Of a stretch of 64,000 bases of DNA, positions 1 to 64,000 are shown in pieces. Positions within the stretch are counted from its first letter, which is position 1. Every line of letters starts with the position of its first letter. Source of the stretch: Anaerolineae bacterium (lineage in GTDB: Bacteria; Chloroflexota; Anaerolineae; UBA1429); assembly GCA_050949345.1 (NCBI GenBank), contig JBMNFN010000001.1, positions 620,786 through 684,785 on the forward strand. Direction: 5' to 3'. Under the pieces are notes generated by a model, which saw only the letters and a program-made list of their open reading frames with translations, made no database searches and had not been told where the DNA came from. A program made the position numbers and the translations under genes.

Positions 1-662
1 CCCCGGAATATGCCATCGTGGTAGTGAACAGCGGGGTACGGCACCGTAACACCAGCCCGTTGTTCAACACCCGGGTGGCAGAGGTCCGCAGCGCCGTGGC
101 GCTGGTGCAGCAACGCTTCCCGCAGGTGCGCTCGCTGCGTGACCTGGAGGGTATCCCCTGGGAGAGTTATGTAGATCTGCTCCCGGAAGAGCAGAGCCCC
201 GACGATCTGGCGCAGCGCGGGATCTCATTGGCGACGTTGATGAACGGGGGTATCATGCCAGACAGCGTGAACCTGCAGGTACGTGCCCGCTGCCGGCACG
301 TTACCGGCGAGAACGCCCGCGTGCTGGCCGCCGTGGAGGCTCTGGCGCAAGGCGACGTGGAGCGCCTGGCAAAGCTGATGCGAGAGGCCCACGCCAGCGC
401 TCGCGACAACTTTGACATCAGCACGCCCGAGTTGGAGAGTCTGGTGAGGTTGGCGGAGGAGATCCCCGGCGTCAAGGGGGCGCGGCTGACAGGGGCCGGC
501 TGGGGCGGGTGTATTGTGGCCCTGGTACCCGTCACCTCTGTGGAAACCTTTGTCAGCAGGGTGCCGCAGGGCTACCAACGAGCCACCGGCCTGCGTGCCG
601 AGGCATTCGTGTGCAGCGCGGGACATGGCGCTTCCCGTGTAACTGAATACACCAGGAGTTGA
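1..662 (+). CDS. GHMP kinase, galactokinase-like, C-terminal part; 5' end lies outside the window
   Basis: ORF 18..662 is open to base 1. It has the GHMP C-terminal domain with a GAGWGGC motif preceded by PELESLV..GVKGARLTGAGWGGCIVAL, as in galactokinase motif III. Confidence 0.6.
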   Translation, partial: PEYAIVVVNSGVRHRNTSPLFNTRVAEVRSAVALVQQRFPQVRSLRDLEGIPWESYVDLLPEEQSPDDLAQRGISLATLMNGGIMPDSVNLQVRARCRHVTGENARVLAAVEALAQGDVERLAKLMREAHASARDNFDISTPELESLVRLAEEIPGVKGARLTGAGWGGCIVALVPVTSVETFVSRVPQGYQRATGLRAEAFVCSAGHGASRVTEYTRS

Positions 663-669
663 TGTCACC

Positions 670-1149
670 ATGAACGATCTGGAGCGCATCGTGGCTGACG
701 CCAGCCGCATCTTTGACCTGAAGCATCACTGTTCCGAAGCCATCGTCATGGCGGTGGGGGGCTTTTATCTGGATCCGTATCCGGATTTGCTGACACGGGT
801 GGCCTGTCCCTTTGGGGGCGGCGTCGGTGGATGCCGAGACGAGCTGTGCGGCCTGGTGAGCGGTGCCACCATCGTGCTGGGCGCGCTGTGGGGCCGCACC
901 AGCTATGCCGAAGACGACAAATGGTTGTACGAGGTGGTCTGTGCCTGTCGCAATCGGTTCATCGAGACCAACGGAACCTCTTTGTGCCGCCCGTTGAGAG
1001 ACCACTATGCGGTGGACGGCGGCCGCTGCGGGCCACTGGTTGAGCAGGCCACACGGGACCTGGTGCTGTTGATCGAACAGACAGCGCAGGCAAACCCTGC
1101 TGCAGCCGCCCGCCTGGCGCGCAGAGCCACAATCCAAGATGAGATGTAG
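670..1149 (+). CDS. C_GCAxxG_C_C family putative redox-active protein
   Basis: CSEAIVMAV .. CPFGGGVGG .. CGLVSGA cysteine pattern typical of the C_GCAxxG_C_C family; 159 aa. Confidence 0.55.
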   Translation: MNDLERIVADASRIFDLKHHCSEAIVMAVGGFYLDPYPDLLTRVACPFGGGVGGCRDELCGLVSGATIVLGALWGRTSYAEDDKWLYEVVCACRNRFIETNGTSLCRPLRDHYAVDGGRCGPLVEQATRDLVLLIEQTAQANPAAAARLARRATIQDEM

Positions 1150-1162
1150 AAAGGACGAGCTC

Positions 1163-2236
1163 ATGAACAACCGAGTACTGCGCCTGTTGGAACAACTGGA
1201 AAAGCGCGGACTAAAGGGCATGCTGGTATCTTCGCCGGAGAACCGCCGCTACCTGAGCGGCTTTGCCGGTTCGGCCGGCGTCTTGATCATCGCCCCTGGC
1301 GTGACCAAAATCGCGACAGACTTTCGCTATTATGAGCAGGTGGCAGAGCAGGCGCCCGAGTTTGAGCTGGTAAAGGTAGTCGCCAGCACGCCGGATGTCC
1401 TGGCGCAAGAGCTCAAGCGCCTTGGGTTGACGGAAGTCGCCTTTGAAAGCGACAACCTCACCGTGACGACCTACAACCAATGGGCCGCCGCCATGCAGGG
1501 GGTCAACCTGGTGCCTACCTCGGGCATCATCGAGCAGCTGCGCGCCGTCAAAGAGCCGGTCGAGCTGGAGGCCATTCAGCGGGCTGTGGACATTGCCGAT
1601 GGCGCCATGACCGAGATGATGGAGACCATTCAGGTGGGCATGACCGAGCGCGAGGTCGCCTGGGCGCTGCAGGTACACATGCGCAACCACGGCGCCGAAG
1701 GGGTGGGTTTCTCCACCATCGTGGCCGCCGGGCCCCGTTCCGCCATGTCGCACGCAGTGCCCACGGATCGCCCCATCGGGGCTGGTGAGCCCATGGTCAT
1801 CGACATGGGTGCTCGCGTGGATGGCTACCTCTCGGACATCACGCGCTCCTTTTGTGTGGGCTATGCCACCGACGAGTACCTCAAGGTGTGGGACGTGGTG
1901 CTCCAGGCGCAGTTAGCGGCCGAGCGAGGCATCAGGGCAGGCATGACCGGCATCGAGGCGGACGCCCTGGCCCGCTCACTGATCTATGGTGCCGGGTATG
2001 AAGGACACTTTGGTCACGGCCTGGGCCACGCGGTGGGCCTGGAGATCCACGAAAATCCCCGGGCGAGCTTTACCGCCACGGAAAGGCTGCTAGAGGGTAT
2101 GGTGTTGACGGTGGAACCGGGCATCTACCTCCCCGGCTGGGGCGGTATCCGCACTGAGGACATGATCGTCGTGGGCGCCACCGAGAGCCGCGTGCTGACG
2201 CGAACGCCCAAGCTGCCTGTGGTCGGCAAGCACTAG
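1163..2236 (+). CDS. pepP: Xaa-Pro aminopeptidase / M24 family metallopeptidase
   Basis: Creatinase-like N-terminal domain followed by an M24 metal-binding core (DMGARVDGYLSDITR, HGLGHAVGLEIHE, EPGIY). An AAGGA Shine-Dalgarno lies 7 nt before ATG 1163. Confidence 0.8.
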   Translation: MNNRVLRLLEQLEKRGLKGMLVSSPENRRYLSGFAGSAGVLIIAPGVTKIATDFRYYEQVAEQAPEFELVKVVASTPDVLAQELKRLGLTEVAFESDNLTVTTYNQWAAAMQGVNLVPTSGIIEQLRAVKEPVELEAIQRAVDIADGAMTEMMETIQVGMTEREVAWALQVHMRNHGAEGVGFSTIVAAGPRSAMSHAVPTDRPIGAGEPMVIDMGARVDGYLSDITRSFCVGYATDEYLKVWDVVLQAQLAAERGIRAGMTGIEADALARSLIYGAGYEGHFGHGLGHAVGLEIHENPRASFTATERLLEGMVLTVEPGIYLPGWGGIRTEDMIVVGATESRVLTRTPKLPVVGKH

Positions 2237-2261
2237 CGGCACCCAGATCGCGTTCTATTGG

Positions 2262-2290
2262 TTGCGAGGGCGGCAGCTCCGTGCTAAGAT
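2262..2290 (+). promoter_or_regulatory. Candidate sigma70-type promoter (TTGCGA-17-TAAGAT) for the 2345 gene
   Basis: -35 TTGCGA at 2262-2267, 17-nt spacer, -10 TAAGAT at 2285-2290, about 55 nt upstream of the ATG; found by hexamer inspection only. Confidence 0.25.
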
Positions 2291-2344
2291 GCCCTCGATA
2301 GAGTGTCCAACCGGATACGTCCAGGTAGATAAAGAGGTGGTCAA

Positions 2345-3796
2345 ATGCAGATTCGGAAAGCGAGCCTGGAGTGCCTGCGAGCCAACCCCTGGCTGCCGCT
2401 CGCACTGGTCGCCGCCCTGCTGATCGGCATGCTCTTGGCATGGCAGGTATTGCCAGTAAAGGTGGTGGACACGGATCCATCCGATCTGCGTGCCGAGCAC
2501 CAGGCGGATTATGTAACGCTGGTGGCGGACTCGTGGACCGTCAATGGAAACTCGGATCTGGCCCGGGAGCGCTTGTACGAGCTGGTGGACGATGACACCA
2601 CCTGGGCAGATGTGGATCAGATGCTGGTGGACGCAATCGCCCGGTTGGAAGCAGAGGGCAACCCCCCTGCCGCCCTGAGGATCACCCGCATGCGGGACGC
2701 AGTACCCCTGCCGCTGGATGATGCAGAGCAGGCCGAGGGCCAGCGTCCTACCCGGCGTACCTCAGCGACACGCACGGCTGTGGCAAATGAAAAGCCATCC
2801 GGCGCCGGCTCCAGCTCGCCTACCGCCTTCCCGACGCTCTCGGCTGCGGGCCGCCAGCCCGCCGAGGATGAGGAGCGCTTGGGCGGGTTCAGCTTGGGCT
2901 GGCTCCCCATCGCCGGTTTAGTACTGGTGCTGGCCGCGGTAGCAGCCATCGGCGCGGTGGTTTGGCGGGAAAAGCGCGCCAGCCGGACCCCTCTGCCAGG
3001 CGACGAGCCGACTGATTCTGATCAGCCTTCGCTGGCCAAACGCCGTCAGGGTTCTGCCATGTCGCTCAATCCCATCCCTGCCCCCGGCGGATATGACGAG
3101 CCCAGTGACTATGGTGCCAACCTCGACCTGCAGGGTGACGAATACGGCGACGAGATGGACGAGTTGGACGAGGGCCTGTACGACGAGGCCCCTCTCCGCC
3201 AGCAGCCATCGTTGGCGCCAGAAGAGGGTTGGCACGTCGAAGAGCCGGCGCTTCCTGAATCCATCGCGCGCGAATGGGCAGAAGACTCCCCTGCCTCCTA
3301 CGTAGAGGATTCCAGTTCGCCGAACTGGCGCCGCCGTGGGCCCGCGCTGCAGTCCTCACTGGCTGCGGGTGAGCTGGGTGTGTTCGAGACGAGCTATGCC
3401 TTTGGCGATGACGACTTTTATCACGCCTTTACCATCGAATCGCCTACTCACGAGTTCCTCGGCCAGTGTGGCATCGTGATCAGCGACACCGCTGGGACCC
3501 AGGGAGCGCAGCTGGTAAATGCCTTTGACATCTGGCTGTTTGAGACGCAGGGCACGCGTACCCTCTCCAAGGTGCTGGTCAGCGACCACACCTATCACGA
3601 CGAGGCCGTCAGCGCGCGCCTCGCACGCAAGGGCGAGTTGGTAGTGGCCCAGCCCGGGATGGTGATCGAGTTGGAGACCGAATCGATTCGACTCACCGCC
3701 ACCATCGAGGACCTTGCCTATAGAACCAACGTCCAGGTGACGCAGAACGTGTTCGATAGACTCAAGGTTCGCATGGTCGTGGAACAGTTGTCGTAG
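2345..3796 (+). CDS. Hypothetical two-pass membrane protein with an acidic cytoplasmic tract and an unassigned C-terminal domain
   Basis: Two predicted TM helices (PWLPLALVAALLIGMLLAWQVL and WLPIAGLVLVLAAVAAIGAVVW), an Ala/Pro/Ser-rich linker, and a D/E-rich tract (GDEYGDEMDELDEGLYDEA). The roughly 150 aa C-terminal domain has no motif I recognise. GAGGTGG Shine-Dalgarno before ATG 2345. Confidence 0.5.
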   Translation: MQIRKASLECLRANPWLPLALVAALLIGMLLAWQVLPVKVVDTDPSDLRAEHQADYVTLVADSWTVNGNSDLARERLYELVDDDTTWADVDQMLVDAIARLEAEGNPPAALRITRMRDAVPLPLDDAEQAEGQRPTRRTSATRTAVANEKPSGAGSSSPTAFPTLSAAGRQPAEDEERLGGFSLGWLPIAGLVLVLAAVAAIGAVVWREKRASRTPLPGDEPTDSDQPSLAKRRQGSAMSLNPIPAPGGYDEPSDYGANLDLQGDEYGDEMDELDEGLYDEAPLRQQPSLAPEEGWHVEEPALPESIAREWAEDSPASYVEDSSSPNWRRRGPALQSSLAAGELGVFETSYAFGDDDFYHAFTIESPTHEFLGQCGIVISDTAGTQGAQLVNAFDIWLFETQGTRTLSKVLVSDHTYHDEAVSARLARKGELVVAQPGMVIELETESIRLTATIEDLAYRTNVQVTQNVFDRLKVRMVVEQLS

Positions 3797-3872
3797 CATC
3801 CGGCATGCAGCCCGGGGCCCTCGCGGAGCGGAATGCTGGCGGGGGCCCTGTTTGTTTGACAAGTGCGAGGGG

Positions 3873-5069
3873 ATGGTGGAGCGGCAGATCGCCCATATGG
3901 ACCTGGATGCCTTTTTCGTCGCGGTGGAAAGGCTGTTGGACCCGGCACTGGTTGGCAAAGCCGTGCTGGTAGGCGGCAGCCCCGAGCACCGCGGGGTGGT
4001 GGCCTCTGCCTCCTACGAGGCCCGTGCCAGGGGCGTGCGGAGCGCCATGCCCATGGCCCAGGCGCTGCGGCTGTGCCCGGAAGCGATCCGCGTGCCGCCC
4101 CGCCACGGGGTCTATGGCCAGCACTCAAGGCGGGTGATGGCGCTGCTGGGAGACTATACGCCCATCGTGGAACAGGTCTCGGTGGATGAGGCCTTTCTGG
4201 ACCTCACCGGCACCGAAGGGCTGCATGGGCCCGCCCCCGAGGTGGCGGCACGCATCCAGCAACGGGTGCAGGATGAGCTGGGCCTCAGTTGCTCGCTGGG
4301 TGTGGCCAGCTGCAAGCTCGTTGCCAAGATCGCCTGCTCCACCGGCAAACCCCACGGGCTGGTAGTGGTGCCCAACGGCCAGGAGGCGGCCTTTCTCGCG
4401 CCCATGCCTGTCGAAGCGCTGTGGGGCGTGGGCGAGGCAACCAGCCGGCGCATCCGTGCGCTGGGCATCCACACCATTGGGCAGCTGGCCGCCTGGCCCG
4501 GGCATGGCCTGCGCCACGCTCTCGGAGATTCGGGAAGCGCACTGCAGCGGGCTGCCAAGGGGATCGACGAGCGTCCCGTTACTCCGGAACGGGAGCGCAA
4601 ATCGTACAGCCACGAGCGGACCTTTGCCGTGGACGAGCGGGACGCGGTGCGCCTGCGCCGGACGCTGCTGGGCATGGCGGATGGGTTGACCTCGCAACTG
4701 CGGCAGGATCACGTTCTGGCGCGGACAGTACGCATCAAGCTGCGATCATCGTCGTACGAGACCCAGACGCGACAGGTGCGGCTGGAGCAGCCCACCGACC
4801 ACGCCGATGAGGTGTTCAAGGCGGCATTGGAACTCTTTGATGCCAGCTGGGACCGGCGCCCCGTGAGGCTGATCGGCGTGGCCGTCACCGACCTGCTCAC
4901 CGTGGGCGGCACACAGCTGGACTTGTTTGCCCACGACGATCAGCGACGAACCCGCCTCAGCCGCGCCGTGGATGACATTCGGGACCGCTTTGGCACTGAG
5001 GCCATCACCCGCGCCTCACTGGCCAGAGGCGCTCGGCACACCCGCACCGTCTCGAAGGACCGGGCATAA
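3873..5069 (+). CDS. dinB: DNA polymerase IV (Y-family translesion polymerase)
   Basis: N-terminus RQIAHMDLDAFFVAVE, with SYEARARGVRSAMP and VSVDEAFLDLTG motifs characteristic of DinB/UmuC. Start chosen at MVERQ by analogy with the usual DinB N-terminus. Confidence 0.85.
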   Translation: MVERQIAHMDLDAFFVAVERLLDPALVGKAVLVGGSPEHRGVVASASYEARARGVRSAMPMAQALRLCPEAIRVPPRHGVYGQHSRRVMALLGDYTPIVEQVSVDEAFLDLTGTEGLHGPAPEVAARIQQRVQDELGLSCSLGVASCKLVAKIACSTGKPHGLVVVPNGQEAAFLAPMPVEALWGVGEATSRRIRALGIHTIGQLAAWPGHGLRHALGDSGSALQRAAKGIDERPVTPERERKSYSHERTFAVDERDAVRLRRTLLGMADGLTSQLRQDHVLARTVRIKLRSSSYETQTRQVRLEQPTDHADEVFKAALELFDASWDRRPVRLIGVAVTDLLTVGGTQLDLFAHDDQRRTRLSRAVDDIRDRFGTEAITRASLARGARHTRTVSKDRA

Positions 5070-5140
5070 GGCCCGCGCGATTGGCGACAGGTGGAGGCTG
5101 TTCTATAATCGCGCCAGTACAGCACCTTCACGGGAGTGCC

Positions 5141-7219
5141 ATGAAAGCCATCACTGTCCATTTGCAGCGCTTTGCACCCCTGTATGGCTGGGTAAACCGC
5201 CTGTTGCGGGTGGATCTCTCGAACGGAACGATATCGGCCACGCCGCTGGACGGCTATGTGCCGGATTACATCGGCGGGCGTGGCGTGGCGGCGCGGCTCG
5301 CCTGGGACGAATACCCCGAGCCGGTGGATCCCTTTGCGCCCGAGAGCCCGCTCATCATTATGACCGGCGCCCTCACGGGGACGCGCTCCCCCTACTCTGG
5401 ACGGACTTCCATCTCGGGGTTCAGTCCACAGGCTTATCCTTACAACTGGTACACTCGGGCAAACATCGGACACCACTGGGGCGCAGAGCTCAAGCGCGCC
5501 GGGTACGACGGTATTCTGGTCACGGGCGCATCCGACACGCCCGTCCAATTGGTGATCAGGGACGACGAGGTGACTCTGGCGCCCGCCGATGACCTGTGGG
5601 GGCTGGACACCTATGACACTCAGGAAGCCCTGCGAGCGCAGGTCTCCAAAGAGGTACGGGCCCTGGTGATCGGGCCGGCGGGCGAGCGTCTGTCGCGCAT
5701 CGCCACCATCCACACCGGCACCTCTTCTACCGCCGGCCAGGGGGGCTTTGGGGCGGTGATGGGTGCCAAAAAGCTCAAGGCAATCGCCGTGGTGGGCAGC
5801 GGCACGGTGCCGGTCCACAACCCCGAGTTGATGGACGGCCTGCTCAAGGTGGTGGCGGAGAATATCCGTGCCTACCGGTCGGTGCCCAACCTGTCGGAGC
5901 AGAACCGCGCCATGGCCTGCGACCGGGGAGGCCGTGTGCGCCCCTTTGCCTGCACGGCTTCCTGTCCCACCCCCTGCAACCGCTACTATTCCGACATGCC
6001 TGGGGTGGCCTATCCCGAGCGCCAGTGGGAGGGACACTGGACCTGCGTGGGTTCGATTTTTCGCGGGATACCGGCGGGCGGCAAGGTCTCTACCGAAGGC
6101 CTGTTCGACTGGCAGCTGGGTACCTATGCCGGTTTGGAGATGAACGTCCTGAGCAACCGCTACGGCCTCAACCAGTGGGACATTATCATGAGCATGGTCC
6201 CCTGGCTGGTGCGTTGTCAGCGAGCGGGTTTGATCTCGGAGATGAACGGCATGGCCATGGACTGGCAGAACCCGCACTTTTGGGCCATGTTCCTGCACGC
6301 TGTGGGCCATCGCAAAGGCATGGGTGACGCATTGGCGGAGGGTGGCCTTCGGGCCTCGTTGTTACTCAATCTGGGCACTGACCTGGCGCGGCGCTACTAT
6401 AACTCCTGGGGGTATGGCGGGCACTGGGATGGCCACGCCTGCTACTCGAACTATTTGGTGTTCCCCTACTGGATCGTATCGGCGTTGCAGTGGAGCACCG
6501 ACACCCGTGACCCCTACAGCAGCAGCCACGGCTATGTCCAGAACGTGATGCGTTGGGGCCCGCTGGGCGATCATGCCGGCGAACCGCCCATCAGCTGGGA
6601 CCAGATGCGCGGCATCAGCGAGCGGGTATACGGAACGCCCGATGCCCTGGATCCCTATTCCGGCTACAAGGCCAAGGCCTACCCCGCCTGGTATCACGAC
6701 TTGCGCTCGGTGATGAAGGACAGCCTGCCCACCGATGACCAGACGTTTCCGCTGATCTACAGCGTCACCAGTGAGGATCGCTTCTTCCGCGTCCAAGCCC
6801 CCGAGCCACTGGGCGAGGTGGAGGGTCCAGCCATCGACAGTCAGCTCTTTAAAGTGGGGACCGGCATCCAGTGGTCCGAGGCCGAGTTCCAACGAGCGGC
6901 GGAGCGGATCTATACCGTCGAGCGCGCCATCACGGTGCGGCACTTTGGGCGCACCCGCGCCATGGACGAGACCACCTATGACAGCTATACCTACCAGGAG
7001 AACTGGGCCAACCCGCTGCTGGAGGAACGGTATGGGCTGGATCGAGAGCAGTTCGCACCGGTGACCGACGAGTACTATGACTTGCTGGGTTGGGATCAAC
7101 GGACCGGATGGCCGCTGCCGGAGCGGCTGCAGGCCCTGGGAATCGGCGAATTGCACGCTCCCATGACGGAGGGCGCCCTGAAAGCCTCCGCAAGAGTTCA
7201 GCTGGAGGCTCAATCGTAA
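5141..7219 (+). CDS. Aldehyde:ferredoxin oxidoreductase (AOR) family, tungsten/molybdopterin enzyme
   Basis: The N-terminal AOR_N region aligns by eye with P. furiosus AOR: YGWVNRLLRVDLSNG, IGGRGVAARL, AGYDGILVTGAS, GPAGERLSRIATI, GQGGFGAVMGAKKLKAIAV. It is followed by a long AOR C-terminal domain. GGGAG Shine-Dalgarno before ATG 5141; the stop overlaps the next start (TAATG). Confidence 0.7.
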   Translation: MKAITVHLQRFAPLYGWVNRLLRVDLSNGTISATPLDGYVPDYIGGRGVAARLAWDEYPEPVDPFAPESPLIIMTGALTGTRSPYSGRTSISGFSPQAYPYNWYTRANIGHHWGAELKRAGYDGILVTGASDTPVQLVIRDDEVTLAPADDLWGLDTYDTQEALRAQVSKEVRALVIGPAGERLSRIATIHTGTSSTAGQGGFGAVMGAKKLKAIAVVGSGTVPVHNPELMDGLLKVVAENIRAYRSVPNLSEQNRAMACDRGGRVRPFACTASCPTPCNRYYSDMPGVAYPERQWEGHWTCVGSIFRGIPAGGKVSTEGLFDWQLGTYAGLEMNVLSNRYGLNQWDIIMSMVPWLVRCQRAGLISEMNGMAMDWQNPHFWAMFLHAVGHRKGMGDALAEGGLRASLLLNLGTDLARRYYNSWGYGGHWDGHACYSNYLVFPYWIVSALQWSTDTRDPYSSSHGYVQNVMRWGPLGDHAGEPPISWDQMRGISERVYGTPDALDPYSGYKAKAYPAWYHDLRSVMKDSLPTDDQTFPLIYSVTSEDRFFRVQAPEPLGEVEGPAIDSQLFKVGTGIQWSEAEFQRAAERIYTVERAITVRHFGRTRAMDETTYDSYTYQENWANPLLEERYGLDREQFAPVTDEYYDLLGWDQRTGWPLPERLQALGIGELHAPMTEGALKASARVQLEAQS

Positions 7220-8286
7220 TGCATCCTGGTATCCGACACGACGCGGCGCTGCCGCGACGCCTTGCCATGCTGTGCGTCCTGCTGGCGCTGCTGTGTGCGG
7301 CGACAGGCTGCTCTGGTGAAGGGGGACGTCCCCTCTCTCGGTTGTGGCAGACGGCGACACCCGTCCCATCACCCACCGCCACTGCGGCGCCGCCCACGGC
7401 CACTCCTACCGCAACGCCCACGGCCACGCCTACACCGACCCCTACGCCGCTGCCCTTGGAAGTGTCTCTGCAGCTGGATCCGGCGGTTGTGACGGAAGGC
7501 CAAACCACGGCCCTGGTGGTGCGCACGAACCAGCAGGCAACCGTGAGCGCCGCCGTAGGGGAGCAAGAGCTCGCACTGGAAGACATGGGCGAGGGCCTGT
7601 ACGCCGGCTTGCTGGGCATCAGCGCGGTGGCGGGGGCCAGCTCGCTGCCGGTGCACGTCAGCGTGACTACCGCCGATGGTCGCAGCAGCACCATCGAGAC
7701 AACCCTGGCCACCACAGTGGGCGAGTTTGACACCGAAAACCTCGAGTTTGAGCCCGAGACGCAGGCGTTGCTGGCCCCAGCGGTGGCGCAGCCGGAAAAT
7801 GAACGCATCAAGGCCGTATTTGCCAGCAGCGGGCCCGACATGCTGTGGACCAGTCCCTTTACCTGGCCACGGGAGGACCGCACCACTTCACGCTTTGGCA
7901 CGCGGCGCAGCTATGGGGACGTTCTGGCATCGTACCACTCGGGGCTCGACATTGCGGGCCTGGAGGGCGAGCCGGTGCTGGTGGCAGCGGCGGGCACGGT
8001 TGTGCTGGCCGAGCCCCTGCAGGTGCGCGGTAACGCCGTCATCGTCGATCATGGCGCGGGCGTGATGACAGGCTATTTCCATTTGACGGATATCGCCGTC
8101 CAGGTTGGAGATACCCTCTCGCCAGGGCAACTGGTGGGCTCGGTCGGCGCCACGGGCCTGGTCACCGGCTCGCATCTTCACTGGGAGATGCGGGTGCACG
8201 GAGTACCGGTGGATCCACAGGCGTGGGTCGGCCGCCGCTTTCCCTGGCAGGAGCCCGCCCCTCCCTCGGCGACGCCCACCCCGTGA
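7219..8286 (+). CDS. M23 (LytM-type) metallopeptidase lipoprotein with a Pro/Thr linker
   Basis: Signal peptide plus lipobox LLCAATGCSG, a (TATP)n/(TP)n linker, and the M23 motifs HSGLDIAG (HxxxD) and GSHLHWE (HxH). Confidence 0.8.
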   Translation: MHPGIRHDAALPRRLAMLCVLLALLCAATGCSGEGGRPLSRLWQTATPVPSPTATAAPPTATPTATPTATPTPTPTPLPLEVSLQLDPAVVTEGQTTALVVRTNQQATVSAAVGEQELALEDMGEGLYAGLLGISAVAGASSLPVHVSVTTADGRSSTIETTLATTVGEFDTENLEFEPETQALLAPAVAQPENERIKAVFASSGPDMLWTSPFTWPREDRTTSRFGTRRSYGDVLASYHSGLDIAGLEGEPVLVAAAGTVVLAEPLQVRGNAVIVDHGAGVMTGYFHLTDIAVQVGDTLSPGQLVGSVGATGLVTGSHLHWEMRVHGVPVDPQAWVGRRFPWQEPAPPSATPTP

Positions 8287-8305
8287 GAAAGACAGGAGGT
8301 GCTTG

Positions 8306-9064
8306 ATGTCCAGCTACTACCTGGATCGACCTCTGGTGATGGCCCATCGCGGCGCCAAGGATACGGCGCCTGAAAACACTATCGCGGCTTTTGAGCGCGC
8401 CATTTCCCTGGGCGCCGACGCGGTGGAGATGGATATCGTCCGGTGCGCCAGCGGCGAGATCGTTGTGCTGCACGACGACACGGTGGACCGCACCAGCAAC
8501 GGCAGCGGGCACATTTCCAGCCTGAGGCTGGAGCAGCTGCGCAGGCTGGACGCCGGCAGCTGGTTCGATCCAGCTTTTGCCGGTGAGCGGATCCCCACAC
8601 TGCAGGAGGTGTTGGACGCCATCGGCGGGCGGATCCGCCTGAACATCGAGATCAAACGCCAGGTGGTCGGCGCCCAGCCCATGGAGGCCGAGCTGGCCGC
8701 CCTGCTGCGCGAGCGCAAGCTGGTTTCCGATACCATCGTGTCGTCCTTTGTGCCGGGGGCACTGGGACGGCTGCGCCGGGTTGCTCCCGAAATCCCTCGG
8801 GCTCTGTTGTACGCACCACAAATGCCCCTGCCCCTGCGGCACGCCTGGCCGCGATTCTGGCTGGCACCGCAGGCGCTGCATCCCTACTATGGCCTGTTGG
8901 ATGCGACCTATGTCTCCAGAGCGCACAAGGCGGGCTATCGCGTCAACGTGTGGACCGTGAACGAGGCGCAGGACATGGCTCAGCTGGCCCGTGTGGGTGT
9001 GGATGCCCTGATCACCGACCATGTCAAGCTGGCCCGGGTAGTACTGGGTTTGGAACCAGCCTGA
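8306..9064 (+). CDS. ugpQ: Glycerophosphodiester phosphodiesterase
   Basis: GDPD signature MAHRGAKDTAPENTIAAFERAISLGADAVEMDIV .. EIVVLHDDTVDRTSNG .. WTVNE. Confidence 0.8.
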   Translation: MSSYYLDRPLVMAHRGAKDTAPENTIAAFERAISLGADAVEMDIVRCASGEIVVLHDDTVDRTSNGSGHISSLRLEQLRRLDAGSWFDPAFAGERIPTLQEVLDAIGGRIRLNIEIKRQVVGAQPMEAELAALLRERKLVSDTIVSSFVPGALGRLRRVAPEIPRALLYAPQMPLPLRHAWPRFWLAPQALHPYYGLLDATYVSRAHKAGYRVNVWTVNEAQDMAQLARVGVDALITDHVKLARVVLGLEPA

Positions 9065-9070
9065 AAGCCA

Positions 9071-9105
9071 AACCTGCGACCCGTATGGGTCGCAGGTTGT
9101 TTATT
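9071..9105 (+). terminator. Rho-independent terminator after ugpQ; the hairpin also faces the 3' end of glyA
   Basis: Perfect 12-bp stem AACCTGCGACCC / GGGTCGCAGGTT with a GTAT loop, followed by GTTTATT. It sits between convergent ugpQ (stop 9064) and glyA (stop 9130). Confidence 0.65.
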
Positions 9106-9129
9106 GGTCCCTGTGAACGTCAATTGCCC

Positions 9130-10410
9130 TTACTCGAGGGGAAAGGCACGGCAGAGGGCGCGCGTCTCCTGTCGAACGCTCTTGATCACCGCGGGATCAT
9201 CCTTGTGCTGGAGCACCTCGGCGATCCAACGGGCAACCTGCTTCATTTGCGGCGCACGAAAGCCCCGCGTGGTCACGGCAGGGGTACCCAGCCGGATGCC
9301 GCTGCTCACCATGGGCGATTTGGTGTCAAAGGGGATCTGGTTCTTGTTACAGGCCAGGCCCGCCTCCTCCAGGGCTTCCTGGGCGTCACGCCCCGTGATG
9401 CCATAGCTGGAGAGCACATCCACCATCATGAGGTGGTTATCTGTACCGCCGGATACCAGTCGCATGCCCAGTCGTTGCAGCTCGGCCGCCAGCGTTTGGG
9501 CATTCTCCACGATGGCCCGCTGGTAATCGGCAAACTCGGGACGCAGCGCCTCGCCAAAGGCCACGGCCTTGGCGGCGATGATGTGCTCCAGCGGCCCGCC
9601 CTGGATGCCGGGAAAGACAGCCCGATCCACGGCTTTGGCGTGCTCCTGCTTGCAGAGAATCAACCCGCCGCGGGGGCCGCGCAGCGTCTTGTGGGTGGTG
9701 GAGGTCACGATGTCGGCATAGGGCACGGGGCTGGGGTGCACGCCGGCGACGATCAAGCCCGCGATGTGCGCCACATCTACCATCAAATAGCTGCCGGCCT
9801 GATCTGCGATCTCGCGCAGCCGGGCAAAGTCGATGATCCGGGAATACGTCGAGGCGCCGGCGAGTATCAGGCGGGGCTTTAGCTCCATTGCCTGCTCCGC
9901 CAGGGCGTCATAGTCGATGGTCTCGGTATCGCGGGTGACGCCATAGTGCGAGAACTGGTACTCGATACCAGAGAAACTCAGCTTGTGTCCGTGGGTCAGG
10001 TGCCCGCCTTCGGCCAGACTCATGGAGAGGACCGTGTCCCCGTGGTTCAGGAGGGCCAGATAGGCCGCGGCATTGGCCTGGGAGCCGGAGTGGGGCTGCA
10101 CATTGGCGTGGTCGGCGCCGAACATGGCCTTGGCACGGGCGATAGCCAGTGACTCGACCTCGTCCACGAATTCACAACCACCATAATAGCGGCGGCCGGG
10201 ATAGCCCTCGGCGTACTTGTTGGTCAGGATGCTTCCCTGGGCATCGAGCACGGCCTGGCTGACATAGTTCTCTGAAGCGATCAGCTCGATGGTGTCCTGC
10301 TGGCGATCGATCTCCCGGGCGATGGCCGCGGCAGCCTCCGGATCTTGCAGCGCCAGTCGAGCAACGCTCTCACGCTCATAGCTGCGAATTGGATTGGCGG
10401 TGTCCGTCAT
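9130..10410 (-). CDS. glyA: Serine hydroxymethyltransferase
   Basis: Full-length SHMT with the PLP-lysine motif [12 protein letters not shown] and conserved blocks throughout. The six-frame ORF extends 68 codons further upstream, but the [12 protein letters not shown] start matches the SHMT N-terminus. Confidence 0.92.
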
Positions 10411-10514
10411 ACCGGTCTCCCTCCACACTGGGTGCTGGCTGCCCCTGCCCGCCCGACAGGTGCTCGGGGGCCATGTGAGGACGATCAGCCAACGACATTC
10501 GGCTCTGTTACTTG

Positions 10515-10542
10515 TCCAAACGCAATTATACCCAGTGTGTCC
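10515..10542 (-). promoter_or_regulatory. Candidate glyA promoter (TTGCGG-16-TATAAT on the minus strand)
   Basis: The reverse complement of 10515-10542 reads TTGCGG + 16 nt + TATAAT, giving a predicted glyA leader of about 100 nt. Confidence 0.35.
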
Positions 10543-10593
10543 CGGCCCGCAAAAGGGCGTCCAGCTCACTTGTGCCCACTTGCCAGGAGAGCG

Positions 10594-10627
10594 AAACGCC
10601 CGGGTGCTCGACATTCAGCCCCGGGCG
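10594..10627 (-). terminator. Stem-loop plus T-tract downstream of the anti-sigma gene
   Basis: 8-bp GC stem CGCCCGGG / CCCGGGCG with a 15-nt loop. On the minus strand it is followed by TTTCGC, and it lies 30 nt past the anti-sigma stop at 10657. Confidence 0.4.
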
Positions 10628-10656
10628 GTTTGATTGGGTGAACAGCCGGTCTACGG

Positions 10657-11514
10657 TCAGAGGGCGCGCCGGTGCCTGGTCCAAAGGAGCAAGCCGAGAA
10701 GCACTACCAGCAACCCCGCCAACAGAGGAACAGCAAAGCGCAGCAGCTCCCGCGGGCTGGAAGGAGCTTCCGATGCTGCCTCCGAGGCCTGGGGCGCCGG
10801 TTCGTCAGCCACTGCACAGCCTTCGGCCGTCGCCTCAGCGTCACACAGGGGCTCCTCCGTACCAGCAAACTGCTGGCGGGTCCCCTCGCCACCTCCTCCC
10901 CCACCAGGATCCGCCATCGTTTCTGTGGGCGCAGACATGGTGTCGGCATCGAGCATCGCGGATGCTTCCGCAGTGGACTCGGTGCTGGCCACCGGAGACT
11001 CTTCCGGAGGGGCAAGCAGCAGCGCCTCCGGCTCTGCTGCGTCAGCCGCCATGGGCGCCTCCGCCACAAACGCGGCCTGGGCCTCTGGCACAGCCTCCTC
11101 CGGCACACCCTGCTTTTGCATGGGAGGGCCATACGTCGAAGCCATTCTGCCAAGAGAAAGAGAACTCACCGAGACAGCGACTATCAGCAGCAGCGCCACC
11201 ACCGCCGAGCTGGCTGCCAACGCACGCGTCAGCCACGGCGTCCCCGATGCGGGTTGACGCTGGCGCAGTAACTCGCCATAGGGAAGCGACACAGGTCGCG
11301 GCATGAGGGGCACGGCCGCTTGGGCCAGCAGCGCCTTGGTCTGACGCAGCTGCTCCAGCTCTGCGCGGCAGGCCGGGCACTGCGCCAGGTGCCTCTCCAT
11401 CCGTCTCTTTTGCGCCACTGACAGCTCATCATCCAGATAGCAGGAGAGATCCTGCTCTCTGTTGCGGCGGCGCCAACGACTGCAGCGACTACTCATGGTA
11501 AACCGTTCACCCAA
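10657..11514 (-). CDS. Zinc-finger (HC2 / ZAS-like) membrane anti-sigma factor
   Basis: N-terminal H..C..C zinc motif (ERHLAQCPACRAELEQL), one TM helix (AVVALLLIVAVSV), and an acidic low-complexity extracytoplasmic tail. It is directly downstream of the ECF sigma gene with a 16-nt gap. Confidence 0.7.
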   Translation of the reverse strand: MGERFTMSSRCSRWRRRNREQDLSCYLDDELSVAQKRRMERHLAQCPACRAELEQLRQTKALLAQAAVPLMPRPVSLPYGELLRQRQPASGTPWLTRALAASSAVVALLLIVAVSVSSLSLGRMASTYGPPMQKQGVPEEAVPEAQAAFVAEAPMAADAAEPEALLLAPPEESPVASTESTAEASAMLDADTMSAPTETMADPGGGGGGEGTRQQFAGTEEPLCDAEATAEGCAVADEPAPQASEAASEAPSSPRELLRFAVPLLAGLLVVLLGLLLWTRHRRAL

Positions 11515-11529
11515 TGGCCCAGATTACGC

Positions 11530-12186
11530 TCAGGCATCTCGTTCCATCCCTTGGCGATCACCAGCAAGACGGTATTCGGCGGGCAATTGTTCCCCGTTCT
11601 CCAAGAGGTGGTTGCGCAGGTGCACGCGTGCCCGGCTCAGGCGCGATTTGACCGTCCCGATGGAGATGTTGAGTGCTGAGGCGATCTCGCTATAAGCCAG
11701 CCCATGGACATCGGACATGACCACCACGTCACGCTGCTCATTGGAGAGGGTCGCCAGCGCGCGTTCCAGCGTGTGACCCAGCTCCTGGCGCGCCACATAG
11801 TCCTCGGGCAGCTCGTCCTCAGCCTCCAACACATCCGAGTGCTCGTCGTCCTCAACGAGATCGTCGATGGGCGCGGCAGGCCGACGCTGGTGGTAGCGCA
11901 GTTGGTCATAACTGCAGTTGGTGGCGATGCGAAGCAACCAGGCACGAAAGGATCCACCACGGTAGCTGTCCAAAGCCTGGTATGCCCTGACAAAGGCCTC
12001 CTGGACCGCGTCCATGGCGGCATCGGGATTACCGAGGATGCGGTAGGCAACCGAATAGGCCAGCTGCTGATGGGCCTGCACGAGGGATTCAAAGGCGCGC
12101 ACGTCTCCCCGACGCGCCGCCTCTACCACCGGCTGTTCCTGATCGGTGGCGGAAGGACGGCCCAGTGTCAAGCGCATGGGCGGCAA
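11530..12186 (-). CDS. ECF (group 4) sigma-70 factor
   Basis: Sigma-70 region 2 (AFVRAYQALDSYRGGSFRAWLLRIATN) and region 4 HTH (LAYSEIASALNISIGTVKSRLSRAR). Confidence 0.85.
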   Translation of the reverse strand: MPPMRLTLGRPSATDQEQPVVEAARRGDVRAFESLVQAHQQLAYSVAYRILGNPDAAMDAVQEAFVRAYQALDSYRGGSFRAWLLRIATNCSYDQLRYHQRRPAAPIDDLVEDDEHSDVLEAEDELPEDYVARQELGHTLERALATLSNEQRDVVVMSDVHGLAYSEIASALNISIGTVKSRLSRARVHLRNHLLENGEQLPAEYRLAGDRQGMERDA

Positions 12187-12232
12187 GCCTCCTGCTGCAC
12201 GACACGGCCGCCGGCCAAGCCAGGATTTGGTT

Positions 12233-12260
12233 TGACGTTGCCGATTGGTTGCTCTATACT
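12233..12260 (+). promoter_or_regulatory. Candidate promoter for tRNA-Leu (TTGACG-16-TATACT)
   Basis: -35 TTGACG at 12233-12238, 16-nt spacer, -10 TATACT at 12255-12260; the mature tRNA 5' end is 21 nt downstream. Confidence 0.4.
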
Positions 12261-12280
12261 TGACCCGTGTGTTCGCCCCA

Positions 12281-12363
12281 GCCGAAGTGGCGGAACGGTA
12301 TACGCGGTGGTCTCAAAAACCATTGGAGGTTGCTCCTTGTGGGTTCGAATCCCACCTTCGGCA
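12281..12363 (+). tRNA. tRNA-Leu (anticodon CAA), type II with a long variable arm
   Basis: Hand-folded: acceptor GCCGAAG / CTTCGGC, D-arm GCG..CGC, anticodon stem GTGGT / ACCAT with loop CTCAAAA, variable stem GGAG / CTCC, T-arm GTGGG-TTCGAAT-CCCAC, discriminator A. CCA is not encoded. Confidence 0.85.
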
Positions 12364-12505
12364 TGTATGATACGTGATGCGGCAGTGCCGCGCAAGCACA
12401 CAGTTTCCGCAGTGTAGAGTGAGGGAGGCTGTGCGTCCATCGCCGACAGGGTCGCATTATCACCAGTACACCGCTTGCCGGTCGCACACCAAAGGAGTCT
12501 GAGAC

Positions 12506-13423
12506 ATGCCACTCGTCACCAGCAAAGAGATGTTGGAAGCCGCCCACGCCAATCATTTTGCAGTGGGCGCCTTTAATGCCAACAACATGGAGCAGATTCA
12601 GGGCATCATCGATGCCGCCAATGAAGAAAAGTCTCCGGTCATCCTGCAGGTAAGCCAGGGCGCCATCAACTATGCCGGTCTGGGCTATGCCAGCGCCATG
12701 GTCAAGATCGCCGCCGAAGAGTCCAGCGTGCCCGTGGCACTGCATCTGGACCACGGCCCCAGCTATGAGCAGAACGTGATCTGCCTGCGTGCAGGCTTTA
12801 CCTCGCTGATGTTTGATGGCTCCAAGCTGCCCTACGAGGAGAACATCGCCATCACATCCAAGATCGTGCAGATGGCGAACACTGTGGGCATCCCGGTGGA
12901 GGCTGAGCTGGGCCGCGTGCTCCAATCGCGGGACAGCGTGTCCGAGGAAGAGGTCAAGGCAGCCATGACCGATCCCGATCAGGCGGCGGATTTCGTCAGC
13001 CGCACGGGCATCAGCTCGCTGGCGGTGGCCATCGGTTCGGTGCACGCCATGGAGGCCGCCGAGGCAGAGCTGGATATCGAGCGCCTCAAGGCCATCCGCG
13101 CCAAGGTGGATATCCCCCTGGTGCTGCACGGCTCCTCAGGTGTGAAAGAGTCCAGCGAGGTCGAGGCCATCCAGTACGGTATCAGCAAGATCAACGTGGC
13201 CACGATGCTGAACCAGGCCTTTATCCACGCCCTGATCGGCGCCTACGAGAGCGATCCCAAGAACATCGACCCTCGCAAGTGGTTGGTCAAGTCGCGGGAT
13301 GCCGTCAAGGAAGTGGTTCGCGGCAAGATGCGGCTCTTCGGAAGCAGCGGCACCGTCAGCTCTTCGGGCTTTTTCAGCGCTCCCACCAGCCATCGCAGCG
13401 CTGACCTGGGCCATCTCGAATAG
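12506..13423 (+). CDS. fba: Class II fructose-/tagatose-bisphosphate aldolase
   Basis: AFNANNMEQIQGIIDAANEEKSPVILQ, ALHLDHG, GTSSLAVAIGSVHA and VLHGSSG motifs; AAGGAG Shine-Dalgarno before the ATG. Confidence 0.85.
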   Translation: MPLVTSKEMLEAAHANHFAVGAFNANNMEQIQGIIDAANEEKSPVILQVSQGAINYAGLGYASAMVKIAAEESSVPVALHLDHGPSYEQNVICLRAGFTSLMFDGSKLPYEENIAITSKIVQMANTVGIPVEAELGRVLQSRDSVSEEEVKAAMTDPDQAADFVSRTGISSLAVAIGSVHAMEAAEAELDIERLKAIRAKVDIPLVLHGSSGVKESSEVEAIQYGISKINVATMLNQAFIHALIGAYESDPKNIDPRKWLVKSRDAVKEVVRGKMRLFGSSGTVSSSGFFSAPTSHRSADLGHLE

Positions 13424-13444
13424 TCCTGTAGACAGGTCATCAAG

Positions 13445-13476
13445 GGCCCCGGCGCAGCTGCCGGGGCCTTTGTGTT
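13445..13476 (+). terminator. Rho-independent terminator after fba
   Basis: Perfect 9-bp GC stem GGCCCCGGC / GCCGGGGCC with loop GCAGCT, followed by TTTGTGTT, 22 nt after the fba stop. Confidence 0.7.
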
Positions 13477-13554
13477 CCTGTCGAACAGGATTTGATGGCC
13501 CCTTGGGCGCACCCTATACTACTGGCATCAACCGCAAAGGTACCCCAAAACCCC

Positions 13555-15087
13555 ATGCGCCGCACACCATACCTGTTGACCTTGATCCTGCTGCTGTTGT
13601 TCGCACGGGAGCTGCCGCTCAGGGCCCAGAGCGCCGCAGAGCTCACCGTGTTCCATTCACCCTTGTGCAGCAGCTGTCACGCGTTTCTGACACAGCAGCT
13701 GCCAGCGCTGCAGGCAGCCTATGGCGACAGACTCGCGGTCCATCTGGTTGATGTCTCCACAGCCGATGGTCTGGCGCAGATCGAGGCGGCAGAGGCAAGC
13801 GCTGGTCGCTTCAGCAACCCGCTCCCGGTGCTGCTATTGGGCGACAGTCTACTGGCAGATGAGGACCTCTCCCGGCTGACCACGCAGCTGCAGGAGCTGC
13901 TGGCGGCTCAGCTGGGGCCCGCAGCTGTTGCCTCTCCAGTGCCCAGCCTGACCGCTGGGGAGCCCTCCCCCACCCCATCGGAGACGGCCGCCTGGTGCGA
14001 CAGCAAGTGTCAGACCGATCCACCGATCCACGTCGCTTACATCTCCAAGCCCTACTGTGCCGTGTGCGATCGCACCCAGTTGGTACTGGAGGTGGTGGCG
14101 CAGGACTATCCGCAAATGGTGATCCACCGCTTTGATCAGGCGAAAGATGCCGGCCTGCTGGAGGCTATGGCCCGTACGCTGGGCCTGCCGGAGGAGCGCA
14201 GACTGATCGCGCCTTCGCTGTATGTGGGCGACGAGGCACTGGTGGGAGAAGGCGAGGTGACGGCCACGGCGCTGAGAGCGATACTCCAGCGTTACGCATC
14301 CACAGGGGCGCCCGAGTTCTGGACAGAGCTCGACACCGAAGCGGCCTCACAGGGGATTCTGGCGCGCTTCAGGGGTCTCAGTGTTGCCGCGGTGGCTGTG
14401 GCGGGGCTGATCGATGGCGTGAATCCCTGTGCCTTTGCCACGATCCTGTTTTTTGTCTCCTACCTGGCGGTGGGAGGGCGCAGCCGGCGCGACATGCTGC
14501 TTGTGGGCGGCGCCTTTACATTGGGGGTGTTGATCACCTACTTTGCCGTCGGGCTGGGTGCCATGCGGCTCCTGGCCTGGGTGAACGCCGCCCGCGGAGT
14601 CGGCCTGGTGCTGTACGGCCTCATGGCGCTGGCATGTCTGGTGCTCGCCCTGCTCAGCCTGCGGGACTATGCCCTGGCTCGGCAGGGAAATCTGTCAGAG
14701 ATGGCATTGAATCTCCCGGACAAGTGGCGGGCAATGGTCCATCGGCGCATCCGGGCAGGCCGAGGCGCCTCCGTGGGTGCCGCCCTTGCTACGGGCGTCT
14801 TTGTATCGCTGGTGGAGCTGGCCTGCACGGGCCAGGTGTACCTGCCCACCATCTCTTACGTCATGGGTGTGCAGAGCATGCGCCGTTCTGCCCTGGGGTA
14901 TCTCGCTCTGTACAACCTGGCATTTGTGCTGCCGCTGGTAGGCGTGCTCCTGGCTGCGGCCTGGGGAGTGAGTACCCGCCGCTTTCAGCGCCTGTTCACG
15001 CAACACGCCGCCAGCACCAAGCTGGCCATGGCTGCGCTCTTTGGCCTGTTGGCGATCCTGCTGGCGACGCGACTGGCCACACTCTAG
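13555..15087 (+). CDS. Thioredoxin-like periplasmic domain fused to a DsbD/CcdA-type thiol-disulfide transporter domain
   Basis: Signal peptide, then CSSC and CAVC pairs in the N-terminal soluble domain. The multi-TM region carries GVNPCAFATIL and LACTGQVYLP cysteine motifs like the DsbD_2/CcdA transmembrane family. Confidence 0.5.
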   Translation: MRRTPYLLTLILLLLFARELPLRAQSAAELTVFHSPLCSSCHAFLTQQLPALQAAYGDRLAVHLVDVSTADGLAQIEAAEASAGRFSNPLPVLLLGDSLLADEDLSRLTTQLQELLAAQLGPAAVASPVPSLTAGEPSPTPSETAAWCDSKCQTDPPIHVAYISKPYCAVCDRTQLVLEVVAQDYPQMVIHRFDQAKDAGLLEAMARTLGLPEERRLIAPSLYVGDEALVGEGEVTATALRAILQRYASTGAPEFWTELDTEAASQGILARFRGLSVAAVAVAGLIDGVNPCAFATILFFVSYLAVGGRSRRDMLLVGGAFTLGVLITYFAVGLGAMRLLAWVNAARGVGLVLYGLMALACLVLALLSLRDYALARQGNLSEMALNLPDKWRAMVHRRIRAGRGASVGAALATGVFVSLVELACTGQVYLPTISYVMGVQSMRRSALGYLALYNLAFVLPLVGVLLAAAWGVSTRRFQRLFTQHAASTKLAMAALFGLLAILLATRLATL

Positions 15088-15109
15088 CCCCACAGCTCTG
15101 TCCAACTGG

Positions 15110-15143
15110 AACGGGCTGCCTCTGTATTCAGAGGCAGCCCGTT
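15110..15143. terminator. Bidirectional stem-loop between the convergent DsbD-like gene and gnd
   Basis: Perfect 15-bp inverted repeat AACGGGCTGCCTCTG-TATT-CAGAGGCAGCCCGTT with no U-tract on either side, as is usual in GC-rich genomes. Confidence 0.5.
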
Positions 15144-15161
15144 GACCGTCAGCGGGACCAC

Positions 15162-16615
<1,454 letters not shown>

Positions 16616-16631
<16 letters not shown>

Positions 16632-17887
16632 TCGGCCTGTTCACTCTGCAGTCTGTGCAACAATTCCCCGGCCCGGGGAACCAATAGAATACCCTCGTCC
16701 TCCCGGTTCGCATACTGGGCCAAATCCATGCTGGCAGGATCCCGGTACCCCAGGTTGACCCGCTCGCAACGCTCCCGCGGCACACCGGTGGCCAGCACCA
16801 CCTCCACGCGGGGACGCTCCACGCCGCTCTCATAGGTGCCGGCGCCCTTGACCAGGGTGGCGTGGGTCATGACGCCTCGGGACTCGCCCGCAAAGCGATC
16901 CATGTGCGCCAGGTAATAATCGCGCACGTGGTAGCCGATGCGGTCGAGCGCCGCACCGTGGGTGTAGGATATCTCGTCGATATGCGGGGCATAGATGATC
17001 ACCGTGCCGCCATCGGCCACCACGGGCTCTACCTTGTACATGCCCTTGCTGGCCGTCCAGATGTCATCGTACAGATCGGGCATCACCGATACGACCGTAT
17101 GAAAGGGATGGGGCATCCAGCGGATGTTGACGCGGGCCGAGATCTCGGCGGCGGCGGCCTGCGCCAGCTCTGGCGTCCCCCAGAACAATCCCGCCAGATC
17201 ATGCTCGCCCACCACCGCCATGGCAAAGCAGGAGCGCTCCCTCGGGATGAGCGCGGCGGCGCGATTCAACAGCTCGCGCATGGGCGTATTCTGGCGCCCG
17301 ATGGTCCAACGGTTGGTGAGCAGCGCCCCGAGCCAATGGCTCAGATCGATCACCCCAGGACCGCTGATGCCGGGGAAAAAGTACTTGTTGCCCCCGGAAA
17401 AGCCCACCACCTCGTGCGGAAACACCGGTCCACAGATCAACAGGTGGTCATAGTCCAGGACCCGTCGGTTGATCTCAACCGGCAGCGCCTCGTGCAGCAG
17501 GCCGTTGCTGAGCGCGGCGATGTCCTCCGCAGGAATGGTGCCCAACAACGTCAGATCGTGAACATAGTCATGGTTATAGAGGCCCACCCGACCATAGGTG
17601 CTGGCGCGCTCCTCGAGGGTGATGCCCAAGTGTCGGCACAGGCGCTCCTCGTCCAGCGGGGCGTGGGTGCCCAGGGCGATGAGCACATCCAGCGCAGCCA
17701 CCTGTGGCAGGAGGGCATCGGCAAGCGTACGGAAACAGAGCGCCGTGGGGCCGCTGCGCGTGGTGTCAGGCAGAATGAGCAGCACGCGCCGATTGCGCAG
17801 GCCGGCCTGCTCCACGCCCTGCCTCAGGATACCCTGGGTCTCTTCCAGCGTAAGAAAGCGGTTGCTGAAACCTTTGCCCACCAGCAT
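16616..17887 (-). CDS. LarA-family (nickel-pincer-nucleotide dependent) 2-hydroxyacid racemase/epimerase homologue
   Basis: The N-terminal LarA_N (DUF2088) region has LILPDTTRSGP. The block FPHEVVGFSGGNKYFFPG matches the LarA GFSGGRK motif that carries the cofactor-bearing lysine. About 423 aa, the same as LarA. Confidence 0.7.
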
Positions 17888-17891
17888 GTTG

Positions 17892-18809
17892 TTACCTCTC
17901 CCAGGGCGGTCTGCTGGGCAGCGCCTCTTGAAAAGCTACCAGCAACCCCGCCTCATAGGCAGCGGTATAGCCGCCATCGAAAAAGCGCCCGAGCGCCTCT
18001 TTTTCAAAGAGACTCCAACTGGCATCCTCCGCGCCCGGGACGATTGGGAAGAACCGAGCGCCGACAGCACGGGCAGCGGCCACATCGCCCAGGGCATCGC
18101 CGATCATCAATACGTGCCCCGCAGGGTAGGAGGCAGCGCCCGCCTTGACCAAATGCTCCTGCTTGGTGCCCATCTCCTGCCCATTGATGGCACTCACGAA
18201 TTGGTCAATGCCGTGCTCTCGCCACTCTCTCTCCAGCGCTTCGGTTGGAGTCTGCGAAACGACCACCACTTGCGCTTCGCTGGCCATCCTTTCAAGGCTG
18301 GTTCGAGCCTGGCCAAAGGGAGAGATCCCGTGAACGATCTCCTCAATGGCCCGGTTCACCGCTTCGCTCCATTCCAGAGCCCGTTCCAGCTCGGGATCCC
18401 CTGTCTGGGCGATGCGGCGAACCAGCGTGAGGTTGCTGGGAGCGACCTCCTCCTGTACCAGGGCACGCACCGCCGGCAGGGGCGGGACGCAAAAGCCACG
18501 CGCCTGAACGGCGGGCATGGCGGCCAACAGATCCAACGTTTTGACGAGGGCCGGCCAGCGGTTCGTGCCCCTCCAGGCACTGTATAGATTGACGAACTCG
18601 GCGGCCTGGCGCGCATAGCGAGACACGGCCTGCAGACCCCAATAACGGATGGTGGCCGGAATAAAGCACTCTTTGTGTTTGCACTCCATGGTGTCAAACA
18701 CGCAGCCATCCGAGTCGACGCCCACCAGGAAGGAGTGGGCAGCTGAATTCTCTGGCTGGCTGTGCGGCACGCCCAAGGTTGCCGCGCCGCTGGCGCTAGA
18801 TGCCGGCAT
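17892..18809 (-). CDS. HAD-superfamily hydrolase (phosphatase)
   Basis: HAD motif I LVGVDSDGCVFDT and motif IV IGDALGDV. The start is uncertain among ATG 18809, 18827 and 18848; all of them overlap the SDR 3' end. Confidence 0.6.
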   Translation of the reverse strand: MPASSASGAATLGVPHSQPENSAAHSFLVGVDSDGCVFDTMECKHKECFIPATIRYWGLQAVSRYARQAAEFVNLYSAWRGTNRWPALVKTLDLLAAMPAVQARGFCVPPLPAVRALVQEEVAPSNLTLVRRIAQTGDPELERALEWSEAVNRAIEEIVHGISPFGQARTSLERMASEAQVVVVSQTPTEALEREWREHGIDQFVSAINGQEMGTKQEHLVKAGAASYPAGHVLMIGDALGDVAAARAVGARFFPIVPGAEDASWSLFEKEALGRFFDGGYTAAYEAGLLVAFQEALPSRPPWER

Positions 18810-19626
18810 AGGCCGTGAGGCCGCCATCGACGACGATGGTGGCGCCATGCACAAAACTCGCCGCCGGGGAAAGCAGCCAGAGCACCGCACCCACCAACTC
18901 ATCCGGGCGACCGTAGCGTCCCAGTGGAGTATGGGACACGATGGCGTGTCCGCGTGGTGTAGCCTCGCCCGTCTCCCGGTCCAGCAGCAGATAGCGATTC
19001 TGCTCGGTCAGCACGAAACCGGGAGCGATGGCATTGACCCGCACGGCCGGGCCCACCTCCTGTGAGTAGTACACTGCCAGCCAGCGGGTAAGGCTGATGA
19101 CCGCTGCCTTGGCTGCATTATAGGCCGGCACCCGTGTCATCGGACGTTTGCCCGACACGGAGGCGATGTTCACGATGGCCCCACTCTGGTTGGCAGCAAA
19201 CACCCGGCCGAACACCTGGCTGGGCACCCACATCGCCAGGCAATTCAAGTCCATCACGCTGCTGAAAGCCTCCACGGGCATGTCGAACAGCGACGCATCG
19301 GGACCAGTGGTGGCCGCAGCCCGGTTGCCGCCGGCGCCGTTGACCAGGCCCGTCACCGTGCCGTAGCGTGCGAGCACCTGCTCCAGCGCACTTTCCACCG
19401 ACACGCGATCCAGCGCATCACAAGGCACCGCCAGTGCATCACCTCCCTGGGCTATGATCGCCTCGGCGCTGCTCTGGGCGGCCTCTGGCCGAATATCGAG
19501 GATGGCGAGCCTGGCTCCTGCGCGCGCCAGCCCACTGGCGATGGCCGAGCCCAGCACCCCGCCACCACCGGTCACCGCCACAACCTGACCCCTCAGAGAG
19601 AACAGCTCCTCAAGATATTCCGTCAT
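18796..19626 (-). CDS. Short-chain dehydrogenase/reductase (SDR) family oxidoreductase
   Basis: TGGGGVLGSAIA glycine-rich NAD(P) motif, the catalytic YNAAKAA (YxxxK), and NAIAPG. Confidence 0.85.
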   Translation of the reverse strand: MTEYLEELFSLRGQVVAVTGGGGVLGSAIASGLARAGARLAILDIRPEAAQSSAEAIIAQGGDALAVPCDALDRVSVESALEQVLARYGTVTGLVNGAGGNRAAATTGPDASLFDMPVEAFSSVMDLNCLAMWVPSQVFGRVFAANQSGAIVNIASVSGKRPMTRVPAYNAAKAAVISLTRWLAVYYSQEVGPAVRVNAIAPGFVLTEQNRYLLLDRETGEATPRGHAIVSHTPLGRYGRPDELVGAVLWLLSPAASFVHGATIVVDGGLTAYAGI

Positions 19627-19643
19627 GGTGCATCGACGCTCCT

Positions 19644-21155
19644 TCAGGCAAAGGGCTGAATGTGTCGCATAAAGTGGACTTCCAAGCCCCTGTAGTGCGC
19701 CTCTTCGTGGGCGTTGAGCAGGGAAAAAATACGCTCACTAAAGAGGGAGGGGTGTCCCTGGTCACCACTCAACACCACACCAAAGGCCACATGCAGCACC
19801 TGGCGCGCATCAAAATCGCTCAGCAGCGAGGGCAGGTCGCTGTCCGGCACGCTGGCGGGATCGGGAACACGCTTCAGCTCTGCTGAAACGTGATAGGAGC
19901 GACGCTCGTACTCGTATCGTTCCGCAGACAAAGCCAGGATCTCGCGAAAGAGAGCCGGCTCGGACTGGGCGACTACCCGCAGTGCCTCGAGATAGCTGGT
20001 GCCCGCCGTCTTCAGGTGAACCAGGTCGCCCGCGTGGCGTGCCGCAATGGGATAGATGGAAAACTTGTCCGAGCCCGAGTGCAGGCTGAGCTTGTAGGGT
20101 CCCAGCGCCCGGGCGATGGCCACGTGCCAGGCCCAGTCCTTCTCAAAAGTGCCCAGGTCGCCGATATAGTCCACGCCTTTTTCAAAGCGCCCCACATACC
20201 GCGGGGCCAGAGACACCCAGTCGACACCCAGCCTCTGCAACTCTCTGGCGATGAACCAGTGCTCCGCGGGACGGGTTGGGGTATCGGTTTCATCCACCGA
20301 TACCTCCACCTCCCAGGGGGCGCCGGCACGCACCCTGCGCAGATGCTCATACAGATCACGGATGTGCGCCAACGCCGCGCCATACTTGCAGGCGGCCCGC
20401 AAAAAGCCCAGCTCGTCCAGCGCGATCACCCGACGCCCGGAGAGCGCCCAGCTGTTGCCCACGTAGCGACGGTAGAGCTCGCCCGCTGTGACACCCAACT
20501 CCCCCCAGGGGAGCGCGGCGTACTTGTCCCGGAGCACCGGCAACGCATCGCTCTCGGCGTCGTTGTCCACCTGATCGCGAGGATCAAAGGTGTACATGAT
20601 ATAGCCGGCAGCGACGCAGCGATCGATATCCTCGGTGGTCTTGAGATGATCGGCGTCGGCCCCGTGCGGTGCACGCCAGCCCTCCTGCAACACACCAAAA
20701 GTGGCGTCATCCAGCACCTGCTCCGGCGTTCGACCGGTGCGCTCCATCTCACGTATGGACTGTTGGGCATACACGGGGACGATCCCCTGTACATGCCGCA
20801 TGGCACGAATGTGTCCGGGCGTTGCCAGACCCAGGCGATCGCCGAGCCCGGCGCTCTTGTGCACACCCACCAGCGAGGGAGCGGTAAAGGGAAGCAGCTG
20901 ACGCAGGCGGCAGGCGTTGGCGTGATCCAACGGCCCCAGGCCCAACCAGTGGGCCTCGTTCTGCCACAGACAGCGCTCCAGCACCACATTCAGGCCCAGC
21001 GGATCGCCGCTGCGACCGAGGACCGCCAGACGTCGGCCCTCCGGACGCCGCACGAGAAACAAGGTGTGTTCCCCTACCGCGTTCAGCGACTGCGGATAGA
21101 CCTCCCCACCCGCGATCGCTGCCAATTGTCGAGTCGTAGCGCTCTGTTCTGCCAT
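19644..21155 (-). CDS. UxaE-like putative tagaturonate/fructuronate epimerase (TIM-barrel sugar-acid epimerase family)
   Basis: About 500 aa with features I associate with the UxaE family (HLKTAGTSYLEAL, DPRDQVD); the family assignment is from memory rather than a search. Start placed at MAEQ, which has an AAGGGGTGA Shine-Dalgarno. Confidence 0.4.
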   Translation of the reverse strand: MAEQSATTRQLAAIAGGEVYPQSLNAVGEHTLFLVRRPEGRRLAVLGRSGDPLGLNVVLERCLWQNEAHWLGLGPLDHANACRLRQLLPFTAPSLVGVHKSAGLGDRLGLATPGHIRAMRHVQGIVPVYAQQSIREMERTGRTPEQVLDDATFGVLQEGWRAPHGADADHLKTTEDIDRCVAAGYIMYTFDPRDQVDNDAESDALPVLRDKYAALPWGELGVTAGELYRRYVGNSWALSGRRVIALDELGFLRAACKYGAALAHIRDLYEHLRRVRAGAPWEVEVSVDETDTPTRPAEHWFIARELQRLGVDWVSLAPRYVGRFEKGVDYIGDLGTFEKDWAWHVAIARALGPYKLSLHSGSDKFSIYPIAARHAGDLVHLKTAGTSYLEALRVVAQSEPALFREILALSAERYEYERRSYHVSAELKRVPDPASVPDSDLPSLLSDFDARQVLHVAFGVVLSGDQGHPSLFSERIFSLLNAHEEAHYRGLEVHFMRHIQPFA

Positions 21156-21312
21156 CAGCGTCGTCACCCCTTTGTCCCTGGGTTTGCGGATGCAGCGCAA
21201 GGGTATCTGGAACACGGAGCGCTGTCAACGACGTGCACGCCACGAGAAACCCTTGCGCACGAGGGAAGCCAGGGGTATCATGGTACGCGAGGCTATCCGC
21301 AGGAGGTGTGTC

Positions 21313-22539
21313 ATGACTGACTTGCCCCGTCCCATCGTGCGCGCTGTGCATTGCGAGCATACAGCCTCCGATGAGGCTGTGTATCAGGCGCTGGTGCGCG
21401 CCAACGAGCCGCTGAGCGCCGCCTGGAAGCGCCTCGCCAACGCACGCCGCATCACCATCAAGATGAACCAGGCCTGGGATCCGGCCCGGCGCCCCCTCTA
21501 CCTCGGCCGCTATCAGGAACTGGTAGATCCTGCGGTGGCGCGGGCGGTTCTCCGCCTGCTGCGCGAGCGCACCACTGCCGAGCTGCGCTGCGTCGAGATC
21601 GCCACCATGATCCGCGGCCGGGACGATTTGAGCTTTGACCAGGCACAGAACCTGCGGGACGTGTTCGCCGAGTTTGGCGTGGTGATCGAGAATGGGAACA
21701 CCGCCCCCCATGGCCTGTACCCGGTGCCCGGTGGAGGCAGCATGTTCCGCCAGTACCAGCTGCCCAGCATTGCTGTCGAGACCGATGCCTTTGTGACCGT
21801 TCAAAAGATAAAGAACCACAAGTTTATGGGCGTGACCCTCGGGCTCAAGAACTTGTTTGGCCTGCCACCCTACGATCCGTATGGCCGGCCGCGGCAATAC
21901 TTTCACCATCTCGTGCGCCTGCCCCACGTGCTGGTGGACCTGGGGCGTATCATCGATCCGGCCCTCACCATCCTGGATGGACTCACCTGCCAGTCGGGCG
22001 GCGAGTGGGGTGGCGATGGACTGGTGGGCGACACGCTGCTGGCGGGCGATCAGGTCATTGCCACCGATGCGGTGGCCACCCACCTGATGGGGCACGATCC
22101 TCTCGGGGACTGGCCAAACCAGCCCTTTGTGCGCGATCGCAATGCGTTGCTGCTGGCGCATCAGTCCGGCTTTGGAACCGCCTGCTTGAACGAGATCGAC
22201 TGGACCTCGGAGGTGCAGGCGCCCATCGGCCAGTTCCTGACCACGGTGACCGATCCGCCGGAGCGGGTTCTGGCCTGGCGACGCTCCACCTGCGAACAGG
22301 CGCTCTACTATCGCGACCACATCGAGTCCTTTGTTGAGCGTTATGCCGGCCAATGGGTGTTGATCCAGAACAACCAGGTGGTGTGGCAGAGCTCCGAGCC
22401 CGCCCTGCCCGCCAGCCGGCGCATCCTGGCCGGTGGAGACGAGGACGCCGCCCTCTTTTTCAAGTACGTCGATCCAGAAGAGGCAGAGGGCGAGCACTGG
22501 GAGGTCTACGAGCGCGAGCTGGAGGCGATGGGCCGGTAG
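21313..22539 (+). CDS. DUF362 domain protein (paralog A)
   Basis: KNHKFMGVTLGLKNLFG and C-terminal ATHLMGHDP blocks are shared with the second DUF362 protein at 57367. AGGAGG Shine-Dalgarno 6 nt before ATG 21313. Confidence 0.65.
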   Translation: MTDLPRPIVRAVHCEHTASDEAVYQALVRANEPLSAAWKRLANARRITIKMNQAWDPARRPLYLGRYQELVDPAVARAVLRLLRERTTAELRCVEIATMIRGRDDLSFDQAQNLRDVFAEFGVVIENGNTAPHGLYPVPGGGSMFRQYQLPSIAVETDAFVTVQKIKNHKFMGVTLGLKNLFGLPPYDPYGRPRQYFHHLVRLPHVLVDLGRIIDPALTILDGLTCQSGGEWGGDGLVGDTLLAGDQVIATDAVATHLMGHDPLGDWPNQPFVRDRNALLLAHQSGFGTACLNEIDWTSEVQAPIGQFLTTVTDPPERVLAWRRSTCEQALYYRDHIESFVERYAGQWVLIQNNQVVWQSSEPALPASRRILAGGDEDAALFFKYVDPEEAEGEHWEVYERELEAMGR

Positions 22540-22561
22540 TAAACCGACAGGGGGACAGCAC

Positions 22562-24034
22562 GTGAGCAGAGACAAGCGACCCAATATCCTCATCTTTCAG
22601 GTGGATCAGGAGCAGGGCCAGGTGACCATGCCCGGCCATCCTTGTCGGACGCCCAATGCTGACCGATTGGCTGCAGAAGGCGTACGCTTTACCCGGGCAT
22701 ACACCATCGCTGCTCACTGCTGCCCGTCCCGCGCCTCGTTCATGTCGGGGCTGAACCCCAGCGGCCACGGCATCTATAACAATGTGCTCAATCGCGCCGC
22801 CATCCACACCTCGTTGAACGCCGGTGTGACGCTGTGGAGCGAGGTACTGGCAGAATCCGGCTACAACCTGGCCTACTCGGGCAAGTGGCACGTTTGCGCG
22901 GACCGGGGCCCGGCAGACGTGGGCTGGAAAGACTATGGGGCTACCTCTGTGGGCGGACGTGATCATCACGGCACCACCTGGGAGGACTGGCGTCTACGGA
23001 CTGCCCAACCGCAAGAGGAAGGGCCGCGTCAACGGGGCACGCTGTTGCGGCCCGGCTGGGGTACCTTGCGCCTTTACGGCACGGGTGGTACCACGCCCGA
23101 GGCAGAACCGTTTACAGAGGGGGATTATCGCATCGTTCAGAACGGGCTGCAGGCGTTGCGTGATCTCACCGCTCAAGATTCGCCCTGGTGCCTGTACATC
23201 GGCCCTAACGGCCCCCACGATCCCTACATCATCCCCGAGCACTATGCCAGGATGTATGATCCTGCCAACGTGCCGCTGCCTCCCAACTGGCACGACGACC
23301 TGCAGGACAAGCCCCGGGTCTATCAGCGGCAGCGCCATTTGTGGAACCAGCTGGGCGAGGACGAGTATCGCGAGGCCATCGCCCATTACTGGGGCTACTG
23401 CACCATGCAGGATGACCTGCTGGGTCTGGTGCTGGACGCCCTGGACCAGACAGGTCAGGCGGACAACACCCTGGTGCTGTTTACCTCTGACCACGGCGAC
23501 TATGCAGGCGCCCACGGCCTGTTCGCCAAGGGCGTAGCCGCCTTTGACGAATGTTATCGCGTGCCCTGGATCATGCGCTGGCCGGCGGGGGTTCGAAATC
23601 CCGGGCGCGAGGTCAGCAGCCTGATTACGCATCTTGATATCGCGGAGACTTTGACCGAGCTGGCAGGGACACGCATGCCCGCAGCAACCAGCGGCAGCAG
23701 CCTGCTTCCCTGGTTGCGCGATGACCCCTCCGCTACTGCCGCTGAGGCTGTCTTTAACCAGTTCAACGGCGTAGAGCTGTACTATTCTCAGCGCATGGTG
23801 CGTACCCAACGCTGGGTGTTCGTCCACAATGGGTTTGACGTCGACGAGCTGTACGACCTGGCGACGGATCCCTGGTGCCTCACCAATCGCGCGGAGGATC
23901 CTGCCTGTCGCGCCGTGGTCAAGGACCTGAGCCGTTTGATGTGGCGCCAGGCTTGCGAGCAGGACGACATTGTCGGAAACCCGTACATGACGGTGGCCCT
24001 GGCTCCTTTTGGCCCCATGGTTGCCTTTGAGTGA
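22562..24034 (+). CDS. Cys-type sulfatase (formylglycine-dependent arylsulfatase family)
   Basis: RPNILIFQVDQ N-terminus and the sulfatase signature AHCCPSRASFMSGLNP (C-x-P-S-R). GTG start with a GGGGGA Shine-Dalgarno, 22 nt after the DUF362 stop. Confidence 0.8.
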   Translation: MSRDKRPNILIFQVDQEQGQVTMPGHPCRTPNADRLAAEGVRFTRAYTIAAHCCPSRASFMSGLNPSGHGIYNNVLNRAAIHTSLNAGVTLWSEVLAESGYNLAYSGKWHVCADRGPADVGWKDYGATSVGGRDHHGTTWEDWRLRTAQPQEEGPRQRGTLLRPGWGTLRLYGTGGTTPEAEPFTEGDYRIVQNGLQALRDLTAQDSPWCLYIGPNGPHDPYIIPEHYARMYDPANVPLPPNWHDDLQDKPRVYQRQRHLWNQLGEDEYREAIAHYWGYCTMQDDLLGLVLDALDQTGQADNTLVLFTSDHGDYAGAHGLFAKGVAAFDECYRVPWIMRWPAGVRNPGREVSSLITHLDIAETLTELAGTRMPAATSGSSLLPWLRDDPSATAAEAVFNQFNGVELYYSQRMVRTQRWVFVHNGFDVDELYDLATDPWCLTNRAEDPACRAVVKDLSRLMWRQACEQDDIVGNPYMTVALAPFGPMVAFE

Positions 24035-24051
24035 GCCAGGGCCGCTGATTG

Positions 24052-25185
24052 CTAGATGTCGGCCACACCGCCATCGGGCCAGAAGGAGCCCGGATAGTCG
24101 CGGGGCTGATACGGCATCTTGTCGATGGCGTCCCAATTCAGCGTGACGCCGAGGCCCGGCGCCTGGGGCAGCTGTACGTATCCATCGACGATGGACAGCG
24201 GCTCAACCAGCACCTGATCTCGCCAGGGTTGGTTCTCTGCGTACTCCAGGATGGTAAAGCCCGGCAGGCAGGCTGCCAGCTGCAGGGAAGCGGCGGTGGC
24301 TACCGGTCCATTGGGGTTGTGCGGCGCCACAGACAGGTGCCAGGTCTCTGCCATGGCAGCGATCTTGAGTGTCTCGAAAATGCCCCCGTCATGGCACACA
24401 TCGGGCTGCACGATGTCGACACACTGTCGCTCCAACAGCTCGCGATAGCCCCACTTGGTAAAGAGGCGCTCGCCGGTGGCCAGTGGCACCCCGGCTTCGG
24501 CCCGCGAGACACGCATCAACTCGTCGACATTCTCGGGCGGTACCGGTTCCTCCAAAAACGCCAGATCCCATGGCTTGAGCACGTGCAGCAGCCGGATGGC
24601 CTGTCCAGCGGTGAGTCTCCCGTGGGCATCCATCATGACTTGTACGTCCTGGCCCACGGCACCGCGCAGCACGCCCAGGCGCTCATCGATGGCATCCAAC
24701 CAGCGTCTCTCATTGGCATAGAGCTCAGGTCCGGGGCAACCGATCTTGAGCGCGCCCCAGCCTCGGTCCACCAACTCCTTGGCGCGAGCGGCCAGGTCCT
24801 CTGGTGTGGCGCCGCCACAGTGCGTGTAGAGTTGGATGCGATCTCGACAGGCACCGCCCAACAGCCGGTAGACCGGCACGCCGAGATCCTTCCCGGCAAT
24901 GTCCCAGAGTGCCTGTTCGATGCCGCTGAGGGCGCTGTCGAGGACGATGCCCCCTCGCCAAAAGCCATGGCGATACAGGATCTGCCAGTTGTGCTCGATG
25001 CGGCGAGCGTCGCGGCCCAGCAGCGGTCGCGAGAGATCCGCTACCGCCGAGCAGACTGCCTGCTCCTTGCCCTCTACGCTGGCCTCACCGACTCCGGTGA
25101 TGCCTGCATCAGTCTCTACCACCACGAACACCCAGGTCTGCCTGCCTCCATAGGCCAGGCGGGTCGTAACGGACGTGATCTGCAT
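24052..25185 (-). CDS. Enolase-superfamily dehydratase, mannonate/galactonate dehydratase-like (paralog 1)
   Basis: MQITSVTTRL .. WVFVVVETDAGITGVGEA N-terminal capping domain and an MR/MLE barrel (KIGCPGP, MMDAHGRL, EEP, DIVQPD). GGAGG Shine-Dalgarno before ATG 25185. Confidence 0.75.
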   Translation of the reverse strand: MQITSVTTRLAYGGRQTWVFVVVETDAGITGVGEASVEGKEQAVCSAVADLSRPLLGRDARRIEHNWQILYRHGFWRGGIVLDSALSGIEQALWDIAGKDLGVPVYRLLGGACRDRIQLYTHCGGATPEDLAARAKELVDRGWGALKIGCPGPELYANERRWLDAIDERLGVLRGAVGQDVQVMMDAHGRLTAGQAIRLLHVLKPWDLAFLEEPVPPENVDELMRVSRAEAGVPLATGERLFTKWGYRELLERQCVDIVQPDVCHDGGIFETLKIAAMAETWHLSVAPHNPNGPVATAASLQLAACLPGFTILEYAENQPWRDQVLVEPLSIVDGYVQLPQAPGLGVTLNWDAIDKMPYQPRDYPGSFWPDGGVADI

Positions 25186-25252
25186 CTCAACCTCCTGCGG
25201 GACCGCTGGTGCTGTCTGCCTCCGACGCAGCCGATCGCGCTCCACGGCCGGC

Positions 25253-25281
25253 TTGGTGCAAACGGCAGCAGCATCTACAAT
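25253..25281 (+). promoter_or_regulatory. Candidate promoter (TTGGTG-17-TACAAT) for the M42-LarC1-GT-GH-ManD operon
   Basis: -35 at 25253-25258 and -10 TACAAT at 25276-25281, 33 nt upstream of ATG 25314, with a GAGGTG Shine-Dalgarno. Confidence 0.4.
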
Positions 25282-25313
25282 ACGCGAGAATGGATACACG
25301 CGCGAGGTGTTGC

Positions 25314-26414
25314 ATGATTGGGACAGCCACCATCGACCAAACCTATCTGATGAAATCGCTCGTCGCGTTGCTGGAGATGCCCAGCCCCACGGGCTATCAC
25401 CGTCCGATCATCGCCTGGCTGGAGGGCACCATCGCCGCGCTCGGCATCTCCGGGTTGCAGATGGTCAAGACGCGCAAGGGCGCCCTGTGCGTCACCCTGC
25501 CCGGCACCTCGCCGCAGGGCACCCGCGCCCTCTCCGGACACATCGACACGCTGGGCGCCATGGTGCGGGCGATCAAACCCAATGGGCGATTGATGCTGAC
25601 CCAGCTGGGCGGCTATGCCTGGAATGCTGTAGAGAGCGAAAACGTGACGGTATACGCCGTTTCTAACGGGCGCACGGTACGGGGGACGATCCAGACGGTA
25701 AGCCCCAGCGTGCACACGGGCCCGGATGTCTATGACGGCAAGCGCAATGACGAGCGCATGGAGGTGCGGCTGGATGCCCGCACCAGCTGTACAGCGGACA
25801 CCCGTGCGCTGGGCATCGACGTGGGGGATTTCGTGTTTTTCGATCCAAGGGTCGAGTGCACCGATACTGGCTATATCAAGAGTCGTCATCTCGATGACAA
25901 GGCCGGCGTGGCAGTGATGCTGGCCGTGTTGCAGGCCCTGGCCGCGTGCGGTGGGGCGCCGGCGGTCCGCACCTCCTTTTACTTTAGCAACTATGAGGAG
26001 GTGGGCCATGGCGCTGCCACGGGCCTGCCTGCGGACCTGCAGGATCTGCTGGTGATCGATATGGCGGCCAGCACCACCGGCGAGCATCAGAATTCGGACG
26101 AGTACTCGGTCGGGATCTGCGCCAAAGACTCCTCGGGTCCCTATGACCTGGAGCTGCGCCGCGAGCTGGTGGCGCTGGCGCAGCAGCACCAGATCCCCTA
26201 TCGTATCGACACCTATCCCCGCTACGGTTCCGACGGCAGTGCGCTGTTGCGTGCCGGCGGCGATGTGCGCGTGGGACTCATCGGCCCCGGGCTGGACGCC
26301 AGCCATGCCTATGAACGCACCCACGTGGACAGCCTCATGGCCACCGCGCGCCTGGCGCTGGCCTATGTTCAGAGCACCTGGCAGGGTACTGATGTAAAGG
26401 ATGGCTTGCCGTGA
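25314..26414 (+). CDS. M42 family peptidase (FrvX/glutamyl aminopeptidase-like)
   Basis: M42 organisation with metal-ligand blocks (SGHIDTLG, HLDDKAG, NYEEVGHGAA); about 366 aa. Confidence 0.7.
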   Translation: MIGTATIDQTYLMKSLVALLEMPSPTGYHRPIIAWLEGTIAALGISGLQMVKTRKGALCVTLPGTSPQGTRALSGHIDTLGAMVRAIKPNGRLMLTQLGGYAWNAVESENVTVYAVSNGRTVRGTIQTVSPSVHTGPDVYDGKRNDERMEVRLDARTSCTADTRALGIDVGDFVFFDPRVECTDTGYIKSRHLDDKAGVAVMLAVLQALAACGGAPAVRTSFYFSNYEEVGHGAATGLPADLQDLLVIDMAASTTGEHQNSDEYSVGICAKDSSGPYDLELRRELVALAQQHQIPYRIDTYPRYGSDGSALLRAGGDVRVGLIGPGLDASHAYERTHVDSLMATARLALAYVQSTWQGTDVKDGLP

Positions 26415-27256
26415 CCAAGATCGCTTACCTGGACTGTTTTTCCGGCGCCGCTGGCGACATGATCCTCGGATCGTTGCTGGACGCTGGCTACCCTCTGGAG
26501 GATCTGCGCCGAGGATTGGCTGCCCTCAAGGTGGAGGGTTACGAGCTGACCCTGGCCCCTGTGCGCCAGCACGGCATCACGGGCAGCAAGTTCGATGTCA
26601 TCGATCACGCTCAAGAGCAACCGGTTCGCAATCTCTCGCTGGTAGGAGAAATCCTGCAGAACACAGATCTGCCGGCCGATGTGATTGAGAAAAGCCTGCG
26701 TGTGTTTACGCGGTTGGGCGAGGCAGAAGCCAAGGTGCACGGTGTGACACTGGATGAGGTCCACTTTCATGAGGTGGGTGCTGTAGACGCCCTAGTGGAC
26801 ATTGTGGGCACCTGCCTGGCGCTGCACGACCTGGGCATCGAACGGGTTTACGCATCGGCCTTGCCCCTGGGCAGCGGCACCGTTCGCACGGACCACGGCC
26901 TGCTGCCGGTGCCCGCCCCGGCGACGCTGGCATTGCTGACAGCTGCCGGCGCTCCCACCATCCCCAGCGACGCCCGGGGGGAACTGGTTACGCCCACGGG
27001 GGCTGCGTTGCTCACCACGCTGGCAACCTTTGAACGCCCCGCCATGTGCGTGCAGCAGGTGGGATATGGTTTCGGCAGTCGCGTCATGCCCTGGGCCAAC
27101 ATGCTGCGGGTGTGGATTGGTGAGGCGGTTGCCCACGTGCCCCCTGCAGCCCACGCACAGGTGCATCCGTCGCCGCACGGGCATCCTCACGACCACGGGC
27201 ATTCCCATCCGCACCCCCACCACCATGGTCCCGACAGCGAGGGTGAGCAGGAGTGA
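26411..27256 (+). CDS. LarC N-terminal domain protein (LarC1-like nickel-binding domain of the NPN nickel insertase) with a His-rich tail
   Basis: MTKIAYLDCFSGAAGDMILGSLLDAG is the canonical LarC/DUF111 N-terminus. The C-terminal tail is HPSPHGHPHDHGHSHPHPHHHG. There is a 4-nt ATGA overlap with the M42 gene, and no LarC2-like ORF follows. Confidence 0.75.
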   Translation: MTKIAYLDCFSGAAGDMILGSLLDAGYPLEDLRRGLAALKVEGYELTLAPVRQHGITGSKFDVIDHAQEQPVRNLSLVGEILQNTDLPADVIEKSLRVFTRLGEAEAKVHGVTLDEVHFHEVGAVDALVDIVGTCLALHDLGIERVYASALPLGSGTVRTDHGLLPVPAPATLALLTAAGAPTIPSDARGELVTPTGAALLTTLATFERPAMCVQQVGYGFGSRVMPWANMLRVWIGEAVAHVPPAAHAQVHPSPHGHPHDHGHSHPHPHHHGPDSEGEQE

Positions 27257-27323
27257 GTGCCTGATGCAGCTCCAGCCGGCAGCGGGACAAAAGCATTCCA
27301 GCATAGAGGCCGGCTCGGGGCGT

Positions 27324-28421
27324 ATGCAGATCCTGGCGCTTGAACCCTACTGTACCGGCTCCCACCGCGACTGGCTCGAGGGCTATGCCCGGGCCAGTCG
27401 CCACCAGGTGGTGACCCTCACCATGCCGGGACAGTTCTGGAAGTGGCGCATGTACGGCGGAGCCGTTACGCTGGCGAGGCGTCTGAGCGAACTGGACACA
27501 CGGCCGGACCTGATTCTGGCTACCAGCATGCTGGATGTGGCCACCTTTCTGGCACTCTCCCGCCAGCGCACCTGGGACATTCCAGTGGCGCTGTACATGC
27601 ACGAGAACCAGCTCACCTACCCGATGCGTCCCGGCGAAAAGCGCGACCTGCACTTTGGGCTGGTCAACTATACCTCGATGCTGGCTGCCGACCGCGTGCT
27701 GTTCAACTCTCGATTTCACCTGGAAGCCTGGTTCGACGAGCTTCCCCGCCTGCTCAAACACCATGCGGATTTCAATGAGCTGGACACCATCCCCCTGCTG
27801 CGAGGCCGCTCCGCGGTCCTGCCTCTGGGCATCGACCTCGCCAGTCTCGATCGCGCACGCCCCAGCCAGCCCCGCAGCGGCCCCTTGCTGATCCTGTGGA
27901 ACCACCGCTGGGAGTATGACAAGGATCCGGCCAGCCTGGTCCAGGCGTTGGACAGGCTGATGGATTGGGGCGGCGAGTTCGAGGTAGCCTTGCTGGGTGA
28001 GCGCTTTGTGAGCGAGCCGCCCGCCTTTGTGGAGGCACGGGAGCGCCTGGGCAGCCGCCTGGTGCACTATGGCTATGTTCCCAGCCGGCAGGCGTATGCC
28101 CGCTGGCTGTGGGAGGCGGACGTGGTGGTCAGCACCGCGATCCATGACTTTTTCGGGGCTGCAACGGTGGAGGCCATGTACTGTGAGTGCTGGCCCCTGC
28201 TGCCCAATCGGCTCGCCTACCCGGAACTGGTCCCGCCAGAGTATCACGGACGCTGCCTGTATGCCAGCCTCGATGATCTGGTGGAGCGTCTGCGCCAGGC
28301 AGCACAGGATCCCATAGCGTTGCGGCAAGGATCGACGTTGCGTTCGGCAGTTGCCCAGTATGATTGGCGAAGGATGGCACCACAATACGACGCCATCCTG
28401 GAGGAAATGGTGCGCCACTGA
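27324..28421 (+). CDS. DUF3524-type glycosyltransferase (GT-B, GTDC1-like)
   Basis: MQILALEPYCTGSHRDW is the N-terminal signature of DUF3524. The C-terminal half looks like GT1/GT4 (EAMYCECWPL). An alternative ATG at 27264 is possible. Confidence 0.55.
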   Translation: MQILALEPYCTGSHRDWLEGYARASRHQVVTLTMPGQFWKWRMYGGAVTLARRLSELDTRPDLILATSMLDVATFLALSRQRTWDIPVALYMHENQLTYPMRPGEKRDLHFGLVNYTSMLAADRVLFNSRFHLEAWFDELPRLLKHHADFNELDTIPLLRGRSAVLPLGIDLASLDRARPSQPRSGPLLILWNHRWEYDKDPASLVQALDRLMDWGGEFEVALLGERFVSEPPAFVEARERLGSRLVHYGYVPSRQAYARWLWEADVVVSTAIHDFFGAATVEAMYCECWPLLPNRLAYPELVPPEYHGRCLYASLDDLVERLRQAAQDPIALRQGSTLRSAVAQYDWRRMAPQYDAILEEMVRH

Positions 28422-28566
28422 GGCGCAAAACGGCCCTCCCTTCGTCCCCCTGGTCCCCAGTTGCCCCCTTGGTCCCCTGACAGCCCTGCCGGTGCCCTGC
28501 CTTGCGATTGACGACGAGCGGCCCCTTGCCGTATTGTTCCCAGGAGTTGCACCAAGGAGGTACAGC

Positions 28567-30558
28567 ATGCACGCTCTGCCCATGCGCCAGGTCCATCTGG
28601 ACTTTCACACCGCCGGTCAGATTTCCGATGTGGGCGCCGACTGGAGCGCCGAGGCCTTTGTCGAGACGCTCCGCAGGGCCCACGTGAATTCGATCAACCT
28701 GTTTGCACGCTGTCATCATGGTTATGTCTACTATATGCCCTCGCGCTATGCCATACATCCGGCGCTCACCTTTGACCTTCTGGGCGAGCAAGTTTCGGCC
28801 TGTCGCTCTGTGGGCATCGCCAGCCCGGTGTATATCACCGTGGGTTGGGATGAGCTGGCGGCGGCGCGGCACCCAGAGTGGCTGGAAGTCACGCCCGAGG
28901 GGGTATTGGGGCAGCACAGCCCGCTGGAGGCCCGTTGGAAGAAATTGTGTCTCAACTCGCCCTATCTGGACTATGTCCTGGACCAGGCGCGGGAATTGAT
29001 CGAGCATCTGGGCGGCGCGGTCGACGGACTGTGGTACGACATTCTGCATCAGGGCGAGTGCGTGTGTGGCTATTGCCGGCGCGACATGCTGCGCCAGGGG
29101 CTGGACCCTGCCCGAGCGGAGGATCGGCAGGCCTTTGCCGCCTGCGTGCGTAACCGGGCCCGCCAGCGCCTGTATGAGGACGGCGAGGCTCGCGTGCCGG
29201 GCACGATGACCTTTTTCAATTCGGGGCATGTGGGCTACGACCAGACGATCCAAAGCTTGCCTTACTTTACACACTTTGAGCTCGAGTCTCTGCCGAGCAC
29301 GGGCCAGTGGGGCTACAGCCACTATCCCATCAGCGTGCGGTATGTGCGGACCCTGGGCAAGCCGCACCTGGGGATGACGGGCAAGTTTCACACCTCCTGG
29401 GGAGATTTTTCCTCACTCAAGAATCAGGCCGCACTCGAGTTCGAGTGCTTTCAGATGCTCGCCAACGGAGCGGCAGTGTGCATCGGCGACCAGCTGCACC
29501 CCCGGGGCAGACTCAACCCGCCCACCTATGACCTGATCGGCCGCGTGTACGAGCAGGTCGAGGCCAAAGAGCCCTGGTGTATCGACGCCGCGCCGCAGGC
29601 CGAGATCGCCGTGTTCAACGTCGAAGCGGTGGGCACAGAGGATGGCAGGGTCGACTCCAGCAACGCCGGTGCGTTGCGCATGCTCATGGAGGAGCATCAG
29701 CAGTTTGACTTTATCGACCAGCGTGCCGATTGGAGCCGCTACAAGGTCATCATCTTCCCCGACAAGGTTCCCTTTGACGAGGCGCTGGCCGCCCGGGTAC
29801 GCCGCTTCCTGCAGGGAGAGGGACGGGTCATTGCCAGCTACCGCGCTGGTTTGACGCCCGCAGGCGACCGTTTCGCCCTGCCCGAGTTTGGGCTGAACGT
29901 GATCGGCGAGGCACCCAACCATCCAGACTATCTCCGGGCTGCCGCCGAGCTGCGCGCCGACCTGCCGGATACCGAGTTGGTGATGTACGAGCGTGGCCTG
30001 GAGACGAGGGCACTGGAGGGCACCAGGGTGCTGGCCACGGTAACGGGTCCCTACTTTAATCGGCAGTGGGATCACTTTTGCTCCCATCGGCAGACCCCGA
30101 TGGACCCGAACAACGTTGCCCCCTACCCTGCCATCACTCAGTCGGCGGATGGCAAGGTGATCTATTTCGCGCACCCCATCATGGCGGGGTATCGATTGCA
30201 GGCGCCTCTCTGGTACAAGCGACTCCTGGCGGCGGCCCTGGGGCTGGCACTGCCCGAGCCAATGGTGCTCAGCGATGCACCCAGCAGCGCACAGGTGACC
30301 GTCACCCGGCAAGCCGACCAGGCGCGGACCATCGTACACCTGCTGCACTATGTGCCCGAGCGGCGCGGCCTCGAGTTTGATACCATCGAGGATGTTATTC
30401 CGCTGCACCAGGTGCGCGTGGGCCTCAGGGCAGCCGACCGCCCTGCCCGCCTGTATCTGGCGCCGGACGGCCAGGACTTGCCCTTTGAGTACGCCGATGG
30501 GCGTGTATGGTGCACCGTGCCCCGTGTGGATGGCCACGCCATGCTGGTGATCGAGTAG
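28567..30558 (+). CDS. Putative glycoside hydrolase (GHL6-like TIM barrel plus beta-galactosidase-trimerisation-like domain)
   Basis: VHLDFHT, CHHGYVYY and NSPYLDYV blocks suggest a hypothetical-glycosyl-hydrolase TIM barrel; the C-terminal part resembles Glyco_hydro_42M. AAGGAGG Shine-Dalgarno before ATG 28567. Family assignment is tentative. Confidence 0.4.
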   Translation: MHALPMRQVHLDFHTAGQISDVGADWSAEAFVETLRRAHVNSINLFARCHHGYVYYMPSRYAIHPALTFDLLGEQVSACRSVGIASPVYITVGWDELAAARHPEWLEVTPEGVLGQHSPLEARWKKLCLNSPYLDYVLDQARELIEHLGGAVDGLWYDILHQGECVCGYCRRDMLRQGLDPARAEDRQAFAACVRNRARQRLYEDGEARVPGTMTFFNSGHVGYDQTIQSLPYFTHFELESLPSTGQWGYSHYPISVRYVRTLGKPHLGMTGKFHTSWGDFSSLKNQAALEFECFQMLANGAAVCIGDQLHPRGRLNPPTYDLIGRVYEQVEAKEPWCIDAAPQAEIAVFNVEAVGTEDGRVDSSNAGALRMLMEEHQQFDFIDQRADWSRYKVIIFPDKVPFDEALAARVRRFLQGEGRVIASYRAGLTPAGDRFALPEFGLNVIGEAPNHPDYLRAAAELRADLPDTELVMYERGLETRALEGTRVLATVTGPYFNRQWDHFCSHRQTPMDPNNVAPYPAITQSADGKVIYFAHPIMAGYRLQAPLWYKRLLAAALGLALPEPMVLSDAPSSAQVTVTRQADQARTIVHLLHYVPERRGLEFDTIEDVIPLHQVRVGLRAADRPARLYLAPDGQDLPFEYADGRVWCTVPRVDGHAMLVIE

Positions 30559-30574
30559 ACGCCCGTCTGGAGGA

Positions 30575-31768
30575 GTGTCCGTGAAGATAACGTCAGCCGA
30601 GATCTATCACATCGAGCCGCCTCATAACGCCCAGGGCCTCAGCCTCGTGATGCTGCGACTCTGGACCGATGCCGGCATCTATGGCCTGGGAGAGGTGGCT
30701 CTGGCCTATGGTACGGGCAGCGCGGCTGGAGCCGCCATGGTGCGCCAGCTGGTGGAGCGCTATGCCTTGGGAGCAGATCCCTTTCGCATCGAACAGCTGT
30801 GGCACCGGATGTTCCGCGAGACCTTTTGGGCGCTGGGCGGCGGCCCAGTGGTATACGGCGGCATGAGTGCCATCGATGTAGCCCTGTGGGACATCAAGGG
30901 CAAGGCGCTGGGCATGCCCGTGTATGAGCTGCTCGGTGGGCTGGTACAATCGCGCATCCGCCTGTATGCCAATGGCTGGTCCAACCTGACGGGTGAGGAT
31001 GGCCGCCCGCTGGTGTGCCGACCAGAGGAATATGCCCGTGCCGTACAGCGGGTGTTGCAGGATGGCTATACCGCGCTCAAGTTCGATCCGTTTTACATCA
31101 ACGCGTCACGCCGGCGCTGGCATCCCGGCCCGCTGCTGGACCGAGAGATGACCGAGCTGGCCGTGGCCAGGGTCGCGGCGGTGCGCGAGGCCGTGGGGCC
31201 CGAGGTCGAGATCTGCATCGAGGTGCATGGCGCCCTGGGCGTCAATACCGCCATCGAGGTCGGCAACCGTCTGGTAGAGAGCCGTCCCTTTTTCTACGAA
31301 GAGCCCGTCCACGCCCTGAATGTGGACGCCATGCGCAAGGTGGCCCGCCGTGTACCCCTGCCCATCGCCGCTGGTGAGCGCCTCTATACACGCTTTGGCT
31401 TTCGCGAGTACATCGAAAAGCAGGTGGTGGATATCATCCAACCCGACATCAGCCTGGCGGGGGGGCTGACCGAGACGAAAAAGATCGCCGACTATGCTGA
31501 CACCTATGGGATCCACGTGCAGCCGCATCTGTGCGCCGGTCCGGTCCACACGGCTGCCTGCATCCAGCTGGATGCGGCCATGCCCAACCTGATCATCCAG
31601 GAGTGGCGGCCCTATGCCGGCGACTCGATGCTGGAGCTGGTCAACGAGCCGCTGGATGACAAGGCGCGGCACGGTTACCTGGAGGTGCCGCAGCGACCCG
31701 GGCTGGGCGTAACTGCGAATGAACCTGTGCTGGCGCGCTATCCGTGCGTGCATATCGCCGTGGACTAG
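30575..31768 (+). CDS. Enolase-superfamily dehydratase, ManD/GalD-like (paralog 2)
   Basis: KITSAEIYHIE .. GIYGLGEVA N-terminal domain, then WDIKGKALGMPVYELLGG, KFDPF, EEP and DIIQPD barrel motifs. Confidence 0.75.
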   Translation: MSVKITSAEIYHIEPPHNAQGLSLVMLRLWTDAGIYGLGEVALAYGTGSAAGAAMVRQLVERYALGADPFRIEQLWHRMFRETFWALGGGPVVYGGMSAIDVALWDIKGKALGMPVYELLGGLVQSRIRLYANGWSNLTGEDGRPLVCRPEEYARAVQRVLQDGYTALKFDPFYINASRRRWHPGPLLDREMTELAVARVAAVREAVGPEVEICIEVHGALGVNTAIEVGNRLVESRPFFYEEPVHALNVDAMRKVARRVPLPIAAGERLYTRFGFREYIEKQVVDIIQPDISLAGGLTETKKIADYADTYGIHVQPHLCAGPVHTAACIQLDAAMPNLIIQEWRPYAGDSMLELVNEPLDDKARHGYLEVPQRPGLGVTANEPVLARYPCVHIAVD

Positions 31769-31787
31769 CGCTAACCGAGGAATGAGC

Positions 31788-32969
31788 ATGAAGATCACCG
31801 CCGTACACATTTACGACTGCAAGCTGTATCCGCATGCCACGGCGAACAACCTGGTGCTGCTCTTGCTCCAGACAGACCAGGGGATCGAAGGCCTGGGTGA
31901 AGTCTCCCTGGCTTATGGCGCCGGTGCCACAGCGGCTGTGGGCATGTTGCGTCAACTGGCAGAACGCTTTCTGCTGGGTGCCGACCCCATGCACATTGAG
32001 CAGATGTGGAACCGCCTCTTTCGGGGCACCTTCTGGGGCCAGGGAGGCGGTCCAGTCCTCTATGGGGCCATGAGCGCCATCGACGCCGCGTTGTGGGACA
32101 TCAAGGGCAAGCTGTTTGGAGTGCCCGCCTGGGAGCTGTTGGGGGGGCGCGTCAATGACCGTCTGCGGCTGTATGCCAACGGCTGGTACTCGCGCGACAG
32201 CGCGCAGGGGCGCGTGAACCTTGTAGAGCCAGCCGAATACGCCGAGCGCGCGCTGGCCGTCGTGGCGGATGGCTACACCGCTATCAAGTTCGATCCTTTT
32301 GTGGTGCTTGCCGACGGACGCCGCATCAACCCGCCGCGGCAGCTCCCCAGGGAACAGGCCGACCTTGCCATGGCGCGCGTGGCAGCCGTGCGGGAGGCGG
32401 TCGGGTCAGAGATCGATATCATGGTGGAGGCACACGGCAACCTTGGCGCCACCTCGGCGATCGAAATCGGGCGTCGTCTGGAAGAGTACCATCCCTTTTT
32501 CTTTGAGGAGCCCGTGGATGCCACCAACGTGGAGGCGATGGCCAAGGTGGTCGAGAGCATCCGCATCCCGGTGGCAGCAGGCGAACGCCTGTATACGCGG
32601 CACGACTTTCGACCGTATATCGAGCGGCAGCTTCTGGCGGTGATCCAACCGGACATGGGACTGGCCGGCGGGCTCAGCGAAGTGAAAAAGATCGCAGCCT
32701 ATGCCGAGACCTATGACATTCATGTGCAGCCCCACAACTGCGCGGGACCGGTTTCGACGGCCATGGCGGTGCAGCTCGATACCTGCATCACCAATTTCAT
32801 CATTCAAGAATGGTTTCCCTATCGCGACGCGCGCTATTATGAACTGGTGGAACACGCGCTGGATACAGATGCGGTGGACGGGTTCTATCGCCCTGGCGAC
32901 ACACCCGGTCTGGGTGTTACCCTCAACCGTGAGGTAGCACAGCGATACGAGCATCTGGTCGTGCGCTAG
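31788..32969 (+). CDS. Enolase-superfamily dehydratase, ManD/GalD-like (paralog 3, tandem to paralog 2)
   Basis: MKITAVHIYD .. GIEGLGEVS, WDIKGKLFGVPAWELLGG, EEP and VIQPD; it shares most motifs with paralog 2 immediately upstream. Confidence 0.75.
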   Translation: MKITAVHIYDCKLYPHATANNLVLLLLQTDQGIEGLGEVSLAYGAGATAAVGMLRQLAERFLLGADPMHIEQMWNRLFRGTFWGQGGGPVLYGAMSAIDAALWDIKGKLFGVPAWELLGGRVNDRLRLYANGWYSRDSAQGRVNLVEPAEYAERALAVVADGYTAIKFDPFVVLADGRRINPPRQLPREQADLAMARVAAVREAVGSEIDIMVEAHGNLGATSAIEIGRRLEEYHPFFFEEPVDATNVEAMAKVVESIRIPVAAGERLYTRHDFRPYIERQLLAVIQPDMGLAGGLSEVKKIAAYAETYDIHVQPHNCAGPVSTAMAVQLDTCITNFIIQEWFPYRDARYYELVEHALDTDAVDGFYRPGDTPGLGVTLNREVAQRYEHLVVR

Positions 32970-32987
32970 TGGGTTGCAGGACACTTT

Positions 32988-33028
32988 AAAAAAAAAGCCA
33001 GCGGTGCAGTCTCTCCTGCACCGCTGGC
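32988..33028 (-). terminator. Rho-independent terminator of phoU (minus strand), abutting the end of the plus-strand operon
   Basis: 13-bp stem GCCAGCGGTGCAG / CTGCACCGCTGGC followed on the minus strand by a 9-nt U-tract (A9 at 32988-32996 on the plus strand), 22 nt past the phoU stop. Confidence 0.8.
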
Positions 33029-33049
33029 GGTCACGCTGCTCACTCTGCT

Positions 33050-33715
33050 CTAGCTGGCGTCCAGCTCCTGCATGTCCCCGGTCACCGTGAATACGGCCCG
33101 CTCGCAGATGTTGGTGACCCGGTCTGCTGCTCGCTCAAGGTTGTGCGCCGCCCAGGTGATATAGTTGGACTGGTCCATTCGGCTCGGATCGGCGATGATC
33201 ATCTCGATCATGGCGGCGTTCACCTGGTTGTACAGGGCGTCCACCTCATCATCCTCCTGCGGGATGGCGCGGGCAGCCTCGGCATCCTGCCGTAAGAACG
33301 CCTCCAGAGCCCTGCTCAGCATGGAGCGCGCCTTGGCGGCCATGAGCGGCAGCTCGGGGAGAGGGGGAAGCGGCACAGCGCCGCCCATCATCAGTGTCAC
33401 CTTGGCGATCCCTTTGGCATAGTCCCCGATGCGCTCCAGGTCCCCCACGATCTCGAGGATGGCTGCCAGCGCGCGCAGGTCGGTGGCCATGGGCTGGTGC
33501 CGGGCGATCAGAATCAACACGTCCGATTCGATGGCATAGCGCTGCTGGTCGATGGCGTCATCCGCACTCATCAGGCGCTCTGCTGCGGCGCCGTCCTGAG
33601 CACGGAGCACCTCCACGGACTCGCCCAGGGCACGGGAGACGATGCTGCCCATCAAACTCATCTCATCCTGTAGACGTTGCAGCTCCCGATCGAGTGTGGT
33701 TCGCGTCATGAGCAC
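33050..33715 (-). CDS. phoU: Phosphate signalling complex protein PhoU
   Basis: Two PhoU repeats (DDAIDQQRYAIE.. and DDEVDALYNQVN..) with the conserved E/D and RIGD motifs. Confidence 0.85.
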   Translation of the reverse strand: MLMTRTTLDRELQRLQDEMSLMGSIVSRALGESVEVLRAQDGAAAERLMSADDAIDQQRYAIESDVLILIARHQPMATDLRALAAILEIVGDLERIGDYAKGIAKVTLMMGGAVPLPPLPELPLMAAKARSMLSRALEAFLRQDAEAARAIPQEDDEVDALYNQVNAAMIEMIIADPSRMDQSNYITWAAHNLERAADRVTNICERAVFTVTGDMQELDAS

Positions 33716-33722
33716 TTTCCTC

Positions 33723-34529
33723 TCAGAATCTGTACACTTTCAAGACGCCGTCCGGCTGACCCTCCAGGCGGGCGACTATTTCCACATGGGGGGCCAGCGT
33801 GCTGTGTCGCAGCTTGCGCTGCAAGAGCTCATCCACCTGAAAGATGCCGGCGCTGCTGGCGAGATCGATGGCGATGCGGATGGGACGCTCCTCGCCGCGC
33901 TCGATGTGCACCTCTTGAATCTCCATCGCAGAGACCGAGTGGATGTTTACCGAGCCCGCCTCAAAGGGAATACGCGAGCGCCCCTGTTTCATGTCCAGTG
34001 CGTCTGCCACCTTGACCACGCCCGCCTCCAGCGTGAGGCAGCTCACCTCCCAGTTGTGGGCGATGATGGCGTGCAGCACCTCGCTGGTCATAATGGTGCG
34101 CTGTGGCTCTTTGTACAAATCGGCCAGCAGCTGGCGCGCCTTGGGATAGGCGATCACCAGGCTGTGGTGCTCATGGTCCTCACGGTGGATGGAAATGCCC
34201 ACGTCGTGGAGACAGGCCGCCAGCACAACAACTACCTCGGCGTCATCCACGCCCATCTCGTAATCAGAGATGATATTGGGCGTCACCTGCGCCTCTACCA
34301 ACAGCCGCAACAGGCGCAAAGCGGCATTGGCGACGATGCGAATATGCACCTCTCCATGGTCCGACATGCGCGAACGGTTGACCGCATTCATGTTGGCGGA
34401 TACGTACAGCTGAGCCAGCTCCTCGTCCGCATTGATGCGTGTCAGAAGCTCGCGCAACTTTTCATTATGTCTGGTCGGCACGTTGATGTTCATGATCTCA
34501 CCCAGAATAGCGAGACACGAGCGAGTCAC
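33723..34529 (-). CDS. HD-domain phosphohydrolase
   Basis: HD motif LHDVGISIHREDHEHHS and a downstream D in KVADALD. It sits between pstB and phoU; ATG 34493 (MNINV) is an alternative start. Confidence 0.55.
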   Translation of the reverse strand: MTRSCLAILGEIMNINVPTRHNEKLRELLTRINADEELAQLYVSANMNAVNRSRMSDHGEVHIRIVANAALRLLRLLVEAQVTPNIISDYEMGVDDAEVVVVLAACLHDVGISIHREDHEHHSLVIAYPKARQLLADLYKEPQRTIMTSEVLHAIIAHNWEVSCLTLEAGVVKVADALDMKQGRSRIPFEAGSVNIHSVSAMEIQEVHIERGEERPIRIAIDLASSAGIFQVDELLQRKLRHSTLAPHVEIVARLEGQPDGVLKVYRF

Positions 34530-34620
34530 ACCGGTGCCAGCACCGCGGTGAATTCACTCGTGTATGGATTGTCGCACAGCCACAGGTTCGCGTCAAGCAA
34601 CGGAGGGGCTGGCCTCTGTT

Positions 34621-35526
34621 CTAGCCAAAGCGCCCCGTGATATAGTCTTCCGTGCGGCTGTCCTTGGGGTTGGTGAACAGCTCATCGGTGGGGCCCTGCT
34701 CGATCAAGCGACCGGCGCGGTCTTCGCCCATCATCAGAAAAGCCGTATAGTCCGACACGCGAGCGGCCTGCTGCATATTGTGGGTCACGATGACGATGGT
34801 GTAGGAGCGCACCAGCTCCCGCATCAGCTCTTCGATACGCAGGGTGGCCACCGGGTCGAGGGCCGAGGCGGGCTCGTCCATCAACAGAATCTCCGGCTCA
34901 ACCGCCAACGCCCGTGCGATGCACAGACGCTGCTGCTGACCGCCAGAAAGCGCCGTTCCTGACTGGAACAGCTTTTCCTTGACTTCATCCCAGAGCGCGG
35001 CCAGGCGCAGAGCGCGCTCCACCCGTTCGTCCATATCGGGCACCCGGCCCCATTGGTTCAAACGCAGACCAGCGGCCACGTTGTCATAGATGGACATGGT
35101 GGGAAATGGGTTGGGCTTTTGAAAGACCATGCCCACATGCCGACGCACCAGCGCCGGATCCACACCCGGGCCATAGATATCCTGCCCCGCCAGACTGACT
35201 GTGCCTCTGGCCCAGGCGCCCTTGACCTCCTCGTGCATGCGGTTGAGGCAGCGCAAGAAGGTGGACTTGCCCGAACCGGAAGGGCCGATGATCGCCGTGA
35301 TGGTGCGCGGCCTGATCTCGAGACTGATGGCGTCCACAGCCCGAAAGGAGCCAAACCCCGCAGCCAGATCCTGTACGTTCATCGCCAGGTGGCTGGCCGC
35401 CAGTTCGACCCGGGGCTCGGTGTCCGCACGGCTGGCGGAGGCCGCTCCGTGCACCTCCGTCGTGGCGCCTGCCCGCGTAGGACTGCTCACCACCCGGACG
35501 GGCGCAGCCTGCAATTTGATGGTCAT
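34621..35526 (-). CDS. pstB: Phosphate ABC transporter ATP-binding protein
   Basis: Walker [10 protein letters not shown], signature LSGGQQQRL and Walker B LLMDEP; an alternative shorter start lies at MNVQDL (35382). Confidence 0.9.
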
Positions 35527-35542
35527 ATTCTCAACTCCTGTA

Positions 35543-36379
35543 TTAGGCCGTCCCATGTCGCCCGGCACGGCGCGACAAGACACCGGCAGTCAGCATCAGG
35601 CTGGTAAGAATCAGTGCGGTACCCCATGCCTTGGCCTGCCAGTCAGCATAGGGCGAGATGGCATAGGTAAAGAGAGTGTGAGGCAGCGTTGCGATGGGCT
35701 CCCTGATGTCCACGCTCCAATAGGGGTTGCCAAAGGCGGTAAAGAGCAAGGGCGCCGTCTCACCCGCCACACGGGCCACCGCCAATAGGATGCCCGTGGT
35801 GACCCCCGCCCGCGCCCCGGGAAGGACCACACTGGCGATCGTACGCCACCGGGTGAGGCCCAGGGCCAGGGCTGCCTCGCGCTGCGAATCGGGCACCATG
35901 CGCATCATCTCCTCAGTAGTACGCACCACCGAAGGCAGCATCATCACCCCCAGGGCGATGCCTCCTGACAGGGCGGAAAACTGCCCCTGGCGCGAAACGA
36001 TGAGGTTATAGGCAAAGATACCGATCACGATAGAGGGCACGCCCGAGAGGACGTCGGCCAGATAACGAACCACGTCCGCAAAGCGGCCCCGCCCGAATTC
36101 AGACAGATAAGTGCCTGCTCCCAGACCCACAGGAACGGCCAACAGTGAGGCCAGGCCGATCACGATCAGCGAGCCCGCCAGGGCGTTGACCACGCCTCCA
36201 CCGGGGACTCCCACGGGCGTGGGCAGTTTGGAGAGCAGGTCCCAGTTCAACGCCGCTATACCATTGCGGGCGACAAAAGCCAACACTGCCAGCAGGGCAA
36301 GCGCCGCCAGTGCTGCCGACAGTCCTGTGAGGGCCATCATGACCGAGTTGACGATCTTGCGCCACAGTGATTTGTTCAT
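35543..36379 (-). CDS. pstA: Phosphate ABC transporter permease PstA
   Basis: Six-TM PstA topology with the EAA-like motif [11 protein letters not shown]. Confidence 0.85.
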
Positions 36380-36380
36380 G

Positions 36381-37361
36381 TCAGCCCCTCGACGCCATGC
36401 TGCGCGTAAGCCGCCACACCAGCAGCCGCGCGGCCCCATTCAGCAGCAGAGTGATCGCAAAGAGCACCAATCCCAGCTCCATCAGGGCCGAGATGTGCAT
36501 GGGCGAAACCGCCTCTGCGAACTCGTTGGCGATCTGGCTGGACAATGTGTACGCCGGTGAAAAGAGACAACTGGAGACCTGTGAACGGTTCCCGATGAGC
36601 ATGGTCACCGCCATGGTCTCGCCCACCGCTCGCCCCAGGGCGAGGAGCAACCCACCCACGATGCCCGAGCGCGCATGCGGAACCACCACTTTCCAGATGG
36701 TCTCCCAGCGCGTAGCGCCAAGGGCCAGCATGGCCTCGCGCTGGTCATTGGGGACGGCCCGCAGCACGTCACGTCCCACCGAAATGCCATAGGGCAGGAT
36801 CATGATGGCCAAAATGGCCACCGCCGACATCATGCCGATACCCAACGGTCGGCAGGCAAAAAAGGGCAACGCTCCGAAACGGGTGTTCAGCCAGATTTGA
36901 ATAGGATCCCGCATGGCAGGCACCATGACGTACAGTCCCCACAGGCCGTACACCACCGAAGGCACCGAGGCCAGCAGCTCGATGAGAAAGGAGAGGGGTG
37001 ACTCGAGCCAACGCGGCGCGATCTCGGCGAGAAAGATGGCCGCCAACAGGCCCAGTGGGCCAGCGACCGCCAGCGCAAGAATCGACGAGGTCACTGTACC
37101 GAAAATCGCCGGCCAGGCACCATAGCGATCGGCCACCGGGTCCCAGCTGGAGGAACTCAGAAAGCCCCAGCCGAACTCACGAAGGGTCGGAAGGGCCCCC
37201 TGGGCCAGCTCGAACACCAGCAATAACATGATCAAGGCCAACAGCGCAGCCATGGACCAGGCCCACCCCCGAAAGAGGTGATCGCCCACTCGGCCGCGCC
37301 GAGAAACAAGAACGGGCGGCTCGTTAAACCCGGCTGCCCTCAGCTGCTCTACGCTTTCCAA
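36381..37361 (-). CDS. pstC: Phosphate ABC transporter permease PstC
   Basis: PstC-type permease with EAMLALGATRWE; 1-nt gap to pstA. Confidence 0.85.
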   Translation of the reverse strand: MESVEQLRAAGFNEPPVLVSRRGRVGDHLFRGWAWSMAALLALIMLLLVFELAQGALPTLREFGWGFLSSSSWDPVADRYGAWPAIFGTVTSSILALAVAGPLGLLAAIFLAEIAPRWLESPLSFLIELLASVPSVVYGLWGLYVMVPAMRDPIQIWLNTRFGALPFFACRPLGIGMMSAVAILAIMILPYGISVGRDVLRAVPNDQREAMLALGATRWETIWKVVVPHARSGIVGGLLLALGRAVGETMAVTMLIGNRSQVSSCLFSPAYTLSSQIANEFAEAVSPMHISALMELGLVLFAITLLLNGAARLLVWRLTRSMASRG

Positions 37362-37430
37362 TCTCTATCCCCTTTATGCTCTATCAGGAGGGCCGTTGCC
37401 GGCCCTCCTGCAAACTCTTTCGCACAGGGC

Positions 37431-38612
37431 TCAGGGCACGATGGGCTGGCCATTGCAGGTCAGTGCATCGACCCGTGCCTGCACCAGCGCTTTGACATCG
37501 GCACCCAGGGGCGCGTACAGCAGCTCCTCAGCAAAGGCGTCCGCCTCGGGTGACATCGCCCAAGTGATCAGCTTTTGCAGCTCACGGGCCTTGTCGCAAT
37601 CCTGCATGTCCTCATAGACCAGCAGGAAGGTGTAGCCAGCGATGGGGTACGAGTCCGCACCAGGGGCATTCACCAGCACCTGCCCAAGATCCTCAGGCAT
37701 ATCCGCGATAGCCTCGTTGGAAGCCGCGGTGGTGCTCTCCAAGCCTGGCTCGATCACATTGCCGGCCTGGTTCTGCACGTATGCATAGGCCAACTTGTTC
37801 TGAACGGCATAGGCCAGCTCCACGTAGCCGATGCTGCCGGGCTGCTCTTTGACGATACCAGCCACACCCTCGTTACCCTTGCCACCGAGGCCCACGGGCC
37901 ACTCGACTGCGGTACCGGCACCCACGCGAGACAGCCACTCTTCGCTGACCGCGCTCAGGTAGCTGGTAAAGATGAACGAGGTACCCGAGCCATCGGAGCG
38001 ATGCGCAACCACGATCTCGGCGTCAGGGAGCTGCACGTCGGGATTGGAAGCGGCGATCTGGGGATCGTTCCAGCGAGTGATCTGGCCCAGGAAGATGCCC
38101 GAGATGACCTCTGGCGTAAGCACAAGGCCCGTCTCCAGAGGCTCGCCATCGGCGCCCTCCACGTTATAGGCCAACACCACGGCACCAGCGACCGTAGGAA
38201 GCATCATCAGACCGGGAGCCGCAGCCTTTTGCTCGTCGTTCAGAACAGCGTCCGAACCGGCAAAGTCCACGTTCTTCTCGGTGATCTGACGGATACCACC
38301 GCCCGAGCCGATGCTCTGATAGTTGATGCGGGGCACAGCGTTGACAAACGCGTACTCGTAGAACCAGCGCGAGTAGAGGGGATACGGGAAGCTGGCACCA
38401 GCGCCGGTCAACTGCACCGAACCAGCGGCCGCCTGCGGCTCCTCAGGAGCAGCGGTGGGCATCACCGTGACCTGCTTCTCGACCTCGACCACTACCGTAA
38501 CGGGCTTTTCCACTTCTTGAACAATGGTCTCTGGCTCAGGCTGTGAACATCCCACCAGGCCCGCCACCAAAGCAACGAGAACCAATCCCAGTAACCACGA
38601 ACGACGCATCAT
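37431..38612 (-). CDS. pstS: Phosphate-binding lipoprotein PstS
   Basis: Signal peptide plus lipobox LVGCS and a PstS/PBP fold (GAGASFPYPLYSRW .. SGGG .. AHRSDGSGTSF). Confidence 0.85.
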   Translation of the reverse strand: MMRRSWLLGLVLVALVAGLVGCSQPEPETIVQEVEKPVTVVVEVEKQVTVMPTAAPEEPQAAAGSVQLTGAGASFPYPLYSRWFYEYAFVNAVPRINYQSIGSGGGIRQITEKNVDFAGSDAVLNDEQKAAAPGLMMLPTVAGAVVLAYNVEGADGEPLETGLVLTPEVISGIFLGQITRWNDPQIAASNPDVQLPDAEIVVAHRSDGSGTSFIFTSYLSAVSEEWLSRVGAGTAVEWPVGLGGKGNEGVAGIVKEQPGSIGYVELAYAVQNKLAYAYVQNQAGNVIEPGLESTTAASNEAIADMPEDLGQVLVNAPGADSYPIAGYTFLLVYEDMQDCDKARELQKLITWAMSPEADAFAEELLYAPLGADVKALVQARVDALTCNGQPIVP

Positions 38613-38693
38613 TCCTCCTTGCTCTCTTCTTGAATCCGCAAGGAGATTAACACGCCCACTTTAACGAGCCTTTGGGCCCATGTTAAAGGACGG

Positions 38694-38728
38694 TAAAAGA
38701 TTGAGCGCGCTCTGATCAGTGCGCTCAA
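38694..38728 (-). terminator. Terminator downstream of the phoR-like kinase, upstream of the pstS promoter region
   Basis: Near-perfect inverted repeat TTGAGCGCGC-TCTGATCA-GTGCGCTCAA (9 of 10 bp), followed on the minus strand by TCTTTTAC. Confidence 0.5.
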
Positions 38729-38758
38729 GCATCGGTCGCAAGTTGTTGGGCCCCCGAA

Positions 38759-40522
38759 TCAACCCTCAGCGACCATCAGGGTAAAACTAAAGGCACTGCC
38801 CCGGCCCTCCACGCTGCTCAGGCTGATCTCGCCGCCATGGGCCTCGACGATATGGCGGGCGATGGCCAGCCCCAGCCCGATCCCCCCGGAGGATCGAGAG
38901 GCATCTGTCTTGAAAAAGCGCTCAAAGACCCTGGGGGCGGCCTCTGCAGACACGCCGATGCCGGTGTCTCGCACGGTGATCCGGACCATGTCGCCCTCTG
39001 CCCGGGCGTCGACGTAAATACGCCCTCCAGCGGGGGTGAATTTGCAGGCATTCTGCAGCAGATTGCTCATCACAATGCTTATCTGACTGCGATCGGCCAA
39101 CACGGGCGGCAGGTCGGCAGCCAAATCCGTCTGCAGCTCCAAGCCGGCCTGTTCCACGGCGGGCTGCATGCGCTCCAGTGCCGGCTCCACCAGTTCCTGC
39201 ACCGTAACCCGCTCCAGACGCATCTGGGCCTGACCTGACTCGACCTGGGCCAGCTGCAGCAGCGCCTCCACCGTTTGCGTCAATTCACTCACATTGACAT
39301 CCATGCGCTCCAAAAAGTGAGCAGCCGCCGGCGGATCGTCGATGGCGCCATCGCGCAGGGTATCCACCAGGGCCCTCAGACCCGCTATTGGGGTACGCAG
39401 CTCATGAGAGATGTTGCTGACAAACTCGCGGCGCGTGCGTTCCAGCTGCCGAAGGCGGGCCACGTCACGCAGCACCAACAGGCACCGTCCGTCTCCGGAC
39501 TCATCCGCAACCGGGCTGGCAATCAGTTCTACTGTGATGCCCGTATCCGCCAGATCCACGATCTCGCTTTGCTCCTGCTGGTCGGAAAGGCAGGAGCGCA
39601 AAGCGCGAATAATGCCTTCTTCGCGCGCTACGTGGGCCAGGGATCGTCCCACAGCGTCGCCCTCACGGACGCCAAGGATACGCTCGCCCGCCGGGTTGAT
39701 GAGCTGCACTGCGCCCTGCGCATCGGTGATGACGATGCCGTCTGCCATGTGTTCCAGAATCGCTGCCGCCTGCGAGCGCTGTCTCCCGAGGTCATCGATG
39801 GTGCCCTGCAACGCCTCCACCATGCTGATGAGGTCTCGGGTCAGCGTGCCCACCTCATCCTGTGTCCGGGCCACCAGCCGCACAGAGAGATCCCCCTCAG
39901 CGGCGCGGCGCACTACCGACGTCAGCTGTCGGATGGGGCGCGCGGTCTTTTCGGCCAGCGCCACCCCCAGGATCAAAACCGCCCCCAGCAGCAGGCCGGT
40001 TGCTCCGAGTATCCTGCGACGTAGAGCGGTGACCTTGGCGTCGATGGCCCGCAACGGCACAGCCAGGCGCACATAAGCAGGCGCCGGATCCTCCGGCGGG
40101 TTGGGCACGGCTACATACAGCGCGTTATAGTTCAGGGTATCGCTGTAGCGCTGCTCGATGCCCACACCGGATGTGCGAGCGGCCACGATCTCGGGCCGAT
40201 GCAGATGATTGAGCATGGTACTGGCATCTGCCACCGAGTCGGCAATCACCACGCCCTGAGCGTCGATCAGAGTCACCCTGGCACTGACCAGATCCGCCTG
40301 GCGCTGTGCCAGCGTGACAGCGGCAGCGCTGTCCTCTGCGGCAAACACGTCCCGGCTCATGTCGCCGATGAGACGCGCCTCTGAGATCAGCTGCTCCTGC
40401 AACTGGGCGATATAGCTGTTGCGTACAAAGCCGAGGACATACCAGGTGAGCGCTCCCATGACCAGCGCAATAAGAACAAGATAGGTTACCGCAATGCGGG
40501 CACGCAGACTCTTGAATTGCAT
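38759..40522 (-). CDS. phoR: Sensor histidine kinase, PhoR/ResE-like (TM – extracytoplasmic domain – TM – HAMP – PAS – HisKA – HATPase)
   Basis: Two TM helices flank a roughly 150 aa extracytoplasmic domain. H-box NISHELRTPIAG and HATPase N/G boxes (NLLQNACKF, DTGIGV, GGIGLGLAI). Confidence 0.7.
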   Translation of the reverse strand: MQFKSLRARIAVTYLVLIALVMGALTWYVLGFVRNSYIAQLQEQLISEARLIGDMSRDVFAAEDSAAAVTLAQRQADLVSARVTLIDAQGVVIADSVADASTMLNHLHRPEIVAARTSGVGIEQRYSDTLNYNALYVAVPNPPEDPAPAYVRLAVPLRAIDAKVTALRRRILGATGLLLGAVLILGVALAEKTARPIRQLTSVVRRAAEGDLSVRLVARTQDEVGTLTRDLISMVEALQGTIDDLGRQRSQAAAILEHMADGIVITDAQGAVQLINPAGERILGVREGDAVGRSLAHVAREEGIIRALRSCLSDQQEQSEIVDLADTGITVELIASPVADESGDGRCLLVLRDVARLRQLERTRREFVSNISHELRTPIAGLRALVDTLRDGAIDDPPAAAHFLERMDVNVSELTQTVEALLQLAQVESGQAQMRLERVTVQELVEPALERMQPAVEQAGLELQTDLAADLPPVLADRSQISIVMSNLLQNACKFTPAGGRIYVDARAEGDMVRITVRDTGIGVSAEAAPRVFERFFKTDASRSSGGIGLGLAIARHIVEAHGGEISLSSVEGRGSAFSFTLMVAEG

Positions 40523-40526
40523 GTGC

Positions 40527-41321
40527 CTACCCCTCGAAACGATATCCAACTCCACGCACCGTCTGAATACGCGCCGGCGCCGAAGGGTCCAGCTCTATCT
40601 TTTCCCGCAGCCAGCGCACATGAACATCTACCGTACGGGTTCCACCACCGTAGCTCCAGCCCCAAACCCGTTCCAGAATGAGATCCCGGGAGACGACGAT
40701 GCGCTTGTTCTGCACCAAAAAGAGCAACAGATCGTACTCTCGGGGACGAAGATCCAGGGGCTTGCCGTCCAGCAGTGCCTCGTGACGTCGGGTGTCCAGC
40801 TGAAGGTTACCACTCACTAGAAGGGAGGCGCTACCGGCCTGGTCGCTCCCCGCAGCCAGAACGTCCTCCTGAAGTGGGCGCGAACGCCGCAGCAGCGCCC
40901 GTATCCGTGCCAACAACTCGCGCATTCCAAAGGGCTTGGTCACATAGTCGTCCGCACCGACCTCCAGCCCCACCACCTTGTCGATCTCTTCGGTGCGCGC
41001 GGTGAGCATCAGGATCAACACGTCACCCTGGCTGCGCAAACGGCGACACACCTCCAAGCCGTCGATGCCGGGCAGCATCACATCCAGCAGCACCAGCTGC
41101 GGCTGAAAACGCGAGGCCAGCTCCAGCGCCCTGAGCCCATCGCTGGCCGAGGCCACGGCATAGCCCTCTCGTCCCAGCCGATAGGTCAGGGTTTCGAGAA
41201 GGCTGACATCGTCCTCCACCACAAGGATGCGCCCCTGCGCCGCAGGGTTCGATGGCTGTACCGAAGCATCGCCCCAAGCGCCTCCGGAGGCTGTGTCACT
41301 TGTTCCACTCGGACAGGTCAT
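40527..41321 (-). CDS. phoB: OmpR/PhoB-family response regulator
   Basis: REC domain (ILVVEDD .. LVLLDVMLPGIDG .. TARTEEIDKV) plus a winged-helix Trans_reg_C (RTVDVHVRWLREKIE .. GVGYRF). The symbol is inferred from pst adjacency only. Confidence 0.7.
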   Translation of the reverse strand: MTCPSGTSDTASGGAWGDASVQPSNPAAQGRILVVEDDVSLLETLTYRLGREGYAVASASDGLRALELASRFQPQLVLLDVMLPGIDGLEVCRRLRSQGDVLILMLTARTEEIDKVVGLEVGADDYVTKPFGMRELLARIRALLRRSRPLQEDVLAAGSDQAGSASLLVSGNLQLDTRRHEALLDGKPLDLRPREYDLLLFLVQNKRIVVSRDLILERVWGWSYGGGTRTVDVHVRWLREKIELDPSAPARIQTVRGVGYRFEG

Positions 41322-43966
41322 CCCGTCGTTCTCCTGTTCATGGCCTGCGCCACCACCTGTCTGACGTCTTCCTGGCCAAAGGGTTTGGAAAGGAGAGCAT
41401 CTGCGCACATCTCTCGCAACTGCTCGGGAGTGATGGTCTCTCCCCACCCCGTAGTCACCACGATGGCCAGCTGCGGGTACCGCGCACGCGCCTCCTGCAT
41501 CACCATGGTCCCCGGCATGCCCGGCATCCCCAGGTCACAGATCAAGAGATCGTAATGCGCCTGTTGCAGGGCCGCCAATCCCTCCGGACCGCTGCCTGCC
41601 AGGTCAACGACGTGCCCCTGCCGCTCCAGCAGGCGCCCAAGCACAGTGCGTACGCGCTCTTCGTCATCCACCACCAGGGAGTTGAGGGAGCCGGTGAAAG
41701 CCGCTGACGAGGCCTGTCCCTCCGATTGGTGCGAGCCAGCGAGGCCACCGGAAGGAAATCTGAGGGTCACCGTCGTCCCCGCGCCCTGCGTGCTGGCGAT
41801 GCTCATGGTTCCACCGTGACGCCGGACGATGCTGTCGGAAACGGTCAACCCAAGCCCGCTGCTCTTTTTGGTGGTGTAAAAAGGCTCCACTACCCGAGCG
41901 AGGAACTGCGGTGCAATGCCGCAGCCCGTATCCTGGATCATCAAGCAGGTCTCGGTTCCGTCCTGCCAGGTGCGAAAGAGCAACGTGCCCCCCTGCGGCA
42001 TGGCGTCCAGCGCATTGATGAGCAGGTTGCTCACCACGCGGCGCAGCTCGCCTGCATTGCCCAGCACAGCGGGCGGCTCCGCTAATTGCGTATCCACTGA
42101 ATAGGTAACGCCCTGAAACTGGGGGATGTCCTTCCAGCGGGGACGATGCAAAGCCAGGGCGTCGGTGACCACCTGGTCAAGCTGAACGGGCACCAGGTCG
42201 CTGAGGTCGTTGGTCTCGCGATAAAAGGCTTGCACACGCAAAACCGCCTCGGCCGCGTCGTGGGCGCCCGCCTCGATCTGAGCGAGATAGTCGCCCATGG
42301 CATCTGTGGCGTTCCTCGCCAGATCGTCGATCGCCATCTGGGTATACCCCAGGATGCTGACCAGGATGTTGTTAAAGTCATGTGCAATGCCACCGGCAAT
42401 CTGTCCCAGGGCGCTCATCCTCTCCGCCTGAACCAATGCCTCCTGAGCGCGGATGCGCTCCGAGATATCTGTGATGAGCAGCATCATGTGCGGCTGCCCG
42501 TCGAACTGGACGCAGGAGCCGCGCAGCTCCACCGGAAAGGTACGTCCTCCCGAGGCCACCGCCTGAGTGGAAAGGGTCGAACTCTCGTCCGCGGACTCGC
42601 CTGCGCTGCAGAGCGCAACCGACTCCAGGGACACCGTAAAGAGGCTCTCTATGCTGGAACCGAGCATGTCGTACAGTTCCATGTCAAAGAGCCGACAGGT
42701 GGTGCGGCTGGCAGCGGTCACATGGCCTTCGGCGTCGGCCAGGATCAAGCCATCGCGGGCGGCCTCAAAAATGGCCCGATACTGCGACTCGCTCTCTGTC
42801 AGCAGCCCCATCAGACGACTGTTGCGGATGGCGATGGCCGTCTGGTTGGCATAGGCCTGAATGGCAGAGACATTCTCTACCGAAATCCAGGAACTGGCCA
42901 CGAACAGAAACCCGATCAATTGGCCGTCGGTACGGAGCGGGGCAAGGACACCGGTCATCGGACCCAGGGCCTGCGCTATCTGCCGGGCAGAAAAGGGATC
43001 ATCCACGGCGAGCAGTACCGAGCCAAGATCCATGGGAATGACCGACTGGGCAGTACGCGCTGCACGCTCCAAAATGGCGCGGGCCCGGTTCAGCGTAGCG
43101 GGATGGGGTTGCTGCACCACCAGCTCGACGGCATGCCGAAAGCGGGTGTCTCCGCGAAAGCCGACCCAGTTCAGCTGTGAGTGGTCGCTGCTGTACAGGG
43201 CGATCACCGAGTTGAGCCCCAGGGCAAAGAGCTCGTCCGTCACCGCCTCCACCACATCCGACAGAGAGAGGGAGGCATCCTGAACCGCCGTTGCCGCTGC
43301 ATTCAAGCCATGCATGATCTGCTGTGCACGCACGCGGTCGCTGACATCGCGCAGGATGACCTGGACACTGGACACTTCGCGGAGCGCATCGTCATAGAGC
43401 GGCACCATGACACACTCTACCCAGCGCTCTTCACCGGCCCGGTCGACGATACGCACCTCTCGGCTGCTGCCCTGAGGGTGGAGGGTAACCTCGTCCAGCT
43501 GATCGCGGAGGCGATCGCGATCCCTGAGCGCAAAGAGATCCATCAGGTTGACGTGCACCCCGTTGCCCCGCAACTCACCGGGGGCATAGCCCACCAGCCC
43601 CATGGAATTGCCGGCCACCTCCAGGATCTGCCCATCCGCATGAATGACCAGGATCAACTCTTGCAGGTTGCCCAACAGTGTCCGCAGCCGTCCCTCGGCG
43701 TTAAAAGACCCGTCTCCCACTCCTGCAGCACGACGTTCCATCCGTGCCTCCAACCCGCGGATGTGCTCGTATGCCAACGCTGGCTCACGACTCTGCTCAC
43801 GGTCTGTATCTGACTGGCCCCGGGGTGTTGCACGCCGGTCAGGGAGGTCCATTGGGCTTACACCACGGTGTTCCGCAGCCAGGGGCTCAGCACACAGCAC
43901 CGATACAGGCGACGCGGCAGCGGCACAACACTCGCCTGTCAGGGCGCCAGTGACTCGGTTGTCCAA
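41318..43966 (-). CDS. Hybrid sensor histidine kinase with multiple PAS/GAF modules and a C-terminal receiver
   Basis: H-box AHDFNNIL, HATPase (GCGIAPQF .. GLGLTV) and a C-terminal REC (HVVDLAGSG .. DLLICDLGMPGMPG). The true start may be MDLPDRR (43852). Confidence 0.75.
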   Translation of the reverse strand: MDNRVTGALTGECCAAAASPVSVLCAEPLAAEHRGVSPMDLPDRRATPRGQSDTDREQSREPALAYEHIRGLEARMERRAAGVGDGSFNAEGRLRTLLGNLQELILVIHADGQILEVAGNSMGLVGYAPGELRGNGVHVNLMDLFALRDRDRLRDQLDEVTLHPQGSSREVRIVDRAGEERWVECVMVPLYDDALREVSSVQVILRDVSDRVRAQQIMHGLNAAATAVQDASLSLSDVVEAVTDELFALGLNSVIALYSSDHSQLNWVGFRGDTRFRHAVELVVQQPHPATLNRARAILERAARTAQSVIPMDLGSVLLAVDDPFSARQIAQALGPMTGVLAPLRTDGQLIGFLFVASSWISVENVSAIQAYANQTAIAIRNSRLMGLLTESESQYRAIFEAARDGLILADAEGHVTAASRTTCRLFDMELYDMLGSSIESLFTVSLESVALCSAGESADESSTLSTQAVASGGRTFPVELRGSCVQFDGQPHMMLLITDISERIRAQEALVQAERMSALGQIAGGIAHDFNNILVSILGYTQMAIDDLARNATDAMGDYLAQIEAGAHDAAEAVLRVQAFYRETNDLSDLVPVQLDQVVTDALALHRPRWKDIPQFQGVTYSVDTQLAEPPAVLGNAGELRRVVSNLLINALDAMPQGGTLLFRTWQDGTETCLMIQDTGCGIAPQFLARVVEPFYTTKKSSGLGLTVSDSIVRRHGGTMSIASTQGAGTTVTLRFPSGGLAGSHQSEGQASSAAFTGSLNSLVVDDEERVRTVLGRLLERQGHVVDLAGSGPEGLAALQQAHYDLLICDLGMPGMPGTMVMQEARARYPQLAIVVTTGWGETITPEQLREMCADALLSKPFGQEDVRQVVAQAMNRRTTG

Positions 43967-44433
43967 ACATGCACGATATGACCACCAGCCGGGAGACAGA
44001 GCTCTGCCCAGATCTCTACCGGCAGGTCGATACGCACCACCGTCCCCGTCGCCATCGCAATCGCGCGGTCGCCCAGGAAGAACACCAACTCCTCGAGGTC
44101 CGGATTGTGCCCGACGACAAGTACGCTCTGGACCGAGTCCTCGAGTGCGCTGAGCAGCTGAACGACGGTCGTGGGCGAAGCACCGTAAAGTGCCGACTCG
44201 ACGCGAAGGTCAGGAGCCTTTTCCCAGGCACGGGCCACGCGGCGTGCCGTGCTGGTGGCGCGACGCGCACTGGAAGTCAGGATGAGGTCCGGAGCAGACT
44301 CTGCCTCGGCAAGTGCGCGCCCCAGCGCCCGCGCGTCGCGCTTGCCCCGTGGTGACAATTTGCGCTCGTGATCGGGCGTCTGGGCCTGATCCCAACGGGA
44401 CTTGGTATGGCGCATCACATAGAGCGTTCGCAT
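43939..44433 (-). CDS. sixA: Phosphohistidine phosphatase SixA-like (histidine phosphatase superfamily)
   Basis: RHTKS N-terminal catalytic motif (LYVMRHTKSRWD) and a downstream GHNP; about 164 aa. Confidence 0.65.
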   Translation of the reverse strand: MRTLYVMRHTKSRWDQAQTPDHERKLSPRGKRDARALGRALAEAESAPDLILTSSARRATSTARRVARAWEKAPDLRVESALYGASPTTVVQLLSALEDSVQSVLVVGHNPDLEELVFFLGDRAIAMATGTVVRIDLPVEIWAELCLPAGGHIVHVWTTESLAP

Positions 44434-44461
44434 GTTGGCATCGCCCCCTGTTGACAGGCTG

Positions 44462-46240
44462 CTACAGGGCCTGCTTGAGCAACGCGAGCAGCTGGCCCAA
44501 TCCCTCTTTGACGTCGGTTCCCAGATCGATGCGGAGCACACGACGACCATTTTCCACCAGGGCAACCATGTCGCCGGCAGCCTGAGCGCTCTTGAGAACC
44601 CCAAAGGAGTAGGCGTGGCCCGGGATGGCAAGATCATCGGACTCGGTTTGGGTGAGCTGCAGGAAGAACCCACTGTTGCTGCCGCCCTTGTGCAGCTGGC
44701 CGGTACTGTGCAGGAAACGGGGCCCAAAGCCCACGGTGGTGGCGCTTCCCAGCCGAGCCCCCAGCAGAGCACGGATCTCTTGCAGCTGTGCCGCGTAAGC
44801 AGGATTCCGATCCACATAAGCCATGATGGCCACATAATCACAGGGCCGCACCTGCTCCAGGAAGCTGCTCAGGCAGGAGACCATATCCATGCCGGAAGGC
44901 GCGGCGCCATACAGTGCCAGGGGCCCCTCTTGAACCACGGGATCGACCCGGGCCAGCGCACCGGTCTGCTCAAAGGTCTGCAGCGCCAGGCGTGCGCCAT
45001 CCTTGGCCTGCTCCACGTTGGGCTGATCAAAGGGGTTGATGCCCAGGATCTGCCCAGCCACCGCGGTAGCCATCTCCCAACGAAAGAACTCGGCGCCCAG
45101 GGCGTATCTGTTATCCATTTGCATCACGAGCACCGGCTGGCCAGCATCCACCAACTCCTGCACCAGCGCATCCGTAGCCTCATTGGCGTCGTCCGCCAGG
45201 CGCAGATAGGCAAACACGCGATCCTGGCCATAGGCAGCCACCGGACGCTCCGGCTCGCTCTCGATGGGCAGAATACCAGTACCGAGTTTGCCGGTACTCT
45301 CGGCGATGAGCTGCTCGCCCCACCACCCAAAAGAGGCCAGGCTCGGGCTGGTGATATAGGTGAGCTTGTCGCGCCCGGACTGAGCCAGGGCACCAAGCGC
45401 AGCACCCAGCCGGATGCCGGGATTGTCGCTTACTGCAACGGTGGCGCGACAACGTTCCGCCATCTCTTTGGCGCCCTTTAACAGGCGGTCGCAGTCGATG
45501 CCCAGGAGAGCGCCAGGTACCAAGCCAAACAGAGACAGCGCCGAGTAGCGTCCACCCACCTCCGGCGTGGCGAGGTACGTGGCCAGGAACCCCTTTTCCC
45601 GCGCTTCGGTGACCAGCGGCGTTCCCGGATCGGTGATGACGATCACATGGTCGACCCAACGGTCACCCACGATGGCGGACAGTTCCTGCCCAAAGTACTC
45701 CAGCAACGTGCGGGTTTCGGCCGTAGTACCGGACTTGCTGGCGGCGATGAACACGGCACGCTCCAAAGGGCCCTCGGCTTGGACCCGACGGATCTGCGCA
45801 GGATCGGTGGCATCGAGCACTACCAGCGCGATGCCATCCGGAGCAACGCCAAACACCTCACTGAGCACTTCGGGAGCCAGGCTGCTCCCACCCATGCCCA
45901 GCAGCACGGCTCGCTCTATCTTTCGTGCCCGTAACTCTACGCGCAGCGCCTCCAGCCGAGGGACGTCCACACGCATCGCTTCGGGCAGATCGAGCCAGCC
46001 CAAGCGCTCCTCGATGCCGCGCACCTCGCCGGGATCATCGCTCCAAAAGCCACCGTCTCGGGCCCAGATTCTGCGGCCCGCTGACTGGGCAGTCAGTTGG
46101 TCGAGGGTCTGCTGCACGGTAGAAGAATAATCGTGCAGGATTTCGAGATAATCCCCTTTGAGCGCGTCCATCCAAGGAAACGGGCACATATTGCCTCCGC
46201 TGAACACCAGGTTGTGTCGATCGAGCCAACAAAGTAACAC
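44462..46240 (-). CDS. pgi: Glucose-6-phosphate isomerase
   Basis: PGI signature VGGRYSALSLFGLVPGALLGID plus the SKSGTTAET sugar-isomerase motif; the start is ambiguous (46240, 46189 or 46171). Confidence 0.85.
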   Translation of the reverse strand: MLLCWLDRHNLVFSGGNMCPFPWMDALKGDYLEILHDYSSTVQQTLDQLTAQSAGRRIWARDGGFWSDDPGEVRGIEERLGWLDLPEAMRVDVPRLEALRVELRARKIERAVLLGMGGSSLAPEVLSEVFGVAPDGIALVVLDATDPAQIRRVQAEGPLERAVFIAASKSGTTAETRTLLEYFGQELSAIVGDRWVDHVIVITDPGTPLVTEAREKGFLATYLATPEVGGRYSALSLFGLVPGALLGIDCDRLLKGAKEMAERCRATVAVSDNPGIRLGAALGALAQSGRDKLTYITSPSLASFGWWGEQLIAESTGKLGTGILPIESEPERPVAAYGQDRVFAYLRLADDANEATDALVQELVDAGQPVLVMQMDNRYALGAEFFRWEMATAVAGQILGINPFDQPNVEQAKDGARLALQTFEQTGALARVDPVVQEGPLALYGAAPSGMDMVSCLSSFLEQVRPCDYVAIMAYVDRNPAYAAQLQEIRALLGARLGSATTVGFGPRFLHSTGQLHKGGSNSGFFLQLTQTESDDLAIPGHAYSFGVLKSAQAAGDMVALVENGRRVLRIDLGTDVKEGLGQLLALLKQAL

Positions 46241-46275
46241 AGGGATGGGCCCCAGTCAACCCAGGGAGCCCTCCC

Positions 46276-47190
46276 CTACAGGTAAAGAGCCGCCAGGAGA
46301 TGCGGCAACAGCGCCACCACCAGCACGCCGATCAGCATCGAGCTGGACACGATTGCGGCCGCCAGACCCGTATCCAGCCCCTCCTTGCCGGCCAGCACCA
46401 GGCCGGTGGTGCCCGCGGGCAGCGCCGAACCCACGGTAGCGATCACCAAACTCAGGCCCTGCAGGCCCAGCAGCTGGGCCAGGCCCCAGCCCAGCATGCC
46501 CCCCAGCACCATGCGAATGCCTACATACTGTGCCACAAGAGCACCATATCCTCTGGAAGGGCGCAGAAACATCCCCACCGCCAGCATGGAGAGTGGGGTG
46601 TTGGCGGTTGCCAGTCGCTGGAGCAGGCCTGCCGCGACGGCGGGAAGGGGCCTGTCCAGGACCGCCAGTGCCACACCCACGAGCGCCCCAATCAGGATGG
46701 GGGAGGAAAAGATGCCCCGCACGCTGATGCGACCCACACCAGAGCCAAAGCGCCGCGCCAGGTAGGTGGCCAGGATGGCGGCATAGAAGACGTTGCCCAT
46801 ATCGTACAGGGCGATGCGCGCCAGGCCCTCGGGGCCATAGTACAGCTCCATAAAGGGAAAGGCGAAAACGCCCATCACTACCAGGGTCACCAGCAAGACG
46901 CCGCGCCGACGGGGTGCCTCCGCCAGACGGCGCGTAGTGAGATACATGATCCCCGCCAACAGAGTGGGCAAGGTCATCCCGATCAAGGGGAGCAGCAGCA
47001 GCTGGGGCGTCAGGTCCACCCGGGCGATGGAAAAGGCCACGGCCGCGGGAATGGTGACGTGGTACACCAGACGCGTCAGTGCCAGAGCGCCCTGGTGATC
47101 CACAATGCGGAACTGACGGACCGCCCATCCCACTGCGATCAGCAGCAGGATCGGCAAAGCCGAGCCGGAGGCCACCAGTGCAGCACTCAT
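46276..47190 (-). CDS. AEC (auxin efflux carrier / malate permease-like) family transporter
   Basis: About 10 TM helices with an AEC-type two-fold repeat organisation. Confidence 0.65.
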   Translation of the reverse strand: MSAALVASGSALPILLLIAVGWAVRQFRIVDHQGALALTRLVYHVTIPAAVAFSIARVDLTPQLLLLPLIGMTLPTLLAGIMYLTTRRLAEAPRRRGVLLVTLVVMGVFAFPFMELYYGPEGLARIALYDMGNVFYAAILATYLARRFGSGVGRISVRGIFSSPILIGALVGVALAVLDRPLPAVAAGLLQRLATANTPLSMLAVGMFLRPSRGYGALVAQYVGIRMVLGGMLGWGLAQLLGLQGLSLVIATVGSALPAGTTGLVLAGKEGLDTGLAAAIVSSSMLIGVLVVALLPHLLAALYL

Positions 47191-47314
47191 GCGCAGCGAC
47201 CCGAACGCGATTTCCCAGTCAGGCCGAGAGCTTCCTGCCCAGGCGGCAAAAGGCGCCTATCGCCGCGGTGATGCCCCACGGTGAGAAGGGGCAACACACA
47301 GGTGCTGCGCACCG

Positions 47315-48133
47315 TCAGCCCTCGCGGGGCGGCACAATTACGCAGGTGCCGTGTTCGCCCACCCATACCTGACGCTCGGGATACTTGACGCGCATATAGT
47401 CCACAAAGAGCTGCGGATTCTCCGAGTTGGAGCTGAACATCTCATAGTGGCCGGGCACGGTCAGCCGCGGCTTGAGCTCACCCGCCAGGTCCACGCTTTC
47501 CTGGTAGGTCATGTTACCGATGGTGTTGTGGGCATAGCGCACAGCATCGCGGCCATTAATGGGCAGGAACACGGCATCAAAGGACCAGCGCTCGAGCTTA
47601 CACCGCATCCCCTCATAGCGCGTGGTGTCGCCCGAATGATAGAGGCACACGCCATCCTGCTGGATGACAAAGCCCAGGTAGGGATAGCCCAGCTCGGGAT
47701 CATGATCGAGAAACTCATGCGCCGAGGCCACCGGAGTGATGACTGTGTCGCCATCCTGTACTACTTGGCCTTCGTCGGTGCCGATGACCCGTTCGGGGGC
47801 GATCCCCAGGCCCAGCACAGTGGCGCTGGCTGCCCGCGAGCACACAAAGCGCGCCTCAGGCGAGGCGGCCGCAATGCGAGGATAGGCCCAGCGATCGATA
47901 TGGTCCCCGTGATCGTGGGTGCCCAGCACCCAGTCCGCGTTGGTGATCTCGCTGGCATCCATGAGCGGAGGCACGTTGCGCCATGTGCCCGGTGCCAGGA
48001 AGGGATCGATGTAAAAGACCGTCTGCTCGATCTTGACGGCGTATCCCAGCTGCCCCAGCCACCAAAAGGCCATGGCCCCCCTGGGAAGTTGCAGGGCACT
48101 GATCTCGTCAACAAGCGCTCGTCCTGTGGTCAT
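47315..48133 (-). CDS. MBL-fold metallo-hydrolase (UlaG/lactonase-like)
   Basis: THDHGDH metal motif plus downstream His/Asp ligands (HSGDT, PINGRD .. H). Confidence 0.65.
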   Translation of the reverse strand: MTTGRALVDEISALQLPRGAMAFWWLGQLGYAVKIEQTVFYIDPFLAPGTWRNVPPLMDASEITNADWVLGTHDHGDHIDRWAYPRIAAASPEARFVCSRAASATVLGLGIAPERVIGTDEGQVVQDGDTVITPVASAHEFLDHDPELGYPYLGFVIQQDGVCLYHSGDTTRYEGMRCKLERWSFDAVFLPINGRDAVRYAHNTIGNMTYQESVDLAGELKPRLTVPGHYEMFSSNSENPQLFVDYMRVKYPERQVWVGEHGTCVIVPPREG

Positions 48134-48234
48134 GCTAACCTCCTCTATGGCGGTGCTGAGCCAGGGTAGACACACAGCACTCCACTCGCTAGAATACGCC
48201 GTAAGAGCAGTACTTTCAACTAGAGTACAAGGCG

Positions 48235-49308
48235 GTGGAGATGACAGAGCCCTGCATCATCAACAGCGTTGCCCCTATTCGCGTCTGTGACAACGGCGGC
48301 TGGACGGATACCTGGTTTGCGGAGCGCGGCAATATCTTTAACATCGGCGTCTACCCCTTTGTCGAGGTACAGATCGAGGCACGGCCGCGAGACGAAAACG
48401 CCGGACGGGTGGTGCTCCACGCCGAGAACTATGGGGATCGTTATGTCGTGTTTCCCCGATCGGAGCGACATGGCTGGATTCACCATCCTCTGCTGGAAGC
48501 CGCCATCGATCTGATGGGCGTGCCCGAGGACCTCTCGGTGCGCATCTCGATCTTTTCCGAGGCGCCGGCAGGATGTTCCACAGGAACCTCGGCCGCTGTG
48601 ACGGTGGCTCTGATCGGCGCGTTGGACCAGCTCTCCCCCGGCCGTATGACGCCGCTGGAGATCGCCTATGCCGCGCACCGCGTCGAGACCGAGATGCTGC
48701 AGCAACAGAGCGGCATTCAGGACCAGCTCTGCGCCGCCTATGGCGGAATCAATTATATCGAGATGTTCCAGTATCCCTACGCCGCCGTGTCACAAATCCT
48801 GGTGCCCAACCCCGTGTGGTGGGAGTTGGAGCGACGTCTCTGCCTGGTGTTTTTGGGAAGATCACACAGCTCGTCCGCGGTGCACGAGCGGGTGATTCAC
48901 AACATTCAGGCTGGAGGACCCGAGTTTGCCCAGCTGGAGCGGCTGCGTGAGTGCGCCCGAGCTTCGCGGGATGCCGTGTACGAGGGGGACTTTGAAGCGC
49001 TGGGGGCGGCCATGGTGCGCAACACCGAGGCGCAACGCGCCCTGCACCCCTCGCTGGTGAGCCACGAGGCGGAGCAGGTTATGCAGGTGGCTCGTGAGCA
49101 CGGCGCATTGGGATGGAAGGTCAACGGGGCTGGCGGCGAGGGCGGCTCGGTGACCCTGTTGTGTGGACCCAGCATGGGCGCCAAGCGGGCCATGATCAGA
49201 GAGATCGAGGCCACCAACCCCCTGTTCCAGAGCATCCCGCTCTACCTGAGCCGGTACGGCCTGCGGGTGTGGTCGCGGCCGCTCAACGGCGCCCGTAACG
49301 TCCTCTGA
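48235..49308 (+). CDS. GHMP-family sugar(-acid) kinase
   Basis: GHMP motif II PAGCSTGTSAAVTVALIGAL and C-terminal NGAGGEGGSVTLL. Confidence 0.7.
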   Translation: MEMTEPCIINSVAPIRVCDNGGWTDTWFAERGNIFNIGVYPFVEVQIEARPRDENAGRVVLHAENYGDRYVVFPRSERHGWIHHPLLEAAIDLMGVPEDLSVRISIFSEAPAGCSTGTSAAVTVALIGALDQLSPGRMTPLEIAYAAHRVETEMLQQQSGIQDQLCAAYGGINYIEMFQYPYAAVSQILVPNPVWWELERRLCLVFLGRSHSSSAVHERVIHNIQAGGPEFAQLERLRECARASRDAVYEGDFEALGAAMVRNTEAQRALHPSLVSHEAEQVMQVAREHGALGWKVNGAGGEGGSVTLLCGPSMGAKRAMIREIEATNPLFQSIPLYLSRYGLRVWSRPLNGARNVL

Positions 49309-49317
49309 CGAACGAAC

Positions 49318-49346
49318 AGAGGGCCGTGCCAGGGGCACGGCCCTCT
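49318..49346. terminator. Bidirectional terminator hairpin between the GHMP kinase and the Gfo/Idh/MocA gene
   Basis: AGAGGGCCGTGCC-AGGG-GCACGGCCCTCT: a 12-13 bp perfect stem, 10 nt after the plus-strand stop and 14 nt after the minus-strand stop. Confidence 0.55.
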
Positions 49347-49359
49347 GCTTGCCACTGGA

Positions 49360-50505
49360 CTAGTGATGGACGTTGTCCGTGATGCGCAGGTCGGGCCCGG
49401 TGGCCTTTTTCCCATAGTTCGAGGTGGCCTGCAGCTCGGCCAGAAAAGCGTCATAGGCGGGACGATCCACCGGCACGGACACGGGCTTGCCGGTACGCCC
49501 GGAAAGGATCGTCGCGTTGATCATTTCTACCGTGTTGCGGCCCTCGACGCCGGGGGCGATCAACGGCTCGTCGTACAGCATGTGTCGCGCCATGTTGCGG
49601 ATGATGGCGATGTGCCCGTGCTCGCACTCGGGCAGCTCTACCGGTACCTCACGCACCTCAGGCCGCGTCCACATCTCGGTGGAAGAGTCAGAAAAGCCCC
49701 GCACACCCCGCGGAATCTCCCACAGGCGCAGCTGGTTGCCGATTACCTGCAGCTTGGCCCGCTCGCCCGAGAGTTCGAGAATGTCGGTTGAGGGAGCCTC
49801 GTTTGTGCAGCAGTACATATAGCCCAGCGCCCCGTTGGGGTACTCGAGCATGGCCGAGGCGACGTCCTCCACTTCGATTACGTGGCCTCGGGTGGCGGTG
49901 ACGGCGGTCACACGGCTGGGCAGGCCACCCAACCAGGTGTACAGGTCGATCGAGTGCGGCGACTGGTTGATCAGCACGCCACCGCCCTCCCCGGCCCAGG
50001 TTGCGCGCCAACCGGCCGAGTTGTAATAAGCCTGGCTGCGAAAGTCGGCATAGACCATCATCGTGCGATACAGCTCGCCCAGGCGCCCCTCGGACACGAT
50101 CTTGTGAGCTGCCTGCCACACGGGCTCACTGCGCCGCTGGTGCATCACCGCAAAGGGAGTGCCCGTGCGCTCTGCCGCCTCGACCATGGCGTCGGCGGCC
50201 GAGACCGTGACGGCGATGGGCTTTTCGGAAATGACCGGCTTGCCGCGCTCCATGGCATAAATGGCTACTTCGGGATGGAAATAGTGCGGCGTGGCGACGA
50301 TGATGGCATCAACGCTGTCCAGATCGATGAGATCGTGATAGTCGGTAAAGTAGGGGACGTTGTACTCTTCCCCCACCTCCTCAGCCACATTGGGCTGGAT
50401 GTCGCACACGGCAGCCAGCTGACACTCGTCCACACGCTGCATGGTCCGGGCATGGCCGGAACCCATCCCCCCCGTCCCCACGATCCCGTATCGAATCCTC
50501 TTCAT
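49360..50505 (-). CDS. Gfo/Idh/MocA family NAD(P)-dependent oxidoreductase
   Basis: N-terminal Rossmann IRYGIVGTGGMGSGH, an EKP motif (VISEKPIA), and the C-terminal Gfo/Idh/MocA alpha/beta domain. Confidence 0.8.
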   Translation of the reverse strand: MKRIRYGIVGTGGMGSGHARTMQRVDECQLAAVCDIQPNVAEEVGEEYNVPYFTDYHDLIDLDSVDAIIVATPHYFHPEVAIYAMERGKPVISEKPIAVTVSAADAMVEAAERTGTPFAVMHQRRSEPVWQAAHKIVSEGRLGELYRTMMVYADFRSQAYYNSAGWRATWAGEGGGVLINQSPHSIDLYTWLGGLPSRVTAVTATRGHVIEVEDVASAMLEYPNGALGYMYCCTNEAPSTDILELSGERAKLQVIGNQLRLWEIPRGVRGFSDSSTEMWTRPEVREVPVELPECEHGHIAIIRNMARHMLYDEPLIAPGVEGRNTVEMINATILSGRTGKPVSVPVDRPAYDAFLAELQATSNYGKKATGPDLRITDNVHH

Positions 50506-50648
50506 GCTGCTCCTTCCCACTTGGACTGATGCCTTGCCGGGCTCCAGGGCGATTGCGCCTCGCCCATCTTGAGACTAGAATTGCCTGGTACGGGCTGAAT
50601 GGTATCCCGTGAATACAATCCATGCAACCGCGGCAACAAAGGATAGGC

Positions 50649-51293
50649 ATGTTCCGTCGCACCTTTTCATATCTGCTTGTGGCCTTGCTGCTGGCGGCGT
50701 GCCAGATGCTCCCGCCGATCGCGCCGCCGCACGGAACGCCCACCGACAGCAGGCTGACAGAATCTGCACCGGTGGCAGTAGAACCGGCGACCAGGGCAGC
50801 GTCGCCCAGCTTGGACGGCGCCATGGTACCTGGGGTGTATGATCACCAGATGGAGGTGGCCGGCGTCTCCCTGAGCTGGAGCAACAGCGATCAGGTCCTT
50901 TATCTGGCAGCGGCCTGCAGGGAGGAGCGGTGGCTGGGCATAGGGCTTGCAGGCCAGGAGGGATTACAGGGCGCCAACCTGTTGATCGCAGCACGACGCC
51001 AAGGCAGGCTCTCGGTGTGGGACGGTTGGTGCGAGGACGCGGCGGGAACGCTCTGTTCCGCAGACGTGGACCTCGGTGGCAGCGACGATCGCAGGGGCTC
51101 GTCGTCTTTCCTCTTGCGCGGCGGAGTCATGATGGAGGTGCGGATACCGCTGGATTCGGGCGATCGCTATGACAACCCGCTGGTCCCAGGAGGCACCTAC
51201 CCCGTGGTGATCGCCACAGGGCGCGACCTGGAGTTCGCATTACCCCCCGCCCAGATGGAGACCGTCACCATTACACTGGATGGGTCACAGTGA
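50649..51293 (+). CDS. DOMON-like secreted lipoprotein
   Basis: Lipobox LLLAACQ and a single beta-sandwich-like domain with the DOMON-like block WLGIGLAG .. GANLLIA. Confidence 0.35.
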   Translation: MFRRTFSYLLVALLLAACQMLPPIAPPHGTPTDSRLTESAPVAVEPATRAASPSLDGAMVPGVYDHQMEVAGVSLSWSNSDQVLYLAAACREERWLGIGLAGQEGLQGANLLIAARRQGRLSVWDGWCEDAAGTLCSADVDLGGSDDRRGSSSFLLRGGVMMEVRIPLDSGDRYDNPLVPGGTYPVVIATGRDLEFALPPAQMETVTITLDGSQ

Positions 51294-52009
51294 CCATCGG
51301 TTCGCAGGCGCCGCGGAACCAAATGTCCACGCATGTGGCAGAACTGGGCAGGCGCTTGCTGCGCTGGCCCTTTTTCCGCGAGCTGGGACCAGTTGCCTTG
51401 GAGGAGGTGCTGCTACTGCTCCAAGAAGAGGCCCATCCTGCGGGCCAGGTGCTCCTGCGCGATGGGGACGTTCCCACCTCGCTGTATCTTCTCTCCCGGG
51501 GCCTCGCCAGCCACGGCCAGGTCTCGGCGGAAGGAAGGGAGCACGTGTTGCGCTATCCGGGGCCTGGCCAGTTTCTCAATCTGGTGCCTGTCCTGGATGG
51601 CGGGAAACAGGTGGGCACTGTGTCTGCCGTAACCGACGTGCAGTTGTATCGTCTCAGCGCAGCGCCCTTCCTGGAGCTGTGCAGAGTACACAGCGACGTG
51701 GCCCTCGCCTGTGCCCGGGCCCTGGCGGCGGAGGTGCGTCACCTCAGTGTTGCCGCGTCGCGCCTGGCCCTGGACCCGGTTCGACGGCGCCTGGCCGAGT
51801 TCCTGCTCAATTCAGCCGAGATCGGCCCTGCCAAACAACGTTGGACGCAGGAGATGATCGCCTCACGGATCGGCACCGTGCGCGACGTGGTGGGGCGTAT
51901 CCTGCGCGATTTCGCGCGGGAGGGGATCGTCAACCGCGAGAGGGGGCAGCTGGTGATTATGGATCGAGAGCGTCTGCTCAAGGAGGCGGGCCGAGATGGC
52001 AATGTCTGA
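51290..52009 (+). CDS. Crp/Fnr family transcriptional regulator
   Basis: cNMP-binding-like N-terminal domain and C-terminal HTH (QEMIASRIGTVRDVVGRILRDFAREGIV). The GTG start overlaps the upstream stop (GTGA); an alternative ATG is at 51323. Confidence 0.75.
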   Translation: MTIGSQAPRNQMSTHVAELGRRLLRWPFFRELGPVALEEVLLLLQEEAHPAGQVLLRDGDVPTSLYLLSRGLASHGQVSAEGREHVLRYPGPGQFLNLVPVLDGGKQVGTVSAVTDVQLYRLSAAPFLELCRVHSDVALACARALAAEVRHLSVAASRLALDPVRRRLAEFLLNSAEIGPAKQRWTQEMIASRIGTVRDVVGRILRDFAREGIVNRERGQLVIMDRERLLKEAGRDGNV

Positions 52010-52778
52010 GGACAAGGGATTCCGGCCGCGCATCGGTCTGCCCATGTATACCAGCGCGACTCAACCGGGGCGCTGGCTGAGCTCCGCTTCTTATGTGCAT
52101 GCCGTCACGCGAGCCGGTGGGTTGGCGGTGCCGGTGCCCCTGCTGCGAGAGCCCAGCGTGATCGAGGCCTGGCTGCAGCAGTTGGACGGTTTGCTGCTCT
52201 GCGGAGGGGGTGACATCGCCCCCGAGCGCTATGGCCAGGTGAATCAGGGCCTGAGCATGGGGATCGACGAGGATCGCGATGCCGTGGAGCTGGCTCTGGC
52301 GCGAGGTGCCACAAAGAGGCACCTGCCCACCCTGGGCATCTGCAGGGGCGCACAGTTGATGAACGTGGCCGCAGGGGGCTCCCTGATCCAGGACATCCCC
52401 ACGCAACTGCCCGACGCTCTGGGCCACGCCACACCCCCCACCCTGCCGCGGGACACGCTGCCACACCAGGTAGCCACCGTGCCCGGCGCTCTTGGCGCCC
52501 TGGGGAACAGCGCGCTCAGTGGTGCCTGGGACGCCTGTACCCCGCTGGCGGTAAACAGCAGCCACCATCAGGCAACCGCGGTGCCAGGCACCGGCCTGAC
52601 GGTAGCGGCCACGGCACCGGACGGTGTGGTGGAGGCGTTGGCTGGCGATGCCGGCTGGTTCCGACTGGGATTGCAGTGGCATCCCGAAGAGTTGCTGGCG
52701 CCCGGTCACCATCCCATCCACCTGTTGTTCTTCCAGAGTCTGGTTGCTGCCGCGATCCTGTATCACCGGACGGCGTAA
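51996..52778 (+). CDS. Class I glutamine amidotransferase-like / peptidase C26 (gamma-glutamyl-GABA hydrolase family)
   Basis: Catalytic Cys in LGICRGAQLMN and a His in SSHHQA, as in PuuD-like C26 proteins. Confidence 0.7.
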   Translation: MAMSEDKGFRPRIGLPMYTSATQPGRWLSSASYVHAVTRAGGLAVPVPLLREPSVIEAWLQQLDGLLLCGGGDIAPERYGQVNQGLSMGIDEDRDAVELALARGATKRHLPTLGICRGAQLMNVAAGGSLIQDIPTQLPDALGHATPPTLPRDTLPHQVATVPGALGALGNSALSGAWDACTPLAVNSSHHQATAVPGTGLTVAATAPDGVVEALAGDAGWFRLGLQWHPEELLAPGHHPIHLLFFQSLVAAAILYHRTA

Positions 52779-52780
52779 TC

Positions 52781-53626
52781 GTGAGCGACGAGAAACGTAC
52801 GGCACCTGTTGGAATCTATGACTCGGGCGTGGGCGGTCTGTCGATTCTTTCCGCCCTCACCTCCCTGCTCCATCAGGAGCGGTTCTACTATGTGGCCGAT
52901 GGCTTTCATTGCCCCTATGGCGACCGGGCGGAACAAGAGATCATCCAGCTGTCACTGGGCGTCGCGCGGCATCTGGTAGAGAGCGGGTGCAAGGCTATCG
53001 TCGTCGCCTGCAACACCATCTCGGCCACATCGCTGCCCGCCTTGCGCGCGGCCTTTCCGAAAGTGCCGATCATCGGCATGGTGCCAGCGGTCAAGCCGGC
53101 GATCGAGCTGACCCACACGGGCGTGGTGGGCGTCCTGGCTACCAGCGCCACGGTCAAGGGCAGGCTCTATCTTGACGTGCTGGCGCGCTATGGCGGCGAT
53201 ACCCGGGTTGTCTCACAACCCTGCCCCGGGCTTGTGGAGAGAATCGAGGCCGGTGACCTGGATGGCCCGGACACAGAACGCCTGGTGAGGGCCTGTCTGA
53301 ACCCCATTATGGCTGCCGGGGCGGACGTGATCGTACTGGGCTGCAGTCACTATCCCTTTGTGCGCCCGCTGATCGAGCGTCTCGTGGGCCCAGGGGTGCG
53401 CATCATCGAGCCCAGCGACGCCATCGCCCTGCAGACGCGCCGCGTCCTCGAGCGGCAGGCACTCTGCTCCGCAGGACGGAGCGCGGCGGAGCCCCAGGTG
53501 CACTTTGCCACTTCAGGAGACACCCGCAGCCTGGAAGCGAGCGTGCTCAGGCTGGTGGGCATCAGCGCCACAGCGGACCAGCTGGTGTGGCGCGACGGCG
53601 CTCTCACTGGCGCCCCCGCAGGCTGA
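52781..53626 (+). CDS. murI: Glutamate racemase
   Basis: IYDSGVGGLSIL, VVACNTIS and GCSHYP motifs; GTG start 2 nt after the upstream stop. Confidence 0.88.
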   Translation: MSDEKRTAPVGIYDSGVGGLSILSALTSLLHQERFYYVADGFHCPYGDRAEQEIIQLSLGVARHLVESGCKAIVVACNTISATSLPALRAAFPKVPIIGMVPAVKPAIELTHTGVVGVLATSATVKGRLYLDVLARYGGDTRVVSQPCPGLVERIEAGDLDGPDTERLVRACLNPIMAAGADVIVLGCSHYPFVRPLIERLVGPGVRIIEPSDAIALQTRRVLERQALCSAGRSAAEPQVHFATSGDTRSLEASVLRLVGISATADQLVWRDGALTGAPAG

Positions 53627-53698
53627 CAGGGTCTGCGACTCCCTGTACACGGCTCACCGTGACGATTGTCGGCCGAAGCGGCAGCGACAGCGGCGCCG

Positions 53699-55060
53699 CT
53701 AGACGCGAATGGTGCGCCAGCGCCGTTGAAAAAAGCGCACACTGACCACCGCAGCGTGCGACAGGTCGCCCAGAACCATGCCCAGCCAGACGCCGGTGGG
53801 CCCCAACCATCCGCCCAGCAGCCAGGAGGCGGGAAGTTGAACGATCCACAGCGCGCCGATGCTGGCAGCCATGGGAGAGAGCGTATCGCCAGCGCCGCCC
53901 AGCGAGCGGCCCAGCACCTGCCCCCATCCACGCACCGCGGATCCAAACAACGTCACGCGGGCGATCAGGCTGGCCGCCCGGATGGCTGCGGGATCATCGG
54001 TAAAGAGCCCCACGATGGCGGGAGCCATCGCCGCCAACAGGCCGTACAGAGCCAGAGAGAGCACCGTCGCCGCCAGACCGCCCACGCGGGTGGCCCGCTC
54101 CGAGCGATCGGGCTTGCCCGCCCCGAGATTCTGCCCCATCATGGTCGCCGCAGCGTTCCCGATGCCCAGGGTAACGGCCTGCAGAAACCAGTGCAGCTGT
54201 TGAAAGATCGAGTAGCCCGTGAGCACCCGGTCGCCCAGGCGAGAGACGATCCGCATGAGCGTGGCCATGCCCAGGTTTGGCGAGAGCCGCTCCACAGAGG
54301 CCGGCAGGCTGATGCGCAGAATGGTTCGGATCATGCCCAGGTCGGGTACCACATCGGCGCGGTGCAGCCTCAAACCGGCAGAGCCCCTGAGCAGGATCAC
54401 CAGAATGGCCATCACCCCCACCACCGAGCCCAGCACGGTGGCCAGCGCGGCACCACGAATGCCCATGGGCTGAAAAGGCCCCAGACCGAGCACCAGCACA
54501 GGTTCCAGCAGTGCCACAACCACCAGGCTGAGCAGGTTGATGCGCAAGGTGTACTCCGGCCGCCCGGCGCCCTTGATCACGCCGCTCATGGTGGGCAGGC
54601 ACTCTACAAAAAACAGTCCCGCAAACACGATCCGCAAAAAGCCCACAGCGCTCTCCAGAATCGCGCCCTTGGCGCCCATCAACCGGAGAAGCGCTGGCCC
54701 CAGGGCAATACCGATGGCCGTGATGGGCAGCGTAAACAGGGCGATGAGCATGATGAGCTGCATGGTGGCCCGGTCAGCCAGGCGTGGGTTGCCCTCGCCC
54801 ACATGGCGAGCCACCAGAGCCATTCCGCCCATGGACAAACCCATCATGGGCGATATCAACACCATGCGCAGCGTGGTGCCCATGGCCACGGCGGCCACAG
54901 CCATGTCGCCTACCTTGCCCATCCAGTAGGTATCTGCCAGCCGCACCACATTCAGCAGGCCCTGCTCCAGCACTGCCGGCACCGCCAGGGCGGCGACGAG
55001 CCGCCCCACCGGCCCCGTGGTGAGCATCTGTGCCCGATCATTTGGCGTCGAACTCGTCAT
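53699..55060 (-). CDS. MATE family efflux transporter
   Basis: 12-TM protein with the MATE N-terminal motif (LEQGLLNVVRLADTYWMGKVG) and repeat architecture. Confidence 0.8.
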   Translation of the reverse strand: MTSSTPNDRAQMLTTGPVGRLVAALAVPAVLEQGLLNVVRLADTYWMGKVGDMAVAAVAMGTTLRMVLISPMMGLSMGGMALVARHVGEGNPRLADRATMQLIMLIALFTLPITAIGIALGPALLRLMGAKGAILESAVGFLRIVFAGLFFVECLPTMSGVIKGAGRPEYTLRINLLSLVVVALLEPVLVLGLGPFQPMGIRGAALATVLGSVVGVMAILVILLRGSAGLRLHRADVVPDLGMIRTILRISLPASVERLSPNLGMATLMRIVSRLGDRVLTGYSIFQQLHWFLQAVTLGIGNAAATMMGQNLGAGKPDRSERATRVGGLAATVLSLALYGLLAAMAPAIVGLFTDDPAAIRAASLIARVTLFGSAVRGWGQVLGRSLGGAGDTLSPMAASIGALWIVQLPASWLLGGWLGPTGVWLGMVLGDLSHAAVVSVRFFQRRWRTIRV

Positions 55061-55133
55061 GGCGCTCTATACTCCATTGTCGGATACTTGAGTGTACCCG
55101 TGCCGTCGGGGTACGCAAGCGACTTGCACCCTC

Positions 55134-55162
55134 TTGGGCTGCCGCCCGTCCCTCGCTATAAT
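55134..55162 (+). promoter_or_regulatory. Candidate promoter (TTGGGC-17-TATAAT) with a roughly 250-nt leader ahead of the YhaM-like gene
   Basis: -35 at 55134-55139, -10 TATAAT at 55157-55162. The leader contains the perfect hairpin GCAGGCCC-CCTAGC-GGGCCTGC. Confidence 0.3.
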
Positions 55163-55422
55163 CCAGAGCAATCAGCGACGAACCAGGGTACGACGCCAGC
55201 CGTGGAGGAGAGCTCTGCTTTGGTGACCAACCAATACCAACCGCCCCACCGCAGGCCCCCTAGCGGGCCTGCAGCCCATGGCGCCAGGCTCTTCAAGCAG
55301 GCGAGAACGCGCCCGAGCGTCGTACAGAGGTTGGCGAGCCCCCTCCAGCTCCAACAGCGCCCAGGACAAATGAGATGACGCAGAGATCCTTCTGGGAACA
55401 GGCCCCACACAAAGGAGTCAGC

Positions 55423-56406
55423 GTGAGACGGACACCCATCGACGAGCTGCAGCCCGGAACCAGCCTCTCCAAACAGCCGTTCTTGCTGCGGGACAAGAGC
55501 ATGACCACCACGCGGACAGGTGCCCTGTTGCTGCGCGTGGGTCTGGGCGATCGCACAGGGTCGCTGCCGGGAATTATGTTCGATGCGCCGGCACGCCTGA
55601 TGCAGGACCTGGTGGTGGGCGGAGGCGTCGAGGTAACCGGTCGCGTGGAAGAGTATCGCGATACGCTGCAGATCCGCATGGATCGGATACTGGTGACGGA
55701 ACTGGGCGACATGGCCGAGTACCTTCCCTCAGCGCAACGGCCCATCGGCGAGATGCAACGCGAACTGGATGCCCTGATCGCATCGGTACAGCAATCGGAC
55801 CTGAATCGGCTGCTTCTGGCGGTGCTGGGCTCTGGCGGCGAGTACCGGGTCCCCTTTCGTGAGGCACCGGCCGCGAAGCAGATGCACCATGCCTGCCGAG
55901 GGGGCCTGCTGCAGCATACCCTCAGTGTGGCAGCGCTCGTTCAGGCTGCGGTGGCAGCCCATCCTGAGCTGGATCGCGACATGGCGCTGGCCATCGCGTT
56001 GCTCCACGACCTGGGCAAGTGCCGGGCCTACGACCCCACCACCTTTGACATGACCGACGAGGGCTCTCTGTGGGGGCATCTGTACATGAGCGCCTCACTT
56101 ACAGAGGCGGCCATCGCTCAGCTCCCCGGATTTGATCGACAGGTGCGACTGACCCTGATTCACGGCATTCTGGCCCACCACGGCAGCCTGGATCATGGCT
56201 CGCCGGTGCTCCCCATGACGGCCGAGGCCATGGCCGTCCATCACGCCGATGCGATGGATGCAGATCTGCAAGGCGCGGCCGAAACATTCGGGCGGGTCGA
56301 TAGTCAGGCTGGCCCCTATACCGGCTGGAGCGCCATGCACGAGACGCGCCTGTACCGCGGAGTGAGCGAGGCAAGCGACACTTATGGCCGTGGCGACGGA
56401 CAGTAG
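55423..56406 (+). CDS. YhaM-like 3'-5' exoribonuclease (OB-fold plus HD domain)
   Basis: N-terminal OB fold, then HD-domain motifs (LLQHTLSV, LLHDLGK, HHGSLD). GTG start preferred (AAAGGAG Shine-Dalgarno 8 nt upstream) over the ORF-table ATG at 55375. Confidence 0.6.
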   Translation: MRRTPIDELQPGTSLSKQPFLLRDKSMTTTRTGALLLRVGLGDRTGSLPGIMFDAPARLMQDLVVGGGVEVTGRVEEYRDTLQIRMDRILVTELGDMAEYLPSAQRPIGEMQRELDALIASVQQSDLNRLLLAVLGSGGEYRVPFREAPAAKQMHHACRGGLLQHTLSVAALVQAAVAAHPELDRDMALAIALLHDLGKCRAYDPTTFDMTDEGSLWGHLYMSASLTEAAIAQLPGFDRQVRLTLIHGILAHHGSLDHGSPVLPMTAEAMAVHHADAMDADLQGAAETFGRVDSQAGPYTGWSAMHETRLYRGVSEASDTYGRGDGQ

Positions 56407-57197
56407 GGTTCACCGCCACTTGCAGGGTGCGCCAGCCACTCTATGATCTGCGCATGTACGCTGTTGGGTGTGCCGTGCAGGGCATGGGCGTCCAGCAGCC
56501 AGGCTCTGGGAGGTCGAGCAGCCTCATAGAGCGCCTGCGACGCCGCCAGAGGCACCAGCGTGTCGCGGCCGCAGTGCACCACCAGTAACGCGCAGGGTGA
56601 CAGGTCGGCCGCCACCTCCAGCGGCCAGCCAGTTATTCGCAGATGCCGCGGAAGTCGGGTTCCCAGCGAACGGAGCAAGAGCCTCAACAGGACGGGTATC
56701 CACATGCTGGATCGCATCCAGCGTGCGGAAACCGGGCTGGAGATGCTCACGACTGCATCCACCGGAGCCCCCTGCGCTGCGGCATGGATGGCTGCGGCAG
56801 CCCCCAGCGATACCCCCACCGCCGCTACGCGCTGATACCCGCTGGCACGGGCATCTTGAGCCAGCGAGGTGACGATCCTCGCCACAGCGGGAATATCCAC
56901 CGACGCCTCACCACCAGAGGCGCCGTGGCCCGGCTGGTCATACAGGTAGACATCCCACTGTTCAAGTAGACTCCTGGTCAGGCGCAAGAGCCGTACGTCG
57001 CGCATGCACTTGAGCAGTCCGTGGCACAGGATGATGGCCTGCGGCCTGCCCCGCGCGATGTGCGCCACTGCCACTGGAGGCAAGCCTGCCTTGTGCAGCG
57101 CATATCGCCGCGCATCAGAGGGCAACGGCCCTCTGGCCAGCCACACAAAGCGGGCGATCAGCCAGAGCAGAACCAGGCCAGCCACTATGACCAGCAT
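56382..57197 (-). CDS. Alpha/beta hydrolase
   Basis: N-terminal TM anchor, HG oxyanion motif (ILCHGLL), nucleophile elbow GVSLG and a C-terminal His. Confidence 0.7.
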   Translation of the reverse strand: MLVIVAGLVLLWLIARFVWLARGPLPSDARRYALHKAGLPPVAVAHIARGRPQAIILCHGLLKCMRDVRLLRLTRSLLEQWDVYLYDQPGHGASGGEASVDIPAVARIVTSLAQDARASGYQRVAAVGVSLGAAAAIHAAAQGAPVDAVVSISSPVSARWMRSSMWIPVLLRLLLRSLGTRLPRHLRITGWPLEVAADLSPCALLVVHCGRDTLVPLAASQALYEAARPPRAWLLDAHALHGTPNSVHAQIIEWLAHPASGGEPYCPSPRP

Positions 57198-57366
57198 CGC
57201 CCCTCCTCGTACAGCCAGCTGCCCCGGCGCCCCAGCAGCTCCGGACCGCCGCGGCCATTGCGTCAAGAGCCCGGCCGCAGGCGGAAAGTGATTGACGCTG
57301 TGCTTCCGAGAACCTATAATCAAGGGTAATCTTTTCGCAGTCAAGCGTCGTTGAGGAGAGAGCGCA

Positions 57367-58473
57367 ATGACTACTCGCGCCAGGGTAGCGGTCTTGAAGA
57401 CAGAGCCGGAGCGGGTCTTGGCCGACTATGACCGGCTGTTGGGCCTGGCCCAGGTTGAGCGCTACCTCCCCGCCGGCGATACGGTTATCCTCAAGGACAA
57501 CATCTCGTGGCACTTTCCGTTTCCCAGCGCCAACACCACTCCCTGGCAGCTGGAAGGAACCATTCTGGCCTTGCAGCGCCGCGGCTATATGCAGCAGGTG
57601 TGCGTCCAGAACAAGACCGTGGTCACCAATGCCTTCAAGGGCGAAGACCTCAACAACTATGTGCCGATTTTCAGGCGCTATAACATCCCAGTGCTGTACA
57701 ACTTTAAGGATTCGGACATCAAGTGGAAGGTGTACGCGCCAAAAGCGCGGATGAACGCACTGGACCGGGTCTATCCTGAGGGTATCCCCATGCCCGAGTA
57801 TTTCAAGGGCAAAAGCATCGTGCACCTGCCCACGGTCAAGTGCCACATCTATACCACCACCACGGGCGCGATGAAGAACGCCTTTGGCGGCCTGCTGAAC
57901 ACCAACCGCCACTATACGCACTCCTGGATCCACGAGACGTTGGTGGATCTGCTGGCGATCCAAAAAGAGATCCACACCGGACTGTTCGCCGTGATGGACG
58001 GCACCACAGCAGGCAACGGCACGGGTCCGCGCGTGATGAAGCCCGAGCCCAAGAACACGATCCTTGCCAGCGGTGACCAGGTGGCTATCGACGCCATCGC
58101 AGCCCAGCTGATGGGCTTTGACCCGATGAGCATCGACTATATCCGCATGGCCCACGAACAGGGTCTGGGCGTAGGCGATCCGAGAGAGATCGAGGTGGTG
58201 GGCGACGACATCGCCGGCGAAAACTGGCACTTTCACGTGGGGGTCAATCTGCACAGAGCTTTGGGCTGGCTCTCATGGTACGGTCCCACACGTTTTCTGC
58301 AGAAACTGCTCTTTCACACACCGCTGGTGCATGCCATGAGCATGGTGTCAGAGGTATACCACGATTACTATCGCTGGCCCCTGCGAGAGCGGCGTATCTA
58401 TGAGCGCTGGCGCGAGAGCGAGCCCTGGGGAAGACTGTTCGATCGCTACCTGCGTGAGGGACATCTGGCATGA
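57367..58473 (+). CDS. DUF362 domain protein (paralog B)
   Basis: VKCHIYTTTTGAMKNAFGG and C-terminal AAQLMGFDP blocks are colinear with the paralog at 21313. Confidence 0.65.
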   Translation: MTTRARVAVLKTEPERVLADYDRLLGLAQVERYLPAGDTVILKDNISWHFPFPSANTTPWQLEGTILALQRRGYMQQVCVQNKTVVTNAFKGEDLNNYVPIFRRYNIPVLYNFKDSDIKWKVYAPKARMNALDRVYPEGIPMPEYFKGKSIVHLPTVKCHIYTTTTGAMKNAFGGLLNTNRHYTHSWIHETLVDLLAIQKEIHTGLFAVMDGTTAGNGTGPRVMKPEPKNTILASGDQVAIDAIAAQLMGFDPMSIDYIRMAHEQGLGVGDPREIEVVGDDIAGENWHFHVGVNLHRALGWLSWYGPTRFLQKLLFHTPLVHAMSMVSEVYHDYYRWPLRERRIYERWRESEPWGRLFDRYLREGHLA

Positions 58474-58526
58474 ACCTGTAGCGAACGAAGCGGGCCTGTG
58501 GAGGATTCCACAGGCCCGTACTGTTT

Positions 58527-60726
<2,200 letters not shown>

Positions 60727-60879
60727 GGCCGGCAGCCGGTTCCAAGGTTAGCGCGGCACCCTAGCGGATGGTATAATGCAGCCTGTCGATGGCAGAACGG
60801 TCCGCCCTGATCACAGCCGGAGCCATCATATTGTGAGCTGAGGTGGCAGATCAGTGATGAGGGTCGTCGGCTGGCGGCG

Positions 60880-61611
60880 GTGCCTGAGAGGACGGGCCCA
60901 GTGATTTGGCTGTGGCTTGCCCTGGTGCTGGTGGTCGGTCTGGTTATGTACTGGCTGCTGGTGATCACGGAAGGGACCTATCTGGGAACGGGCGCCGTGA
61001 TCCGGATGTATGACTGGACGGCCCGGCGCTATAACGCCATTAAAAAGCTGCAACCGGTCTATGAGACGTACTTTCTCGGCGTGCCGCTGGCGGAACGTCT
61101 GCGGGATGTGCGCCATCCCAGGGTGTTGGATGTGGCGGCCGGTACCGGTCGACTGATGCAAACCCTGCTGGAGGGCGCCTCCTCGCCAGCGACCGTGACA
61201 AGTGTAGATCACTCGCTGCCCATGTTGAGGCAGGCGCAACAACTGCCCGTAGCAACCAGGAATTGCACGGCGTTCATTCAGGGCGATGCGCAACATCTGA
61301 TGTTTCGCGACTTTGCCTTTGATGCGGTAACCTGCCTGGAGGCGCTCGAGTTCATGTGGGATCCGCGCGCGGCCATCGTCGAGATGCTGCGCGTGCTGCG
61401 ACCGGGGGGCACCCTGCTGCTGACCAATCGCATCGGTTGGGAGGCCTGGTTCTTTCCCGGGCGTTACACACGCCGCGGACGGCTGGAGGCCCTGCTCTCC
61501 GACATGGGTCTGACGCAGATCCAGTCGCAGCGTTGGCAGGTGTATTATGATTTGGTATGGGCGGTCAAACCGCCCTCGCAAGAACAAACCCAAACCCGGA
61601 GGCGCGCATGA
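60880..61611 (+). CDS. Class I SAM-dependent methyltransferase with an N-terminal TM anchor
   Basis: TM helix, then methyltransferase motif I VLDVAAGTGRL and motif post-I/II (FDAVTCLEAL, LRPGGTL). Confidence 0.7.
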   Translation: MPERTGPVIWLWLALVLVVGLVMYWLLVITEGTYLGTGAVIRMYDWTARRYNAIKKLQPVYETYFLGVPLAERLRDVRHPRVLDVAAGTGRLMQTLLEGASSPATVTSVDHSLPMLRQAQQLPVATRNCTAFIQGDAQHLMFRDFAFDAVTCLEALEFMWDPRAAIVEMLRVLRPGGTLLLTNRIGWEAWFFPGRYTRRGRLEALLSDMGLTQIQSQRWQVYYDLVWAVKPPSQEQTQTRRRA

Positions 61612-62531
61612 AACGGGACCTGTTGGCATTGAGAGACCTGTCGCCAGCACAGTTGGCGGACATTCTGAGCTCTGCCGCCAAACTCAAGGCCGACTGGAAG
61701 GCTGGCCAACGGGGGCCGCTGCTGCCAGGAAGGACCCTGGCGATGCTCTTTCAAAAGCCATCTCTGCGGACCCGCACCTCTTTTGATTTGGGGATGTACC
61801 AACTGGGAGGATATGCGGTGTACCTCTCCCCCGACGAGGTACAGCTGGGCAAGCGAGAGAGCACGGCCGACGTTGCCCGGGTGCTCAGCCGCTATGCGGA
61901 CGCCATCATGGCGCGCGTCTTTGCGCACAGCGATTTGGAGGACCTGGCGCGCTGGGCCTCGGTACCAGTGATCAACGGTCTTTCTGACCTGGCGCACCCC
62001 TGCCAGGGCATCGCCGACCTGCTCACCATCCAGGAAAAGATGGGAACCCTGCGCGGGGTGCACCTGACCTATCTCGGCGATGGGAACAATGTGCTGCACT
62101 CGCTGCTGATCGGCGGGGCGTTGGCAGGCATGCATGTGACGGCTGCCTGCCCAGCGGGCTATGGTCCCCAGGATCAGGTCGTGGCCGAGGCCATCACTCT
62201 GGCGGCTGCCAGCGGCGGATCCATCACCCTGACCACCGATCCGCTGGAAGGCGCTCGTGCTGCAGAGGTGCTCTATACGGACACCTGGACCAGCATGGGC
62301 CAGGAGGCAGAGGCAGAGGCGCGCCGTCAGATCTTTCCAGCCTATCAGATCAACGATGCACTGCTCGCCCAGGCCCCTCTGGTACAGGGCGTGATGCACT
62401 GCCTGCCGGCACACCGCGGTGAAGAGATCACCGACAGCGTCGCCGACGGGGAGCGCTCCTGGTTGTTTGACCAGGCCGAAAACCGATTGCACGGCCAAAA
62501 GGCCGTACTGGTGTATCTGCTGGAGGGCTAG
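61608..62531 (+). CDS. argF: Ornithine carbamoyltransferase
   Basis: STRTR motif (SLRTRTSFD), HPCQ and HCLPAHRGEE; ATGA overlap with the upstream stop. Confidence 0.9.
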   Translation: MKRDLLALRDLSPAQLADILSSAAKLKADWKAGQRGPLLPGRTLAMLFQKPSLRTRTSFDLGMYQLGGYAVYLSPDEVQLGKRESTADVARVLSRYADAIMARVFAHSDLEDLARWASVPVINGLSDLAHPCQGIADLLTIQEKMGTLRGVHLTYLGDGNNVLHSLLIGGALAGMHVTAACPAGYGPQDQVVAEAITLAAASGGSITLTTDPLEGARAAEVLYTDTWTSMGQEAEAEARRQIFPAYQINDALLAQAPLVQGVMHCLPAHRGEEITDSVADGERSWLFDQAENRLHGQKAVLVYLLEG

Positions 62532-62534
62532 TTC

Positions 62535-63386
62535 TTGGCCAACGTACTGTGGCTGCTATCCAAACTGGATCTGCGAAACCTCAGCGACATTGTGCTGGTG
62601 GCTGCCATCATTTATGGCGTGCTGGTGATGGTGCAGGGCACGCAGGCAGTGCAGCTGCTGCGGGGGATCATCCTTCTGGCGCTGGCGGTTTCGCTGTTTG
62701 GCAGCATCGCAGAGCTGACGGCCTTTAACTGGCTGTTGCGCAGCGCCGGCCAGGCACTGCTGGTGATTGTGGCGATTGTGTTGCAGCCCGAGCTGCGACG
62801 CGCCCTGGACAGGTTGGGCCGCGCCGGCGGCATATCGCTCTGGTCCAGCGGCCCCGTGATCCAGCTGGACCGCATGATCGACGAGATCGCTGCGGCCTGC
62901 CGGCGGTTTTCCGAGCATCGCCATGGCGCCCTGATCGTCATCGAGCGTGAAACGGGCCTGCAGGACTATATCGATACCGGCGTGACCATCGATGCTGCGG
63001 TGGCGGATCAGCTTCTGCAGACGATCTTTTTCCCCAACACGCCGTTACACGATGGTGCAGTGGTGATCCGCGGCGACCGTATCGTTGCGGCGAGCTGCGT
63101 GCTGCCTCTGGCAGAGACCATCCTCTCGGATGTACACCTGGGCACCCGTCACCGTGCCGCTGTGGGCATCACCGAACAGACCGATGCGGTGGCAGTGGTG
63201 GTCTCGGAGGAAACGGGGATCATTTCCATGGCGCGCAACGGCCGCATGGTGCGCCACCTCGATGAACGACGGCTGACCACCCTGCTCCACGCTCTGTTGC
63301 AGCCCCAGCGCGGTGGCAGCGGCCTGCTCAACAGGGCCATGCCGCGCCGTGAGAACGCACCCGATGAACGGAGCGGGCTGGAATGA
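62535..63386 (+). CDS. cdaA: Diadenylate cyclase CdaA (c-di-AMP synthase, membrane-anchored DAC domain)
   Basis: Three N-terminal TM helices, then a DisA_N/DAC domain with DGA (LHDGAVVIRGD) and RHRAA motifs. TTG start 4 nt after argF. Confidence 0.85.
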   Translation: MANVLWLLSKLDLRNLSDIVLVAAIIYGVLVMVQGTQAVQLLRGIILLALAVSLFGSIAELTAFNWLLRSAGQALLVIVAIVLQPELRRALDRLGRAGGISLWSSGPVIQLDRMIDEIAAACRRFSEHRHGALIVIERETGLQDYIDTGVTIDAAVADQLLQTIFFPNTPLHDGAVVIRGDRIVAASCVLPLAETILSDVHLGTRHRAAVGITEQTDAVAVVVSEETGIISMARNGRMVRHLDERRLTTLLHALLQPQRGGSGLLNRAMPRRENAPDERSGLE

Positions 63387-63405
63387 GTGACGGGGTCGGA
63401 ACGCC

Positions 63406-64000
63406 ATGAGCAAGCAAACCTTGGATCGCATCGGAACCGCGATGCTCGCGCTGGCCCTTTCGTTGATCGTATGGGTAAACGCCACCTACCAGATGGACAA
63501 GCCCCGCGAGGACATCTACCCCACCGAGATCCCCATCGAGGTGCTCGATCGCCCGGATGACCTCGCGGTGCTGAACGGCACATCCGAGACCGTTCAGGTG
63601 CGGATACGGGCTTATGCCTCCAGCTGGGACACACTCCGCGCGGACGACTTTGTCGCCACGGTGGACTTTGGGGACCTGACCACCGGCGTGCACGTGGTGC
63701 CCATCAGCGTGGTGGTGTCGGATCCCACGGTGACCATCACCGGCATCCATCCACAAGCCATCAATGTTCGTGTGGAACGGTTGGTCACCAGTTTGCGGCC
63801 CGTGGCGATCTCTCTGCAGGGTGAGGCGGATATCCCCATGGGATATCGAGCCTCCCCGCCGCTCGCCGATCCGTCCGAAGTCACCATCTCGGGCCCTGCA
63901 TCCGAACTGGACAAGGTGGTCAGTGTTGCGGGCGAGGTGAACGTCGCCGGTCAGCGTGCCGATATCGATCAAGTGGTGGCACTCAAGCCAGTGGATCTGG
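63406..64000 (+). CDS. cdaR: CdaR (YbbR-domain regulator of CdaA), 3' end outside the window
   Basis: ATG 20 nt after the cdaA stop, an N-terminal TM anchor, then repeated YbbR-like modules (VPIEVLDRPDDL .. VPISVVVSDPTVTI ..). The position downstream of cdaA is canonical. The ORF runs off the window edge and is not in the six-frame list. Confidence 0.65.
   Translation, partial: MSKQTLDRIGTAMLALALSLIVWVNATYQMDKPREDIYPTEIPIEVLDRPDDLAVLNGTSETVQVRIRAYASSWDTLRADDFVATVDFGDLTTGVHVVPISVVVSDPTVTITGIHPQAINVRVERLVTSLRPVAISLQGEADIPMGYRASPPLADPSEVTISGPASELDKVVSVAGEVNVAGQRADIDQVVALKPVDL

Follow-up and report, generated by a model that had tools for sequence, protein, structure and literature searches.

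A DUF362 protein with a LarA-type fold encoded beside a Cys-type sulfatase in an Anaerolineae sugar-acid island: a possible isomerase

Introduction

DUF362 is a large protein family without an assigned function, and a member encoded directly upstream of a formylglycine-type sulfatase raises the question of whether it serves the sulfatase itself or takes part in the metabolism that surrounds it. We addressed this question in a 64,000-nucleotide stretch of DNA from an Anaerolineae bacterium (the window), which encodes two DUF362 proteins, here called DUF362-A and DUF362-B. A sequence-only reading had proposed that DUF362-A is co-transcribed with the sulfatase, that it could act on that enzyme or on its substrate, and that DUF362 might be related in fold to the N-terminal domain of LarA.

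Results

The two genes and their junction comprise the following features:

21301-21306, + strand: Shine-Dalgarno AGGAGG of DUF362-A, 6 nt 5' of the ATG at 21313 (read from the sequence)
21313-22539, + strand: DUF362-A, 408 aa; PF04015 match at E 1.3e-24, 87.8 bits against a cut-off of 24
22540-22561, + strand: spacer between DUF362-A and the sulfatase, 22 nt, with GGGGGA at 22550-22555 (read from the sequence)
22562-24034, + strand: Cys-type (formylglycine) S1 sulfatase, 490 aa; PF00884 8e-42, SGSH_C 3e-20
22718..22732, + strand: formylglycine motif C53-C-P-S-R57 of the sulfatase (read from the translation)

DUF362-A ends in a TAG stop codon (22537-22539) and the sulfatase begins with a GTG at 22562, which, together with the GGGGGA element, bears out the earlier description of a CCPSR sulfatase that starts 22 nt downstream behind its own Shine-Dalgarno. 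No terminator-like site was found between the two genes, and the promoter and terminator scan was otherwise uninformative. Given the shared strand, the 22-nt gap free of such a site and the closeness of most orthologous pairs, the genes are probably co-transcribed, as had been proposed.

The sulfatase sequence AHCCPSRASFMSG yields C53-x-P-x-R57, the Cys-type formylglycine motif. The enzyme is cytoplasmic, with no signal peptide and with orthologs that begin at the same MxxxRPNILIFQ; among solved structures it comes nearest to 6PT4, an exo-2S-iota-carrageenan sulfatase (6e-48), with choline sulfatases next, and it falls under every NCBIfam equivalog cut-off. Pfam scans of all open reading frames that exceed 200 aa and have coding-like GC3, together with one antisense frame that does not look coding, revealed neither FGE (PF03781) nor a radical-SAM protein of the anSME type in the window; three of the scanned frames had no clear Pfam assignment, two of them matching nothing and one giving a sub-threshold Glrx-like match. 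FGE and anSME are likewise absent from two other loci, L129 and L130. The lack of a nearby maturase gene, noticed earlier from the sequence, is thus correct for the window but carries no weight, as sulfatase-rich anaerobes commonly rely on a single unlinked anSME for all their sulfatases.

The surrounding genes form an island for hexuronate and hexonate catabolism, comprising UxaE, a mannonate oxidoreductase, a GntE-like LarA homolog, 6PGD and a galactonate dehydratase, and both LarA and LarC1 genes lie in the neighborhood, as the sequence-only reading had noted:

16616..17887, - strand: genuine LarA homolog, GntE-like (hexonate 2-epimerase); PDB 4NAR at 6e-58
18796..19626, - strand: SDR, D-mannonate oxidoreductase-like; NCBIfam NF006132 317 bits against a cut-off of 281
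19644..21215, - strand: UxaE (tagaturonate/fructuronate epimerase); PF16257 2.5e-148; divergent from DUF362-A
24052..25299, - strand: enolase-superfamily sugar-acid dehydratase, galactonate dehydratase-like; MR_MLE_N and MR_MLE_C; convergent with the sulfatase
26411..27256, + strand: LarC1 (nickel insertion, NPN biosynthesis) with a His-rich tail; PF01969 3.5e-85; TIGR00299 213 bits against a cut-off of 90

The LarA homolog carries D41, R44, H106, H158, K168 and H184, and its best NCBIfam match is NPN_18_hexonate, yet under the cut-off; 4NAR is GntE2, a D-gluconate 2-epimerase (PMC7583248). The dehydratase scores 363 bits against the NCBIfam galactonate dehydratase model (cut-off 311) and matches PDB 3RR1 at 1e-75, along with ManD-family entries, and its orthologs (63-81% identity) follow the DUF362-A/sulfatase pair in L001-L006 and DUF362-A alone in L007. 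In two related islands (L088 and L091), which lack both DUF362-A and the dehydratase, sulfatases 67% identical to this one lie next to the same UxaE operon. We also considered whether DUF362-A supplies a uronate isomerase that the UxaE operon lacks, and rejected this because the operons of these two islands are intact without it.

Eleven loci have a DUF362-A with an identity of 60% or more, and in nine of them an orthologous sulfatase follows directly downstream. Over all DUF362-A-like loci this holds for 13 of 77 and fails for 64, and only three of 29 related sulfatases have DUF362-A upstream (26 do not); the adjacency is conserved in close orthologs but not in the wider set. The gap in orthologous pairs is 27-137 nt at most loci and reaches ~1 kb in two. 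Because independent genomes repeat the pair, with flanking genes of at least five different kinds (UxaE side, RmlD-GT2-GT2, UxuA-RraA, GDPD and URO-D-like), the adjacency is more than chance: it is real but clade-limited, a two-gene module of one Anaerolineae clade, often placed beside a galactonate/mannonate-type dehydratase. Within 5 kb of DUF362-A-like genes we found MR_MLE proteins (28 of 80 loci), DHDPS-like aldolases (20/80), UxuA (6/80) and RraA-like proteins (5/80), with at least one such sugar-acid enzyme in 41 of the 80; sugar-acid dehydratases and aldolases are commoner neighbors of these genes than the sulfatase is. Tandem DUF362-A paralogs occur in 23 loci. Lar biosynthesis genes showed no enrichment near DUF362-A loci outside window-type synteny, the only setting in which LarC1 was found.

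At the protein level, DUF362-A combines a LarA_N-like DUF362 domain (about residues 1-300) with a small conserved C-terminal domain (about residues 316-408) that is weakly DUF5678-like. The ~300-aa core has the fold of the LarA N-domain, in agreement with the relatedness suggested earlier, and DUF362-B shows the same pattern. The paralog and the candidate site in each protein are as follows:

57367-58473, + strand: DUF362-B, 368 aa; PF04015 match at 2e-22, 80.7 bits against a cut-off of 24
21817..21909, + strand: candidate cofactor/active-site block of DUF362-A, H169-KFMG-V-T175-L-G-L-K179-N-LFG...R194-x-Y196-x-H198-H199, invariant in 104/104 A-like copies
57844..57921, + strand: candidate block of DUF362-B, H160...K170-N-AFG...R181-x-Y-x-H185 (from the A/B alignment)

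DUF362-B lies between an alpha/beta hydrolase (56382-57344, - strand) and pyrG (58527-60377, - strand), and the two proteins share the K-N-x-F-G and LMG-x-DP blocks (LKNLFG and LMGHDP in DUF362-A, MKNAFG and LMGFDP in DUF362-B), both as originally described. It is a distant, monocistronic paralog, only 28% identical to DUF362-A over 143 aa, very conserved within Anaerolineae and ending in a helical tail where DUF362-A has its DUF5678-like domain. Its neighbors (URO-D-like, MBL, YdjC, RidA and alpha/beta hydrolase proteins) differ among genomes and include no conserved partner. DUF362-B shares the fold of DUF362-A but stands apart from it as a highly conserved protein with no link to sulfatases.

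The motif H169-x3-G-x-T-x-G-x-K179...H198/H199 is newly described and, except for H199, common to DUF362-B. Thirteen residues are invariant among the 104 A-like copies (K50, N52, K167, H169, T175, K179, N180, R194, Y196, H198, H199, D222 and D252); all but H199 are present in DUF362-B, and the residues of the DUF362-B block are invariant in 28 orthologs. Retention of 13 invariant polar residues across 50%-identical paralogs points to a catalytic site. A V-P-G-G-G-x-M-F loop, also invariant in the A-like copies, is specific to them and missing from DUF362-B, and C14 is kept in 103 of the 104.

The likeness of K-N-x-F-G to the lysine block of LarA, first noticed by inspection, recurs in profile-profile comparison: the best local hhalign alignment, a weak one (E 0.04-0.09, probability ~1%), joins exactly that block, residues 150-225 of DUF362-A, to residues 139-211 of the window's LarA homolog, with high per-column confidence over H169...K179. 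It places H169, K179 and H199 on H158, K168 and H184 of the homolog, which are H174, K184 and H200 of LarA (PMC7583248), and the His-to-Lys spacing of 10 is the same in the DUF362-A motif and in LarA. We infer that the H169/K179/H198-H199 block most likely matches the catalytic His174, the NPN-tethering Lys184 and the nickel ligand His200 of LarA. An alternative register, PH...VPGGG against PH...GFSGG (shallow A profile, 38 columns), was rejected because its His is present in only 40 of the 104 A-like copies and its loop is absent from DUF362-B.

Other elements of LarA have no equivalent. The DUF362-A positions aligned with Arg75 and Asp72 of the D-x-T-R block hold neither Arg nor Asp, the segment there reading I-K50-x-N52-Q; the position aligned with His108 falls in a variable loop without a conserved His, only H169 aligning (with His174); and the C-terminal domain with Lys298 has no counterpart. 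The Lar_N HMM (PF09861) gave no match up to E 10 to DUF362-A, DUF362-B or five A orthologs and matched the window's LarA homolog at 3.4e-18; sequence searches of solved structures with DUF362-A, DUF362-B and an A-ortholog profile returned no matches. These missing elements (R75, D72, H108, K298 and the C-terminal domain), with a residue equivalence that is statistically non-significant, count against a LarA-like chemistry.

Fe-S motifs, named beforehand as a finding that would place DUF362 in an unrelated redox family, did not appear: Pfam and sequence inspection gave no Fer4 match and no CxxCxxCxxxC or other CxxC-type cluster motif in either protein. DUF362-A has five Cys residues, none in a CxxxCxxC-type motif, and no Pfam match to FGE or radical-SAM/SPASM proteins.

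Discussion

We tentatively favor DUF362-A as a cytoplasmic isomerase or epimerase of LarA-like type that helps to break down a sulfated sugar or sugar acid, and judge this reading, taken as a whole, to fall a little short of an even chance. The LarA fold, and probably part of the LarA cofactor site, make DUF362-A more likely a sugar-acid-converting enzyme than a sulfatase-activating helper. The sulfatase would desulfate an imported sulfated sugar or sugar acid, DUF362-A would isomerize or epimerize an intermediate hydroxy acid through a transient hydride transfer like that of LarA, and the product would pass to the dehydratase and aldolase route. Candidate substrates are hexonates, hexuronates and their sulfate esters, and the fold together with the conserved His/Lys/His block, set beside the LarA cofactor site, provides a concrete, testable chemical hypothesis for a family without an assigned function.

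Several observations weigh on the other side. The window already encodes a genuine NPN epimerase, the GntE-like protein, which leaves no obvious need for a second epimerase. Adjacency to the sulfatase is not general (13/77 loci, 3/29 sulfatases), and there is no link to lar biosynthesis. Other DUF362 proteins are described as carrying fused Fe-S domains, such as 4Fe-4S ferredoxin, or CBM9/dockerin modules (PMC5742341), which poorly fit a cytoplasmic pincer-cofactor enzyme.

An unlikely but serious alternative is that the two genes are conserved neighbors without direct coupling, the real partner of DUF362-A being the dehydratase/aldolase set and the sulfatase of the hexuronate island merely lying between them in one lineage. 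DUF362-A and the galactonate dehydratase ortholog come and go together: both are absent from L088 and L091, which retain the sulfatase, the UxaE operon and M42 and, in the case of L091, LarC1 as well, and both are present without the sulfatase in L007. MR_MLE is also the commonest neighbor family (28/80), and DUF362-A so rarely precedes relatives of the sulfatase (3/29). However, DUF362-A followed by the sulfatase occurs without the dehydratase in unrelated contexts (L130, with GDPD genes, L011, L017 and L019) and in a distant DUF362-A clade (L034 and L055), on the same strand and mostly with spacers of only 27-137 nt.

Less probable still is a LarA-like scaffold that binds a different ligand, be it another metal, a nucleotide or an Fe-S partner, with a chemistry unrelated to hydride-transfer isomerization or a non-catalytic binding or regulatory role. 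The missing R75, H108 and C-terminal domain of LarA, the A-specific VPGGGxMF loop, the near-invariant C14 and the Fe-S-binding fusions reported for other DUF362 proteins (PMC5742341) are consistent with such a protein, but both window proteins lack Cys motifs for cluster binding, the 13 invariant polar residues suggest catalysis, and the genomic contexts are enzymatic pathways.

Very improbable is the suggestion that DUF362-A acts on the sulfatase itself, as a maturation factor that would turn Cys53 into formylglycine by hydride abstraction, a third route beside FGE and anSME: it has in its favor the position directly upstream of a Cys-type sulfatase, the lack of FGE and anSME in the window and in L129/L130, the ability of LarA-type chemistry to oxidize a C-H beside a heteroatom, and a third formylglycine-forming system suspected in E. 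coli (PMC8379841). Against it, no orthologous sulfatase directly follows the DUF362-A-like gene at 64 of 77 loci and no DUF362-A accompanies 26 of the 29 related sulfatases, tandem paralogs expand within catabolic clusters as is typical of substrate-diversified enzymes, a net two-electron oxidation needs an acceptor and none is evident, and the protein resembles neither FGE nor radical-SAM proteins. Maturases are, besides, usually unlinked to their sulfatases.

The isomerase reading of DUF362-A admits a bolder extension, which we regard as improbable though worth stating: DUF362 proteins, both window paralogs included, may use the nickel-pincer nucleotide (NPN), or a close relative of it, without being LarA proteins. 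NPN would be tethered by the invariant Lys of K-N-x-F-G and nickel ligated by the downstream His, and the A-type enzyme of the module would carry out a hidden-redox isomerization of the desulfated sugar acid. A lead in this direction is that the sole NCBIfam relative of both proteins is a family named after the cyanobacterial gene Npun_F2552 (NF052623); a plasmid tblastn toward that family gave only Streptomyces and Subdoligranulum matches without annotation, and literature on Npun_F2552 and newer cyanobacterial NPN work yielded nothing further. About 15% of genomes, cyanobacteria among them, make NPN without having LarA (PMC11796402), which such users would help explain. Should the cofactor assignment prove true, DUF362 would be a second family using NPN, which bears on a question recognized as open; should it fail, the analysis still shows that adjacency to the sulfatase reflects a catabolic arrangement limited to one clade rather than a novel way of maturing sulfatases.

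Among known systems, FGE (PF03781) and anSME (radical SAM/SPASM) share with DUF362-A only a position beside a Cys-type sulfatase; DUF362-A lacks their sequence and fold as well as CxxxCxxC, and its distribution does not track sulfatases. The Thermotoga-type hexuronate/hexonate pathway (UxaE, fructuronate/mannonate oxidoreductase, GntE and 6PGD) is matched by the operon divergent from DUF362-A, and is extended here by DUF362-A, the sulfatase and the galactonate dehydratase, a set missing from the related islands L088 and L091. The LarA superfamily (DUF2088, PF09861) belongs to the same Pfam clan as DUF362 (CL0471) and shares its strand-loop block of His, Gly, Ser/Thr, Gly, Lys at +10 and a His 16-20 residues later. 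Its members (LarA 5HUQ, Mar2 7S91 and GntE2 4NAR) are NPN-dependent 2-hydroxyacid racemases and epimerases that act on sugar acids and are encoded within sugar-acid gene clusters; they include sugar-acid 2-epimerases for which gluconate and mannonate are each other's product (PMC7583248, PMC11770544). Unlike LarA, the window proteins replace its C-terminal domain with a ~90-aa DUF5678-like domain (DUF362-A) or a helical tail (DUF362-B). With DUF362 at large they share the K-x-H, K-N-x-F-G and LMG-x-DP blocks, but in contrast to the fused forms they are stand-alone, cytoplasmic proteins without an Fe-S motif, signal peptide or carbohydrate-binding module, and the DUF362-A subfamily stands apart as a Chloroflexota-centered group with its own C-terminal domain and invariant VPGGG loop.

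Results

DUF362-A and the adjoining sulfatase are located in a hexuronate/hexonate catabolic island, since an operon that includes UxaE (tagaturonate/fructuronate epimerase) diverges from them on one side and, on the other, a dehydratase gene is followed by an M42 peptidase and then LarC1, a nickel-insertion gene for biosynthesis of the nickel-pincer nucleotide (NPN), the cofactor of lactate racemase LarA.

Principal features of the window
16616-17887, minus strand, GntE-like LarA homolog (nearest PDB entry 4NAR, 6e-58), in the operon divergent from DUF362-A
18796-19626, minus strand, SDR passing the NCBI D-mannonate oxidoreductase cut-off, same operon
19644-21215, minus strand, UxaE, same operon
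21301-21306, plus strand, Shine-Dalgarno AGGAGG preceding the ATG start of DUF362-A
21313-22539, plus strand, DUF362-A, 408 aa (Pfam DUF362 at 1.3e-24)
22537-22539, plus strand, TAG stop codon of DUF362-A
22562-24034, plus strand, sulfatase, 490 aa (Pfam Sulfatase at 8e-42, and SGSH_C)
24052-25299, convergent with the sulfatase, enolase-superfamily dehydratase (NCBI galactonate dehydratase, 363 bits against a cut-off of 311; PDB relatives)
26411-27256, plus strand, LarC1
57367-58473, DUF362-B (PF04015 at 2e-22), between an alpha/beta hydrolase and pyrG

The window, part of an Anaerolineae (Chloroflexota) metagenome-assembled genome, has a G+C content of 63.6%, and a protein identical to DUF362-A is on record from a genome of this kind. 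A 22 nt spacer containing GGGGGA separates the DUF362-A stop from the sulfatase GTG start (22562), and the sulfatase carries the Cys-type formylglycine motif C53-C-P-S-R57 and no signal peptide. The window sequence and Pfam confirm every detail of the gene layout described in the sequence-only reading, as well as its remark that no known maturase is visible near the sulfatase: a Pfam scan of all window ORFs >200 aa with coding-like composition revealed neither FGE nor a radical-SAM maturase. An aldehyde:ferredoxin oxidoreductase of the tungsten-enzyme family (5081-7219, plus strand; AFOR_N and AFOR_C) fits an anaerobic lifestyle, and formylglycine formation in this host would therefore be expected to proceed via an anSME encoded elsewhere.

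A genuine NPN enzyme and a gene for NPN biosynthesis, one of each, are already present in the island. The LarA homolog, whose nearest structure is GntE2, the Thermotoga NPN-dependent D-gluconate/D-mannonate 2-epimerase (4NAR; PMC7583248), retains the full LarA signature set (D41, R44, H106, H158, K168, H184). Its operon (15162-21215, minus strand), comprising 6-phosphogluconate dehydrogenase, this homolog with NPN and catalytic residues complete, a HAD hydrolase, the SDR and UxaE, constitutes a pathway of the Thermotoga type that takes hexuronate by way of mannonate and gluconate into the pentose phosphate pathway, in this case in an Anaerolineae; the window lacks a UxaC-type uronate isomerase. 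The LarC1 ORF matches Ni_insertion profile positions 1-236 of 375, thus LarC1 only, and ends with a His-rich tail, HPSPHGHPHDHGHSHPHPHHHG; the LarC2 part is absent downstream, where a QTMAN_N/GT1 glycosyltransferase follows, and neither larB nor larE lies within the window. Three enolase-superfamily (MR_MLE) paralogs inside 9 kb (24052-25299, 30575-31768 and 31719-32969, two of them adjacent) adjoin a GHL6/GH42M-like glycosidase (28351-30558).

Scanning one genome per GTDB species yielded 535 DUF362-A relatives, of which we analyzed the best 80 loci. Sulfatase orthologs directly downstream of DUF362-A copies are 55-78% identical to the window sulfatase.

Sulfatase directly downstream of DUF362-A copies, by identity to the window protein (among the best 80 of 535 relatives)
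60% or more: 9/11 loci
55-60%: 2/22 loci
Below 55%: 2/44 loci
All loci with room downstream: 13/77

The adjacency proposed earlier thus holds among close relatives but not overall, nor from the sulfatase side, where DUF362-A lies upstream in only 3/29 relatives (44-75% identical, with room upstream). Linked copies fall mostly into one paraphyletic group and one distant clade (loci L034, L055). At least five distinct gene settings flank the pair, namely the UxaE island (window, L001, L002, L129), RmlD-GT2-GT2 upstream (L003-L006, L013), UxuA and an RraA-like aldolase upstream (L034, L055), GDPD genes downstream (L130) and URO-D-like neighbors (L017, L019), a recurrence that speaks for a genuine functional connection in the linked clade. 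That the sulfatase is a mere neighbor of DUF362-A within the island seems to us rather unlikely. In two loci (L088, L091) a 67%-identical sulfatase has as neighbors a LacI-like regulator, M42 and the same UxaE-SDR-HAD-LarA operon, and in L091 LarC1 comes next; DUF362-A and the galactonate dehydratase-like gene are both missing there. In another locus (L007), no sulfatase separates DUF362-A from the dehydratase ortholog that it faces. The regulator in L091 (4834-5904, minus strand), apparently LacI-family from its sequence, fills the UxaE-sulfatase gap in relatives without DUF362-A, and the window has no regulator there.

Within 5 kb of DUF362-A-like genes at these loci (the best 80 of 535) we counted MR_MLE dehydratases (28/80 loci), DHDPS-family aldolases (20/80), sulfatases (14/80), URO-D-like proteins (14/80), MFS transporters (13/80), SDRs (11/80), MBL-fold proteins (10/80), UxuA (6/80) and RraA-like aldolases (5/80). 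In total, 41/80 loci include one or more sugar-acid dehydratases or aldolases, and tandem arrays of two or three DUF362-A-like genes occur at 23; these neighbors and tandem copies are the signature of a substrate-diversified catabolic family acting on sugar acids, not of a dedicated protein-modifying factor. One large cluster recurs at tandem genes (L031, L032, L036, L038, L043, L053, L061, L062, L069, L073), with genes in the order aldo-keto reductase, URO-D-like, MFS, two DUF362, DHDPS-like aldolase, MR_MLE, MBL-fold, fructosamine-kinase-like, ~570 aa protein, MR_MLE and glycyl-radical (PFL-like) enzyme. URO-D-like (PF01208) genes adjoin both subfamilies, recurring across L081-L086 (directly upstream of DUF362-B in L081-L083) and, within 5 kb of DUF362-A-like genes, in 14 of L001-L080. 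In four loci (L007, L014, L015, L018) a DUF362-B-like gene lies directly beside a DUF362-A-like gene; this arrangement and the many tandem A-A pairs suggest that hetero-oligomers may be the working form of DUF362 proteins.

DUF362-B is only 28% identical to DUF362-A over 143 aa, and has its fold and His/Lys/His block in common with it; their alignment bears out the shared K-N-x-F-G and LMG-x-DP blocks. Its gene is monocistronic, with relatives across Anaerolineae 70-90% identical (among the matches listed) and variable neighbors (URO-D-like and pyrG, MBL, YdjC, RidA, alpha/beta hydrolase), never a sulfatase at the loci compared.

Discussion

The fold kinship between DUF362 and LarA was known before this analysis: Pfam clan CL0471 holds both DUF362 and DUF2088 (LarA), and DUF362 sequences serve as outgroup in the Desguin laboratory's LarA tree (PMC11770544). 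Literature and sequence searches against solved structures found no structure or functional study of a DUF362 protein. Thirteen residues (K50, N52, K167, H169, T175, K179, N180, R194, Y196, H198, H199, D222 and D252) are invariant in 104 DUF362-A-like copies drawn from 80 genomes; DUF362-B has every one of them except H199, and those it has are likewise invariant among 28 B orthologs.

LarA and DUF362 blocks, aligned by eye
LarA (2YJG): EPHFFAGFSGGRKSILPGI...ANH
Window LarA homolog: FPHEVVGFSGGNKYFFPGI...LSHW
DUF362-A: KNHKFMGVTLGLKNLFGLP...YFHH
DUF362-B: KCHIYTTTTGAMKNAFGGL...YTHS

The best local hhalign match of a broadened DUF362 profile to the LarA-homolog profile (A 150-225 on 139-211) covers exactly the lysine block to which K-N-x-F-G had been likened, with high per-column confidence, yet is statistically weak (E 0.04-0.09). 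It pairs H169 with H158, K179 with K168, and H199 (beside the family-wide H198) with H184, corresponding to LarA H174 (catalytic), K184 (covalent NPN tether) and H200 (nickel ligand) (PMC11770544). An alternative register from a shallower DUF362-A profile was dropped on conservation grounds. The one new and testable result is this putative correspondence, residue by residue, with the NPN site, and it gives the finding its moderate interest.

From the fold, conserved site and genomic contexts of DUF362-A, we infer the remainder of its mechanism. It would be a LarA-like enzyme isomerizing or epimerizing a hydroxy-acid intermediate, for which sugar-acid 2-epimerases inside the LarA superfamily offer precedent (PMC7583248, PMC11770544); within the clade linked to the sulfatase, it would take the cytoplasmic sulfatase's product, or possibly that enzyme's substrate, and its own product would feed a galactonate/mannonate-type dehydratase. 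Candidate NPN use is favored by the conserved Lys/His residues and by the proximity of LarC1 and GntE, whereas the absence of R75, H108 and the C-domain, together with the lack of lar genes near other DUF362-A loci, counts against it; a LarA-like scaffold with a different ligand or chemistry is an improbable alternative. The only NCBIfam model touched by either protein is NF052623 ('Npun_F2552 family protein', named after a cyanobacterial Nostoc gene), at 4e-11 (A) and 3e-7 (B), both far below its cut-off of 500 and spanning aa 144-268 of each; cyanobacteria make NPN and lack LarA, and their NPN-using protein is not known (PMC11796402).

A maturase role for DUF362-A, acting on the sulfatase itself, would connect with the suspected third formylglycine system (PMC8379841), but the distribution data (13/77 and 3/29 adjacency) contradict it and make it very hard to credit. 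Of the sequence-only interpretation, LarA kinship and a clade-level sulfatase link are supported and the maturation system is not; our verdict is that the link is genuine but clade-limited, and catabolic.

Neither paralog carries an Fe-S cluster motif, of the kind that would place them in an unrelated redox family. Compared with LarA, DUF362-A has no counterpart of R75, D72, H108, K298 or the entire C-terminal domain, and the Lar_N HMM does not match it even at E 10. Unlike LarA, it possesses a conserved C-terminal domain of ~90 aa, weakly DUF5678-like (E 0.019), and its V-P-G-G-G-x-M-F loop is invariant and A-specific.

Follow-up and report, generated by a model that had tools for sequence, protein, structure and literature searches.

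A stretch of 64,000 nucleotides from an Anaerolineae (Chloroflexota) chromosome, here called the window, was analyzed. The interval under study is probably a lineage-specific mosaic of independent, mostly ordinary transcription units, flanked by a conserved hexuronate operon on one side and the pst-phoU operon on the other. A preliminary description had proposed a single novel sugar-acid island, and this reading was rejected with fair assurance in favor of several independent gene units. The region as a whole is ordinary, with two modest leads. Pfam and NCBIfam searches and gene calls bore out the domain-level content and positions of all seven genes described before. The features, in window coordinates, were as follows.

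11530-12186: ECF sigma gene, left bound of the transcription-factor check
15162-21215, minus strand: hexuronate operon with UxaE (495 bits), SDR, GntE homologue (E 6e-58) and 6-phosphogluconate dehydrogenase
24052-25185, minus strand: eno1, galactonate dehydratase (DgoD)-type acid-sugar dehydratase (Pfam MR_MLE_N and MR_MLE_C; same coordinates in the JGI gene call)
25253-25281, plus strand: promoter-like site P1, TTGGTG-17-TACAAT, with 32 nt between it and the M42 start codon
25314-26414, plus strand: M42-family metallopeptidase, first gene of its unit (Pfam Peptidase_M42, 236 bits; JGI gene call agrees)
26411-27256, plus strand: stand-alone LarC1 domain protein of 281 aa (Pfam Ni_insertion positions 1-236 of 375; NCBIfam nickel_LarC1, 213 bits)
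27324-28421 (alternative start 27264), plus strand: GT-B glycosyltransferase with an N-terminal QTMAN_N domain (Pfam QTMAN_N, 195.8 bits, positions 1-168 of 168, and Glycos_transf_1)
28508-28537, plus strand: promoter-like site P2, TTGACG-18-TATTGT, from the consensus scan
28567-30558, plus strand: GH151-family glycoside hydrolase, an alpha-L-fucosidase family (Pfam GHL6 and Glyco_hydro_42M)
30575-31768, plus strand: eno2, acid-sugar dehydratase of the orphan STM2273/2GL5 family (Pfam MR_MLE_N and MR_MLE_C)
31782-32969, plus strand: eno3, tandem paralog of eno2
32997-33028, minus strand: phoU intrinsic terminator hairpin, a 13-bp stem followed by T9
40527-41447: PhoB, right bound of the transcription-factor check

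These genes would fall into four units. A plus-strand DUF362-sulfatase unit would lie just beyond the edge of the interval. The second unit would be the monocistronic minus-strand DgoD-type gene, probably an insertion confined to the closest relatives. The M42 peptidase, the stand-alone LarC1 and the QTMAN_N glycosyltransferase (GT) would form a third unit, and GH151, eno2 and eno3 a fourth, both on the plus strand and each with its own putative promoter. Family assignments, conserved catalytic residues, unit boundaries, presence or absence in relatives and the loss of a CBM9-like gene were observed directly. From GH151 and the two tandem dehydratase genes we infer a catabolic operon, likely the only one in the stretch.

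The single promoter once proposed for the plus-strand run gave way to two, since the M42-LarC1-GT and GH151 parts each had their own conserved motif. The TTGGTG-17-TACAAT motif was present, and TTGGYG-N17-TACAMT with a GAGGTG ribosome-binding site occurred at the same position in relatives L006 and L016, where the spacer was otherwise diverged. However, the motif scored too low to be reported by the consensus scan and is by itself at chance level (4 consensus sites were observed in the region, against 3.1 expected); its conservation in L006 and L016 is what suggests a promoter. Nor was the run uniformly tight, as had been claimed: the GT and GH151 genes are 145 bp apart, and this gap holds P2, in which TTGACG and TA..GT were invariant in six genomes, while the remaining spacer showed 58% mean column identity (alignment A2). 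Both promoters are predicted from motifs that three to six genomes share. The consensus scan showed no promoter-like site between GH151, eno2 and eno3. The hairpin at 32997-33028 had been taken for a strong bidirectional terminator, but the scan reported it on the minus strand only. On the plus strand an A9 run lies upstream and no T run follows, and by consensus the hairpin terminates only phoU. The remark that no regulator lies adjacent held, as the stretch from the ECF sigma gene to PhoB yielded no transcription-factor domain; for separate units this absence is unremarkable.

Linkage was compared across about 90 related loci (designated L001 and so on). Ancestrally, the plus-strand run was two units: M42-LarC1-GT and GH151-enolase(s). 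A minus-strand CBM9-like gene lay between GT and GH151 in L001, L002, L004, L005, L006, L007, L008, L016 and L087, that is, in 9 of 9 close-relative loci with the interval on the contig, and the comparison indicates that it has been lost from the window's genome. This split counts against one promoter-to-terminator island by the synteny test that the preliminary description itself had named. It is highly unlikely that M42-LarC1-GT-GH151-eno2-eno3 is a single operon read from 25253 which, with the divergent eno1, forms a new composite sugar-acid island. The six genes do share a strand in the window's genome, with mostly short gaps and no opposite-strand interruption, and L006 and L016 keep the same gene order; however, both also carry the CBM9-like gene, and the invariant motif before GH151 argues for separate transcription. 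The modules also occur apart in L090, L001, L002, L004 and L174. L090 has sulfatase-M42-LarC1-GT and lacks eno1, GH151 and the tandem enolases, contrary to the proposed linkage of all parts. Conservation of the glycosyltransferase, moreover, extends very widely through the Chloroflexota, and its surroundings there are unrelated, as in L092. Deletion of the CBM9-like gene would make read-through from GT into GH151 possible in the window's genome.

The adjacency within unit 4 could itself be positional inheritance, since GH151 lies beside phoU without enolases in L004 and L010, and an eno3-type gene lies there without GH151 in L174. It is somewhat improbable that this adjacency is purely positional, with GH151 and the dehydratases filling a clade-inherited variable slot by phoU, incidentally co-transcribed at most and acting on unrelated substrates. 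Every clade locus is anchored to phoU, GH151 also stands alone in L005, and 0, 1, 2 or 3 enolases follow GH151 among the loci. Of the 15 close loci, those in which GH151 identity reaches 60% or more, 10 have an enolase directly 3' of GH151; of the 61 loci below that limit, none does. Genes for a fucose dehydrogenase, a lactonase, a 2-keto-3-deoxy-acid aldolase or kinase and a transporter were absent beside unit 4. However, the spacings of 16 bp (GH151-eno2) and 13 bp (eno2-eno3), with no intervening promoter-like site, fit co-transcription; the pair or triplet is kept in those 10 clade loci down to about 62% GH151 identity, and the pairing survives a complete change of upstream flank, as in L088 and L009.

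Just upstream of the interval lies the conserved Thermotoga-type hexuronate operon, which includes a nickel-pincer GntE epimerase. It resembles the Thermotoga maritima cluster with UxaE and GntE2 (PDB 4NAR); it differs from that cluster in that a HAD hydrolase gene is present and a gluconate kinase gene was not seen. Its UxaE-SDR-HAD-GntE-Gnd core was kept in 33 metagenomic GntE loci, each of at least 8 kb. A looser arrangement, in which 15-33 kb is a sugar-acid supra-locus linked in trans, is quite unlikely. Here LarC1 would mature the nickel-pincer cofactor of GntE, while the sulfatase, the DgoD-type enzyme, GH151 and the dehydratases would process sulfated or acidic glycans. The GntE-type LarA homologue does lie 9 kb upstream (PDB 4NAR, E 6e-58), such homologues need LarB, LarC and LarE (PMC7583248, PMC11770544), L090 has UxaE and SDR near sulfatase-M42-LarC1-GT, and UxaE is also nearby in L006 and L016. 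In contrast, none of the 33 GntE loci carried LarC1, M42, GT, GH151, the sulfatase or eno2/3 within 10 kb, the LarC1 protein has no CTP-binding LarC2 domain, and neither LarB nor LarE was found in the window. The mosaic of independent units remains the preferred reading.

All three enolase-superfamily proteins had been called ManD-like members of one subgroup. They share superfamily and fold with ManD and aligned partially to ManD structures (130-220 bits). However, they scored 195-260 bits with the ManD model, whose cut-off is 550, and 188-253 bits with the ManD-subgroup model, whose cut-off is 430, and a ManD identity was ruled out for each. Nor do the three belong to one subgroup, for eno1 was 37-38% identical to eno2 and eno3, which were 57.6% identical to each other. 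The suggestion of diversifying paralogs holds for the tandem pair, kept across relatives as two orthogroups with a copy number of 0 to 3, but not for eno1 as a paralog of the same subgroup.

The eno1 protein passed the NCBIfam galactonate dehydratase model NF010624 (363 bits, cut-off 311), showed the D-x-H, E, E, D and H pattern of the DgoD family, and had 3RR1 as its best PDB match. Its alignment to ManD structures was split in two around residues 150-155. Unlike in DgoD systems, the partners dgoK, dgoA, dgoR and dgoT are absent nearby. The gene is monocistronic and convergent with the sulfatase gene, and its orthologues were found only in L006 and L016, the two closest relatives.

Both eno2 (288 bits) and eno3 (279 bits) fell below the DgoD cut-off of 311. 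Their best solved relatives were the STM2273-type putative dehydratases of Salmonella, 2GL5 and 4E6M (E 1e-107 for eno2), whose PDB names state no function; both have the E-x-H first metal-ligand motif in common with eno2 and eno3, and the other ligand and His-Asp positions also agree. In a neighbor-joining tree the STM2273 family was sister to eno2 plus eno3; eno2 formed its own orthogroup, and eno3 belonged to a second, which also holds the single-copy genes of L002, L012 and L174. Identity to the Salmonella type was about 43% (tblastn). The Salmonella gene has its own GntR regulator and MFS transporter alongside, whereas eno2 and eno3 are tandem duplicates behind a glycosidase gene with neither.

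The GH151 protein, which has no signal peptide, aligned over residues 4-663 with Paenibacillus thiaminolyticus ALfuk2 (PDB 6TVK; E 6.9e-149), that is, over its full length. The equivalents of the nucleophile D154, the acid/base E235 and the complementing H503 (roles from PMC10154630) were kept in the motifs WYDIL, ELESLP and FCSHR, and both proteins have a GHL6 barrel followed by a GH42M-like domain and a C-terminal domain. Unlike ALfuk2, the protein comes from an uncultured member of the Anaerolineae and its activity is predicted.

A tentative pathway for unit 4 would begin with imported oligosaccharides, from which this cytoplasmic enzyme would cleave a terminal alpha-L-fucose or a sugar of similar configuration. 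The released sugar would become an aldonate through dehydrogenase and lactonase genes encoded elsewhere, and the two diverged dehydratases would convert aldonates (L-fuconate/L-galactonate-like) to 2-keto-3-deoxy acids. Such fucose/fuconate chemistry is possible though doubtful. An aldonate role of the eno2/3 family is suggested by the Salmonella GntR and MFS neighbors and by L173, where a 59%-identical homologue occurs with IclR, sulfatase, MFS and Amidohydro_2 genes. There is also a precedent in the phylum, as SAR202 Chloroflexota use fucose, fuconate and rhamnose non-phosphorylatively with many COG4948 paralogs (PMC10444878); the likeness lies in multiple enolase-superfamily paralogs, sulfatases and a proposed role in aldonate dehydration. 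However, SAR202 has no fucosidase families and 80 COG4948 paralogs, while the interval has three enolase genes, of which two are coupled to GH151. Against a fucose pathway, characterized L-fuconate dehydratases lie at a distance from eno2 and eno3, and none was among the top 60 PDB matches of the pair.

In the M42-LarC1-GT unit, the M42 protein scored below TIGR03106 (323 bits, cut-off 398). The LarC1 gene overlaps the M42 gene by 4 bp, and this adjacency was found in L001, L006, L007, L016, L087 and L090. The LarC1 domain is intact, as in the LarC cyclometallases (L. plantarum LarC1/LarC2 and M. thermoacetica LarC). In the clade alignment D16, E106, H110, H118, H120 and H162 were conserved, comprising the His cluster and acidic-pocket residues essential in nickel-pincer LarC (roles from PMC13510736). 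Unlike those proteins, it has no linker, LarC2 or downstream frame able to supply LarC2; a variable His-rich C-terminal tail stands in their place, five relatives have the same truncated form, and neither the window nor the loci of the relatives contained a LarC2-like sequence. The glycosyltransferase was 100% identical to an NCBI "DUF3524 domain-containing protein" of a Chloroflexi bacterium (P0391), DUF3524 being the former name of Pfam QTMAN_N, and more than 120 cluster representatives matched it at 56-68% identity. Its full QTMAN_N and GT1-type C-terminal domains suggest likeness to the vertebrate tRNA-queuosine alpha-mannosyltransferase QTMAN (GTDC1), although it is bacterial and shorter (365 aa), and its clade neighbors are M42/LarC1, CBM9 and GH127 genes.

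A map of the region was built from the ORF listing and from Pfam and NCBIfam scans, and the gene calls of the JGI metagenome contig Ga0591960_0000013, which carries a gene 100% identical to the eno2 protein, agreed with it. The GH151 protein showed 100% identity to an NCBI entry named "MAG: Chloroflexi bacterium". The G+C content of the window was about 64%. Gene callers placed the start of eno2 two codons downstream of its GTG start. The scans confirmed that all the genes named in the preliminary description were present, each with the domain assigned to it. The map, in which eno1, eno2 and eno3 are the three enolase-superfamily genes, was as follows:

15162-16631, minus strand: 6-phosphogluconate dehydrogenase (Gnd)
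16616-17887, minus strand: LarA-family protein
17892-18902, minus strand: HAD hydrolase
18796-19626, minus strand: SDR
19644-21215, minus strand: UxaE
21313-22539, plus strand: DUF362 protein
22562-24034, plus strand: Cys-type sulfatase
24052-25185, minus strand: eno1
25314-26414, plus strand: M42 peptidase
26411-27256, plus strand: LarC1
27324-28421, plus strand: QTMAN_N glycosyltransferase (GT)
28567-30558, plus strand: GHL6 protein (GH151)
30575-31768, plus strand: eno2
31782-32969, plus strand: eno3
32997-33028: hairpin after eno3, followed by minus-strand phoU, an HD-domain gene, pstBACS, phoR and phoB

The preliminary description had combined these genes into one sugar-acid island running from a promoter to a terminator. 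This interpretation was largely refuted by the synteny comparison, in which its pieces were separate in relatives, a CBM9-like gene on the opposite strand was found within the run in nine loci, and two promoter motifs were conserved. The region probably consists of four separate units. All the genes fall into known families, and together they form a lineage-specific mosaic, not a new kind of catabolic island. The statement that no regulator is adjacent was correct, as no transcription-factor domain was detected between an ECF sigma gene (11530-12186) and phoB (40527-41447). LacI or GntR genes occupy neighbouring positions in relatives, and for separate units a missing regulator is unremarkable.

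The loci compared were GH151-homologue neighbourhoods, 80 GH151 loci of species-representative genomes, and loci with eno2 or GT homologues, all scored by tblastn. The full order UxaE, DUF362, sulfatase, eno1 (minus strand), M42, LarC1, GT, GH151, enolases, phoU was found only in the two closest relatives, L006, whose proteins were 76-82% identical to those of the window, and L016, a partial locus. Loci L001, L007 and L087 have M42-LarC1(-GT) and GH151-eno-eno-phoU without eno1 or the sulfatase, and L009 and L088 have GH151-eno-eno-phoU with different upstream genes. A single enolase gene follows GH151 in L002 and L012, three follow it in L006, and GH151 adjoins phoU without an enolase in L004, L005 and L010, so that members of the clade have between 0 and 3 copies. 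In L174 an eno3-type gene adjoins phoU without GH151. In L090, SDR-UxaE (minus strand) and LacI (minus strand) are followed by sulfatase-M42-LarC1-GT (plus strand), and eno1, GH151 and the tandem enolases are missing. An enolase gene lies immediately 3' of GH151 in 10 of the 15 loci whose GH151 protein is at least 60% identical, and in none of the 61 more distant loci, which represent many phyla. No SusC/SusD-type or other transporter gene was adjacent to the run.

Within the plus-strand run, the promoter-like sites and the interval between GT and GH151 were analyzed. The site preceding M42, TTGGTG-17-TACAAT at 25253-25281, which had been taken as the promoter of the whole run, was present. 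On the window sequence alone it was at chance level, because its -35 hexamer matches the consensus at 3 of 6 positions, and because a consensus promoter scan gave 4 sites in 17 kb, where shuffling predicts 3.1, and did not list this motif. Its conservation in relatives backs it: TTGGYG-N17-TACAMT and, after it, a GAGGTG ribosome-binding site are kept before M42 in the window, L006 and L016, while the surrounding spacer has diverged. The site preceding GH151 (28508-28537), one of the four in the scan, has the form TTGACG-N17/18-TA..GT and is invariant in six genomes, where the spacer averages 58% column identity. A 219-aa CBM9-like gene lies on the minus strand between GT and GH151 in nine loci (L001, L002, L004, L005, L006, L007, L008, L016 and L087; 9210-9863 in L006 and 9189-9845 in L001), which are all the close relatives whose contigs contain this interval. 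In L091 it adjoins the glycosyltransferase, and in some relatives the interval holds more, either GH127 or a TPR protein with hypothetical proteins. No trace of the CBM9-like gene was found in the window, where the 145 bp at 28422-28566 form a spacer that carries the promoter motif of GH151. The presence of this gene in relatives and its absence here therefore indicate that the uninterrupted same-strand run results from a deletion specific to this genome, and the case shows that one such deletion can make unrelated units resemble a single operon. The run is probably two units, M42-LarC1-GT and GH151-eno2-eno3, a division with which the two conserved promoter motifs are consistent. The gaps of 16 and 13 bp in GH151-eno2-eno3 and the 4-bp overlap of M42 and LarC1 fit co-transcription inside each unit. 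The hairpin at 32997-33028 has a 13-bp stem with 10 G-C pairs, and on the plus strand A9 lies upstream and GGTCACGC downstream of it. It had been called a bidirectional terminator; the scan listed it on the minus strand only, as a canonical terminator of phoU.

The three enolase-superfamily proteins had been described as ManD-like paralogs of one dehydratase subgroup. None of them passed the curated ManD models, the equivalog NF043051 (cut-off 550 bits) and the subgroup model NF011654 (cut-off 430 bits), with scores of 260 and 253 bits for eno1, 195 and 188 for eno2, and 210 and 204 for eno3. The ManD subgroup has its own catalytic loop carrying a Tyr/Arg base, and on ManD structures eno1 aligned in two pieces with a break at about residue 150. 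A common subgroup was not seen either, as eno1 is only 37-38% identical to eno2 or eno3, which share 57.6% identity with each other. The DgoD equivalog NF010624 (cut-off 311 bits) was passed by eno1 (363 bits) and failed by eno2 (287.6 bits) and eno3 (279.4 bits). The best solved relative of eno1 was PDB 3RR1, and those of eno2 and eno3 were PDB 2GL5 and 4E6M, a Salmonella "putative dehydratase", with which they have an E-x-H first-ligand motif in common. The His-Asp positions typical of GalD-like enzymes and the metal ligands are kept in all three proteins, and from these residues the dehydratases are predicted to be catalytically complete. The annotated ORFs of the window included no dgoK, dgoA, dgoR or dgoT.

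The enolase genes of every locus were placed in a neighbour-joining tree, which is a sketch in that it carries no bootstrap support. In it the first gene after GH151 (eno2-type) and the eno3-type genes made up two orthogroups. L002, L012 and L174 have single-copy genes that grouped with the eno3-type, the Salmonella and Caballeronia genes formed the sister group to eno2 plus eno3, and eno1 fell far outside with its L006 and L016 orthologues. The duplication of eno2 and eno3 is therefore old and both copies have been kept, which is compatible with diverged specificities. In L006, the closest relative on a long contig, the three tandem enolase genes after GH151 (12030-15650) comprise one eno2-type and two eno3-type genes, and the third copy appeared in the tree as a later eno3-type duplicate. 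The Salmonella member of the eno2/eno3 family lies between ubiG and gyrA and adjoins a GntR regulator and an MFS transporter. In another locus, L173 (2009-12527), a 59%-identical homologue occurs with IclR, a sulfatase, an MFS transporter and an Amidohydro_2 gene; the Amidohydro_2 family includes sugar lactonases. Both contexts favour an aldonate role for this family, and L173 may hold a catabolic cluster for aldonates or lactones that is complete in itself and could hint at the family's substrate. The same stretch of L173 also has a HAD hydrolase, an MlrC-like gene and a Rieske protein. A literature search on STM2273 and 2GL5 found nothing useful.

The GH151 protein matched PDB 6TVK (ALfuk2), a founding GH151 alpha-L-fucosidase with a solved structure, over its full length (E 6.9e-149, query residues 4-663 on chain residues 30-686). 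In ALfuk2 the active site has Asp154 as nucleophile, Glu235 as acid/base and a His503 contributed by the adjacent monomer (PMC10154630). The equivalents are identical in the window protein, in WYD(158)IL, ELE(240)SLP and FCSH(507)R, and the catalytic Asp, Glu and His were invariant across 16 homologues; by these residues the active site is intact, and alpha-L-fucosidase activity is putative. The protein starts directly at the catalytic domain and is therefore cytoplasmic. In L021 (9962-13153), from a distant uncultured bacterium whose GH151 protein is 49% identical, a full-length 390-aa LarC gene lies directly 3' of GH151; this adjacency, the sole such case among the distant loci, may be coincidence.

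We infer that GH151-eno2-eno3 is a small catabolic operon, and fucose or fuconate chemistry can be proposed for it only tentatively. The cytoplasmic GH151 enzyme would free L-fucose or an L-galacto-configured sugar from imported oligosaccharides, enzymes encoded elsewhere would oxidise the freed sugar and hydrolyse the lactone, and eno2 and eno3 would dehydrate the resulting aldonates. SAR202 Chloroflexota grow better on fucose, fuconolactone and fuconate, and their expanded COG4948 paralogs and sulfatases have been proposed for non-phosphorylative routes (PMC10444878). Against this assignment, no partner genes are adjacent to GH151-eno2-eno3, GH151 stands alone at the phoU slot in some loci and an enolase alone in another, and eno2 and eno3 are only distantly related to the known fuconate dehydratases. 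If the fuconate assignment were true, the non-phosphorylative deoxy-sugar catabolism proposed for SAR202 Chloroflexota would reach Anaerolineae. As a modest lead, the clade-specific GH151-dehydratase operon could be a guide to the substrates of an enolase-superfamily family that has crystal structures and no named function.

The M42-LarC1-GT order is kept in the window, L006, L007, L016, L087 and L090, and M42-LarC1 also in L001. The LarC1 protein matched Ni_insertion over positions 1-236 of 375 and scored 213 bits with nickel_LarC1 (cut-off 90). Its residues D16, E106, H110, H118, H120 and H162 were invariant in the clade alignment, and in the LarC of M. thermoacetica the His-cluster and acidic-pocket residues are essential (PMC13510736). 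The window, L001, L002, L006, L007, L016, L087 and L090 have stand-alone LarC1 proteins with a length of 277-308 aa and His-rich tails of differing length. In the window the GT gene begins 7-67 bp past the LarC1 stop codon. Among the best 150 cluster representatives, about 30 were shorter than 320 aa and the rest about 390-420 aa, a count in which truncated gene calls are inseparable from true stand-alone proteins. A tblastn search with the LarC2 domain found no LarC2 CTP-binding domain in the window or in the loci of five relatives, and neither LarB nor LarE was found in the window or the relatives' loci. In the LarC1-only proteins of the window (26411-27256), L001, L002, L006, L087 and L090, a His-rich tail of variable length with HxH repeats replaces the linker and LarC2. 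An aldehyde:ferredoxin oxidoreductase gene lies directly 3' of the stand-alone LarC1 gene in L002 (1402-4378), and the window has a homologue of this oxidoreductase at 5081-7219, 20 kb from LarC1.

The DUF3524 domain of the glycosyltransferase is now the Pfam family QTMAN_N, which it matched with 195.8 bits over 1-168 of 168; Glycos_transf_1 scored 33.6 bits. QTMAN_N and a GT-B C-terminal domain are common to this protein and to QTMAN, the tRNA-queuosine alpha-mannosyltransferase; for the window protein, mannosylation of queuosine in tRNA-Asp is a putative activity. The window showed neither tgt nor que genes. In Chloroflexota the glycosyltransferase has over 120 cluster representatives that are 56-68% identical, and its contexts are unrelated, which points to housekeeping more than to catabolism. 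Nothing was found that ties the M42-LarC1-GT unit to sugar-acid metabolism.

The LarA-family protein of the adjacent minus-strand operon (15162-21215) matched PDB 4NAR over its full length (E 6e-58) and keeps its GTH, PHE, GGxK and SHW motifs, which we take to map onto LarA residues. The 4NAR structure is that of GntE2 from T. maritima, a D-gluconate 2-epimerase that depends on the nickel-pincer cofactor (PMC7583248). The operon thus consists of UxaE, SDR, a HAD hydrolase, a GntE-type LarA homologue and Gnd, and its order is seen again in 33 metagenomic loci with a length of 8 kb or more (SDR in 30, UxaE in 22, Gnd in 18, HAD in 16). A similar route in Thermotoga leads hexuronates by way of mannonate and gluconate into the pentose phosphate pathway. 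A gluconate kinase was not seen with the operon, and a literature search on TM0442 found nothing useful. LarC1, M42, GT, GH151, the sulfatase and eno2/eno3 were in none of the 33 GntE loci, and the hexuronate operon is therefore an independent neighbour. For the same reason, placement of LarC1 here because of the upstream epimerase was rejected so far as conserved linkage is concerned; the two may be functionally related in trans. The genome appears to need the nickel-pincer cofactor for the GntE-type epimerase, encoded 9 kb from LarC1, and the operon gives it a reason to make this cofactor; it does not account for the position of LarC1.

A joint reading would take the trio, which six or more Anaerolineae genomes carry between different flanks, as one module in which LarC1 handles nickel without LarC2 or with LarC2 in trans and the QTMAN homologue serves housekeeping glycosylation, and GH151-eno2-eno3 as the first physiological handle on the orphan STM2273/2GL5 family as L-fuconate/L-galactonate-type enzymes; this whole combination we consider improbable. 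How, or whether, a stand-alone LarC1 beside M42 and a QTMAN-like glycosyltransferase serves nickel-pincer cofactor synthesis is a modest lead.

The Rfam scan of the whole window gave tRNA-Leu alone, and a repeat search of 23.5-33.5 kb gave chance-level matches and the eno2/eno3 paralogy. Two large plus-strand ORFs, at 13492-15087 and 2345-3796, have coding-like composition and no Pfam family above threshold, the former with only a faint glutaredoxin-like match. The sulfatase (22562-24034, plus strand) has a Cys-type CxPxR motif (CCPSR) and is probably cytoplasmic because it has no signal peptide; a search of the window's genes showed no maturase of the FGE or anSME type. Two DUF362-domain proteins are encoded on the plus strand, at 21313-22539 and 57367-58473. 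The former is transcribed divergently from the UxaE operon, and its conservation in L006 and L016 is 80%; in L090, where the sulfatase gene lies directly 5' of M42-LarC1-GT, its slot is occupied by a LacI gene.
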